A stretch of DNA of 32,000 nucleotides, from contig NZ_CP047960.1 of the NCBI RefSeq assembly GCF_014280195.1, positions 1,260,001-1,292,000 on the forward strand. The letters run 5' to 3'. Under the pieces are notes generated by a model. It was not told the origin of the DNA, made no database searches, and saw only the letters and a program-made list of their open reading frames with translations. The translations under genes were made by a program, and so were the position numbers. Below, piece by piece: positions 1 to 32,000 of this stretch (the first letter of the stretch is position 1; the number at the start of each line of letters is the position of its first letter). This DNA comes from Synechococcus sp. A15-24 (GTDB taxonomy: Bacteria > Cyanobacteriota > Cyanobacteriia > PCC-6307 > Cyanobiaceae).

Positions 1-12
1 AGCAGCTTAATC

Positions 13-37
13 GCCCCGCTTCGGCGGGGCTTTTTTT
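13..37 (+). terminator. Rho-independent terminator of an upstream + strand gene lying outside the window
   Basis: GCCCCGC-TTCG-GCGGGGC forms a perfect 7-bp GC stem with a UUCG-type tetraloop (13-30). A T7 run follows (31-37). Confidence 0.75.
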
Positions 38-43
38 GTGCTT

Positions 44-259
44 TCAGCCAACGGTTAATTCACCATCAACGCCGTATTGGTGCAGACATTGCTTCACCGT
101 GAGCACCGACACAGTGCTGCCCGTATCAGCATCAAACAAGGCATAAGGACAACCCCGCACAACACAACGACGACGTGCATCGACGTAGGCATCAAACAGG
201 GTCTGGTGGGAACATTCCTCCACCCAGCCACTGCTGCTCAAGTAGCGCGTCAGGATCAT
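44..259 (-). CDS. Small conserved hypothetical protein, paralog family member 1 (71 aa from the internal ATG at 259)
   Basis: ORF track 44..292. Starting at M12 (MILTRYLSSSGW...) places the conserved GW at the same distance from the N-terminus as in the ORFs at 18006..18212 and 21500..21682. All three share GW...A[FY]xxAR...[FY][RA][LI]. Confidence 0.5.
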   Translation of the reverse strand: MILTRYLSSSGWVEECSHQTLFDAYVDARRRCVVRGCPYALFDADTGSTVSVLTVKQCLHQYGVDGELTVG

Positions 260-356
260 GCGCCCGGCACAGATGCTTTCGTGATGGCCCATGGATCCAC
301 CGGGTGGCTGAAGTTACCTGAACTCTTCGGGATCACAGCACGTTGATCAGTTTTCC

Positions 357-608
357 GTGTTGTTCAGCACAACCAACATGCTCAGGAGGAGCGCGTTAGG
401 ACAGGGTGTCGATCCACTGGGAATGCCACTGTTCGTCTGTGCCGGCTGCAGCATGCGCATCGAGCGATCGATGGCCACCTATCTGCGTCTGAAAGGCAGG
501 GTGCTGTGCTCCACCTGTCTGGACCAGATGGAGTCTGAATTGACCACTGGCAGTGACCGAAACGTGGCAGCCCCATCGGTGCCGACTCAGGAATCACCGA
601 TGAGCTGA
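357..608 (+). CDS. Small Cys4 zinc-ribbon-like hypothetical protein
   Basis: 83-aa ORF with a GTG start; an alternative ATG lies at 378. It has two CxxC pairs (CAGC ... CSTC). No family was recognised. Confidence 0.35.
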   Translation: MLFSTTNMLRRSALGQGVDPLGMPLFVCAGCSMRIERSMATYLRLKGRVLCSTCLDQMESELTTGSDRNVAAPSVPTQESPMS

Positions 609-704
609 GAGCCGATCAGGCCTTGGTCCTGAAGGTCTGGCTGGTACGACGTCATTCCGTAGCTGATCACACCGCGCGTGCCACCGGTGCCGCAGACAGT
701 GGCA

Positions 705-806
705 GGGCGGAGAAACCTAGGGTTCCGATCCCATCAGGGATGTCTGGTCCAAGAGGTTTCGGTCGGTTCTGCCGGCTGCACGGAGGGACAAAAGCCCGGG
801 AGACCG
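705..806 (+). promoter_or_regulatory. Guanidine-I riboswitch (ykkC/yxkD class) aptamer in the 5' leader of the hydrolase operon
   Basis: The hallmark conserved blocks read directly: CTAGGGTTCCG (717-727), GGTCCAAGAG (746-755) and ACGGAGGGACAAAAGCCCGGGAGA (780-803). The intervening hairpins are ATCCC-atca-GGGAT and CGGTCGG-ttctg-CCGGCTG. Confidence 0.85.
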
Positions 807-829
807 CAACAACCCCAACTCTCCCTTCG

Positions 830-2020
830 ATGTCATCCCCAACGGACCCCAACGGGGCCTTTCAGCGTTCGCATCCCAGCGAAGGCATGCAGGCGCTCGA
901 GAAGGAACGCAAGTTGCCCCTCACCGGCTGGCAACAGGAAGTTGATCAGGCCAAGCGCCTGGGTCTCGAAGCTGCGGAAAGCATCGTTGACCGCAACATC
1001 TCCACCTTTTCGCGAGGTGAGCTCCCGCATTTCGCCGGCATCAACACCTTCATGAAGGCTCCCTACCTGGAGGATGTGAACCAGGTGGGCAATTACGACG
1101 TGGCCATCGTCGGAGTCCCCCACGATTGCGGAACCACCTACCGCCCCGGCACCCGCTTCGGGCCCCAGGGCATCCGTCGCATCTCAGCCCTTTACACCCC
1201 CTACAACTACGAAATGGGGGTTGATCTGCGCGAACAGATCACCCTCTGCGATGTCGGCGACATCTTCACCATTCCGGCCAACAACGAGAAAAGCTTCGAT
1301 CAGATCTCCAAGGGCATCGCCCACGTGTTCGCCAGCGGCGCCTTCCCGATCATTCTCGGCGGCGACCACTCCATCGGCTTCCCAACCGTCCGCGGCGTCT
1401 GCCGCTATCTGGGTGACAAGAAAGTGGGCATCATCCACTTCGACCGTCACGTCGACACCCAGGAGATCGACCTGGACGAGCGGATGCACACCTGTCCGTG
1501 GTTCCACGCCACCAACATGGCCAACGCTCCGGCCGAGAACCTGGTGCAGCTCGGCATCGGCGGCTGGCAGGTGCCGCGCGAAGGCGTGAAGGTCTGCCGC
1601 GAACGTGGCACCAACGTGCTCACCGTCACGGACATCACCGAGATGGGTCTGGAGGCGGCATCCAAATACGCCATCGAACGCGCCACCGACGGCACCGACT
1701 GCGTTTACATCTCCTTTGACATCGACTGCATCGATGCCGGCTTCGTGCCGGGCACCGGCTGGCCCGAACCCGGCGGCCTGCTGCCGCGCGAGGCGCTCAA
1801 GCTGCTGGAACTGATCGTGCGCAATGTTCCGGTGTGCGGTCTCGAAATCGTGGAGGTTTCGCCGCCATATGACATCAGCGACATGACCTCGCTGATGGCC
1901 ACCCGCGTGATCTGCGACGCCATGGCCCATCTCGTGGTCAGCGGCCAGCTCCCCCGCAAGGGCAAGCCGGCCTGGATCAGCGATGTCTGCAACATGAACG
2001 TCGATCAGAAGTGGAGGTAG
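830..2020 (+). CDS. gdmH: Arginase/agmatinase-fold ureohydrolase, probable Ni-dependent guanidine hydrolase (GdmH-like)
   Basis: Ureohydrolase motifs are present: GGDHSIGFP, HFDRHVD (DxHxD) and SFDIDCIDAGF. The start is reassigned to the ATG at 830 (MSSPTDPNG) because track positions 623-829 are occupied by the riboswitch. The gene lies directly downstream of a guanidine-I riboswitch and directly upstream of hypA/hypB, matching the Synechocystis sll1077-1079 arrangement. Confidence 0.8.
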   Translation: MSSPTDPNGAFQRSHPSEGMQALEKERKLPLTGWQQEVDQAKRLGLEAAESIVDRNISTFSRGELPHFAGINTFMKAPYLEDVNQVGNYDVAIVGVPHDCGTTYRPGTRFGPQGIRRISALYTPYNYEMGVDLREQITLCDVGDIFTIPANNEKSFDQISKGIAHVFASGAFPIILGGDHSIGFPTVRGVCRYLGDKKVGIIHFDRHVDTQEIDLDERMHTCPWFHATNMANAPAENLVQLGIGGWQVPREGVKVCRERGTNVLTVTDITEMGLEAASKYAIERATDGTDCVYISFDIDCIDAGFVPGTGWPEPGGLLPREALKLLELIVRNVPVCGLEIVEVSPPYDISDMTSLMATRVICDAMAHLVVSGQLPRKGKPAWISDVCNMNVDQKWR

Positions 2021-2023
2021 GCC

Positions 2024-2422
2024 ATGCATGAAGTCGACATGACCAAGTGCCTGCTGATCTCCCTCAATGAATGGCGGCGGGATCGGGACGATCCCTCAGC
2101 AATGGTGGATACTGTGCACCTCGATGTGGGCCGCTTCACCTGCGTTGAGCCCGATCAGCTGGTGACGACCTACAACGCCGCGGTGCAGGGCACCTGGCTC
2201 GATGGTTCCCGGCTCACCATCACCGACATTTCCTTCGTCGGTCGCTGTCTGGCCTGCAACAGCACCTATGACCCTGTGCCGGAGAGCGCCTACCGCTCCC
2301 CCTGCTGCGATCACCCACTTGAGGAGATCGTCAGCGGCCGGGAACTGCGGATCCGCAACATCGATTACCGCAGTGCTGCCGGCGCTGCCCTTGAGTCCGG
2401 CTCCATCCAGCGCATGCGCTGA
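2024..2422 (+). CDS. hypA: HypA-type nickel metallochaperone, accessory to the hydrolase
   Basis: It has the N-terminal MHE nickel-binding signature and a CLAC pair. Fifteen residues later comes an atypical CC(DH) in place of a second CxxC. The start is 3 nt after the gdmH-like stop. Confidence 0.8.
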   Translation: MHEVDMTKCLLISLNEWRRDRDDPSAMVDTVHLDVGRFTCVEPDQLVTTYNAAVQGTWLDGSRLTITDISFVGRCLACNSTYDPVPESAYRSPCCDHPLEEIVSGRELRIRNIDYRSAAGAALESGSIQRMR

Positions 2423-2446
2423 CAACCCAAATACCTCCATTTAGCC

Positions 2447-3181
2447 ATGCACATGCCCCTTGAGGACACCCTCGGTCTCAACCTCCTCGCCGCCAACCAG
2501 CACCAGGCGGAGCACAACCACGAGCATTTCCAGGCCTGGAACGTGCTCTGCCTCAACCTAATGAGCAGCCCCGGTGCCGGCAAGACCGCCCTGCTCGAAC
2601 GCTCCCTGCCGGCGTTGGCCGCCAATCACAAGATGGCGGTGCTGGAGGGCGACATGACCACCCAGCTCGATGCCGAGCGTCTGGAAGCCGTCGGCATTCC
2701 AGTGGTGCCGATCACCACCGGTCGGGCCTGTCATCTCGATGCCGCCATGGTGAGCGGCGGACTCACTTTGCTGAAGCAACGCCTGGATCCAACCCAGCTC
2801 GATCTGCTTCTGGTGGAGAACGTCGGCAACCTTGTTTGCCCCGCTGAATTCGATGTGGGGGAACACCACAAGGTGGCTCTGCTCAGCGTCACCGAGGGCG
2901 ACGACAAACCGCTCAAGTACCCGCTGATGTTCCGCCAGGCGGATGTGGTGCTGATCACCAAGGTGGATCTGCTGCCCCACCTGCAGGTGGAGCTGGCGGC
3001 GATCCGCCGCAACATCCTCAGCATCAACCCCAACGCCACGGTGATCGAGGTCTCCGCCCTCAGCGGCGAAGGCCTAGATGTCTGGCACCAGTGGGTGCGG
3101 CAGGCCCTTGCCGATCGCACCGCCGTCTCCTCTGCTGCAGCCAGGGCTGCAGACCAGTCCCCCGCTCTGGCCACCGCCTGA
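2447..3181 (+). CDS. hypB: HypB-type nickel-binding GTPase
   Basis: It has a His-rich N-terminus (HQAEHNHEH), a P-loop SSPGAGKT, and [10 protein letters not shown] and TKVDLL motifs typical of HypB/UreG-class G3E GTPases. Confidence 0.9.
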
Positions 3182-3217
3182 GCCCCGATCCCGTCATCCA
3201 CCCATCACGCCGATGCC

Positions 3218-4219
3218 ATGACCAAGCAACTCCGCAATCTCCTGATCGCCGGCCTGGCGATCGTTCTGGCCGTCGCCTGTTCCAAGCCCTCAACCCCAAC
3301 TGTGGGCGGCACCCCGATCGTTCTCGGCTACAGCAACTGGGCCGGTTGGTGGCCCTGGGCCATCGCCGTTGAAGAGAAGCTGTTCGAAAAGAATGGCGTG
3401 AATGTAGAGATGAAGTGGTTCGACGGCTACGTGCAGTCGATGGAAACCTTCGCCGCCGGCAAGATCGACGGCAATTCCCAGACCCTGAACGACACCATCT
3501 CCTTCCTGCCAGGCGAGAACGGTGGTGAAGTTGTTGTGCTGGTGAACGACAACTCCGCCGGCAACGACCAGATCATTGCTGACGCCTCGATCACCTCCAT
3601 CGCAGAGCTCAAGGGCAAGACGGTGGCCGTTGAAGAGGGCGTCGTAGACGATTACTTGCTCAGCCTTGCTCTCAAGGACGTTGGCCTCAGCCGTGAGGAT
3701 GTGGTGATCAAAGGCCTGCCCACCGACCAGGCCGCCACAGCCTTTGCCGCCGGGCAGGTGGATGCCGTCGGCGCCTTCCCGCCATACACCGGCACCGCCA
3801 TGCAGCGCGAGGGTGCCCGGGTGATCGCCAGCTCCAAGGAGTACCCCGGTGCCATTCCCGATCTGCTCACCGTGAGCGGTGATCTGATCAAGGAACGGCC
3901 CGACGACGTTCAGAAGATCGTCAAGACCTGGTGGGACGTGCGCGACTTCATGGAGAAGAACCCCGAGAAATCAGAGGCAATCATGGCCAAGCGGGCCGGC
4001 ATTCCCACAGAGGAGTACGAGCAGTACAAGGACGGCACCCGTTTCTTTTCGATCGACGAGAACCTGGAAGCCTTCAGCGAAGGCGAAGGCATGCAGTACA
4101 TGCCCTTCGCCTCGGAATCGATGGCGAAATTCATGATCTCCGTTGGCTTCATTCCCGAGAAGCCGGACATGAGCAACCTGTTTGATTCCAGCTTCATCAA
4201 GAAGGTCGCCGAATCCTGA
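3218..4219 (+). CDS. ABC transporter substrate-binding lipoprotein, NitT/TauT (NMT1/SsuA-like) family
   Basis: It has a signal peptide with a lipobox (LAVAC). The overall composition is NMT1/SsuA-like, and the gene is followed by a matching permease and ATPase. Confidence 0.85.
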   Translation: MTKQLRNLLIAGLAIVLAVACSKPSTPTVGGTPIVLGYSNWAGWWPWAIAVEEKLFEKNGVNVEMKWFDGYVQSMETFAAGKIDGNSQTLNDTISFLPGENGGEVVVLVNDNSAGNDQIIADASITSIAELKGKTVAVEEGVVDDYLLSLALKDVGLSREDVVIKGLPTDQAATAFAAGQVDAVGAFPPYTGTAMQREGARVIASSKEYPGAIPDLLTVSGDLIKERPDDVQKIVKTWWDVRDFMEKNPEKSEAIMAKRAGIPTEEYEQYKDGTRFFSIDENLEAFSEGEGMQYMPFASESMAKFMISVGFIPEKPDMSNLFDSSFIKKVAES

Positions 4220-5046
4220 TGACTGCCACGGCCGCCGCTGCATCCAAGGGGAGGGGCTCAGGGCTCCTCTCTCTGCTCACCCTGGGGGCCACCCCATCGG
4301 GGGCCGTGCGTGGCGGCCTGCAGGTCGCCTCCCTGCTGATCCCACTTTTGGCCTGGGCGGCCATCGCCTCCCTGGGCCTGGTAGATGAGAAGTTCCTGCC
4401 ATCACCGGGGGCGGTGTTCCGCTCCCTGGCTTCGATGGCCGAAAGCGGCATCCTGTTCCAGGACATCGTCGCCAGCACCGGTCGGGTGTTCGCTGGCTTT
4501 CTGCTCGCCACCGTTCTGGCGGTTCCGATCGGCATCTGCATGGGGGTGTACCCAGCGGTGTGCGCCATGTGCGAACCCCTGATCGCCATGCTCCGCTACA
4601 TGCCGGCAGCAGCGTTCATCCCCCTGCTGATCATCTACCTCGGCATCGGCGAGGAACCCAAGATCGCCCTGATCTTTCTCGGCACGATCTACTTCAACAT
4701 CCTGATGGTGATGGATGCGGTGAAGTTTGTTCCCAAGGAACTGATCGAAACCACCCTCACCCTCGGCGGCCGCAGCCGCCAGGTGCTGGTGCAGGTGGTG
4801 GCCCGTTACAGCCTGCCCAGCATCCTCGACACCCTGCGCATCAACATCGCCACCTCCTGGAACCTGGTGGTGGTGGCCGAACTGGTGGCGGCCGAAGTGG
4901 GTCTGGGCAAACGGATTCAGCTGGCCCAGCGCTTCTTCCGCACCGATCAGATCTTCGCCGAACTTATCGTGCTGGGGTTGATCGGCTTCGCCATCGACAT
5001 GGGCTTCCGTCTGCTGCTGCGCCTCAGCTGCCGCTGGGCGGTCTGA
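4219..5046 (+). CDS. ABC transporter permease, NitT/TauT family
   Basis: The protein is polytopic and hydrophobic. Its ATG overlaps the upstream TGA by 1 nt (TGATG). It carries an EAA-like loop region. Confidence 0.85.
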   Translation: MTATAAAASKGRGSGLLSLLTLGATPSGAVRGGLQVASLLIPLLAWAAIASLGLVDEKFLPSPGAVFRSLASMAESGILFQDIVASTGRVFAGFLLATVLAVPIGICMGVYPAVCAMCEPLIAMLRYMPAAAFIPLLIIYLGIGEEPKIALIFLGTIYFNILMVMDAVKFVPKELIETTLTLGGRSRQVLVQVVARYSLPSILDTLRINIATSWNLVVVAELVAAEVGLGKRIQLAQRFFRTDQIFAELIVLGLIGFAIDMGFRLLLRLSCRWAV

Positions 5047-5049
5047 ACC

Positions 5050-5805
5050 ATGGAACTGCTGGTTCAGAACCTCTGCAAACAGTTCGGCGACAAAGCCGTT
5101 CTCGAGGACATCAACTTCTCGATGCAATCCGGTGAATTCATCACCTTAGTCGGCAGTTCCGGCTGCGGCAAGAGCACCCTGCTCCGGCTGATCGCCGGCC
5201 TGGATCACCCCAGCGGGGGCCGGATCCACGTCGATGGATCCCCCGTTGAAGGGCCCGGCCCCGACCGGGGCATGGTGTTTCAGAAATACAGCCTCTACCC
5301 CTGGCTGACTGCCGCCGACAACGTCGCCTTCGGCATGCGGCTACAGGGCATGACGTCGGCTGACGTGCGTAATCGCACCGCCTATTTCCTCGAGGTGGTG
5401 GGTCTGCAGGATGCAGCCACCAAACTGCCGAGGGAACTCTCCGGCGGCATGCAGCAACGGGTGGCTATCGCCCGCGCCCTGGCCACCAACCCCAGCGTGC
5501 TGCTGCTGGATGAACCCTTCGGTGCTTTGGACCTGCAGATCCGCGAAACAATGCAGGAGTTTCTGCTCCAGCTTTGGCAACGCACCGGCCTGACAGTGCT
5601 GCTGATCACCCACGACGTGGAGGAAGCCCTGGTGCTGGCTCAACGCGTGCACGTACTGGCACCGAACCCGGGCCGGATCATCCGCTCGCTCGAGGTGACC
5701 CTGAACAAAAGCGATTTAGATCAGCTGCGCCTCAGCGCTGAGTTCCTGCAGCTGCGCCGCAGTCTGGCCACCAGCCTGCGGCAGCTGGAACCAACCATCG
5801 GGTGA
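5050..5805 (+). CDS. ABC transporter ATP-binding protein
   Basis: Walker A is GSSGCGKST, the signature is LSGGMQQR, Walker B is LLLDEPF, and the H-loop is ITHD. Confidence 0.9.
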   Translation: MELLVQNLCKQFGDKAVLEDINFSMQSGEFITLVGSSGCGKSTLLRLIAGLDHPSGGRIHVDGSPVEGPGPDRGMVFQKYSLYPWLTAADNVAFGMRLQGMTSADVRNRTAYFLEVVGLQDAATKLPRELSGGMQQRVAIARALATNPSVLLLDEPFGALDLQIRETMQEFLLQLWQRTGLTVLLITHDVEEALVLAQRVHVLAPNPGRIIRSLEVTLNKSDLDQLRLSAEFLQLRRSLATSLRQLEPTIG

Positions 5806-6857
5806 TGACGGCTCCGCAACGGTTTCTGCCGGCCCAGGCCTATACCGATCCGGAGTTGTATCGCTGGGACTGCAGCGGTTACGCCCAGCGCTACTGGCAT
5901 CCCCTGGTCGCTGGATCGGCCCTGCCGGCCGGCCACAGCCTGGCTCTAACCCTGCTGAATCAGCCCCTTCTGCTCACCCGAGCCGAGGACGGACTCCCCC
6001 GCGCCTTTCTCAACCGCTGCCCCCACCGCGGCGTGGCCTTCCAGCACGAACGCGATGGAGCAACCGCCTGCCGTCGCCTGATCTGCCCGTACCACGGCTG
6101 GACCTACAGCCTGGTAGGGGAGCTGCTGGCCGCGGCGCGCGAGCAGGGCTTCGATCACCCCTTCCATCGCCAGGACTGGCCGCTCCCTTCCCTGCCTTGC
6201 CGCGAGGATGGCCCCTTGATCTGGGTCGCACTCACCCAGGCGGTGACGCCCCTGGAGCAGCAGCTCGACCTGGTGCATCAACGGGTGGCGGACCTCTGGA
6301 CCCAGCCCCTGGATCAGGTGCGGATCCTGCAGCGCACCCTGTACTGCAACTGGAAGATCGCCCACGACAACACCCTGGACGACTACCACGTCGCCGTGGC
6401 CCATCCAACGACTCTGCACCGCGAACAGGGGCCGGTGCGCGATTACGCCCACCACACCACAGCCCTGGTGAACCTGCTGGTGACCCCCCACGCCGATGGC
6501 GGTTGCTTTCACACCTTTGGCCTGCCGCCCTGGCTACATCTGATCACCTGGCCGGACGGCCGTCTGGCGTTGTTGGAGTTTCTGCCCCTCAGCCTCGACA
6601 GCTGCTGCATGCAGTTGCGGCTGTTCGCTCCCAACGCAGCCAGCGGCGAACCGCCGACGGATGCGGCCAACAAAGCCTGGTTGAAAGAGCTGCTGGCCTT
6701 TTTGGAAGAGGACCAGACCCTGGTCGAATCCGCTCAGCGCGGCTACCGCAGTGGACTCGTGCCCGGTCCACCCCACGGGCTCGAGCAACGGATCATCCAT
6801 TGGCAGGAGATCTACCGACAGGTGCTGCCCAAAGCGCTGGCCCAATCGCTCAGCTGA
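5805..6857 (+). CDS. Rieske [2Fe-2S] non-heme iron oxygenase, alpha-subunit type
   Basis: The Rieske motif is CPHRG-x16-CPYHGW. The mononuclear iron motif is DDYHVAVAH. The ATG at 5805 overlaps the ATPase stop (TGATG); the track's GTG start is at 5802. Confidence 0.85.
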   Translation: MTAPQRFLPAQAYTDPELYRWDCSGYAQRYWHPLVAGSALPAGHSLALTLLNQPLLLTRAEDGLPRAFLNRCPHRGVAFQHERDGATACRRLICPYHGWTYSLVGELLAAAREQGFDHPFHRQDWPLPSLPCREDGPLIWVALTQAVTPLEQQLDLVHQRVADLWTQPLDQVRILQRTLYCNWKIAHDNTLDDYHVAVAHPTTLHREQGPVRDYAHHTTALVNLLVTPHADGGCFHTFGLPPWLHLITWPDGRLALLEFLPLSLDSCCMQLRLFAPNAASGEPPTDAANKAWLKELLAFLEEDQTLVESAQRGYRSGLVPGPPHGLEQRIIHWQEIYRQVLPKALAQSLS

Positions 6858-6894
6858 TCGCGCCCAGCCGGATCACCCGGTTCGAATCCGCCAT

Positions 6895-7635
6895 TCATAC
6901 CGGAATCGGTGAGCGCAGCTCAGCATGCAGCGCATCCCAGAAACGCTTGCGATCCGCAATCACCTGGCGCTTCACCTGCTCCACCCGTTGCATCGCCTTG
7001 GCGTCCTCCCCCACTAGGGCCAGCACCATTGCCTCGGCCAACGGGCCATGGCTGTCGCCATCGAGGGCGATGTGGCGTTCGAGGTACCAGCACAACGTTG
7101 GACAGGGCAACGCCAGGGCCTGCAGTCGCTTCAGCAGCGCACGGAACAGATCCGGCACCAACAGCTCCCGGCCGTAGGCAAACGCCGCAGCCAGGACATG
7201 GCTCTCACCGTCCTGAATCAGCACCTGCGTGGTGGTGAGAAAACGGGCTGCAGCGGGCGGGATCCGCGGGTGTTGCACAGCGCTGCCAAGATCACCGGCC
7301 ATCGCCTGCTGCAGCACCGCGTCGATGGCCGAGGTATCGGCACCGATCTCCACCATCGCACGGCGGTAGATGCCGAAATGGGACAGATGCAACGGGCCAC
7401 CGAGGGCCTCAGGCAGACAATCACACTCCTCCTCAGCCACCAGGCTGTTGATCAACCCGGCGCTGCGCGGATGCTGGGGCGGCACCCAGGGAACACCGGA
7501 TGGTGCCAGGTGCTGCTGCAGCGCCTTGAGCAACAACATGAAGTCCCACACCGCAAACACGTGGTGTTCAACGAACACCCGAAGATCTGCGATCGAAACA
7601 ATCGCCTCCGGCAAGGGATGGCGCTGGAGATCCAT
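6895..7635 (-). CDS. DUF3050-like protein (heme-oxygenase-like helical fold family), last gene of the - strand operon
   Basis: 246-aa ORF beginning MDLQRHPLPEAI...VFVEHHVFAVWDFMLLLKAL, which I recognise as DUF3050-like. Its start is 2 nt after the upstream stop. Confidence 0.65.
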   Translation of the reverse strand: MDLQRHPLPEAIVSIADLRVFVEHHVFAVWDFMLLLKALQQHLAPSGVPWVPPQHPRSAGLINSLVAEEECDCLPEALGGPLHLSHFGIYRRAMVEIGADTSAIDAVLQQAMAGDLGSAVQHPRIPPAAARFLTTTQVLIQDGESHVLAAAFAYGRELLVPDLFRALLKRLQALALPCPTLCWYLERHIALDGDSHGPLAEAMVLALVGEDAKAMQRVEQVKRQVIADRKRFWDALHAELRSPIPV

Positions 7636-7637
7636 CG

Positions 7638-8105
7638 TCAGAGGCCCAGTTCCGTCAGACCCGGGAAATCATCGGGTCTTGGGCCATCACCCCAGGTGAA
7701 CAGGAGATCGCCCTCCGCGATCGGCACGTCGTTGATGCTGGCCTCACGCCGGCGCATCAACCCGTTCTCGGCAAATTCCCAGTTCTCGTTGCCATGGGCG
7801 CGAAACCACTGCCCCTCGGAGTCATGCCACTCATATTGGAAACGCACAGCGATGCGGTTACCGGAATACGCCCACACTTCTTTGATCAATTTGTAGTCCA
7901 GTTCCTTCGCCCACTTGCGTTGCAAAAAAGCGAGAATCTCAGCCCGGCCGTGGATGAATTCACTGCGATTACGCCAGAAACTGTCCTCCGTATAGGCCAA
8001 TGAAACCTTGTCTGGATCCTTGCTGTTCCATGCATTTTCGGCCATCCGTGCCTTCTGCTGCGCGGTTTCGAGGGTGAACGGTGGAAAGGGAGGTTTTCCG
8101 GTCAT
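7638..8105 (-). CDS. DUF1348-like / NTF2 (SnoaL-like) fold protein
   Basis: The sequence [21 protein letters not shown]...[11 protein letters not shown]...[42 protein letters not shown] matches the DUF1348 pattern as I remember it. Confidence 0.7.
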
Positions 8106-8150
8106 GGCAACAACAAATTGGGGAAAAGAAAGAGGGGATGCATCATAGGG

Positions 8151-8477
8151 TCAGGGCAACTGGCTGATCACCCGCACGTTCTGATCGGGCTCGTAGCGGG
8201 CAATCCACAGGCGCAGCTGGGATTCCTCTTCATCCGTGCGGGTGCAGGCAAATCCATAGCGGGCACGAACCCGTTCGGAGGCGGCCCGCAGTGCCCTGAC
8301 ACCCAACGATTCCAGTTCCGACACCCGAAATGAATCTCCGGGTTTCAGATACTCAAGAATCACAGTTGATGGTGAATACAACGTGCTGGATTGGCCATCC
8401 GGCCATTCCAACTGAAAGCGAACCTCAGGCATCCATCCGTACACATTTGGTGGATCCTGCAACAGGCCATTCGGCAT
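8151..8477 (-). CDS. Small Nit1C-cluster protein (MSMEG_0570-like)
   Basis: The start is reassigned to the internal ATG at 8477 (MPNGLLQDPP...), which leaves a 7-nt gap after the upstream gene instead of a 92-nt overlap. The assignment rests on its position in the cluster. Confidence 0.6.
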   Translation of the reverse strand: MPNGLLQDPPNVYGWMPEVRFQLEWPDGQSSTLYSPSTVILEYLKPGDSFRVSELESLGVRALRAASERVRARYGFACTRTDEEESQLRLWIARYEPDQNVRVISQLP

Positions 8478-8484
8478 CGCTGTC

Positions 8485-9462
8485 TCATCCGCCACAGCCG
8501 AATCCGGTGAGTCCGCTCGCCCCCTCCCAGAGGCAATCCAACGCCCCGGAGCGCTGCAGCAGCACCCGGCATTCACCGGTGCTGAAGCGACCGATCCGAC
8601 AGCAGATCAGGTCCGGATCGCCCTGCAGCATCCGCACCAGGGTTGGAGTCCGGGACGGATCCACGGCCAGCAAGTAGCCGAAGCTCGGGAAACAGCTGAG
8701 CCAGGCCTGTTCCTCCACCCCATCAGGGCGGTCCACCGCATCCAGATCGATGCTGAGCTCCAAGCCACACGCTTCGGCAAACATCACCGACGTTCCCGTC
8801 AGTCCACCCATGCTGATGTCCTTGGCAGCGCGCACCAGGCCCTCAGCCGCCAGTGCCGGCAGCAGGCCCAGATGGGAGCGCAGTCGAGCTGGGGTGGCAT
8901 GGGTGGCCGCATCCCAGAAGGGGTAATGGCGGTAGAAGGCTCCGCTTTTGTTCACGAGCATCCACAGTTCGTCGCCGGGTGCTGCAACCCGGGCGGAGAG
9001 CACCGGCCCCTCTGCCACCCCAAGAACGGCAACCGACAAGGCTGTGTAGGGACTCTGCAGATTGGAATGCCCCCCCACCATCGGCACTCCGAAGCGCTCA
9101 CAGGCGAATCGCATACCCTCCAGCAGAGGCTGCAACGCATCGGCACCACCACTCCAGACACTGTTGACCAACGCCAGCGGTCGACCGCCCATCGCCGCGA
9201 TGTCGCTCAGATTCACCAGCACACCGCTCCAGCCGGCAAACCACGGGTCCTCCTCCACCAGCCCAGGATGCATGCCCTCACAGGCCAGCAACAGCTGGCC
9301 GTTCTCGCGAGGCAGCAGAGCGGCATCATCCCCCAGCATCCCCGCTGCACCAAGCTGTGGGAAAGGCTGGTGGCAAAACATCCCGGCCGCTGGCTGAATG
9401 TCGCGTTTGGCCAGAAGACCGCTGTGCAGCCGCAGCCCATCCATCAGCTCGGCAAAGCTCAT
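8485..9462 (-). CDS. AIR synthase-related (PurM/ThiL/HypE-fold) protein of the Nit1C cluster
   Basis: It shows the PurM-superfamily pattern (GDDAALL, ...NLSDIAAMGG...). The ATG at 9462 forms an ATGA overlap with the GNAT stop. Confidence 0.8.
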   Translation of the reverse strand: MSFAELMDGLRLHSGLLAKRDIQPAAGMFCHQPFPQLGAAGMLGDDAALLPRENGQLLLACEGMHPGLVEEDPWFAGWSGVLVNLSDIAAMGGRPLALVNSVWSGGADALQPLLEGMRFACERFGVPMVGGHSNLQSPYTALSVAVLGVAEGPVLSARVAAPGDELWMLVNKSGAFYRHYPFWDAATHATPARLRSHLGLLPALAAEGLVRAAKDISMGGLTGTSVMFAEACGLELSIDLDAVDRPDGVEEQAWLSCFPSFGYLLAVDPSRTPTLVRMLQGDPDLICCRIGRFSTGECRVLLQRSGALDCLWEGASGLTGFGCGG

Positions 9463-10160
9463 GCGGCAAGGGATGGCAGGAGCGAACATGACGGCCGCCG
9501 CTCCCGCGACGGCGCGTAGTACTTGAGATCGGCCTGCATCAGGTGATGCCGGATGCCACGGATCTCGAGTTCCTCAATCGAGGCCCAATTCAGACGGCGA
9601 AAGAAACGCACGTTCTGAATCTGCACCGTGGCCATGAAACGATCACAGCCCCAGCCGTTGGCGGTGGTGACCGCCTTCCAGATCAACCCCTTGCCGATCT
9701 GGTTGTGACGGCGAAAGTCGCTGTGCACCCCGAGCCGTCCGCCATACCAGAGCCGTGGTTCGGTCTCCACGATCCGAACCACACCCACCACCTGCGCCTC
9801 CGGACCGTCCTCCTTCAGACCGTTTTCCTCCCGGCGCTCCTGCTCCAGCTCGGGGTCGCATCCGTGATGCAGGGCCGCGATCGGACAGGCGATGCGGTCG
9901 AGTTCATCCCGATCGGACTGTTCGAACACGTGCTGCTCCTCGCAGAAGATGCTGCGCCGCAACGACCAGTAACCCGCGATCAGGGGCGAATCGGGACGCA
10001 GCAGGTGAAAGCTGAACCGATCCGAACTGGCGGTGGGCGACAGGCGGAAATCATCGGCGTCGATGCCGATGCCAGCCCGCACCGAAGGGGTGAACAGGCT
10101 TGGGGCGGAGCTGATGCTGCGGCCGATGCCACGGCTGCTGGGATCGAGACAGAACACCAT
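9459..10160 (-). CDS. GNAT-family N-acetyltransferase of the Nit1C cluster
   Basis: It has a GNAT acetyl-CoA loop (RRHNQIGKGL) and beta-bulge region. The ATG at 10160 lies 2 nt after the radical SAM stop. Confidence 0.8.
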   Translation of the reverse strand: MVFCLDPSSRGIGRSISSAPSLFTPSVRAGIGIDADDFRLSPTASSDRFSFHLLRPDSPLIAGYWSLRRSIFCEEQHVFEQSDRDELDRIACPIAALHHGCDPELEQERREENGLKEDGPEAQVVGVVRIVETEPRLWYGGRLGVHSDFRRHNQIGKGLIWKAVTTANGWGCDRFMATVQIQNVRFFRRLNWASIEELEIRGIRHHLMQADLKYYAPSRERRPSCSLLPSLAA

Positions 10161-10162
10161 GG

Positions 10163-11254
10163 TCAGGCCGCCTGCTCGAACAGCGACAGCGCCGAACAGG
10201 CTCCACATTTGGCGCAACCGGCCGACATCGCCTCGGAGCGCAGATCTCCTTGGTGCAGCAGCTCGGCAACCCCCTTGTAGACGTCGACCATGAAGGCTGT
10301 GTCCGGTGCCGGATGGTGCTCCAAGGGTGTGCCGGAGATCGGCACAAACGGAACCACAAACGGGTAGACCCCCAGTTCGATCAGGCGGCGGCTGCAGTCG
10401 AGCAGTGCCTCCCGGCTGTCGCCCAGGCCGGCTAGCAGATAGGTGGACACCTCTCCCCGCCCGAACACGGCGACAGCATCGGCGAAGGCCGCGTAGTAAC
10501 GCTCGAGGCTGAGCTCCGATTTGCCCGGAAGGATGCGACGCCGCACCTCCGGCTCCACCACCTCGAGGTGCATGCCGAGGCTGTCGATTCCCGCAGCCTT
10601 CATCCGCTCGTACCAGATCGGATCATCGGGGGGTTCGCACTGCCCCTGGATCGGCAGATCGACCCGACGCTTCACCGCCGCGGCCGTCTCGGCCATCAGC
10701 CGGGCGCCGCGGTCATCGCTGTTGGGGGTGCCGGTGGTCATCACCAGCTGCTTCACACCATCCAGGCACACCGCAGCTTCCGCAACCTCGGCCACCTGCT
10801 CCGGGGTCTTGCGGATCACCGTGGCGCCGTCCTCAAGGGTCTGCTCGATGGCGCAGAACTGGCAGGACTGGGAGCGATCTCGGAAGCGGATGCAGGTCTG
10901 CAACAGCGTGGTGGCCAGCACATCTCGGCTGTGCAGCAAGGCGATGGAGCGGTAGGGGATCCCCTCCGCCGTTCTCAGGCCATAGAAGGCCGGTTCATCG
11001 GTGGTGGTCACCACCGGCAGGGCGTCCTGCTGAGGACCGGTCAGGGTCAAGCCGTCACCACGTGCCGCCAGGCTGTACGCCGATGAGCCGGAGACGTCGT
11101 TGTAAACGGGCACCATCACCGTGGTGCCATCCACATTCAGGGCCCTGTGGTCAGAGGGTCCAGCCCCGCCGCGACGGCCCCGGTTTCCCTCCAGTGGTTC
11201 GGCCCGAACCCCCTTCACCTGCAGTTCGGTCACCAGGCGTCCGAGCTCAGACAT
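10163..11254 (-). CDS. Radical SAM-family protein of the Nit1C cluster (MSMEG_0568-like)
   Basis: It has a cysteine cluster C121-x9-C131-x2-C134 ([18 protein letters not shown]) and TIM-barrel-like downstream motifs. It overlaps the nitrilase stop by 8 nt. Confidence 0.75.
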
Positions 11255-12263
11255 GGTTGATCTCCTCGATCACATGGGACATCCCGGCGGCCAATGACCT
11301 TTCGGCCATCGACGTTTCGGATGGAACCGGATCGCTCGCCATCTCCTGCATCGCTACGGCCGCGTTGCGATTGATCCGCAGCGACAACAGTTCCGGACGG
11401 CTGTAATGGCCGACGCTGTCCATCATTCGCTTGCGCTTGGTGATCAGGGCCAGATCGAGTTCGGCGATGGCCAGGCCTTCACCGTCGGGCAAGGGACCCG
11501 CCAGGTAGCGGCCCTCAGGACTGATCACAGCGGTGTGACAGCCCCCTTGAAACGCCTTGTGCAACGACGCATCTGGCGTGATCGCCGCATGGTCATCCGG
11601 ATCCAGCCATCCGGTGGAGCAGATCACGAAACAGCCGGCCTCCAGGGCGTGATGCCGCATGGTGACGGCGGTCTGCTCGCTGAAGATCGGCCCGACCAGC
11701 GACCCGGGGAACTGGGCGCAGTGGATCTCCTCGCCCTGGACCATCAACGCGTAGCGCGCCAGGGGGTTGTAGTGCTCCCAGCAGGCCAACGCCCCGACCC
11801 GACCAAGCGGGGTGGACACCACCGACAGGCCGGAACCGTCCCCCTGCCCCCACACCATCCGCTCGTGATAAGTGGGAGTGATCTTGCGGCGCTTGAGAGC
11901 GATCTCGCCGCAACTATTTAACAGCAACTGGGTGTTGTAGAGCGTGCCACCGTCCCGTTCGTTCACCCCCAGCAACACCTGCATGCCGTGCTGCCGTGCG
12001 GCCGCTGCCACCGCATCCGTGACCGGTCCGGGCACCACCACAGCCTGGTCATAGAGCGCCAGGTGGGAGCGCCCCATGCGAACCGGGGGCTCAACAAATG
12101 AGAAGTAGGGGTAATAGGGCAGGAACGTCTCCGGAAAGACGATCAGCTCAACGCCTTCGGCCGCCGCTTCGGCCATCGCGTCGAGCACCTTCTGAAGAGA
12201 TCCATCCAGGCTGAACAGCACGGGACGGATCTGGGCAGCGGCAACTTTGACAGTGGTCACCAT
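11247..12263 (-). CDS. Nitrilase (branch-1 nitrilase, Nit1C/Nit6803 type)
   Basis: The Glu-Lys-Cys triad contexts are VFPETF, RRKITPT and LACWEH. Length is 338 aa. Confidence 0.9.
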
Positions 12264-12283
12264 GAAATAGGTACGACGACGAC

Positions 12284-12766
12284 TCAGAGCGTCCAGGTGT
12301 CGAGGATGAAGGCCCCTTCCTTGCGATGCATCAGCACGATGTCGAGCACATCAAGGGGATTCACCGGGGTGATGCCCGGCATCAGCGCCTTCTCGCTGTG
12401 TCCGTAAAGCGCCTGCAGAGCGAAGCGACAGGCGTACACCTTTCCCCCCTGATCCATGAACTTCTGTAGCCGTGCGTTGAAGTTCAGGTGACCATCAAAG
12501 GCGGCATCACCGAGCTTGGGGAATCCACGCATCACACCGAGGGTGACGCCAGGGCCATAGAGCAGAACAGAGGTTTCAAACCCTTTGGTAATCAGACGGC
12601 TGGCCTGCAAAAGATTAACCAGGCCAATAGAACCTTCGAAAGCAACGGTGTGAAACGTGACCAAGGCCTTTTCACCCGGCTCAGCCTTCACATCGGGAAA
12701 GACTTTTTCCTCGTAGTCAACAAGATAATCCCCCGGCTGGTTGGCGGGACGATCGACGACAGGCAT
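12284..12766 (-). CDS. DsrE-like small protein, first gene of the Nit1C cluster (MSMEG_0572-like)
   Basis: The start is set to the ATG at 12766 ([10 protein letters not shown]...), giving 160 aa. The assignment rests on its position immediately upstream of the nitrilase and on a DsrE-like alternating pattern. Confidence 0.65.
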
Positions 12767-12897
12767 GTGAAGAAACCATAAGCACCCTAAGATTGGCTCC
12801 GGTCGGCCCACAAAAAATGTACGAAATACGACCAAATTCGAGACTGAATCAAACTGGCTGACAGCGGGAGCGCAATCAAATTCGGTGGCCTTCGCTA

Positions 12898-12947
12898 CAA
12901 CACAAGTGTTAATTTCAAGAAAAATAGAAATCTTGAGTCTTGTGTTG
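12898..12947. promoter_or_regulatory. Nested A/T-rich palindrome in the divergent promoter region (candidate operator or 5'-UTR hairpin)
   Basis: CAACACAAG (12898-12906) pairs with CTTGTGTTG (12939-12947). Inside it, TCAAGA (12915-12920) pairs with TCTTGA (12931-12936). The palindrome ends 4 nt before the flavoprotein ATG. Confidence 0.5.
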
Positions 12948-12951
12948 ATTG

Positions 12952-14262
12952 ATGCTGAATAGCGCGCATGATGGCGCCCGATTCAAGGCCGATCATGCGG
13001 TTGTGGTGATCGGAGCCGGTCAGGCCGGACTTTCGGTGGCCTACCAGTTGCAACAAAGGGGCATCCGTCCTGTGGTGCTGGAAAAGCACCGCATCGGATA
13101 CGCCTGGGATCAGCAACGCTGGGATTCTTTCTGCCTGGTCACCCCCAACTGGCAATGCCGCTTGCCGGACTTCCCCTACGACGGCAACCAGCCCGAGGGG
13201 TTCATGCCCAAGGCAGAGATCGTGGCGTACCTGCAACGCTTCGCGCGGCACGTGGGTGGAGATGTGCGCGAGGGGGTCGCCGTTCAACGGCTAACCCCGA
13301 AAGGCAGTGGTTATCGGCTAAGCACCAGCGAAGGCGAGATGGAGGCCGAACATGTGGTGGTGGCCACCGGCGGGTATCACGCCCCCCGGCGCCATCCCCT
13401 GGCCGAACGGCTGCCGGCCTCCGTGCTCCAACTCGATGCCCGTGCTTACCGCAACCCGGCGGCTCTACCGGAAGGCCCCGTATTGGTGGTGGGCAACGGC
13501 CAGTCCGGCAGCCAGATCGCGGAGGACCTGCACCTGTCCGGCCGCACCGTGCACCTCAGTGTGGGCAGCGCCCCTCGATCCCCACGGGTGTACCGCGGCC
13601 GGGATGTGGTCGATTGGCTGGACCGGATGGGCTACTACGACATGCCGATCAGCGACCATGCCGACCCCCGCAGCGTCCGCGCCAAAACCAACCACTTCCT
13701 CACCGGTCGCGATGGTGGCCGTGAGATCGATCTGCGCCAGCGCGCCACCGAGGGCATGCGTCTGCATGGCCGTCTCGCAACCATCGCCACTGACCACATC
13801 GGCTTTGCCGATGATCTCGCCGGCAACCTCGATCAGGCCGATGCGGTTTATTGCCGCATCCGCAGCAGCATCGACAGCTGGATCCAGCAGCAGGGCATCG
13901 AGGCCCCCCTCGAGCCCCCCTATTCACCCTGCTGGCAACCATCAGCGATGGCCGACCCCGGCATCGATCTCAGCCGGGATCCACTCGCTGCGGTGATCTG
14001 GTGCACCGGGTACCGCAGCGACTTCAGCTGGATCGATGCTCCGGTGTTCGATGGTGCCGGTCTGCCGGCCCATGAGCGTGGGGTCACCCAGAGCGCGGGG
14101 CTCTACTTCCTTGGCCTGCCCTGGCTGCACACCTGGGGATCCGGTCGCTTCTGCGGCGTCAGCGACGATGCCGACTACCTCGCGAGGCTGATCAGTCTGC
14201 GGCTGCAACGCCGCGATGCCAGCCAGGAGCGGCTGGAGTGCACCGCGATCCTGGGCTCCTGA
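12952..14262 (+). CDS. FAD/NAD(P)-binding flavin-dependent oxidoreductase (MSMEG_0569-like), divergent from the Nit1C operon
   Basis: It has two dinucleotide-binding motifs, [12 protein letters not shown] and [12 protein letters not shown], a layout resembling class-B flavoprotein monooxygenases. ATG is at 12952; the track's TTG is at 12949. Confidence 0.85.
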
Positions 14263-14269
14263 ACTGCTC

Positions 14270-15193
14270 TCAACGCATGGAGTTGTGCAGGGCGGTGCGG
14301 AGCCAGGAGGCCATCTGTGTGTTGAGAGTGTCGACATCAGCCACCGGTTCAGCACTGAAGGGCTTCAGTGGTATGTAGCCATCAGGGCCGAATTCAGGTG
14401 TAATAGTGGCCGGCGCCTTTTCCTGATCAAACGATTCCAGAAAGAATTGCCAACAAGAGCGATGAGCCTCCAATGCTTCGGTCCACTCCGGCGCAAAGGG
14501 ATGGCTGACTGAGGGGCCCTGGGCATGACCGACCCGTGCATGGATGTGGTCGACCCGCCCTGCCATGGCCTGCACCGGTAGGAGATCAGGCGTCATCAAC
14601 CGCTCGGCAACACAACACCAATGGCTCAGGTCTGCCGTGAGCCGCATCCGTGGATGTCGCTCCAGCCACACCGGCATCTGCCAGGGGTTAGCCAGGCTCC
14701 GGCTGCGATGGGTCTCCAGCATCACGGCGCAGGGCACGGTATCGATGCGGTCGAGAACAGCCCTGAAAAAACGATGTTGAACGTCCTCAGACCAGCTGTC
14801 ACTGCCAATGATCAGATTGATCTTGAGCGGTTCCATGGCCATCGCACGACTCAGCAACGCCTCAAGTTGTTCGAGATGCTGTTCAGGACCATCGGCCAGA
14901 TTTGGGGTGTAGCCGCCCCCAGTAGTGATCTCGAGGATCAGCGCCTGCCTTCTCTTACCGAGGAGCTGCCGAACCTCCGCTGCATCAATCCGCTCCAGAC
15001 ACGAATGAACCACATTGCATTCGAGACCATCAAATCCGTGAGTTGAAGCACGGCTGGAAGCTGACTCGAGAGAACCATTCCAGCCCCAGAGAGATTGCAG
15101 CAAAAGCACCACGTCAGTGCTCGTCTGTGAACAAGTGCGGCTGGATACCGAGGTAAATGGCCTCGCGGAACAGGACTCGTTTCGCCTTGGCAT
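14270..15193 (-). CDS. Xylose-isomerase-like TIM-barrel protein (sugar phosphate isomerase/epimerase family)
   Basis: The 307-aa ORF has strong third-position GC bias and an HIHARVGHAQGP-type motif region. The true start may lie downstream of 15193. Confidence 0.6.
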   Translation of the reverse strand: MPRRNESCSARPFTSVSSRTCSQTSTDVVLLLQSLWGWNGSLESASSRASTHGFDGLECNVVHSCLERIDAAEVRQLLGKRRQALILEITTGGGYTPNLADGPEQHLEQLEALLSRAMAMEPLKINLIIGSDSWSEDVQHRFFRAVLDRIDTVPCAVMLETHRSRSLANPWQMPVWLERHPRMRLTADLSHWCCVAERLMTPDLLPVQAMAGRVDHIHARVGHAQGPSVSHPFAPEWTEALEAHRSCWQFFLESFDQEKAPATITPEFGPDGYIPLKPFSAEPVADVDTLNTQMASWLRTALHNSMR

Positions 15194-15334
15194 CCCCGCG
15201 CTGGTGAGCCTCGCGGAACCGTCTCTGAAGGGAGGAGATCATCGTCCTCCGTCTGGCATCAGAGCGGTCTGTGCTGTCCAAGGTGGGGGCACCGATCTAC
15301 CGCAATTATGCGGAGCAAGCAGGCGCCCAGTCGA

Positions 15335-15445
15335 TCAAGGCTCCGGCTGATTCTCCTTCCAACGTTCGAACAACACCGCAACCGCCAGGGAAATGGCGAC
15401 GGCGATGCCGGCACCAATGAACACCACCCCGAATTCCACCGGCAT
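15335..15445 (-). CDS. 36-aa single-TM peptide (MPVEFGVVFIGAGIAVAISLAVAVLFERWKENQPEP)
   Basis: Hand translation; the ORF is below the track's length cutoff. It has an ATG start, a TGA stop, one clear hydrophobic helix and high GC3. Confidence 0.3.
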   Translation of the reverse strand: MPVEFGVVFIGAGIAVAISLAVAVLFERWKENQPEP

Positions 15446-15484
15446 CAGCCCACTGCCATCACCACCCCATCATTGTTGAAGGGG

Positions 15485-16192
15485 TCAATTCACCAGCTGC
15501 TGGTAGGCCTCATTCACCCGACGAAACGCCTCGGCTGATCCGCCCATGTCTGGGTGGTGTTGCTTTACCAATCGGCGATGGGCTCGCTTGATCGCCTCGG
15601 CCGTCGCCCCCGGCTCCAGGCCGAGCACAGCCAGAGCATCAGCCCGGAAATCGCCGCTTGGGCGACGAGGGCCACGCAAGCGCTGGCGTAACTCCGCCAC
15701 CACGCGGCGGGGATCTTCATCCAGCCATTCACTGGCTCTAACTCCATAGAGAGCAAAGGCCGCCAGCACCACCGTGTCCTGGAGGGTTGCCGGGTTTGCG
15801 ACCGCTGCCAGCAGATCGCTCCCGAGACCATCCACCAGCCGGTTCAACCGCTGCTGCAGGTTGAGATTCGCAGGGAACCCCCGCCGGTTGAGCCGCTCGA
15901 TCAACGCCTCCAGGCCTGCCTGATCGAACTCGCTCCAACCGGGTTGCTTGGCCAGTTCATCCCCCCAACGCTGCACCTGCACCCGTCGGATCAGGTTCAT
16001 CGTGGGTTCAGGCCGAGGGCGCTGCTGACGACGCAGTCGTTCCAGCTCCCGTTGCATGCGCTGGAGCTCTCGCCGCAGGGCATCGTTCTCCGCCAGCAAC
16101 GCCTCGACGTTGCTGGTCACCCGCTGATCACGACTGCTGGTCGAGACCCCTGACGGTGGTGAGCCGGTCCATTGCCGGGGATCAAAACCCAC
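15485..16192 (-). CDS. J-domain protein with the J domain at the C-terminus
   Basis: The C-terminus reads AEAIKRAHRRLVKQHHPDMGGSAEAFRRVNEAYQQL (HPD motif). The N-terminus has a coiled-coil-like LLAENDALRRELQRMQRELERLRRQQ. Confidence 0.75.
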   Translation of the reverse strand: MGFDPRQWTGSPPSGVSTSSRDQRVTSNVEALLAENDALRRELQRMQRELERLRRQQRPRPEPTMNLIRRVQVQRWGDELAKQPGWSEFDQAGLEALIERLNRRGFPANLNLQQRLNRLVDGLGSDLLAAVANPATLQDTVVLAAFALYGVRASEWLDEDPRRVVAELRQRLRGPRRPSGDFRADALAVLGLEPGATAEAIKRAHRRLVKQHHPDMGGSAEAFRRVNEAYQQLVN

Positions 16193-16210
16193 TGCAGCCC
16201 CCAGGTCGAC

Positions 16211-16876
16211 TTACCATGGCAACACCTGACCATTGGCATGCCAGAAACTGCCGCTGGTCTCCGGGGTCAGCACATCAATGCGGGCCAGGAGACCCTGCAC
16301 GGCGTCCGAGGGATCAACTCCACTGGGGTTGAAGCGGATCATCCCGGTGCGCACCAGTCCCGGATGCAGGATCGCCACGGCGATCCCCCGGGGCTTCAAA
16401 TCGATCGCCAACGATTTACCGGCAATGTTCAGGGCCACCTTCGACATCCGATAGCCGTAGGAGCCCCCAGAGCTGTTGTCGTCAATCGACCCCATGCGAC
16501 TGGTCATCAGTGCCAGCTTGCTGCCATGCGGCATCTGCGGCACCAGGGCCCGTGCCAACAGCAAGGGAGCTAAGGCATTCACGTCGAACTGGCGGCGAAT
16601 GGCCTCCGCATCAAGATCCTCCAGCCCCATCGAGTGAAGGATGCCGGCGTTGAGAATCACGCCATCGAGCGGGCAACCGTCAAGACGCCGCACCAGCTCA
16701 TCGATGGATGACTGCTCACTCAGCTCGATGCCGGCCTCGAGCTGCACCCCCAGCGACTCCAGCTCAGGGCTGAGCTGTCGGCACACGGCAATCACCGCAT
16801 CCCCACGGGCCTGGAGCTGCTGGCAGTAGGCCAGTCCGATGCCGCGGTTGGCTCCTGTCACCAGATAGGTCGCCAT
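16211..16876 (-). CDS. Short-chain dehydrogenase/reductase (SDR)
   Basis: It has TGANRGIG cofactor-binding, NAG and YxxxK (YGYRMSK) motifs. The start is taken at the ATG at 16876 (MATYLVTGANRGIG). Confidence 0.85.
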   Translation of the reverse strand: MATYLVTGANRGIGLAYCQQLQARGDAVIAVCRQLSPELESLGVQLEAGIELSEQSSIDELVRRLDGCPLDGVILNAGILHSMGLEDLDAEAIRRQFDVNALAPLLLARALVPQMPHGSKLALMTSRMGSIDDNSSGGSYGYRMSKVALNIAGKSLAIDLKPRGIAVAILHPGLVRTGMIRFNPSGVDPSDAVQGLLARIDVLTPETSGSFWHANGQVLPW

Positions 16877-17158
16877 CAGTTCCTCGCCGTTGTCGCCCAT
16901 CCTGAGGCCAAAGCGTCGTTCGGCCTCAACGATTCAAGCGTGTCTAGCCTGAAGATGGAATCCGGATCGAGGCCCAGGCGAGACATCTCATCGGCCACAT
17001 CGCAGAGCTCGAATCGCGGTTAGCTCACCCGCAGCACTGGACCGAGGGCGAAAACACCAACAACACTGAAAAGCTGAGGCAACTGCGTTTCGAGCTGCGT
17101 CGCCGTCAGTCGTTGGGTGAGCAGGATCCACTGGAAGAGGACGTCTCTCCATCCACAC

Positions 17159-17398
17159 TCAGTAATAACGACCGGGATATTCCCCAGGGTGATCAACCCG
17201 CGTGACGCGGACACCGGCCTCGTGCTGACCATCCAGCATCAGCAGATCACTGCCGGACACGGTGTAACCCAGCTCCTGGGCCAGCATGGCCACCTCATCA
17301 GCGGTGATGGCCGCTTGCACCTTCACCTGAAGAAGCGGATCCCGGCTCAGGTGCTGCAGAAACTGTTGCACCGCAGTCGATGGCATGGCGGCAGCCAA
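17159..17398 (-). CDS. Nif11-domain small protein (Nif11-type leader-like peptide)
   Basis: 79 aa. AVQQFLQHLSRDPLLQVKVQAAITADEVAMLAQELGYTVSGSDLL matches the Nif11 N-terminal domain pattern seen in prochlorosin-type leaders. The C-terminal 30 aa lack a GG cleavage motif and lack Cys. Confidence 0.7.
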   Translation of the reverse strand: MAAAMPSTAVQQFLQHLSRDPLLQVKVQAAITADEVAMLAQELGYTVSGSDLLMLDGQHEAGVRVTRVDHPGEYPGRYY

Positions 17399-17431
17399 GA
17401 GGAGATCAACTGTCCCATGGAGCTGAACAAG

Positions 17432-17650
17432 TCAGCGGCAGGGGCGGGGCTTCAAAAGTCGGGGGGCAGAGCGACGACGGGAACGACGCTGGGGGCCATA
17501 CAACGCTGGCCATGCCTCCGAGCGTTGCCCGCATTGGAGACAGATGGAGCGTCGTGGGACTGGTGAATCCTTGGAATGCCCCAGGTTGAGCTGATGGCAG
17601 TTCCGACAGATCAAAACGAACTCAGGCATCACCATTCCCTCGGAACTCAT
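17432..17650 (-). CDS. Small zinc-ribbon-like protein with a basic tail
   Basis: It has CRNC ... CLQC pairs and an Arg-rich C-terminus. It lies immediately upstream of the Nif11 gene on the same strand. Confidence 0.4.
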   Translation of the reverse strand: MSSEGMVMPEFVLICRNCHQLNLGHSKDSPVPRRSICLQCGQRSEAWPALYGPQRRSRRRSAPRLLKPRPCR

Positions 17651-17739
17651 TTATTTCAACAGAGTGATTTCGATCTGCAAATCAGCCCCGGACGGACACC
17701 CCCCTGACGCCGAAGATCACTAACAGCCACGTTCCATCG

Positions 17740-17904
17740 ATGGACAGCATCAGCCGCATCTGCGCCACCTCAAAAGGGTCAACCATCGATGCCATCGGCC
17801 ACGGTCGTTATCGGGTCTGCAATCGCAACGCCATCTGCTCCGAGGTGGAAGGTCTCTGGCAGGCCTACGAAGCACTGCGCCTGCAGGAACAGCAGTTGAC
17901 CTGA
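17740..17904 (+). CDS. 54-aa hypothetical protein (MDSISRICATSKGSTIDAIGHGRYRVCNRNAICSEVEGLWQAYEALRLQEQQLT)
   Basis: Hand translation; below the track's cutoff. It has an ATG start, a TGA stop and strong C/G third-position bias. Confidence 0.4.
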   Translation: MDSISRICATSKGSTIDAIGHGRYRVCNRNAICSEVEGLWQAYEALRLQEQQLT

Positions 17905-18005
17905 GAAAAAAGGACATCGTGCTGTGAAGCGATCCCGAAGAGATCTGCACGGATCGGGATCAAATCTGCCACGGGCACGAGCGTGGAGCTTCCGGCACGA
18001 ATGCC

Positions 18006-18212
18006 ATGTTCATCATCGAGGGTCTCACCGACAACGGCTGGAGTTTTGAAGCACGCCACGACAGTCGCGACAATGCGTTCTGGCATGCGCGTGCCAAAAG
18101 TGATGCCACAGGCCGCACGTTTCGCCTGATCAGCCAGGACCAGCAGATGGTCTGCCTGTTGACATCAAAAGGCTCCGATTGCTGGGGAATGGAATCGGAG
18201 TTGGTCGCCTGA
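18006..18212 (+). CDS. Small conserved hypothetical protein, paralog family member 2 (68 aa)
   Basis: MFIIEGLTDNGWSFEARHDSRDNAFWHARAKSDATGRTFRLIS aligns with the ORFs at 44..259 and 21500..21682. Confidence 0.55.
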   Translation: MFIIEGLTDNGWSFEARHDSRDNAFWHARAKSDATGRTFRLISQDQQMVCLLTSKGSDCWGMESELVA

Positions 18213-18309
18213 GCCAATCAACTCCGGGTAAGTAACAACACCTACAGCCCGGACAGGTTCACTCAGTAACACTGTGAACACCCCGGTGAGGGGTATGCGT
18301 CGATTGACG

Positions 18310-18336
18310 GGAGGGCCTGGGAAACCCTCCTTTTTT
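18310..18336 (+). terminator. Rho-independent terminator
   Basis: GGAGGG (18310-18315) pairs with CCCTCC (18325-18330) around a 9-nt loop. A T6 run follows (18331-18336). Confidence 0.7.
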
Positions 18337-18386
18337 GTGACTGAAATCAGCGCTATGGATTGAACGCAATCAGGCGCCTCGGCCCG

Positions 18387-19865
18387 ATGATCGACCTCCC
18401 CCCCATCTGCGGCCGTGAATCTGAGCTGATGCAACTGATGCAGCAGCAACCACCGATCTGGAGGCACCACAGCAATCTCGATCTCAGCCGCATCCGCTCC
18501 GGCTTCGCCTGCGCGCTGCACATGCATCAACCCACGGTGCCTGCCGGAGCGAAAGATGCCCTGATCTCCCATCTGCAATACATGGTTGAGCATCCGGGAG
18601 AAGGCGATAACCACAACGCCGAACCGTTTGCTCAGTGCTACCGCCGCATGGCGGATCTGATCCCGGATCTGATCCGCCGAGGCTGCAACCCGCGGATCAT
18701 GCTCGATTACTCGGGGAACCTGCTCTGGGGTGTCGGGCAGATGGGCCGTGAGGACATCACCGGAGCCCTGCGATACCTCGCCTGCGATTCAGAGATGCAG
18801 CGACATGTGGAGTGGCTTGGCACGTTCTGGAGCCATGCCGTTGCTCCATCCACACCGATTCCTGATCTGAAGCTGCAGATTATGGCCTGGCAACACCAGT
18901 TCGCAGCGATGTTCGGTGATGCCGCTCTGCAACGCGTCAGGGGATTTTCTCCACCGGAGATGCATCTCCCCAACCATCCGGACACGCTGTTTCAGTTCAT
19001 CCTTGCCCTGAAGCAATGCGGCTACCGCTGGCTGCTGGTGCAGGAGCACAGCGTCGAAACCCTGGACGGAACTCCGCTGGCACAGGAGCAGAAACACCTC
19101 CCAAACCGCCTGATGGCCCGCAACAGTTGCGGGGAAACCATCAGCATCACGGCGCTGATCAAGACCCAGGGTTCGGACACCAAACTCGTCGGCCAGATGC
19201 AACCCTGCTACGAAGCGATGGGGTTGCGACCCACGACGTTGGCGGGGCGAGAAATACCACCGGTGGTCAGCCAGATCGCCGATGGCGAAAACGGTGGCGT
19301 GATGATGAACGAGTTTCCAGCTGCCTACTGCCAGGCCAACGAACGGATCCGTGACGACAGCAATGGAACCGTGGCGATCAACGGCTCGGAATACCTGGAG
19401 CTGCTTGAGGCCGCAGGCATCTCCGAAGACGAATGTCCTGCCATTCAGGCGGTTCAGCAACAGCGGCTGTGGAATGCCGTCGGCGCAACCCTCAACCGCC
19501 AGACCGTGGAGGAGGCGATCGATCGGCTGGCAACAGCCGGTGATGGTTTCTCGATGGAAGGAGCCTCATGGACCAGCAACCTCAGCTGGGTGGCTGGGTA
19601 CGAGAACGTGCTGGAGCCGATGAACGAGCTGAGTGCGCGCTTCCATCAGCGATTCGACGCCGCGGTGAACAGCGAGCTCAGCCTGACGGGCACATCCAGC
19701 TATCGGGACGCTCTCCTGCACCTCCTGCTGTTGGAGACCAGCTGCTTTCGCTACTGGGGACAGGGCACCTGGACCGACTACGCCAGAACGCTGTATCGAC
19801 GGGGGGACGCTTTGTTGCAGCAGATGCCAATCAATGGCCCGGACACAGCAGACGCCCTTGGATGA
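18387..19865 (+). CDS. Glycoside hydrolase family 57-like protein
   Basis: GH57 signature regions are present: LHMHQP, GFSPPEMHLP (nucleophile Glu context) and IADGENGG (acid/base Asp context). The ATG at 18387 is preferred over the track's TTG at 18360. Confidence 0.8.
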   Translation: MIDLPPICGRESELMQLMQQQPPIWRHHSNLDLSRIRSGFACALHMHQPTVPAGAKDALISHLQYMVEHPGEGDNHNAEPFAQCYRRMADLIPDLIRRGCNPRIMLDYSGNLLWGVGQMGREDITGALRYLACDSEMQRHVEWLGTFWSHAVAPSTPIPDLKLQIMAWQHQFAAMFGDAALQRVRGFSPPEMHLPNHPDTLFQFILALKQCGYRWLLVQEHSVETLDGTPLAQEQKHLPNRLMARNSCGETISITALIKTQGSDTKLVGQMQPCYEAMGLRPTTLAGREIPPVVSQIADGENGGVMMNEFPAAYCQANERIRDDSNGTVAINGSEYLELLEAAGISEDECPAIQAVQQQRLWNAVGATLNRQTVEEAIDRLATAGDGFSMEGASWTSNLSWVAGYENVLEPMNELSARFHQRFDAAVNSELSLTGTSSYRDALLHLLLLETSCFRYWGQGTWTDYARTLYRRGDALLQQMPINGPDTADALG

Positions 19866-19886
19866 GACGCCCAGAACCACTCACCC

Positions 19887-20060
19887 ATGGCCTACGAACC
19901 GGGCACAGCCGAATGCCGTGTGCTGATCCGCAGCAAGGAACAGATCGAAACCTTGCTGTTGGAGCTCAGCAAACTGGACGGCACGGATGAGCTGCTGCAG
20001 CAACTCCGGCAGGTGCACAGCCAACTCGAAGCTCTGCACGATCTGAGAAGAGCCTCCTGA
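19887..20060 (+). CDS. 57-aa helical hypothetical protein (MAYEPGTAECRVLIRSKEQIETLLLELSKLDGTDELLQQLRQVHSQLEALHDLRRAS)
   Basis: Hand translation. It has better codon bias than the antisense track ORF 19881..20084. Confidence 0.4.
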   Translation: MAYEPGTAECRVLIRSKEQIETLLLELSKLDGTDELLQQLRQVHSQLEALHDLRRAS

Positions 20061-20127
20061 CCAATCCTGAGAAGGAACGTTCACATCCCGTTACAAGCGT
20101 GTAGATTGCTGCAAAAGAGGTTGACCT

Positions 20128-20250
20128 ATGGGCGACTACTCGACCGCAATCGTCGCCACTCTCGTGGTGACTGTCGTCTTGACGGGTGCCGTTGTGTTCG
20201 CCTTGATGCAGCCTTCTGATCTACCTGTCAGCAAGCGCGAGAAGGAGTGA
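20128..20250 (+). CDS. 40-aa single-TM peptide (MGDYSTAIVATLVVTVVLTGAVVFALMQPSDLPVSKREKE)
   Basis: Hand translation. An AAGAGG Shine-Dalgarno-like sequence sits 8 nt upstream of the ATG. Confidence 0.4.
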   Translation: MGDYSTAIVATLVVTVVLTGAVVFALMQPSDLPVSKREKE

Positions 20251-20254
20251 TTCC

Positions 20255-20353
20255 ATGGAATTGATCAGTGAATTGATGATTGCTGCCGCGGATATCACCG
20301 TTGCGTTGATTGTTGCCATTTCTCTACCAAACGGAAAAGCCACGGAGGTCTGA
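20255..20353 (+). CDS. 32-aa hydrophobic peptide (MELISELMIAAADITVALIVAISLPNGKATEV)
   Basis: Hand translation. It starts 4 nt after the previous stop, and a GAAGGAG sequence lies just upstream. Confidence 0.35.
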   Translation: MELISELMIAAADITVALIVAISLPNGKATEV

Positions 20354-20436
20354 CAGATCAGATCATTCGGTGTAATTGATACTGTCCCAGGCATTTGGAA
20401 TCTGTAGCTTCTGCTCAATTCCTTCGAGTCGAGAGC

Positions 20437-20619
20437 ATGTCAAACGAACAGGGGGGAGCATGTATGCAAATGGATGTCCATGCACTGCGTTTGCTTCACC
20501 GGGTTGTTTCTGAGGCTTACGCGAACTGGCCTGGCGGATGCCCTGAGGAACAACAGTGCCTGCAAACCATGAAAATGCAGCTGTACGCCGCATTGATGGA
20601 TCATTTACTCGAGCAGTGA
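20437..20619 (+). CDS. 60-aa hypothetical protein
   Basis: This is the track ORF 20395..20619 trimmed to its first ATG (MSNEQGGACMQMDVHALRLL...). No family was recognised. Confidence 0.3.
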   Translation: MSNEQGGACMQMDVHALRLLHRVVSEAYANWPGGCPEEQQCLQTMKMQLYAALMDHLLEQ

Positions 20620-20968
20620 ACGCGACCTTTCAGTTTGTTTACTCAGATCAGTCTGCACCAGATCCTTGAGCAAAAGAGTTAATCCCACTCCCATCAAGGC
20701 AAGAGCAGTTCCCTTGTCCTTGTCTGCAGTCAATGACACCGACCGAGCCAGTTCCAGATGCTGAGACCAAGAAAAGTGCATCGGACATCTGAACCGGATG
20801 TTGACATTCAAGAAGATCACTCTGCCATCAACGGGAGAGTGATGCCATCAGGCAACGCTCTGTAATGAAACAAATGTCACTTCACGCACACACATCACCT
20901 GCGATGTTCGTTTTGTTACGCCATTGAGGATTGAGGCCAATACATTCCCTTCAATCGCCTGAGTTTTG

Positions 20969-21142
20969 ATGGATCCCATTGCCCTCACCCTCGGTCAAAA
21001 GTTTGAGCTGGAGAAGAGAACGCGCGACATCACTGCCATCACAGATGTTCAGCAGTTGCAAGCTCTGACCAAAGACCTCCTGCTGGCCTGGCAACAGGAA
21101 ATTGCCCGATCCAGAGCCGCGGTGGAGGATGCCCTCGGCTGA
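20969..21142 (+). CDS. NblA-like 57-aa two-helix protein (candidate phycobilisome degradation adaptor)
   Basis: Hand translation: MDPIALTLGQKFELEKRTRDITAITDVQQLQALTKDLLLAWQQEIARSRAAVEDALG. The length and the L-[ST]-L-x-Q-x-F-x-L start resemble NblA. The antisense track ORF 20951..21316 looks spurious. Confidence 0.4.
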   Translation: MDPIALTLGQKFELEKRTRDITAITDVQQLQALTKDLLLAWQQEIARSRAAVEDALG

Positions 21143-21156
21143 GACCGGCTCTTCAC

Positions 21157-21330
21157 TCAGCGCCGCTGACCGGGGCTCCAGCGGCGTTCCAGCGATGCAC
21201 GAAAGGCTTCCGTATCCCCTCTCATTCCCCCGGGACGTCGGCGCCAGCCACGGGTGATCCGCCAGAACTTCCACAGGGAGCCGACGGCCACGACACCCCA
21301 GGCCAGGAGAAACCATGACGGACTAGGCAT
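21157..21330 (-). CDS. 57-aa single-TM protein with a basic tail (MPSPSWFLLAWGVVAVGSLWKFWRITRGWRRRPGG...)
   Basis: Hand translation in a different frame from the track ORF. It has an ATG start and a TGA stop. Confidence 0.3.
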   Translation of the reverse strand: MPSPSWFLLAWGVVAVGSLWKFWRITRGWRRRPGGMRGDTEAFRASLERRWSPGQRR

Positions 21331-21395
21331 TCAAGGGCGTCTCACTAGGTCCATGCTATTGAATTCAACTGAGGTGCTGATCACATTGAATCGTC

Positions 21396-21509
21396 ATGGA
21401 TCCTGAGGTTCGCCAGTTCGTGATCGCTCAGCTGTTGGTGATCGTGGTTCCTGTTGGTTTGTTATTTGCGCTTTGGGTCTCCCTGTTGAACAAGAACGTT
21501 CAACGTTGA
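21396..21509 (+). CDS. 37-aa single-TM peptide (MDPEVRQFVIAQLLVIVVPVGLLFALWVSLLNKNVQR)
   Basis: Hand translation; below the track's cutoff. Confidence 0.3.
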   Translation: MDPEVRQFVIAQLLVIVVPVGLLFALWVSLLNKNVQR

Positions 21510-21682
21510 GTGCGCCCGTCGACGACGGCCACAACATGATTCCAGCTTGGATTCACGATCCTGTAGGTGCGCAGGGTGGCCATGGATTTGGTGCGGGCAT
21601 TCACAAAAGCCTTGAACTCTGTTTTGAAGCACATCTCCTTGATCCACTCCCCTTCAGCGTCCTGACGTTCAATGCAATACAT
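21500..21682 (-). CDS. Small conserved hypothetical protein, paralog family member 3 (60 aa)
   Basis: MYCIERQDAEGEWIKEMCFKTEFKAFVNARTKSMATLRTYRIV aligns with the ORFs at 44..259 and 18006..18212. Confidence 0.55.
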   Translation of the reverse strand: MYCIERQDAEGEWIKEMCFKTEFKAFVNARTKSMATLRTYRIVNPSWNHVVAVVDGRTQR

Positions 21683-21757
21683 GGCAAGTCAATAGCACTG
21701 TCATGCAAGGTCATCTGAATCAGCAACACACGAAATCAGCAGACGCTCTTTGGGATC

Positions 21758-22198
21758 ATGCTGAAATCTCCACACTCCATCAGCTCCTCAACATCGATGA
21801 CTCTGCTTGTGACGCTGTTTGCCCCCGTGCTGATGCTGTTTCACCTGGTTGGACCGGTGCCATCCGATCTCGGTGTGCACGACGGCGCGTTGAGCCCCTG
21901 CACCACTCCTGCCCACTGCGCGCGCCAGACCTGGCCTAGCAGCTCACCAGAACCGGACTTCAGCGCCCTGGTGGCCTACGTGACGGACATGCCTCGCACC
22001 GAGGTGATCGAGCAGACCAATCGCTACATCCACGCCGAAGCCAGCAGTGCCCTGTTCGGTTTTGTCGACGATCTCGAACTGCTCCTGGATTTGAACAACA
22101 GCAGTATCCAGGCACGCTCGGTGTCACGTCTCGGCGATTCCGACCTAGGAGTCAATGCCAACCGCCTGGGCGAACTGAAGGCACTGGTGAGCAACTGA
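21758..22198 (+). CDS. DUF1499-like protein with an N-terminal signal or TM segment
   Basis: The C-terminal SRLGDSDLGVNANRLGELKAL matches the S-R-x-G-x-S-D-x-G-x-N-x-x-R pattern I associate with DUF1499. The N-terminus is hydrophobic. Confidence 0.65.
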   Translation: MLKSPHSISSSTSMTLLVTLFAPVLMLFHLVGPVPSDLGVHDGALSPCTTPAHCARQTWPSSSPEPDFSALVAYVTDMPRTEVIEQTNRYIHAEASSALFGFVDDLELLLDLNNSSIQARSVSRLGDSDLGVNANRLGELKALVSN

Positions 22199-22204
22199 GC
22201 CCAC

Positions 22205-22369
22205 TCACACCTTGGCCTTGCGCAGATTGCCCAGGTCTTGGGCCAACTCACGCAAGCCGGTCACGAACCCGATACTGGCAACGCTCACGATCCCCACAAT
22301 GATCACGGTCTCCAACAGAGCGTGGGGATCGTTGAGCAGGGCGGGCCAGGCGCTAGTGAGTGCTGTCAT
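22205..22369 (-). CDS. 54-aa membrane protein ([54 protein letters not shown])
   Basis: This is the 3' part of track ORF 22205..22525, taken from the internal ATG at 22369. The rest of that ORF overlaps the DUF2130-like gene start region. Confidence 0.3.
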
Positions 22370-22420
22370 CTCGTCAGAATCTGCGTTCTCCTGTTGGTAG
22401 CAACACCTTCGTCTGAGGCC

Positions 22421-23788
22421 ATGCACGACATCATCTGCCCGCACTGCAGCAAGGCGTTCAAGGTGGATGAGGCCGGCTATGCCGACATCCTCAAGCAGGT
22501 GCGTGACCGCGAGTTCGAGCAGCAACTGAGCAAACGACTGGCGCTGGCGGAGCAGGAGAAACGCAATGCCATCGACTTGGCTCTGGCCCGAAAGCAGACG
22601 GAATTACAGGAGCTGGAGGCGCAGCTGCGGGCTCGGGATGTGAAGCAGGAACTGGCGGTGAAGGAGGCCGTGAGCACCGCCGAGAAGCAACGGGATCTAC
22701 TGGCCAGCGAATTGCAGCAGATGAGGGACAACAGTGAGACCGCTGCCCGCATGGCGGAGACGCGTTTTGCCAAGGAGATCCAGACGCTCACGTTGCAGAA
22801 AGACGGAGAAGTCCGCGATCTGAGAGCGCAGCTGGAGGCCAGCGGCATGCAGACCAAACTGGCGGTGACCGAAGCTCTCAGTGGTGTTGAAAAAGAGCGC
22901 GACGAGCTCCGCAACAGCTTGAGCCAAAGCGATCTCAAGCATCAACTGGACACCCAGTCGATGAAAGAGCGCTATGAGCTGCAGATTCACGATCGAGATC
23001 AGGCGATTGAACGCCTGCGGGACATGAAGGCACGGCTCTCCACAAAAATGGTGGGAGAGACATTGGAACAGCACTGCGAAACGGAGTTCAACCGCATCCG
23101 GGCTGCAGCTTTTCCCAGGGCTTACTTCGAGAAGGACAACGATGCACGCAGTGGAAGCAAGGGGGATTACATCTTCCGAGACAGCGACGAAGCCGACAAC
23201 GAAATCATCTCGATCATGTTTGAGATGAAGAATGAGGCCGACACCACCGCCACCAAAAAGAGGAACGAGGACTTCCTCAAGGAACTCGACAAGGACCGAC
23301 GCGAGAAAGGCTGTGAATACGCCGTGCTCGTGTCCCTGCTTGAAGCAGACAGTGAGCTTTACAACTCAGGGATTGTTGATGTCTCCCACCGCTTCGCCAA
23401 GACCTATGTGATCCGGCCCCAGTTCTTCATTCCGTTCATCACGCTGTTGCGCAACGCTGCCTTGAAATCATTGGAGGTGAAAGCCGAACTGGCCCTGGTG
23501 AAGGCTCAGAACATTGACGTGACCAATTTTGAAAACGACCTCGAGTCGTTCAAGACAGCCTTCTCCCGCAACTACGACCTAGCTTCCCGTCGCTTCCAGA
23601 CGGCCATCGATGAAATCGACAAATCCATCGACCATCTGCAGAAAACCAAGGACGCACTCCTCGGCGCCGATCGCAACCTGCGCCTTGCCAACGACAAGGC
23701 ACAGGATGTTTCCGTCAAAAGGCTGACGCGACGCAACCCGACGATGGCCCAGAAATTCGCCGAGTTGCAGGATCAGGATTCCACCTGA
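22421..23788 (+). CDS. DUF2130-like protein: N-terminal zinc ribbon, long coiled coil, C-terminal PD-(D/E)xK-like domain (RmuC-like architecture)
   Basis: The start is set at the ATG at 22421 ([36 protein letters not shown]). It has about 200 aa of heptad-rich Glu/Lys/Arg/Leu sequence, then GDYIFRD ... IMFEMKNE (D ... ExK). Confidence 0.8.
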
Positions 23789-23789
23789 A

Positions 23790-24134
23790 TCAGGCGAACT
23801 TGCGGGGATAAGGGGTGTTTCCGGACAGTTCTATGTTGATCTCACGGCAGATGTTCAACAAAGCGCCGGTCCCCATATCGGGGCCGTTGGGGCCATCGAT
23901 GAATGCCTGGAATTCAACGTCGCTGATGCCTTCACGCACTTCCCAGATGCAGAAGGCAGGTCCTTCCAGACCAACGGGATTGAACGAATGGTTGTAGAAG
24001 CCAGCTTCTAGATTGCGGGTCACGGCGTCGTCCCAGCCACCACCGGGGGCCAGGGCCTTTTGAACGGTCTCAAACCATTGCTGTGCTGTTCCGGCACGGA
24101 ATTCGTGCTGAACGTGGAAAAAGCGGGATGCCAT
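23790..24134 (-). CDS. Hypothetical protein (114 aa)
   Basis: The ORF is clean with good codon bias. No family was recognised. Confidence 0.55.
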   Translation of the reverse strand: MASRFFHVQHEFRAGTAQQWFETVQKALAPGGGWDDAVTRNLEAGFYNHSFNPVGLEGPAFCIWEVREGISDVEFQAFIDGPNGPDMGTGALLNICREINIELSGNTPYPRKFA

Positions 24135-24173
24135 TGTTTATGACGAGATAGGAATGAATGAGAGAGCGGTGGA

Positions 24174-24599
24174 TCAACCGGCGATGTTGACGCCTTCCTT
24201 GGTGACAATCTCCACCACCTTGGCCATGTCGTTCAGATCCTTTTCGTTGGCCTTCAGGCTCTTAAACACGGATTCGACACCGCCAGGCTGACCCACCATC
24301 ACGTAGCGGCAGAAGTCGCCATTCGGCGTAGGGGCGTGAACAACACCAGCTTTGACCTGATAGCAACCACCTTGTCCCACAACGGTGGTCTCCCCATTGA
24401 TATTGAGGTTGAGCTCCCCTTCCAGCACGAGATAGGTTTCATCCCAGGCGTGGGTGTGAGGTGGCTGCCCCACCCCACCGGGTGTGGCGAATTCGGCCAC
24501 GCTGTACTTGCCGTCGGTCTGCTCGGTGGTGAGGCGAAGGGTGATGGAGTCACCCAGCACGTTGCAGACCTCAGGTTTTTGGTTAAACATGCCGAGCAT
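24174..24599 (-). CDS. Cupin-domain protein
   Basis: Cupin motif 1 is G..QPPHTHAWDETYLVLEGEL and motif 2 is G..Y.V.AGVVHAP. Confidence 0.8.
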   Translation of the reverse strand: MLGMFNQKPEVCNVLGDSITLRLTTEQTDGKYSVAEFATPGGVGQPPHTHAWDETYLVLEGELNLNINGETTVVGQGGCYQVKAGVVHAPTPNGDFCRYVMVGQPGGVESVFKSLKANEKDLNDMAKVVEIVTKEGVNIAG

Positions 24600-24682
24600 G
24601 TCGATCGTTCAGATGCAAAATGCTTCTAATGGATTGGCTCGTTCAGCGCTGTGCTGCGCCGAACACAAGCAACACCATCACA

Positions 24683-25180
24683 ATGCCTTCGTCACCCAGA
24701 AACAGAATCGGTGAGGTCTACGGACAGCTCACGGTGGTTCGGGCGTCTGAGCGACGAACAAAGGCTGGCAATGCCTATTGGTGGTGCCAGTGCATCTGCG
24801 GGAAGGAACGGGAGGTGCCTGGAGACAAACTTTCCCTGAACATCGCCCGTCGCAAGCCGATCGTTGATGCCTGTGAAACCTGCGCCCGTGAACGCCAGGT
24901 GGAAGGTGTCTGTATCAAGAACGATCAGGAAGAGAAGATCCGCCGTGTCCAGGCAAAGCGTGAACGGAAACAGCTCAAAGGGCTTGTTCCGGATCGATGG
25001 TTGTTGCTGCCCCTCACCGACGCCCATGCCAGAGAATTGGGCCAGACCTTGTTTTTCCGCGGCACGCACTGCCTGCGGGGCCATCTGGCGCCCTATCGGA
25101 TCAACGGGGGTTGTCAGGCTTGCTCGGGTCAGACCCCGTCGGCGGGAGATTTGCCACTAACCAGGCCCACAGCGTCATGA
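24683..25180 (+). CDS. Cys-rich hypothetical protein with phage-like motif pattern
   Basis: The start is taken at the ATG at 24683 (MPSSPRNRIGEVYGQLTVV...). Its motifs are G-x-L-T-V...YWWCQCICGKE...CETC and FFRGTHCLRGHLAPYRINGGCQAC. It sits in a visibly more A/T-rich patch. Confidence 0.55.
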   Translation: MPSSPRNRIGEVYGQLTVVRASERRTKAGNAYWWCQCICGKEREVPGDKLSLNIARRKPIVDACETCARERQVEGVCIKNDQEEKIRRVQAKRERKQLKGLVPDRWLLLPLTDAHARELGQTLFFRGTHCLRGHLAPYRINGGCQACSGQTPSAGDLPLTRPTAS

Positions 25181-25222
25181 CCGACGCCCCAAAGGCCATC
25201 AATGCGAGGAGCTTGGACTCCA

Positions 25223-25321
25223 TCAGAGGAAGTCGAAATCGTCTTCTGAATCACCCGCAAATGCGTTCATCACCAATGCAGAAAAAGGAATGAAAACGGC
25301 TGCAATCACAAGAATTTCCAT
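25223..25321 (-). CDS. 32-aa TM peptide with an acidic tail (MEILVIAAVFIPFSALVMNAFAGDSEDDFDFL)
   Basis: Hand translation only. Confidence 0.2.
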   Translation of the reverse strand: MEILVIAAVFIPFSALVMNAFAGDSEDDFDFL

Positions 25322-25506
25322 CAAGAGAGTCAGTCTTTAATGACCGTAGTTCACACTACGTTACAAACAGTCGCCGACGACACCGTCGATCGGAGCTGCG
25401 TCGAAATACCTAACTTTTAAGCCATGTCTTCAGCGACGTAGGCATTAAGCCTCGTTGTCAGCACATGCAGACAATCCACACTTGAAGAACCGACGTCTGT
25501 GGAGTC

Positions 25507-25821
25507 ATGCAACTGCTCAAAGCCGCATCCACCGCCATCCATGGGTTGCTGCCCTCGAGGCAGATCCGTACGACGGAGGAGTGCCGCCAGCGCAACGACC
25601 GACAAAGCTATTTCAGCCTCACCAGACAACTGGTGAGTGCGCAGTTTGTTCTGGCGGACGGACAGTTGGCAGCACGGCTTTGGCAGGAGATCGCCGACCG
25701 AGAGATGGATCTCGGACGCGTCATCAATCTCTTGTATGGCTGCAGCTTTCCCGAGGACGACCAGGCGATGCAGGACGCCGACGACGCGTACCTGAGCCTG
25801 GTGGATCCCCTTGATCCGTGA
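25507..25821 (+). CDS. Hypothetical protein (104 aa)
   Basis: It has an ATG start and good third-position GC bias. The competing antisense ORF 25417..25629 is less coding-like. Confidence 0.45.
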   Translation: MQLLKAASTAIHGLLPSRQIRTTEECRQRNDRQSYFSLTRQLVSAQFVLADGQLAARLWQEIADREMDLGRVINLLYGCSFPEDDQAMQDADDAYLSLVDPLDP

Positions 25822-26046
25822 GGCAGTGCCTCAAAGCTCAAACACCGTTCCCAGCACCAATGCTGGATGGGTTGTGGTGGAGGCCCGTCGGCGTTCTAGT
25901 TGAACAGCCATGGTCAGATGAGCCATGAAACGGACCGCTGACAGAACAGCGAGCCCTATGCAGAGGGGGCAGTGCGTGATTCCCATGACGTGAGGCTCCC
26001 AGCCTGCTGAGCAATTGGCATGGATCCGTGCGATTTCTTGATCAAA

Positions 26047-26292
26047 TCAACGGATCAACCACCAGAGCAGAGTCGTCATCAGCGCCCCTTTGGCGAAAGA
26101 CAGCCACATCAGCCCGTACAGGCCCATCCCGGTGCGCCGCATCAGGCCGTTGATCAACGTCTTGTGCCACCGAATCAGGACCGGGTCGCCATCGGTACTG
26201 AATTGCGCAACCCGCTTCAATGAAAGCTCGGCAAGCATTGTCATGACAGGGCGGAGGAATGACTCACAAGGAAGACTGGCTGGTAAGATCAT
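26047..26292 (-). CDS. Small membrane protein, divergent from rpsU
   Basis: The C-terminal half is hydrophobic ([27 protein letters not shown]). The start is uncertain; an alternative ATG lies at 26244. Confidence 0.35.
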
Positions 26293-26317
26293 TTTTTGCT
26301 CTCCCTCGGGGAAACGG

Positions 26318-26494
26318 ATGAGTCAGGTCACAGTCGGCGAAAACGAAGGGATCGAATCCGCATTGCGTCGGTTCAAGCGTTCTGTGGCCAAGGCAGGCAT
26401 CTTTTCCGACCTGCGTCGGATCCGCCACCACGAGACTCCTGTTGAGAAATACAAGCGCAAGCTGAAGCAGCGCTCCCGTAACCGCCGCCGCTGA
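26318..26494 (+). CDS. rpsU: 30S ribosomal protein S21
   Basis: [58 protein letters not shown] is the canonical S21 sequence pattern. It corresponds to the 3' portion of track ORF 26090..26494. Confidence 0.92.
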
Positions 26495-26518
26495 AGCCTG
26501 CCAAACTCAAGATTGTTC

Positions 26519-26543
26519 AGCGGGACTGAGTGCCCGCTTTTTT
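26519..26543 (+). terminator. Rho-independent terminator of rpsU
   Basis: AGCGGG (26519-26524) pairs with CCCGCT (26533-26538) around an 8-nt loop. A T-run follows, extending to 26543. Confidence 0.7.
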
Positions 26544-26643
26544 GTTCGCGCTGCATGGATTGGGAACAGCGCTGCGGCAGCGTCACAAAGCTTGATCGGT
26601 TTCGCCAGACTCCAACCCAATTTCAGAGATTCGGCCGAACCCG

Positions 26644-26886
26644 ATGTTCCTGCCTCCTCCGTTCTGCCCGATCAGTGCGGCAAAAATCGCCGGTCTCAAG
26701 GCCACGGTCAGCCTGTTGCTGGTCCTCCTGATCAAATCAAAACTCCTGCGAATCAAGATGTCGCTGCTGGGCTCCGTACTCGGATTCGCGATGCTGGTGG
26801 GATTTTTGATCAGCACCGGCCTACTCACCCTTGTGGCCGGCGGAGCCGTGGCCTACGCCGCCACGCAATCCAAGGAGGGCAACTGA
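26644..26886 (+). CDS. 80-aa two-TM membrane protein
   Basis: It has an ATG start and high GC3 throughout. A shorter 42-aa version could start at the ATG at 26758. Confidence 0.45.
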   Translation: MFLPPPFCPISAAKIAGLKATVSLLLVLLIKSKLLRIKMSLLGSVLGFAMLVGFLISTGLLTLVAGGAVAYAATQSKEGN

Positions 26887-26889
26887 CCC

Positions 26890-27552
26890 ATGGCACAACG
26901 TTTTGGATTGATCAGCGGAATCGGCCTATCCGCCCTTGGTGTTGCCGGTTTGGCAGGGGGAGGAATTCTCTGGAATTTCCAGGGGAGAACTCTGGGTCTC
27001 AGTGCCACCGTGACCGCTCTGGTCTTGTTGGCCATCAGCCTTGTACTGCTGCGACCCTTACCGGCGGAGCCCGTTCAGGAACCAGCCGCTGATGGTGAGC
27101 CAGCCAAAGTCAACGGCTTCTCCCTGCAGCTGCCTGAGGTGTCGCTGGTAGGTCTGCTCCTGGCAGCCATCGGAACCTTTGGGCTAGCGGGCTCCGGCAT
27201 TGCCTGGAATTTCAAAGGCCTTGCCCTCGGCCTCACCGGCACGATCACATCGATCGCTGCCCTGGTCTTCAGTCTGCTGTTTCTCTGGCCCCTGCGGAGC
27301 AAAAAGGCCAAGGTCACTGCCACGCCTGCGAAGCCTGTGGTCACGGAACCGGCTGTCGCCCCAACCATCACCACCGCCGACGCGATCCGTCAGCAGTTGG
27401 CTGATGATCAAAACCAAGCACCGGAGGTCACTCTGAGGACATTCGCGCCGGACCACCTTGTGCCGGGACGCACCTTACCCAGACGATCCCGCAACGCTGG
27501 TCCCTCGCTTGGTCGTTACCGGTCGATGGTGGGCGAATTGTTCAGCAGCTGA
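26890..27552 (+). CDS. Membrane protein with an internally duplicated two-helix module
   Basis: GVAGLAGGGILWNFQGRTLGLSATVTALVLLAISLVLLRPL is repeated as GTFGLAGSGIAWNFKGLALGLTGTITSIAALVFSLLFLWPL. The C-terminal tail is Pro/Thr/Ala-rich. Confidence 0.65.
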   Translation: MAQRFGLISGIGLSALGVAGLAGGGILWNFQGRTLGLSATVTALVLLAISLVLLRPLPAEPVQEPAADGEPAKVNGFSLQLPEVSLVGLLLAAIGTFGLAGSGIAWNFKGLALGLTGTITSIAALVFSLLFLWPLRSKKAKVTATPAKPVVTEPAVAPTITTADAIRQQLADDQNQAPEVTLRTFAPDHLVPGRTLPRRSRNAGPSLGRYRSMVGELFSS

Positions 27553-27827
27553 TTCATCACATTGCGCAGCTGTTGGTGCCAGGGCGTCACATCCACGGTC
27601 TGTCGACGCCCTGACCACTGGTCCATCCCGGGGTGAAATCCAGCCTCGTCCATCTCACGACGGAGTCTGCGCATCACTGGAATCAACAGTGCAGCAAAGA
27701 CCAGGCTGAACAACAACAGAAATGGCAGCAACGTGACCAGCCAGATCGTTGCAACCGCCGTCAGCACACCTGTGAGGATCAGCTGAAGCCAACGCGGTGT
27801 GGCTCGACTGGGAAGTTGTTTCATCAA
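27516..27827 (-). CDS. Membrane protein (103 aa, two TM helices)
   Basis: The core is hydrophobic (LQLILTGVLTAVATIWLVTLLPFLLLFSLVFAALLIPV). The 3' end overlaps the convergent gene by 37 nt. Confidence 0.5.
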   Translation of the reverse strand: MMKQLPSRATPRWLQLILTGVLTAVATIWLVTLLPFLLLFSLVFAALLIPVMRRLRREMDEAGFHPGMDQWSGRRQTVDVTPWHQQLRNVMNQLLNNSPTIDR

Positions 27828-28120
27828 CGACCTGGTTGGGATGCCTCTAAAGCCTGCAACCCGAGCATCAAATACGTGCGAAAACTGCCAAGCGCCATCA
27901 CCTGTTGCGGTGATCGACCTGAACCGATGGCGTCACCTTCTTGGGCCATGTGTTGCAACAGGTAGCGGGTGTGATTCGCCCAGCACTCGAGCTCTACTGA
28001 AAGTGTGTCATTGCCCTCCTCAGCAGGAGTTGAAGATTCCTGCATGGCGGTTGAAAGCCATTGGTTCAGCTGCCGATGGCTGAGGGCGTCGGGGATTGAG
28101 GGGGCGTCGTCTCGATTCAT
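27824..28120 (-). CDS. Hypothetical protein (98 aa)
   Basis: An ATGA-type 4-nt overlap with the downstream gene start at 27827 suggests translational coupling. Confidence 0.45.
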   Translation of the reverse strand: MNRDDAPSIPDALSHRQLNQWLSTAMQESSTPAEEGNDTLSVELECWANHTRYLLQHMAQEGDAIGSGRSPQQVMALGSFRTYLMLGLQALEASQPGR

Positions 28121-28203
28121 GAGCGATTGATCTGAGATGACTCGACCCTATGGAGACGTCTTGAACAGGACCAGTTCGGTCGGCATGGGGATCACCGCAC
28201 CGC

Positions 28204-28380
28204 TCAGGTGGTCTTGCCGAAGATGCGCTCCAGCTCTTGCCGGAAATCCTGCTGACTCAATGGCTCCGCGCCGCGACGTCGCCGGTTGCGGCGCACAAGC
28301 GAACGGATCCACCAGAGTTGCAGTGCAGCAAACAGCGTGCCGGTCACCAGCAAGCTTGCCGTGGCACTGTTCCAATCCAT
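28204..28380 (-). CDS. 58-aa single-TM protein (MDWNSATASLLVTGTLFAALQLWWIRSLVRRNRRRRGAEPLSQQDFRQELERIFGKTT)
   Basis: Hand translation; just under the track's cutoff. It looks far more protein-like than the overlapping track ORFs 28148..28561 and 28137..28385. Confidence 0.4.
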   Translation of the reverse strand: MDWNSATASLLVTGTLFAALQLWWIRSLVRRNRRRRGAEPLSQQDFRQELERIFGKTT

Positions 28381-28389
28381 GCTGACGCC

Positions 28390-28545
28390 TCAATACCTCG
28401 ATTGCGGCAACGTGAAGCCCGACTGCATGTGCCCGAAATCCAACATCACGTAAGTGAGCCAGATCAGCAGAGCGGCAATGCCTGCTCCTGCTGCAACTTT
28501 CGCCAGAGAGCGACCGATCATCTCCAGAAGGCTGACCTCTCTCAT
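28390..28545 (-). CDS. 51-aa single-TM protein (MREVSLLEMIGRSLAKVAAGAGIAALLIWLTYVMLDFGHMQSGFTLPQSRY)
   Basis: This is the only protein-like part of track ORF 28390..28935. It ends 9 nt before the next small ORF. Confidence 0.4.
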   Translation of the reverse strand: MREVSLLEMIGRSLAKVAAGAGIAALLIWLTYVMLDFGHMQSGFTLPQSRY

Positions 28546-28592
28546 CGGGCGACAACGGCAACCCTCTGATTCTGCCGTGACTGGCTCCACGA

Positions 28593-28802
28593 ATGAGGGA
28601 ATGCGAACCTCAGTCAGCGTTCTCGACACCCATGCCGCTGATTCCGCGCTGGCGATACATGACACCCCAGGCCCGACAGCAGACCCGTCGCTTGGCTCTC
28701 GGCATCGGAGTTCTGGTGTTGCTGCTTGTGCTGAAGCTGCCGCTGCCCTGGCTGCTGCTGGCAGGGGCTGCATGGTGGCTACGGGGACGTCTGCAGCGAT
28801 AA
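28593..28802 (+). CDS. Small membrane protein (56-69 aa)
   Basis: It contains RRLALGIGVLVLLLVLKLPLPWLLLAGAAWWLRGRLQR. An alternative ATG lies at 28632. The stop abuts the hairpin at 28810-28825. Confidence 0.35.
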   Translation: MRECEPQSAFSTPMPLIPRWRYMTPQARQQTRRLALGIGVLVLLLVLKLPLPWLLLAGAAWWLRGRLQR

Positions 28803-28825
28803 AAAAAGACCCCGCCGAAGGCAGG
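28801..28825 (-). terminator. Rho-independent terminator (- strand), probably ending the hli transcript
   Basis: The - strand reads CCTGCC-TTC-GGCGGG followed by GTC and a T7 run. An additional 8-bp hairpin, CCGGTGTG/CACACCGG, lies at 28837-28864 between hli and this terminator. Confidence 0.6.
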
Positions 28826-28968
28826 ATCTGGGCACACCGGTGTGTGACCTTGTTTCCACACCGGTTTGCCTCCTCACAAATGAACGTTCGCGAACCAACG
28901 AGGGCGCTGAAAGAACGAGAGTGGAGGCGCGTCAACTGTCACCGTGACAGCTGGATGCAAGGGATGCT

Positions 28969-29172
28969 TCAGCCGATGCCCAGCAATCCGAAGCCGATTT
29001 GGCTGACGATCCCTTGTCCGGTGATCAGCTCGGTGAGCAGGCCGATCAGAAAACCCAACATGGCAATACGGCCATTGAGCAGTTCGGCACGGTTCATGCG
29101 CTCCGATGAAATCTGCGCACGAGCAGCGTCCTGATACCAGTCATCACGAGTCTTGGAGGCGGAGTCGGACAT
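28969..29172 (-). CDS. hli: High-light-inducible protein (HLIP, CAB/ELIP/HLIP superfamily)
   Basis: It has the signature ERMNRAELLNGRIAMLGFLIGLLTE (E-x-x-N-G-R-x-A-M-x-G-F), is 67 aa long and has a single TM helix. Confidence 0.85.
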   Translation of the reverse strand: MSDSASKTRDDWYQDAARAQISSERMNRAELLNGRIAMLGFLIGLLTELITGQGIVSQIGFGLLGIG

Positions 29173-29215
29173 CTCTCAACTAAAAGTGAAACAATGTTAC
29201 GCCTTCTTGACTTCC

Positions 29216-29854
29216 TCAGCAACAGACCGAAGCCAGAAACGCGTGAACATGCTGAACCGCCAGGTTCAAGTTCTGTTCCTCAGTTCGGCCAGAACGCTTT
29301 CGCGGCGAAAAACTGTGATCTCCGTCGGGGATCCACTGCAACGTCACCGCCGAGCTCAGGGAATACCCCTCCACTTCGTCCTGTCGCCCCATCGCATCAC
29401 GCTCGCCCTGAACAATCAGACAGGGGGCTGACAGGTCGATCAAATGCTGGGTGCGCAGCTGAGCAGGCTTGCCCAGAGGATGGAATGGGTAACCGAGGCA
29501 AACACCTGCCGCAACAGTTGAACTGGCATGCAGCTCATCCAGGAGCAGACTGGCGATCCGTCCCCCCATCGACTTCCCTCCAATCACCAATGGCCGACCT
29601 TGACCCAGCTGATCAACAGCTTCCTTGAAAGCTTTCAGCAACACATCAGGCCGATCAGGAAGAGTCTTCTGCCCGGTCAGACGCCGTCTGGCCGTTTACG
29701 GGAAGTCAAAACGGTGAACCCGCCGGTTCAGCTGCCCAAGACCATCGGCCATGGCTTGCATGAACGGGGATTGAGAGTCAACTACAGCCCCATGTGCCAA
29801 CAGCAAGGATCCCGACGCATGGACGGGACCCGTAGTCATCAAGTCGACAGGCAT
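29216..29854 (-). pseudogene. Alpha/beta hydrolase (KANL3/Tex30-like family) interrupted by an in-frame TAA
   Basis: The N-terminal 52 codons (MPVDLMTTGPVHASGSLLLAHGAVVDSQSPFMQAMADGLGQLNRRVHRFDFP) run from the ATG at 29854 into a TAA at 29696-29698. The same frame then continues as TARRRLTGQKTLPDRPDVLLKAF..., which is track ORF 29216..29644 carrying the GKSMGG nucleophile elbow. Confidence 0.65.
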
Positions 29855-29861
29855 TGAGCCT

Positions 29862-30380
29862 TCAACGCGTTGCAGCAGCCTCGGTCATGGCAGGAGTTTT
29901 TGCTGCGAGAGCTTCCAAGGTCTCTTTGGAGTCAGCGGCAGGCGCGTCAAAACGACGGGCAATCAACTCGTCGATGGAGAACAGCCCAGGACCACAAGCC
30001 AACACTGCGATGGCGGCAGCGAAATAGAGGCCCAGAAGTTCCAACAAATAGATGTTGAAACCAGCAGTGACGATGGCGTGGTAAATCGCCACGGTGATCG
30101 TTCCGGCAATTGCCATGGCCCCCATACGGGTCAGCAAACCGGTGATCAGCAGCCAGCTACCGATGACCTCGGAGAAGGCCGCCACGTATGACAGAAGAAT
30201 GGGGAAGGGAAGATGCAGAGGGCGAACAAACGCATCTGCGAAATTCTCGATATTGGCCAGTTTTTCGTAACCATGATGGATCAACAACGATCCAGTGAAT
30301 ACGCGAAGAAACAGCAGACCAAGATCGGCCGCGATGGCACGAGTCAGGACGAGACGGATCATCGGACCGAACATAGACAC
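29862..30380 (-). CDS. DoxX-family membrane protein
   Basis: It is a four-TM protein with the LLFLRVFTGSLLIHHGYEKL pattern typical of DoxX. GTG is at 30380; an alternative ATG lies at 30374. Confidence 0.8.
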   Translation of the reverse strand: MSMFGPMIRLVLTRAIAADLGLLFLRVFTGSLLIHHGYEKLANIENFADAFVRPLHLPFPILLSYVAAFSEVIGSWLLITGLLTRMGAMAIAGTITVAIYHAIVTAGFNIYLLELLGLYFAAAIAVLACGPGLFSIDELIARRFDAPAADSKETLEALAAKTPAMTEAAATR

Positions 30381-30459
30381 ATGAAAATTAATGAACTTTC
30401 ATGTTCAACCGCGCGAAATCAAAGGGATAGGGGCGCGATTGAGTGTTTTTACCTAGCCG

Positions 30460-30777
30460 TCAGTCGACGTCGTCCAGCTTCTCGTTGTGCTCCTTCTGCA
30501 TCTCGACCATCTCAGCGCAGGTGAGGGCCGGTGCGTATTCGAAGTCAAGTCCGAACATGGAACGCCAGAACATGAAATGCCGGAACAAGGCCTTGGCATC
30601 GGCGGCCTTGCAGATCACGCAAACCCGTCCGGACTCAGGCATGTGCAGACGAGCCACCAGTTCGAACCCGTCGAACTTGTCGCCCTCAGCGCCGGAGTCC
30701 ATGTATTCGATGAAGGCGGTGTAGCCCTCGTCCTGCGTTTCAGTCGGGACCTGCCCGTTGCAGACGTAGTACTGCAT
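30460..30777 (-). CDS. Small soluble protein, DUF3303-like (105 aa)
   Basis: The start is trimmed to the ATG at 30777 (MQYYVCNGQVPTETQDEGY...), because the track's N-terminal extension is low-complexity Ser/Thr. Confidence 0.55.
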   Translation of the reverse strand: MQYYVCNGQVPTETQDEGYTAFIEYMDSGAEGDKFDGFELVARLHMPESGRVCVICKAADAKALFRHFMFWRSMFGLDFEYAPALTCAEMVEMQKEHNEKLDDVD

Positions 30778-30808
30778 GGTTATTGAGAAGCAAGAAAAAA
30801 GATCTGAT

Positions 30809-31027
30809 TCAGTCGTCGTAGACGAGGCACTCGGGCTCGTCTGGGTTCTGCTCACAGAACAGCTCGAGCGGTGACGGATCGTGGCTGTCGTTCGGAAATT
30901 GCTTCTTGTGGTCCAGCAACCACTGCAGCTCTTCGGTGAGGTGGCGCACCTTTCCGTCGTTGTGCTCCGAAAGGGCTTTCAGGAACTCTTCCTGATCCTT
31001 CTGGATGTGTTCGTCGATGGTTTTCAT
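30809..31027 (-). CDS. cp12: CP12 (Calvin-cycle GAPDH/PRK regulatory protein)
   Basis: It has the C-terminal signature CEQNPDEPECLVYDD (C-x3-P-x4-C-x-x-Y-D-D), a central VRHLTEEL motif and is 72 aa long. Confidence 0.85.
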   Translation of the reverse strand: MKTIDEHIQKDQEEFLKALSEHNDGKVRHLTEELQWLLDHKKQFPNDSHDPSPLELFCEQNPDEPECLVYDD

Positions 31028-31213
31028 GGTTCAGGTCAGGCCTGCCAACCACTGCGTCGTAGCGGGGCAACCACCGTTGAATCAGTGAGTATTTCTACTT
31101 TTATCGGCGAAAGCACACATCGTCGAAGCCTGGTTTGCGATCAAGTCCTGTGACACATCAGTAGCCAGGTCGGCGCAAAGCATGGAGAGTCGGTTTGACA
31201 AAACAGAGCTCCT

Positions 31214-31372
31214 ATGCATCTCAATGAACGGGTCGTGCTGACGGGAGCCATTTTGTTTGGCCTCGGACTCGTGGCCGGGATCGCCATCGGATCTGCCACT
31301 GCCGTGTCAGCACTCACTCAGGGTGCCCCTGATGTTATGCAGAGCTGGTCCGGCGTGGTTGCGATGCCCTGA
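31214..31372 (+). CDS. 52-aa single-TM protein (MHLNERVVLTGAILFGLGLVAGIAIGSATAVSALTQGAPDVMQSWSGVVAMP)
   Basis: Hand translation; below the track's cutoff. Confidence 0.35.
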   Translation: MHLNERVVLTGAILFGLGLVAGIAIGSATAVSALTQGAPDVMQSWSGVVAMP

Positions 31373-31378
31373 GGATTG

Positions 31379-31894
31379 TCAGATCAAAGCCAGAGGGCGT
31401 GGCTGGTCCACCGACCGGCAGTTGTGATCATCTTCATTGGTGGTCCGCAATTCGAGATTGAAAAACAAAGCGGATGCGGTGTTGAGAAATGGACCGGCAT
31501 GCCAGGTGCCTGGATGCAGCTTGACCCCCTCCCCCGGAAGCATCTTCATCAGCAACACCTGATCAGACGCAATCGAGCCATCAGCCCGGGGCGGGCCTGG
31601 AGGAGCCACAGCCAGCCACCACGCCTGAGCATCGGCTGACCCCAGACATTGACTCACCCGCTGGTGGGAGGTCATAGCTGCCAACACAGGTGGCCTGCGC
31701 CGGAGACGCATCAGGTAAAACCGTGGATGGCCGTCTGCATCGAAATGAAGCTCGGCGTCCTGGGGGCCGAAGGGTGAGGGATCGTCCTGCGGCAGCAGCA
31801 GGGTTCCGCAGCTGGAAAAGCGTGGATCGTCGGGGCGGATCGGCTGAAGCGTTGCGGCTGGAGAGCCGAGTAAGGACTCAACGGGCACCGACAC
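31379..31894 (-). CDS. Ureidoglycolate lyase (AllA)-like protein
   Basis: SHQRVSQCLG, GVKLHPGTWHAGPF and NEDDHNCRS align by eye with the E. coli AllA blocks HPLGTQAFIP, GVNYHRNVWHHPLF and DRGGSDNCD. The start is GTG. Confidence 0.6.
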   Translation of the reverse strand: MSVPVESLLGSPAATLQPIRPDDPRFSSCGTLLLPQDDPSPFGPQDAELHFDADGHPRFYLMRLRRRPPVLAAMTSHQRVSQCLGSADAQAWWLAVAPPGPPRADGSIASDQVLLMKMLPGEGVKLHPGTWHAGPFLNTASALFFNLELRTTNEDDHNCRSVDQPRPLALI

Positions 31895-32000
31895 TGATGC
31901 TCCCGACGCTGATCAACTGTTCCAGCCGTGCGCTGAGCTTCTGCTCGGTGCGATCGAAGTGATCGTGATTGCCCGCCATGAAGGCAAGCTCCTCACTGGT
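31878..32000 (-). CDS. 3' end of a CDS that continues beyond the window
   Basis: The frame is open from the window edge: ...TSEELAFMAGNHDHFDRTEQKLSARLEQLISVGSISVGAR with a stop at 31878-31880. It overlaps the next gene start by 17 nt. The GNHD motif hints at a metallophosphoesterase, but this is weak. Confidence 0.35.
   Translation of the reverse strand, partial: TSEELAFMAGNHDHFDRTEQKLSARLEQLISVGSISVGAR

Follow-up and report, generated by a model that had tools for sequence, protein, structure and literature searches.

A Rieske oxygenase at the end of the guanidine hydrolase operon of marine and freshwater picocyanobacteria: a candidate enzyme for freeing guanidine from substituted guanidines

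The window, a stretch of 32,000 nucleotides from Synechococcus sp. A15-24, contains a guanidine hydrolase (gdmH) operon whose final gene, at 5805-6857 on the plus strand, encodes a Rieske non-heme-iron oxygenase alpha subunit with intact catalytic centres. We consider its product a possible alpha-only monooxygenase, expressed as the last cistron of a predicted guanidine-inducible operon, which would free guanidine from substituted guanidines for use as a nitrogen source. We assign this reading a probability of roughly 0.45, and the substrates named below are candidates. The underlying idea, oxidative dealkylation, was raised in a preliminary description of this DNA and is the best-supported hypothesis for the enzyme. 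The presence of the Rieske gene in the guanidine cluster is not new, as the association was published by Dore et al. 2023 under the Cyanorak family CK_00002251, without an enzymatic function (PMC10119275).

The operon and its terminal gene

The features of the operon are listed below.

706-804 (+), Guanidine-I (ykkC) riboswitch aptamer, operon leader; Rfam RF00442, full-length, 87.6 bits against a gathering score of 63
830-2020 (+), gdmH, Ni-dependent guanidine hydrolase of the arginase family; Pfam Arginase, 2.8e-77
2024-2422 (+), hypA-like Ni metallochaperone (ghaA); Pfam HypA, 4e-22
2447-3181 (+), hypB-like Ni GTPase (ghaB); NCBIfam TIGR00073 hypB, 281.7 bits, above cutoff
3218-4219 (+), ABC substrate-binding protein, NMT1/TauA-like (gimA-type guanidine importer); Pfam NMT1_2 and NMT1
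4219-5046 (+), ABC permease; Pfam BPD_transp_1
5050-5805 (+), ABC ATPase; Pfam ABC_tran, 1.2e-34
5805-6857 (+), Rieske non-heme-iron oxygenase alpha subunit, Cyanorak CK_00002251 family, final gene of the operon
6018-6101 (+), Rieske [2Fe-2S] motif C72-P-H74 ... C94-P-Y-H97-G-W; from the translation
6369-6404 (+), mononuclear-iron motif N189-T-L-D192-D193-Y-H195-V-A-V-A-H200; from the translation and the CntA alignment
6711-6713 (+), codon of D303, third Fe ligand; from the profile alignment to CntA D323

The genes follow the Guanidine-I aptamer on one strand in the order gdmH-hypA-hypB-substrate-binding protein-permease-ATPase-Rieske, and the gdmH ATG at 830 is the earliest in-frame start past the aptamer. 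GdmH is orthologous to Synechocystis Sll1077 (PMC10119275), and the Synechocystis homologues of the substrate-binding protein act in guanidine uptake (PMC12704784). The ATG of the Rieske gene (5805-5807) begins on the last base of the ATPase stop codon TGA (5803-5805), forming the TGATG junction noted previously, and an in-frame GTG at 5802 provides an alternative start. No promoter or terminator consensus was found between the ATPase and the Rieske gene by a consensus scan. Downstream, a DUF3050 gene (6895-7635) is convergent to the Rieske gene, which therefore closes the transcription unit; the hairpin 3' of the gene is not significant (z = 0.5). Together with the aptamer, this arrangement agrees with the earlier placement of the gene as the last of a riboswitch-controlled operon. 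RegPrecise predicts riboswitch control for the guanidinase cluster proper, and the Rieske gene, lying downstream of the cluster, is treated separately (PMC10119275).

Motif scans of all open reading frames of at least 60 amino acids and Pfam searches of the large ones identified no ferredoxin/FNR-type reductase in the window, in line with the previous remark that no reductase partner is encoded nearby, and the same searches found no beta-subunit gene. The DUF3050 and DUF1348 neighbours were considered as partners, for instance as a lyase, and were rejected since no counterpart lies beside the Rieske gene in any related locus. The operon is adjoined in the window by a second nitrogen-scavenging cluster with a nitrilase and a radical SAM protein.

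The Rieske gene encodes 350 amino acids in an uninterrupted translation, and the protein matches Pfam Rieske (PF00355, 5.8e-14, above cutoff) and Ring_hydroxyl_A (PF00848, 5.2e-15). The oxygenase is thus complete, and all the motifs quoted for it in the preliminary description are present. The [2Fe-2S] ligands, C72 and H74 of CPHRG and C94 and H97 of CPYHGW, are invariant in 65 distinct orthologues. The segment NTLDDYHVAVAH holds the bridging D192 and the Fe ligands H195 and H200, and the third ligand, D303, sits within EEDQTLVESAQRG. The mononuclear-iron motif N189-H200 also includes the family-specific residues T190 and D193. The 2-His-1-carboxylate triad of H195, H200, and D303 matches H208, H213, and D323 of the carnitine monooxygenase CntA, while D192 matches its bridging E205. 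The triad, the bridging Asp, and the pocket are likewise invariant across the 65 orthologues. An AlphaFold2 model (mean pLDDT 91.9, pTM 0.91) presents a two-domain fold, with a Rieske domain and a Bet v1-like catalytic domain, which Foldseek matches to CntA, Stc2, and TPADO with a probability of 1.00 and TM scores of 0.75-0.82. Pfam detects no 2-oxoglutarate dioxygenase domain of the MgdH type in this Rieske/Ring_hydroxyl_A protein.

Linkage to gdmH and evolution of the family

The Rieske gene is near-obligately linked to gdmH in three genera. Wherever upstream DNA exists, it lies directly 3' of the gdmH-cluster ATPase in all 45 picocyanobacterial loci recovered with a Rieske profile from Synechococcus, Cyanobium, and Prochlorococcus. 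When loci were sampled through gdmH instead, 27 of the 37 informative ones possessed the gene and 10 did not. The preliminary description had staked its proposal on co-occurrence with the guanidine genes, which is found from both directions. It had also pointed to independent transcription as an outcome that would speak against the proposal. This appears unlikely from the spacing, as in the 72 related loci compared the two genes invariably share a strand and the Rieske start falls -7 to +45 nt from the ATPase stop. Translational coupling, which had been proposed as well, is implied by the overlap in this genome; the exact 1-nt overlap is not kept elsewhere among the 72 loci, whereas the tight linkage is conserved. 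The closest relative, on an ENA metagenome contig (P0001, 88% identity), has a similar ATGA-type overlap.

The gene order of the gdmH operon is shared by at least 60 related loci, and GdmH is 85-97% identical among picocyanobacterial loci. The substrate-binding protein has a marine and a freshwater type, which share only 45% identity. Many Synechococcus and Cyanobium loci have Guanidine-I-like elements 40-80 nt 5' of gdmH, and none was detected in the Prochlorococcus loci. The retention of the Rieske gene in streamlined Prochlorococcus without a detectable riboswitch speaks for a functional connection with GdmH and against hitch-hiking. In the survey of Dore et al., the Rieske and guanidinase genes fall in the same Tara co-abundance modules with near-identical module correlations (PMC10119275). 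[quoted passage not shown]

Guanidine assimilation itself can do without the Rieske gene, because 10 of the 37 gdmH clusters and the Synechocystis cluster lack it. The gdmH-ghaAB-gimABC operon of Synechocystis sp. PCC 6803 shares its riboswitch class with the present operon, along with the hydrolase, the Ni chaperones, and the ABC importer (PMC12704784, PMC10119275), but has no oxygenase, the Rieske gene being specific to picocyanobacteria (PMC10119275). The earlier statement that the characterized Synechocystis cluster has no oxygenase thus agrees with PMC10119275, and none is mentioned in PMC12704784.

The Rieske family is narrow, with a search of 1.84 billion representatives yielding only 16 clusters (50% identity) at E <= 1e-30. 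The gene is intact in every case and under purifying selection, and is the fastest-evolving of the operon, with a dN/dS of 0.33 versus 0.07-0.19 for the other genes (0.07 for GdmH) and an identity to marine Synechococcus of 59% versus 95% for GdmH. This fast evolution is compatible with a dispensable or shifting role.

Pocket residues and relation to Group V oxygenases

The best sequence, profile, and fold matches of the protein are all to Group V Rieske oxygenases, as pairwise matches rather than positions in a tree, at 20-23% identity. The kinship to N-dealkylating Rieske enzymes asserted in the preliminary description is therefore recovered in both sequence and fold, with GbcA in NCBIfam and CntA and Stc2 in the PDB. 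CntA (Group Va; PDB 6Y8J, 6Y9D) is the top profile match (8e-35, residues 9-310) and the top Foldseek match (TM 0.8). Like the Rieske protein, it is alpha-only and of similar size, with a Rieske centre, a mononuclear-iron centre, and a bridging carboxylate. In contrast, the identity is 22-23%, the bridging Glu is replaced by Asp, no CntB-type reductase gene adjoins the gene here, and the gene lies in a guanidine instead of a carnitine context. The stachydrine demethylase Stc2 (Group Vb, PDB 3VCA), whose iron is ligated by the substrate carboxylate, is the next-best PDB match (1e-29), and the model of the glycine betaine monooxygenase GbcA/BmoA, also of Group Vb, is the best NCBIfam match, at 85 bits far under its cutoff of 670. 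Stc2 and GbcA perform oxidative N-demethylation via a hemiaminal, which is the reaction type proposed earlier for the present enzyme, although the Rieske protein is 60-70 residues shorter than both. More generally, CntA, Stc2, and GbcA hydroxylate the carbon beside a cationic nitrogen, leading to C-N cleavage (PMC7948474).

The residues that recognize the substrate in Group V are replaced in this family, as mapped onto CntA through an alignment at 22-23% identity. Members of clade Va (CntA, choline monooxygenase, OxyBAC) carry a Tyr or Phe at CntA position 203 that makes a pi-cation contact, and those of clade Vb (GbcA/BmoA, Stc2) carry an Asn (PMC7948474). Here, the position is occupied by the family-invariant Thr190, which is neither the aromatic residue of Va (Tyr203 in CntA) nor the Asn of Vb. 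[quoted passage not shown] In the Rieske protein, D193-Y-H-V196 replaces C206-Y-H-C209, so that the equivalent of Cys206 is the invariant D193, and the sequence NTLDDYHV occurs in 119/119 of the family members carrying the motif. Judged by these positions, the enzyme does not simply add to the known betaine and carnitine enzymes, because it has the hallmark residues of neither Va nor Vb. The position of D193 weakly suggests that it would suit a hydrogen-bonding cation such as guanidinium. Its use as a diagnostic guanidinium marker was rejected, since an Asp is also found at this position in 6 of 76 more distant relatives outside guanidine contexts, for example in a PKS cluster.

These replacements bear on the alternative that survives best, namely a Group-V-type oxygenase for a nitrogen compound other than a guanidine, such as a methylated amine or a betaine, that is merely co-expressed in a nitrogen-scavenging island. 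The substrates of the closest characterized relatives (carnitine, stachydrine, and glycine betaine) point in this direction, as do the adjoining cluster with the nitrilase and radical SAM protein, the nitrogen-related genes, including GS-III-like ones, gained by freshwater clusters, and the fast evolution of the gene. However, we regard this alternative as unlikely. The residues for quaternary-ammonium recognition are all swapped for the invariant T190, D193, and V196 (PMC7948474, PMC10952381), no betaine- or amine-specific transporter accompanies the gene, and the Rieske gene never occurs apart from the gdmH cluster in picocyanobacteria, which is hard to square with an independent pathway.

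Cyanobacterial alpha-only Rieske oxygenases with guanidinium-bearing substrates exist in saxitoxin biosynthesis, namely SxtT and GxtA (~334 aa; PDB 6WN3). They are far more distant from the present protein than the Group V enzymes (2.8e-16, Rieske domain only) and are biosynthetic, in a toxin-cluster context.

Proposed release of guanidine and competing explanations

The preferred reading, release of guanidine from substituted guanidines, can be laid out in four steps. The oxygenase would be reduced by a general electron donor of the cell, for which photosynthetic ferredoxin is the most plausible candidate. It would then hydroxylate a carbon on a guanidino nitrogen of an imported substituted guanidine, for which methylguanidine or a guanidino acid or sulfonate (guanidinoacetate, creatine, 4-guanidinobutyrate, taurocyamine) are candidates. 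The resulting hemiaminal would fall apart into free guanidine and an aldehyde. GdmH would split this guanidine into urea and ammonium, while guanidine bound to the riboswitch may raise expression of the whole operon, a presumed positive-feedback induction.

A system of this kind works in Vreelandella boliviensis, where a Guanidine-I operon with an ABC importer and a guanidine-degrading pathway includes an oxygenase, MgdH, that demethylates methylguanidine to free guanidine and feeds the guanidine pathway; the riboswitch rejects methylguanidine (PMC12508155). MgdH/MgdL is the closest analogue of the proposed system, and the likeness is functional only: MgdH belongs to the 2-oxoglutarate/Fe(II) dioxygenases, which are unrelated to Rieske enzymes, its partners are the lyase MgdL and a guanidine carboxylase pathway rather than GdmH, and its hosts are halophilic proteobacteria. 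Since GdmH is highly specific for free guanidine (PMC12186494), substituted guanidines would need a front-end enzyme such as MgdH. The half-life of N-(hydroxymethyl)guanidine exceeds 1 h without MgdL (PMC12508155), so methylguanidine specifically would be processed slowly in the absence of a lyase.

The same operon context could accommodate an enzyme whose substrate is guanidine or one of its close N-substituted analogues (hydroxyguanidine, aminoguanidine), by N-oxygenation or by detoxification of imported analogues that GdmH cannot hydrolyse. The predicted co-induction of the Rieske gene by guanidine via the riboswitch would fit such a role, guanidine is toxic to cyanobacteria without GdmH (PMC12704784), and Rieske enzymes are able to N-oxygenate according to a review (PMC12445004). 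We nevertheless give this explanation little credence, as oxidation of guanidine would waste the nitrogen that the operon serves to gain, the nearest relatives hydroxylate carbon rather than nitrogen, and there is no sign here of a downstream enzyme for an N-oxygenated product.

It is about as improbable that the enzyme produces guanidine from internal arginine or homoarginine, in the manner of the ethylene-forming enzyme and plant homoarginine-6-hydroxylases, and thereby remobilises arginine or cyanophycin-type nitrogen instead of external compounds. Known guanidine-forming enzymes do hydroxylate the carbon beside the guanidino group (PMC11018352), and a dedicated importer for substituted guanidines has so far not been demonstrated. 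Against this, if guanidine induced an enzyme that generates further guanidine from within the cell, a runaway loop would result, other arginine routes exist in marine picocyanobacteria, and the Rieske gene is joined to an import system.

It is very improbable that the protein, instead of oxidising a substrate, serves guanidinase as an Fe-S or redox accessory, since the catalytic domain, with its triad, bridging Asp, and pocket, is invariant in 65 orthologues and Synechocystis GdmH functions without a Rieske protein (PMC12704784). An accessory function would be in keeping with the sole role suggested for the gene in the literature (Fe as a cofactor) and with the tie drawn by Dore et al. 2023 between the Rieske gene and the absence of the cluster from low-iron ocean regions (PMC10119275).

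Taken jointly, and more tentatively than the release of guanidine alone, these observations may mean that Prochlorococcus, marine Synechococcus, and freshwater Cyanobium hold an unrecognized Rieske type that binds guanidinium via an Asp rather than quaternary ammonium via a pi-cation contact. Such an enzyme would release guanidine oxidatively from one or more abundant natural guanidino compounds, giving the most numerous phototrophs of the ocean access to a pool of dissolved organic nitrogen. Freshwater lineages may use it within a larger pathway with a GntB-like di-iron hydroxylase, an alpha/beta hydrolase, and two GS-III-like ligases.

Research on guanidine metabolism is recent, and few natural sources of the compound are known so far. 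The ligand of the guanidine riboswitch was reportedly identified in 2017; GdmH followed in 2021-22 and the demethylation of methylguanidine in 2025. That the most abundant phototrophs of the sea keep an oxygenase tied to their guanidine operon suggests that they exploit a specific substituted-guanidine pool, and the question of its substrate is directly testable with one soluble enzyme and few candidates. If the proposed function is true, it would add a new substrate class and recognition mode to the Rieske oxygenases and a second way of converting alkylguanidines to guanidine that evolved independently, and it would explain the absence of an iron-costly gene cluster from low-iron ocean regions.

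No guanidine link was found in the distant Rieske homologues examined. One in a cyanobacterial bin (L042) adjoins an NNMT-like methyltransferase, one from Acidimicrobiales (L047) lies beside an FAA hydrolase, an SDR, and a PotD-type ABC transporter, another (P0168) is within a PKS/NRPS cluster, and two (P0135 and P0137) are in unrelated contexts; the contig of a further homologue (P0131) is too short for its context to be read. Among the gdmH loci lacking the Rieske gene, an FA_desaturase/GntB-like gene follows the ATPase in L099-L101 and L114. Non-orthologous displacement by this GntB-like oxygenase was considered and rejected, since many freshwater loci, whose cluster versions add nitrogen-related genes including GS-III-like ones, hold the Rieske gene and that gene set together.

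The Rieske gene in the guanidine operon

The gene at 5805-6857 (+) is an uninterrupted open reading frame of 350 codons. Its product matches PF00355 (Rieske [2Fe-2S]) and PF00848 (ring-hydroxylating oxygenase alpha-subunit catalytic domain) in Pfam, each above cutoff, and all ligands of the [2Fe-2S] cluster (C72, H74, C94, and H97) and of the iron (H195, H200, and D303), as well as the bridging carboxylate D192, are present. The features surrounding the gene are as follows.

706-804 (+): Guanidine-I riboswitch, 87.6 bits, upstream of gdmH
830-2020 (+): gdmH, arginase family
after gdmH (+): hypA and hypB, upstream of the Rieske gene
after hypB (+): NMT1-type binding protein, permease, and ATPase, the ATPase directly before the Rieske gene
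6895-7635 (-): DUF3050 gene, first downstream of the Rieske gene and convergent to it

The TGATG overlap is real, since the TGA that ends the ATPase gene is at 5803-5805 and the ATG of the Rieske gene at 5805-5807; an alternative GTG start lies in frame at 5802. No promoter or terminator consensus was found between the ATPase and Rieske genes, and no significant hairpin was found 3' of the latter. The Rieske gene closes the operon because the downstream DUF3050 gene is convergent. No ferredoxin or FNR-type reductase gene was found across the 32-kb window. These results confirm every element of the preliminary description's observation: a complete Rieske frame with its motifs, the TGATG, the position at the operon end, and the lack of a reductase nearby. 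The convergent stretch at 6895-8105 (-) encodes DUF3050, which matches Haem_oxygenase_2 weakly, and the SnoaL-like DUF1348; in no related locus does a counterpart adjoin the Rieske gene, which places both outside the guanidine system.

Linkage to gdmH was examined from both sides. A family-profile scan of one genome per species (185,579 species), followed by tblastn placement of the operon proteins, recovered Rieske orthologues in 45 loci of Synechococcus, Cyanobium-type freshwater picocyanobacteria, and Prochlorococcus, with identities of 38-59%. In every one of these loci with upstream DNA, the Rieske gene directly follows the ATPase of a gdmH-hypA-hypB-SBP-permease-ATPase cluster, and the other loci returned by the scan encode Rieske proteins below 35% identity with no gdmH nearby. 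Among GdmH-anchored metagenome contigs that include the ATPase and extend more than 1.1 kb past it (n = 37), the gene is present in 27 and absent from 10, all 10 having a binding protein of the freshwater type. The co-occurrence that the preliminary description had named as a check on its proposal is therefore borne out. In 72 loci, the distance from the ATPase stop to the Rieske start ranges from -7 to +45 nt, and wherever the contig permits, the frame is intact. Collectively, the Rieske gene is a real and conserved feature, functionally linked to guanidine assimilation.

The cluster was described by Dore et al. (ISME J 2023) as speB2/guanidinase, hypAB, and tauABC-like genes with a ykkC riboswitch upstream (PMC10119275). 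In their dataset, the Rieske family shares its Tara Oceans co-abundance modules with the guanidinase genes, at near-identical module correlations, and among the 31 genomes of their table compared here, presence and absence of the two mismatch in one, a single-cell genome with the Rieske gene present and all others absent (PMC10119275). Dore et al. propose only iron as a cofactor, which might explain the absence of the cluster from low-iron waters (PMC10119275). Neither a Rieske protein nor an oxygenase is mentioned in the 2025 PNAS study on guanidine assimilation by cyanobacteria, and no substrate assignment for the enzyme was found in the literature searched.

Enzyme class, active site, and evolution

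The single Rieske sequence finds its best solved-structure matches in the stachydrine demethylase Stc2 (3e-19) and the carnitine monooxygenase CntA (1e-18), and a 44-sequence profile reaches CntA at 8e-35 (residues 9-310) and Stc2 at 1e-29. The AlphaFold2 model (pLDDT 91.9) matches CntA first (TM ~0.8) and Stc2 next, and in NCBIfam the top match is GbcA (glycine betaine monooxygenase), with a score far below cutoff. CntA, Stc2, and GbcA are Group V enzymes, which hydroxylate the carbon adjacent to a cationic nitrogen, so that the C-N bond is broken (PMC7948474). The preliminary description's reasoning from N-dealkylating Rieske relatives thus holds, as the closest sequence and fold matches belong to Group V.

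The active site nevertheless differs from that of CntA. Tyr203, the pi-cation contact of clade Va (Asn in clade Vb), is replaced by Thr190, the Cys206/Cys209 pair beside the Fe site by Asp193/Val196, and the bridging carboxylate Glu205 by Asp192. The motif reads NTLDDYHV in 119 of the 119 family members carrying it, whereas only 6 of 76 more distant relatives have Asp at the position of CntA Cys206, and these lack guanidine contexts. [quoted passage not shown] On an alignment of only 22-23% identity, the invariant Asp193 would be well matched to a cation that donates hydrogen bonds, such as guanidinium. The protein is probably best classed as a Group-V-like Rieske monooxygenase dedicated to the gdmH operon and distinguished by an active-site signature of its own.

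Only 16 clusters (50% identity) reach E<=1e-30 among 1.84 billion representatives, which makes the family a narrow one, clearly set apart from other Rieske oxygenases. Within lineages, the median pairwise dN/dS is 0.07 for GdmH, 0.11 for HypB and the permease, 0.12 for the SBP, 0.19 for the ATPase, and 0.33 for the Rieske protein, and between the window and other marine Synechococcus, GdmH is 95% identical but the Rieske protein only 59%. Judged from these comparisons, the Rieske gene is under purifying selection and has never decayed, yet constraint on it is weaker than on any other operon gene. Beyond the family, the nearest cyanobacterial relative is a protein of 428 aa with 35% identity (locus L042, 749-2895); its gene comes directly after an NNMT/PNMT/TEMT-type N-methyltransferase gene with no gdmH nearby, and the two may form a different, methyl-amine-related pair.

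A possible role in guanidine release

[quoted passage not shown] The riboswitch of this operon discriminates against methylguanidine (PMC12508155), and therefore induction by the product of a front-end enzyme is accepted logic. GdmH is described as acting with high specificity on free guanidine (PMC12186494); substituted guanidines would therefore require prior conversion. We tentatively propose as the most likely reading, with a probability of about 0.45, that the Rieske enzyme would take an imported substituted guanidine, a hypothetical substrate, and hydroxylate the carbon bonded to one of its guanidino nitrogens, and that the guanidine freed would feed GdmH and activate the riboswitch. Electrons would come from a general ferredoxin. 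The earlier idea of guanidine release is thus supported in part: comparative genomics and enzyme class speak for it, the substrate is hypothetical, and Dore et al. had already published the occurrence of the gene in the cluster, the enzymatic hypothesis being unpublished.

Three points weaken the guanidine-release reading: without a lyase, the hydroxymethyl intermediate formed from methylguanidine persists for a long time (PMC12508155), and none is evident in the present case; the Rieske gene is absent from a quarter of gdmH clusters; and it evolves fast. Action on a non-guanidine nitrogen compound appears unlikely for a gene so linked to guanidine assimilation. We consider it improbable that the enzyme acts on guanidine or its N-substituted analogues, and equally improbable that it makes guanidine from internal arginine-like compounds, in an operon with its own importer. 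A non-catalytic Fe-S accessory is very hard to reconcile with the complete set of ligands.

Variation in cluster content and control

The binding protein is of two types among the related loci (L001-L160). Proteins of the marine type, from Synechococcus and Prochlorococcus, are 77-95% identical to that of the window and those of the freshwater type only 42-48%, even though GdmH remains at ~90%; this split suggests that the importer was replaced or that ligand specificity differs. In some metagenome loci (among them L111 and L117), the permease gene comes immediately after hypB and a binding-protein gene was not detected; in L135, the hypB match is moreover truncated. Such loci look like partly degraded or rearranged clusters.

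In Cyanobium-type loci from freshwater, a GS type III-like gene (TIGR03105, ~570 bits) separates hypB from the binding-protein gene. Past the Rieske gene, at a distance of ~1.2 kb, many of these loci also have a trio of genes, which encode a membrane di-iron oxygenase of the FA_desaturase family, an alpha/beta hydrolase resembling MetX, and another GS-III-like protein. The best NCBIfam match of the oxygenase, GntB (the guanitoxin L-arginine gamma-hydroxylase), is weak (45-51 bits vs a cutoff of 380). The extra genes occupy 5863-7227 and 12293-15633 in L011, 15087-18444 in L099, and 15336-18522 in L114. L099-L101 and L114 lack the Rieske gene and have the trio immediately after the ATPase; mutual exclusion of the two oxygenases was rejected, as many freshwater loci have both. 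That gdmH clusters have repeatedly acquired oxygenases and gamma-glutamyl-ligase-like enzymes is consistent with processing of compounds of greater complexity than guanidine. The ~1.2 kb between the Rieske and desaturase-like genes (L011 11026-12290 and equivalents in other freshwater loci) has no Pfam or Rfam match and may contain either a gene that has escaped annotation or a regulatory region.

Upstream of Prochlorococcus gdmH, no Guanidine-I element was detected even at a permissive threshold (L019 2300-3300; L022), and a subcluster 5.3 Synechococcus (L003 4913-5013) has only a degenerate, sub-threshold match of 23.9 bits. The Rieske gene is kept in both, so the mode of regulation is less conserved than the linkage to gdmH, and the operon is seemingly controlled in different ways from one lineage to another. 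In Prochlorococcus, the cluster is followed a few kb later by Glutamine-II riboswitch aptamers (58 bits; L019 14401-14463, L022 16278-16340), which places it in a nitrogen-regulated neighbourhood.

Just downstream of the guanidine operon in the window, a second nitrogen-scavenging gene set (8485-14262) resembles the Nit1C-type nitrilase cluster discussed for picocyanobacteria by Dore et al. (PMC10119275).

8485-9489 (-): AIR-synthase-related protein
9459-10217 (-): further open reading frame
10163-11254 (-): radical SAM protein
11247-12263 (-): nitrilase/CN_hydrolase
12949-14262 (+): flavin monooxygenase-like protein

In two marine Synechococcus loci, Rfam '5_ureB_sRNA' matches (130-132 bits; L003 19105-19391, L038 18353-18639) ~8 kb downstream of the Rieske gene presumably mark a nearby urease gene cluster.

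Follow-up and report, generated by a model that had tools for sequence, protein, structure and literature searches.

The 32,000-nucleotide stretch of Synechococcus sp. A15-24 analysed here (the window) carries the long-known seven-gene Nit1C system in a modest variant, with two extra genes that travel along with it in some lineages. We consider it somewhat better than an even bet that this is a nitrogen-starvation operon whose two lineage-specific passengers functionally belong to Nit1C; the system itself likely scavenges nitrogen under NtcA control, with the hydrolysis of a nitrile by NitC as the final step. Podar et al. (2005) defined Nit1C and already listed a Synechococcus for it; in the marine picocyanobacteria it was named nitHBCDEFG, or Syn-eCAG_002 (Dore et al. 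2023), and its counterparts are sll0783-sll0787 in Synechocystis and gpr/MSMEG_0565-0572 in M. smegmatis. An original prediction, made from the DNA letters alone, had presented the cluster as undescribed biochemistry whose chemistry is unresolved. The chemical part of that claim holds, and no complete Nit1C pathway was found in the searchable literature up to mid-2026, but its novelty was over-rated, as Nit1C has long been named and the extra genes had already been drawn. The papers bear out the literature links given at that time: nitrogen starvation for the Synechocystis and mycobacterial clusters, cyanide utilisation for the pseudomonad one. The new handles offered by the locus are its NtcA-like boxes, the HamA-family oxygenase, the DUF1348 linkage, NitG-NitH fusions, the NitD motif and the NitB fold.

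Eight tightly packed, co-directional genes run along the minus strand from 12766 to 6895, and a flavoprotein gene diverges from them on the plus strand (12952-14262); both the predicted open reading frames and their tight packing were borne out when ORFs and junctions were re-checked. The series begins with nitB (12284-12766; MSMEG_0572/Sll0783 family, 160 aa), which is separated by 20 nt from nitC (11247-12263; a Nit6803-family branch-1 nitrilase), itself overlapping by 8 nt with nitD (10163-11254; an MSMEG_0568-family radical SAM enzyme). The ATG of nitE (9459-10160; an MSMEG_0567/Sll0786 GNAT acyltransferase) lies at 10160, 2 nt past the nitD stop, and the gene shares a 4-nt ATGA overlap with nitF (8485-9462), which encodes a sll0787-family, AIR-synthase-like ATP-dependent enzyme of the PurM superfamily. 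Next come nitG (8151-8432; MSMEG_0570 family), a 45-nt gap, an accessory gene of the DUF1348 (NTF2/SnoaL-like) family PF07080 (7638-8105), a 2-nt gap and a HamA-family gene (6895-7635; PF11251, formerly DUF3050) whose product belongs to the heme-oxygenase-like non-heme iron oxygenases. The divergent gene, nitH, extends from 12952 (or a TTG at 12949) to 14262 and encodes an MSMEG_0569-family FAD/NAD(P)H flavoprotein resembling monooxygenases. The gaps and overlaps stand as originally given with one exception: the 7-nt gap between nitF and nitG presupposes an in-frame ATG at 8477 (108 aa), whereas nitG probably starts at ATG 8432 (~93 aa), leaving 52 nt, because most of its homologues are 92-93 aa long and begin with MPEV, and in one locus (L086) the MPEV methionine is closely preceded by a stop codon. 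No intrinsic-terminator-like site was found at any gene junction of the cluster; such matches total 2 against 5.1 expected from shuffling, and the sole minus-strand match (7614-7602) is a weak 5-bp stem within the DUF3050 gene.

Every one of the seven core proteins clears the curated threshold of the NCBIfam model for its Nit1C family (TIGR04042-04049, except TIGR04047), so that the HMM searches proposed with the original prediction confirm family membership for all seven. The Nit1C gene order repeats across 80 fetched loci, and the layout of the window, with B-C-D-E-F-G colinear and nitH divergent, is also that of the picocyanobacterial loci; this conserved arrangement is far more than chance would produce. 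Because the seven curated models are matched and the order is conserved in 80 loci, it is close to certain that the locus is a picocyanobacterial Nit1C system, with nitH divergent from nitBCDEFG. The eighth family, the MSMEG_0565-type glycosyltransferase (TIGR04047), marks the mycobacterial and proteobacterial form and not Nit1C as such; it occurs in 24 of the 80 loci, is missing from all picocyanobacterial ones, and gave no tblastn match in the window. A riboswitch-controlled cluster for guanidine uptake and hydrolysis adjoins Nit1C in the window. Apart from the DUF1348 and HamA-like genes, none of the window neighbours is syntenic with Nit1C across the 80 loci.

NitC (TIGR04048, 570.7 bits against a cut-off of 502.6) matches the Nit6803 structure 3WUY with an E-value of 4e-144, and its Glu44/Lys126/Cys161 catalytic triad is kept in 81 sequences. 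The orthologues Nit6803 and Nit11764 hydrolyse conjugated nitriles in vitro to carboxylate and ammonium; purified orthologues have little activity on cyanide and none on cyanohydrins, beta-cyanoalanine or simple aliphatic nitriles. NitD (TIGR04043, 569 bits against 304) lacks the canonical CX3CX2C motif and instead presents CX9CX2C (Cys121, 131 and 134). [quoted passage not shown] All 72 orthologues compared retain the three motif cysteines, Cys206 and Cys347/350/353, and it is probable that the four additional cysteines hold an auxiliary cluster; a sequence search returned no solved relative of NitD. NitE (TIGR04045, 208 bits against 68) has a Pfam Acetyltransf_1 domain, while NitF (TIGR04049, 421.6 bits against 321) combines AIRS and AIRS_C domains and has ThiL, SelD and PurL as its closest solved relatives.

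NitB (TIGR04044, 270 bits against 110) has 2765 homologues; among the matches listed, from ~88% identity downward, nearly all are 160 aa long and identity is ~80% across phyla. The protein was originally described as DsrE-like, a description that holds at the level of the fold: it scores 16.3 bits against PF02635 (DsrE), below the cut-off of 22.7, whereas its AF2 model (pLDDT 68) has 11 Foldseek matches in the PDB at E < 1e-3, all of the DsrE/DsrF/YchN/TusBCD fold except the designed protein cage 8uja. The model superposes on 3mc3, 2hy5, 1jx7 and 2d1p (TM up to 0.8 on the target). Cys113, an invariant cysteine, sits at the end of or after strand 3 and is a candidate counterpart of the active-site Cys78 of DsrE/TusD. 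NitB differs from DsrE, TusD and YchN in an N-terminal extension of ~32 residues, and from the DsrE/TusD systems in having no DsrF/H or TusB/C partners. NitG (TIGR04042, 112 bits against 80) belongs to a rare family, with 325 cluster representatives among 1.84 billion; its AF2 model (pLDDT 88) found no fold match in the PDB (best E 0.14), and fusions of NitG to NitH as well as NitF-NitG fusions occur in other organisms. NitH (TIGR04046, 644.9 bits against 498) has two conserved GxGxxG motifs, and both its score and its closest solved relatives, the class B flavin monooxygenases 4a9w and 4c5o, support the earlier view of it as a flavin monooxygenase-like enzyme.

The divergent region between nitH and nitB spans 185 bp and holds two position-conserved NtcA-like boxes of the form GT-N10-AC, which we regard as candidate NtcA sites. 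The distal box (12885-12898; GTAGCGAAGGCCAC on the minus-strand reading) lies 54 nt upstream of the nitH ATG, and a box occupies the equivalent place in 38 of the 44 loci with a divergent arrangement. The proximal box (12819-12832; GTCGTATTTCGTAC on the minus strand) starts 66 nt upstream of the nitB ATG; 35 of the 44 divergent loci have an NtcA-like box at -95 to -60 of that codon, against 0.087 expected per locus. In the non-picocyanobacterial loci the nitB-proximal box is a perfect GTA-N8-TAC. No such perfect copy occurs in the window's divergent region, where both boxes are imperfect (GTC...TAC and GTA...CAC). Two NtcA peaks were seen by ChIP-seq in the homologous bidirectional promoter of Synechocystis sll0783, the mycobacterial cluster is induced more than 500-fold by GlnR, and the pseudomonads have a sigma-54 regulator, NitA.

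Downstream of nitG, the DUF1348 protein (PF07080, 218 bits) matches PDB entry 2imj with an E-value of 1e-66, a structure that has no assigned function. The DUF3050 protein (PF11251, 244.1 bits against a gathering cut-off of 22.2) shows 40% identity across 233 residues to the HamA structure 9VWB (E 2e-48) and is by sequence a HamA-family iron/2-oxoglutarate oxygenase. The HamA paper names H40, E84, H96, R167, H199 and R240 as Fe ligands and/or 2-oxoglutarate-binding residues; these correspond to H25, E69, H86, R156, H188 and R229 and are kept in the window protein as in 12 other picocyanobacterial homologues. The 'Glu184' of the same paper maps to no Glu in the deposited chain, and the neighbouring conserved Glu168 (E157 in the window) may be meant. 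HamA of Burkholderia cenocepacia serves in the biosynthesis of the diazeniumdiolates fragin and valdiazen, where its substrate is valine, bound to the NRPS-like HamD and already N-oxygenated by HamC; enzymes of this type have so far been reported from natural-product biosynthesis only. The window protein shares the Pfam family and the mapped residues but has Ser in place of HamA Glu206, and no HamC-type partner was found in the window. As the 32 kb contain no NRPS-sized ORF (the longest stop-free stretch is 529 aa), the predicted substrate must differ from that of HamA.

That the cluster is present in an extended form, as originally proposed, proved real in that the extra genes move with it, and less general than it seemed: the extension is patchy even among close relatives and is missing in many of them, including Synechococcus MIT S9452, Prochlorococcus and most Cyanobium. 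It is possible, if rather unlikely, that the DUF1348 and HamA-like genes (6895-8105) form an independent two-gene module and that the extended form is an accident of synteny. Such independence would suit their absence from many Nit1C loci, the 45-nt spacer ahead of the DUF1348 gene, the placement of the pair in L041 ~7 kb from nitH beside unrelated genes, and the low identity (35-38%) to the window's protein of the DUF3050 proteins at the extension position in L017 and L041. Several observations argue instead for a functional tie. In 17 of the 80 loci, which come from several phyla and include cyanobacteria and betaproteobacteria, a DUF1348 gene lies within the Nit1C locus (fetched up to 10 kb to each side of nitC); in L052 and L060 it stands inside the operon, between nitC and nitD, and in L071 directly after nitH. 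The nine-gene form recurs in L083-L086 with entirely different flanking genes, other window neighbours show no comparable linkage to Nit1C, and no promoter-like or terminator-like site was found in the nitG-DUF1348 spacer. Cyanase genes stand directly beside DUF1348, next to Nit1C, in four loci (L027, L034, L047 and L049).

In the nitrogen-scavenging scheme that we favour, low nitrogen and rising 2-oxoglutarate would cause NtcA to bind both GT-N10-AC boxes, activating nitH on one side and the eight-gene operon on the other, as the box positions and the Synechocystis ChIP-seq peaks suggest. NitC, by analogy with Nit6803 and Nit11764, would provide the nitrogen-releasing step by hydrolysing a conjugated nitrile to carboxylate and ammonium, and the other proteins may produce this nitrile, or present it, starting from an amine or from a C-N compound such as cyanide, so that free environmental nitriles would not be the substrate. 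NitH, probably partnered by a NitG subunit, and the HamA-like enzyme could carry out O2-dependent (N-)oxygenations; NitF could use ATP for an oxygen activation or a dehydration like those of PurM/HypE-type enzymes, NitE could transfer an acyl group, NitD could perform a radical step involving a second Fe-S cluster, and NitB may act as a cysteine-based carrier with the DsrE fold. These single-step assignments are speculative. In P. pseudoalcaligenes, nitA, nitB and nitC mutants are unable to draw nitrogen from cyanide or nitriles, and it is in pseudomonads only that this genetic need has been demonstrated; in marine picocyanobacteria, Nit1C is enriched in low-nitrogen ocean regions. The guanidine cluster next door and the cyanase genes beside DUF1348 in other loci speak for a nitrogen role as well. 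Several observations run against this reading: six or seven conserved enzymes far exceed the needs of nitrile hydrolysis, the purified NitC orthologues do little or nothing with cyanide and the simple nitriles, the NtcA-like boxes of the window are imperfect, and many close relatives lack the extension.

The Synechocystis (PHB, NADPH) and M. smegmatis (peroxide resistance, higher NADPH/NADP) phenotypes concern redox state and not nitrogen supply, and it is conceivable, though we lean against it, that Nit1C is a biosynthetic or redox-homeostasis module, in which a small sulfur-containing or N-oxygenated metabolite formed under nitrogen starvation, resembling a low-molecular-weight thiol or redox cofactor, raises NADPH/NADP and protects against peroxide, with NitC performing only a tailoring or maturation step. 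[quoted passage not shown] The natural-product setting of HamA-type enzymes points the same way, as do the resemblance of NitD to sulfur-inserting radical SAM enzymes (a LipS2 match, and four extra cysteines suiting an auxiliary cluster), the sulfur-carrier fold and invariant Cys of NitB, a match of NitH to the YpdA bacillithiol-disulfide-reductase model, and the relationship of the GT4 glycosyltransferase in 24 of the 80 loci to MshA/BshA. However, that glycosyltransferase is the one missing from the window and its picocyanobacterial relatives, the likenesses to thiol-pathway enzymes do not go beyond the superfamily and fall far below family cut-offs, no metabolite has ever been reported for Nit1C, and nitB and nitC are required for growth when cyanide or nitriles are the only source of nitrogen. 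A more specific version strikes us as improbable: Nit1C would make a small redox-active metabolite under nitrogen starvation and not consume nitriles, with NitB and a two-cluster NitD inserting sulfur, a NitG-NitH complex oxygenating an amine, the picocyanobacterial HamA-type enzyme oxygenating it a second time, and the nitrile of NitC arising as an internal intermediate (amine to N-hydroxy to N,N-dihydroxy/oxime to nitrile). If true, the 2-oxoglutarate-dependent HamA-type enzyme would couple the metabolite route directly to the cell's nitrogen-status signal. Least probable of all is that Nit1C mainly detoxifies cyanide or nitriles from neighbours or grazers' prey with nitrogen gain as a by-product, even though cyanide strongly induces Nit1C in pseudomonads, both picocyanobacterial Nit1C papers raise detoxification as an alternative, and Podar et al. 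had put forward the detoxification of defence compounds. Free cyanide is hardly a substrate for NitC, and both the control of Nit1C by nitrogen-starvation regulators in three phyla and its enrichment in low-nitrogen waters fit nutrition better than defence.

Compared with Nit1C elsewhere, the window shares the seven core families, the order B-C-D-E-F-G and, probably, the nitrogen-starvation setting, and, as in other cyanobacterial Nit1C loci, nitH stands at one end on the opposite strand. It differs in lacking the MSMEG_0565 glycosyltransferase and dedicated regulators (sigma-54 NitA, GAF-LuxR, MocR-like) and in adding the co-directional DUF1348 and HamA-like genes. A close match in layout is Ca. 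Regnicoccus frigidus MAG-AL1 (L017), which has the same nine genes, nitH / nitBCDEFG / ntf2 (DUF1348) / DUF3050, although its DUF3050 protein and that of the window share only 38% identity; both extra genes are drawn there, labelled ntf2 and DUF3050 (Panwar et al. 2022, Fig. 8), by authors who did not count them as part of the Nit1C system.

The seven core genes of the locus belong to Nit1C, the nitrilase cluster also known as sll0783-sll0787 in Synechocystis and MSMEG_0565-0572 in M. smegmatis, whose seven conserved genes have posed a puzzle for twenty years. Scored against NCBIfam models built specifically for the Nit1C/MSMEG_0565-0572 cluster, all seven proteins exceeded the curated cut-off of their own model, as the original prediction had anticipated: NitB (TIGR04044, 270 bits against a cut-off of 110), NitC (TIGR04048, 571 against 503), NitD (TIGR04043, 569 against 304), NitE (TIGR04045, 208 against 68), NitF (TIGR04049, 422 against 321), NitG (TIGR04042, 112 against 80) and NitH (TIGR04046, 645 against 498). 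Pfam gave concordant superfamily assignments, and there is essentially no doubt that the cluster is Nit1C. Its nitrilase shares 82-85% identity with the enzymes of marine Synechococcus genomes and ~70% with those of Prochlorococcus, which places the window in a marine picocyanobacterium.

Members of the cyanobacteria, proteobacteria and actinobacteria carry Nit1C, which is plentiful in N-poor oceans. The cluster was defined in 2005, when Synechococcus was among the taxa listed and NitB was already placed in a YchN-like fold. The marine picocyanobacterial version has been named nitHBCDEFG or Syn-eCAG_002, and is overrepresented in warm, iron-replete waters low in N. Even the nine-gene layout found here, in which genes for a DUF1348 and a DUF3050 protein follow nitG, was drawn in the Ca. 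Regnicoccus frigidus paper with the labels 'ntf2' and 'DUF3050', uncommented (contig L017 of our comparison loci). The window contributes no new system, but a known one already catalogued in marine picocyanobacteria. Of the original claim of undescribed biochemistry in an extended form, the observation proved accurate and its interpretation has support, although the system itself is known in the same organism group. A 2024 review gives NitB and NitG as unknown and NitD-H only generic annotations, and a 2021 enzymology paper calls the physiological role of the NitC homologue unclear and the cluster function obscure. Our search of the literature on Nit1C, on the Synechocystis and mycobacterial locus tags and on the enzyme combination yielded no complete published pathway, again as had been proposed.

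ORF calling recovered eight head-to-tail genes on the minus strand (12766 to 6895) and a ninth, nitH, divergent from them on the plus strand (12952-14262). With the start codons originally implied, the predicted tight packing was reproduced, with junctions of 20 nt, an 8-nt overlap, 2 nt, an ATGA overlap, 7, 45 and 2 nt. The start of nitG is more probably ATG 8432, leaving a 52-nt gap after nitF, because almost all NitG homologues are 92-93 aa long with the N-terminus MPEV, and because in one further Nit1C locus (L086) a stop codon lies immediately upstream of the MPEV methionine. A 226-aa gene call in L086 suggesting a NitG-DUF1348 fusion was rejected, as the genes lie in different frames and nitG ends with its own stop. 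A terminator scan placed no terminator-like site at any gene junction; the sole minus-strand match (7614-7602) is a weak 5-bp stem within the DUF3050 gene, and matches in total were fewer than the shuffle expectation. The spacer between the convergent DUF3050 and Rieske oxygenase genes likewise folds no better than shuffled sequences (z = -0.73). A sigma-70 promoter scan, uninformative for cyanobacteria, returned zero matches.

The 185-bp nitH/nitB spacer holds no perfect NtcA site (GTA-N8-TAC), and the regulatory signal came from the positional conservation of the degenerate form. Two GT-N10-AC palindromes were found by pattern search, one at 12819-12832, beginning 66 nt upstream of the nitB ATG, and one at 12885-12898, which precedes the nitH ATG by 54 nt. 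A GT-N10-AC box lies at -95 to -60 of nitB in 35 of 44 loci with the divergent arrangement (chance 0.087 per locus), a count not to be read as a probability because the loci are phylogenetically related. The sequence flanking the boxes has otherwise diverged among these 44 loci, and outside the picocyanobacteria both boxes match GTA-N8-TAC perfectly. By ChIP-seq, the bidirectional sll0783 promoter of Synechocystis carries two overlapping NtcA peaks, and a working pair of NtcA sites would be expected to leave the pattern conserved here. Perfect sites occur just twice in the window, both elsewhere (18232-18245 and 25346-25359), the first of them ~115 nt upstream of a 501-aa ORF (18360-19865) without a family match.

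Several core proteins can be described more closely. NitC matches the Nit6803 crystal structure (E 4e-144) and retains Glu44, Lys126 and Cys161; its orthologues favour conjugated nitriles (fumaronitrile, cinnamonitrile, 3-cyanopyridine), act poorly on cyanide and show no activity on cyanohydrins or beta-cyanoalanine. The NitD motif is CX9CX2C, not CX3CX2C, and four additional cysteines (Cys206 and a C-terminal CX2CX2C) are kept in 72 orthologues, which suggests an auxiliary Fe-S cluster; a PDB sequence search gave no solved relative. The closest relatives of NitF are ThiL, SelD and PurL, while those of NitH, with its two dinucleotide-binding motifs, are class B flavin monooxygenases, in agreement with its original description as flavin monooxygenase-like.

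NitB (12284-12766) is conserved beyond every other cluster protein: identity between cyanobacteria and proteobacteria is 76-82% for NitB, ~68% for NitC and ~35-40% for NitG, and NitB identity holds at ~80% from marine Synechococcus through to Tistrella and Polyangiaceae. Across homologues P0001-P0120 its length is nearly fixed (2765 homologues were found, and almost all of those listed at ~88% identity and below have 160 aa), and Cys113 and four histidines are invariant. The DsrE-like label given to it originally stands at the level of fold, since an AF2 model (pLDDT 68) matches DsrE/DsrF/YchN/TusBCD structures and one designed protein cage at E < 1e-3; the Pfam DsrE score is sub-threshold, and the PDB holds no sequence relatives. 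As modelled, NitB has a DsrE fold, is extremely constrained and keeps one cysteine invariant. NitG, modelled confidently (pLDDT 88), has neither fold nor sequence relatives in the PDB, and an exhaustive profile search matched just 325 cluster representatives out of 1.84 billion. NitG sits at the N-terminus of NitH in several of them (P0420, a full-length 536-aa protein, and P0416, P0468 and P0481) and at the C-terminus of NitF in two (P0477, P0503); several fusion entries are contig-end fragments, and some fusions may be read-through artefacts. Because NitG-NitH fusions exist, NitG likely works physically with the flavoprotein NitH.

The best-supported physiological reading of Nit1C is NtcA-driven nitrogen scavenging, in which the last step would be ammonium release catalysed by NitC. 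Four lines of evidence favour it, namely pseudomonad mutants, nitrogen-starvation control, ocean distribution and neighbouring N genes. The first two bear out links drawn in the original prediction: pseudomonad mutants show that the cluster is required for cyanide use, and nitrogen-starvation control extends across three phyla. As for the company it keeps, cyanase occurs in other loci and a guanidine-riboswitch-controlled guanidinase/HypAB/ABC-transporter/Rieske cluster in the window. The main rival reading assigns Nit1C a biosynthetic or redox function, for which the phenotypes speak: in mycobacteria Nit1C is tied to peroxide resistance, and a link to NADPH levels exists in mycobacteria and Synechocystis. 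It also draws on the sulfur-insertion flavour of NitD and NitB, on the MshA/BshA-like glycosyltransferase in other versions of the cluster, and on HamA-type enzymes, the relatives of the DUF3050 protein, being so far known only from biosynthesis. Scavenging remains the better supported of the two. A step-by-step assignment of the accessory enzymes can only be inferred.

The stretch from 706 to 6857 corresponds to the guanidine cluster published as Syn-eCAG_001, which lies back to back with Nit1C, a linkage not conserved beyond the closest relatives. A Guanidine-I riboswitch at 706-804 (+) (87.6 bits against a gathering score of 63) falls inside a mechanically called ORF (623-2020), so that the arginase-family (guanidinase-like) gene must start after ~805. 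It is followed by HypA, placed by synteny with locus L081, HypB (2447-3181), an SsuA/TauABC-type ABC transporter (3218-5805) and a Rieske/ring-hydroxylating-alpha-like oxygenase (5802-6857, +), a Synechococcus-specific addition to the cluster according to Dore et al. The weak best match of the oxygenase is the glycine-betaine monooxygenase GbcA; its gene shares 4 nt with the ABC ATPase gene and is convergent with the HamA-like gene, a 37-nt spacer lying between them. On the other side, the 307-aa ORF that converges on nitH (14270-15193, -) matched nothing in Pfam or NCBIfam even at E = 10, and none of the 80 surveyed Nit1C loci has a counterpart. G+C falls to 0.50 at 20001-21000, compared with 0.58-0.66 in the rest of the window. 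Unbiased clustering of the remaining ORFs of the Nit1C loci recovered three further groups, all missing from the window: the known MSMEG_0565 glycosyltransferase (24 loci), GAF-LuxR regulators (14 cyanobacterial loci) and MocR-like regulators (10 proteobacterial loci).

By Pfam, the last two operon genes encode a DUF1348 (NTF2/SnoaL-like) protein (8105-7638), a family with a structural-genomics structure (2imj), and a DUF3050 protein (7635-6895). Evidence that these two genes belong to the system comes from a tblastn survey, in which DUF1348 lay inside the fetched flank of 17 of the 80 Nit1C loci, in cyanobacteria and betaproteobacteria: directly 3' of nitG in six picocyanobacterial loci (L001, L002, L007, L015, L017, L027), between nitC and nitD in L052 and L060, and right after nitH in L071. 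A cyanase gene (cynS) above the TIGR00673 cut-off directly adjoins it, beside Nit1C, in one Synechococcus, two Rhodoferax MAGs and one Leptolyngbya MAG (L027, 14420-15433; L034, 6753-7749; L047, 1535-2531; L049, 15192-16250). DUF1348 is a recurrent Nit1C accessory gene, also paired with cyanase. DUF3050 appeared in five of the 80 loci, each time directly after DUF1348, and the nine-gene block recurs in four further loci (L083-L086) with quite different flanks; no other window neighbour was syntenic with Nit1C among the 80. Against their belonging to it, the pair is absent in many close relatives and in L041 lies ~7 kb from nitH.

The DUF3050 family is now named HamA_HO-like in Pfam, and the window protein matches the 2025 HamA crystal structure 9VWB (E 2e-48, 40% identity). 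HamA further oxygenates carrier-tethered N-hydroxy-valine en route to the fragin diazeniumdiolate, and its residues H40, E84, H96, R167, H199 and R240, named in the HamA paper as Fe ligands and/or 2-oxoglutarate-binding, are kept in the window protein and 12 other homologues from picocyanobacteria. That paper (PMC12522199) gives Glu184 as an iron ligand; as aligned, residue 184 of 9VWB_A is Ile, with conserved acidic neighbours at Glu168 and Glu185, the latter not kept in the picocyanobacterial homologues. DtpC of Acinetobacter was set aside as a DUF3050 relative, its paper describing a general HDO-fold protein with DUF3050 unmentioned. An extra oxygenase in this just-characterised family points to Fe/2-oxoglutarate-dependent N-oxygenation. 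Collectively, the comparison supplies testable handles in the HamA-like oxygenase, NitG-NitH, DUF1348, the probable second Fe-S cluster of NitD and the NitB cysteine; if any leads to a substrate, the N-scavenging or stress route of a large share of marine Synechococcus would be explained. Since the window holds no NRPS, the substrate of the HamA-like enzyme must differ from the carrier-tethered one of HamA.
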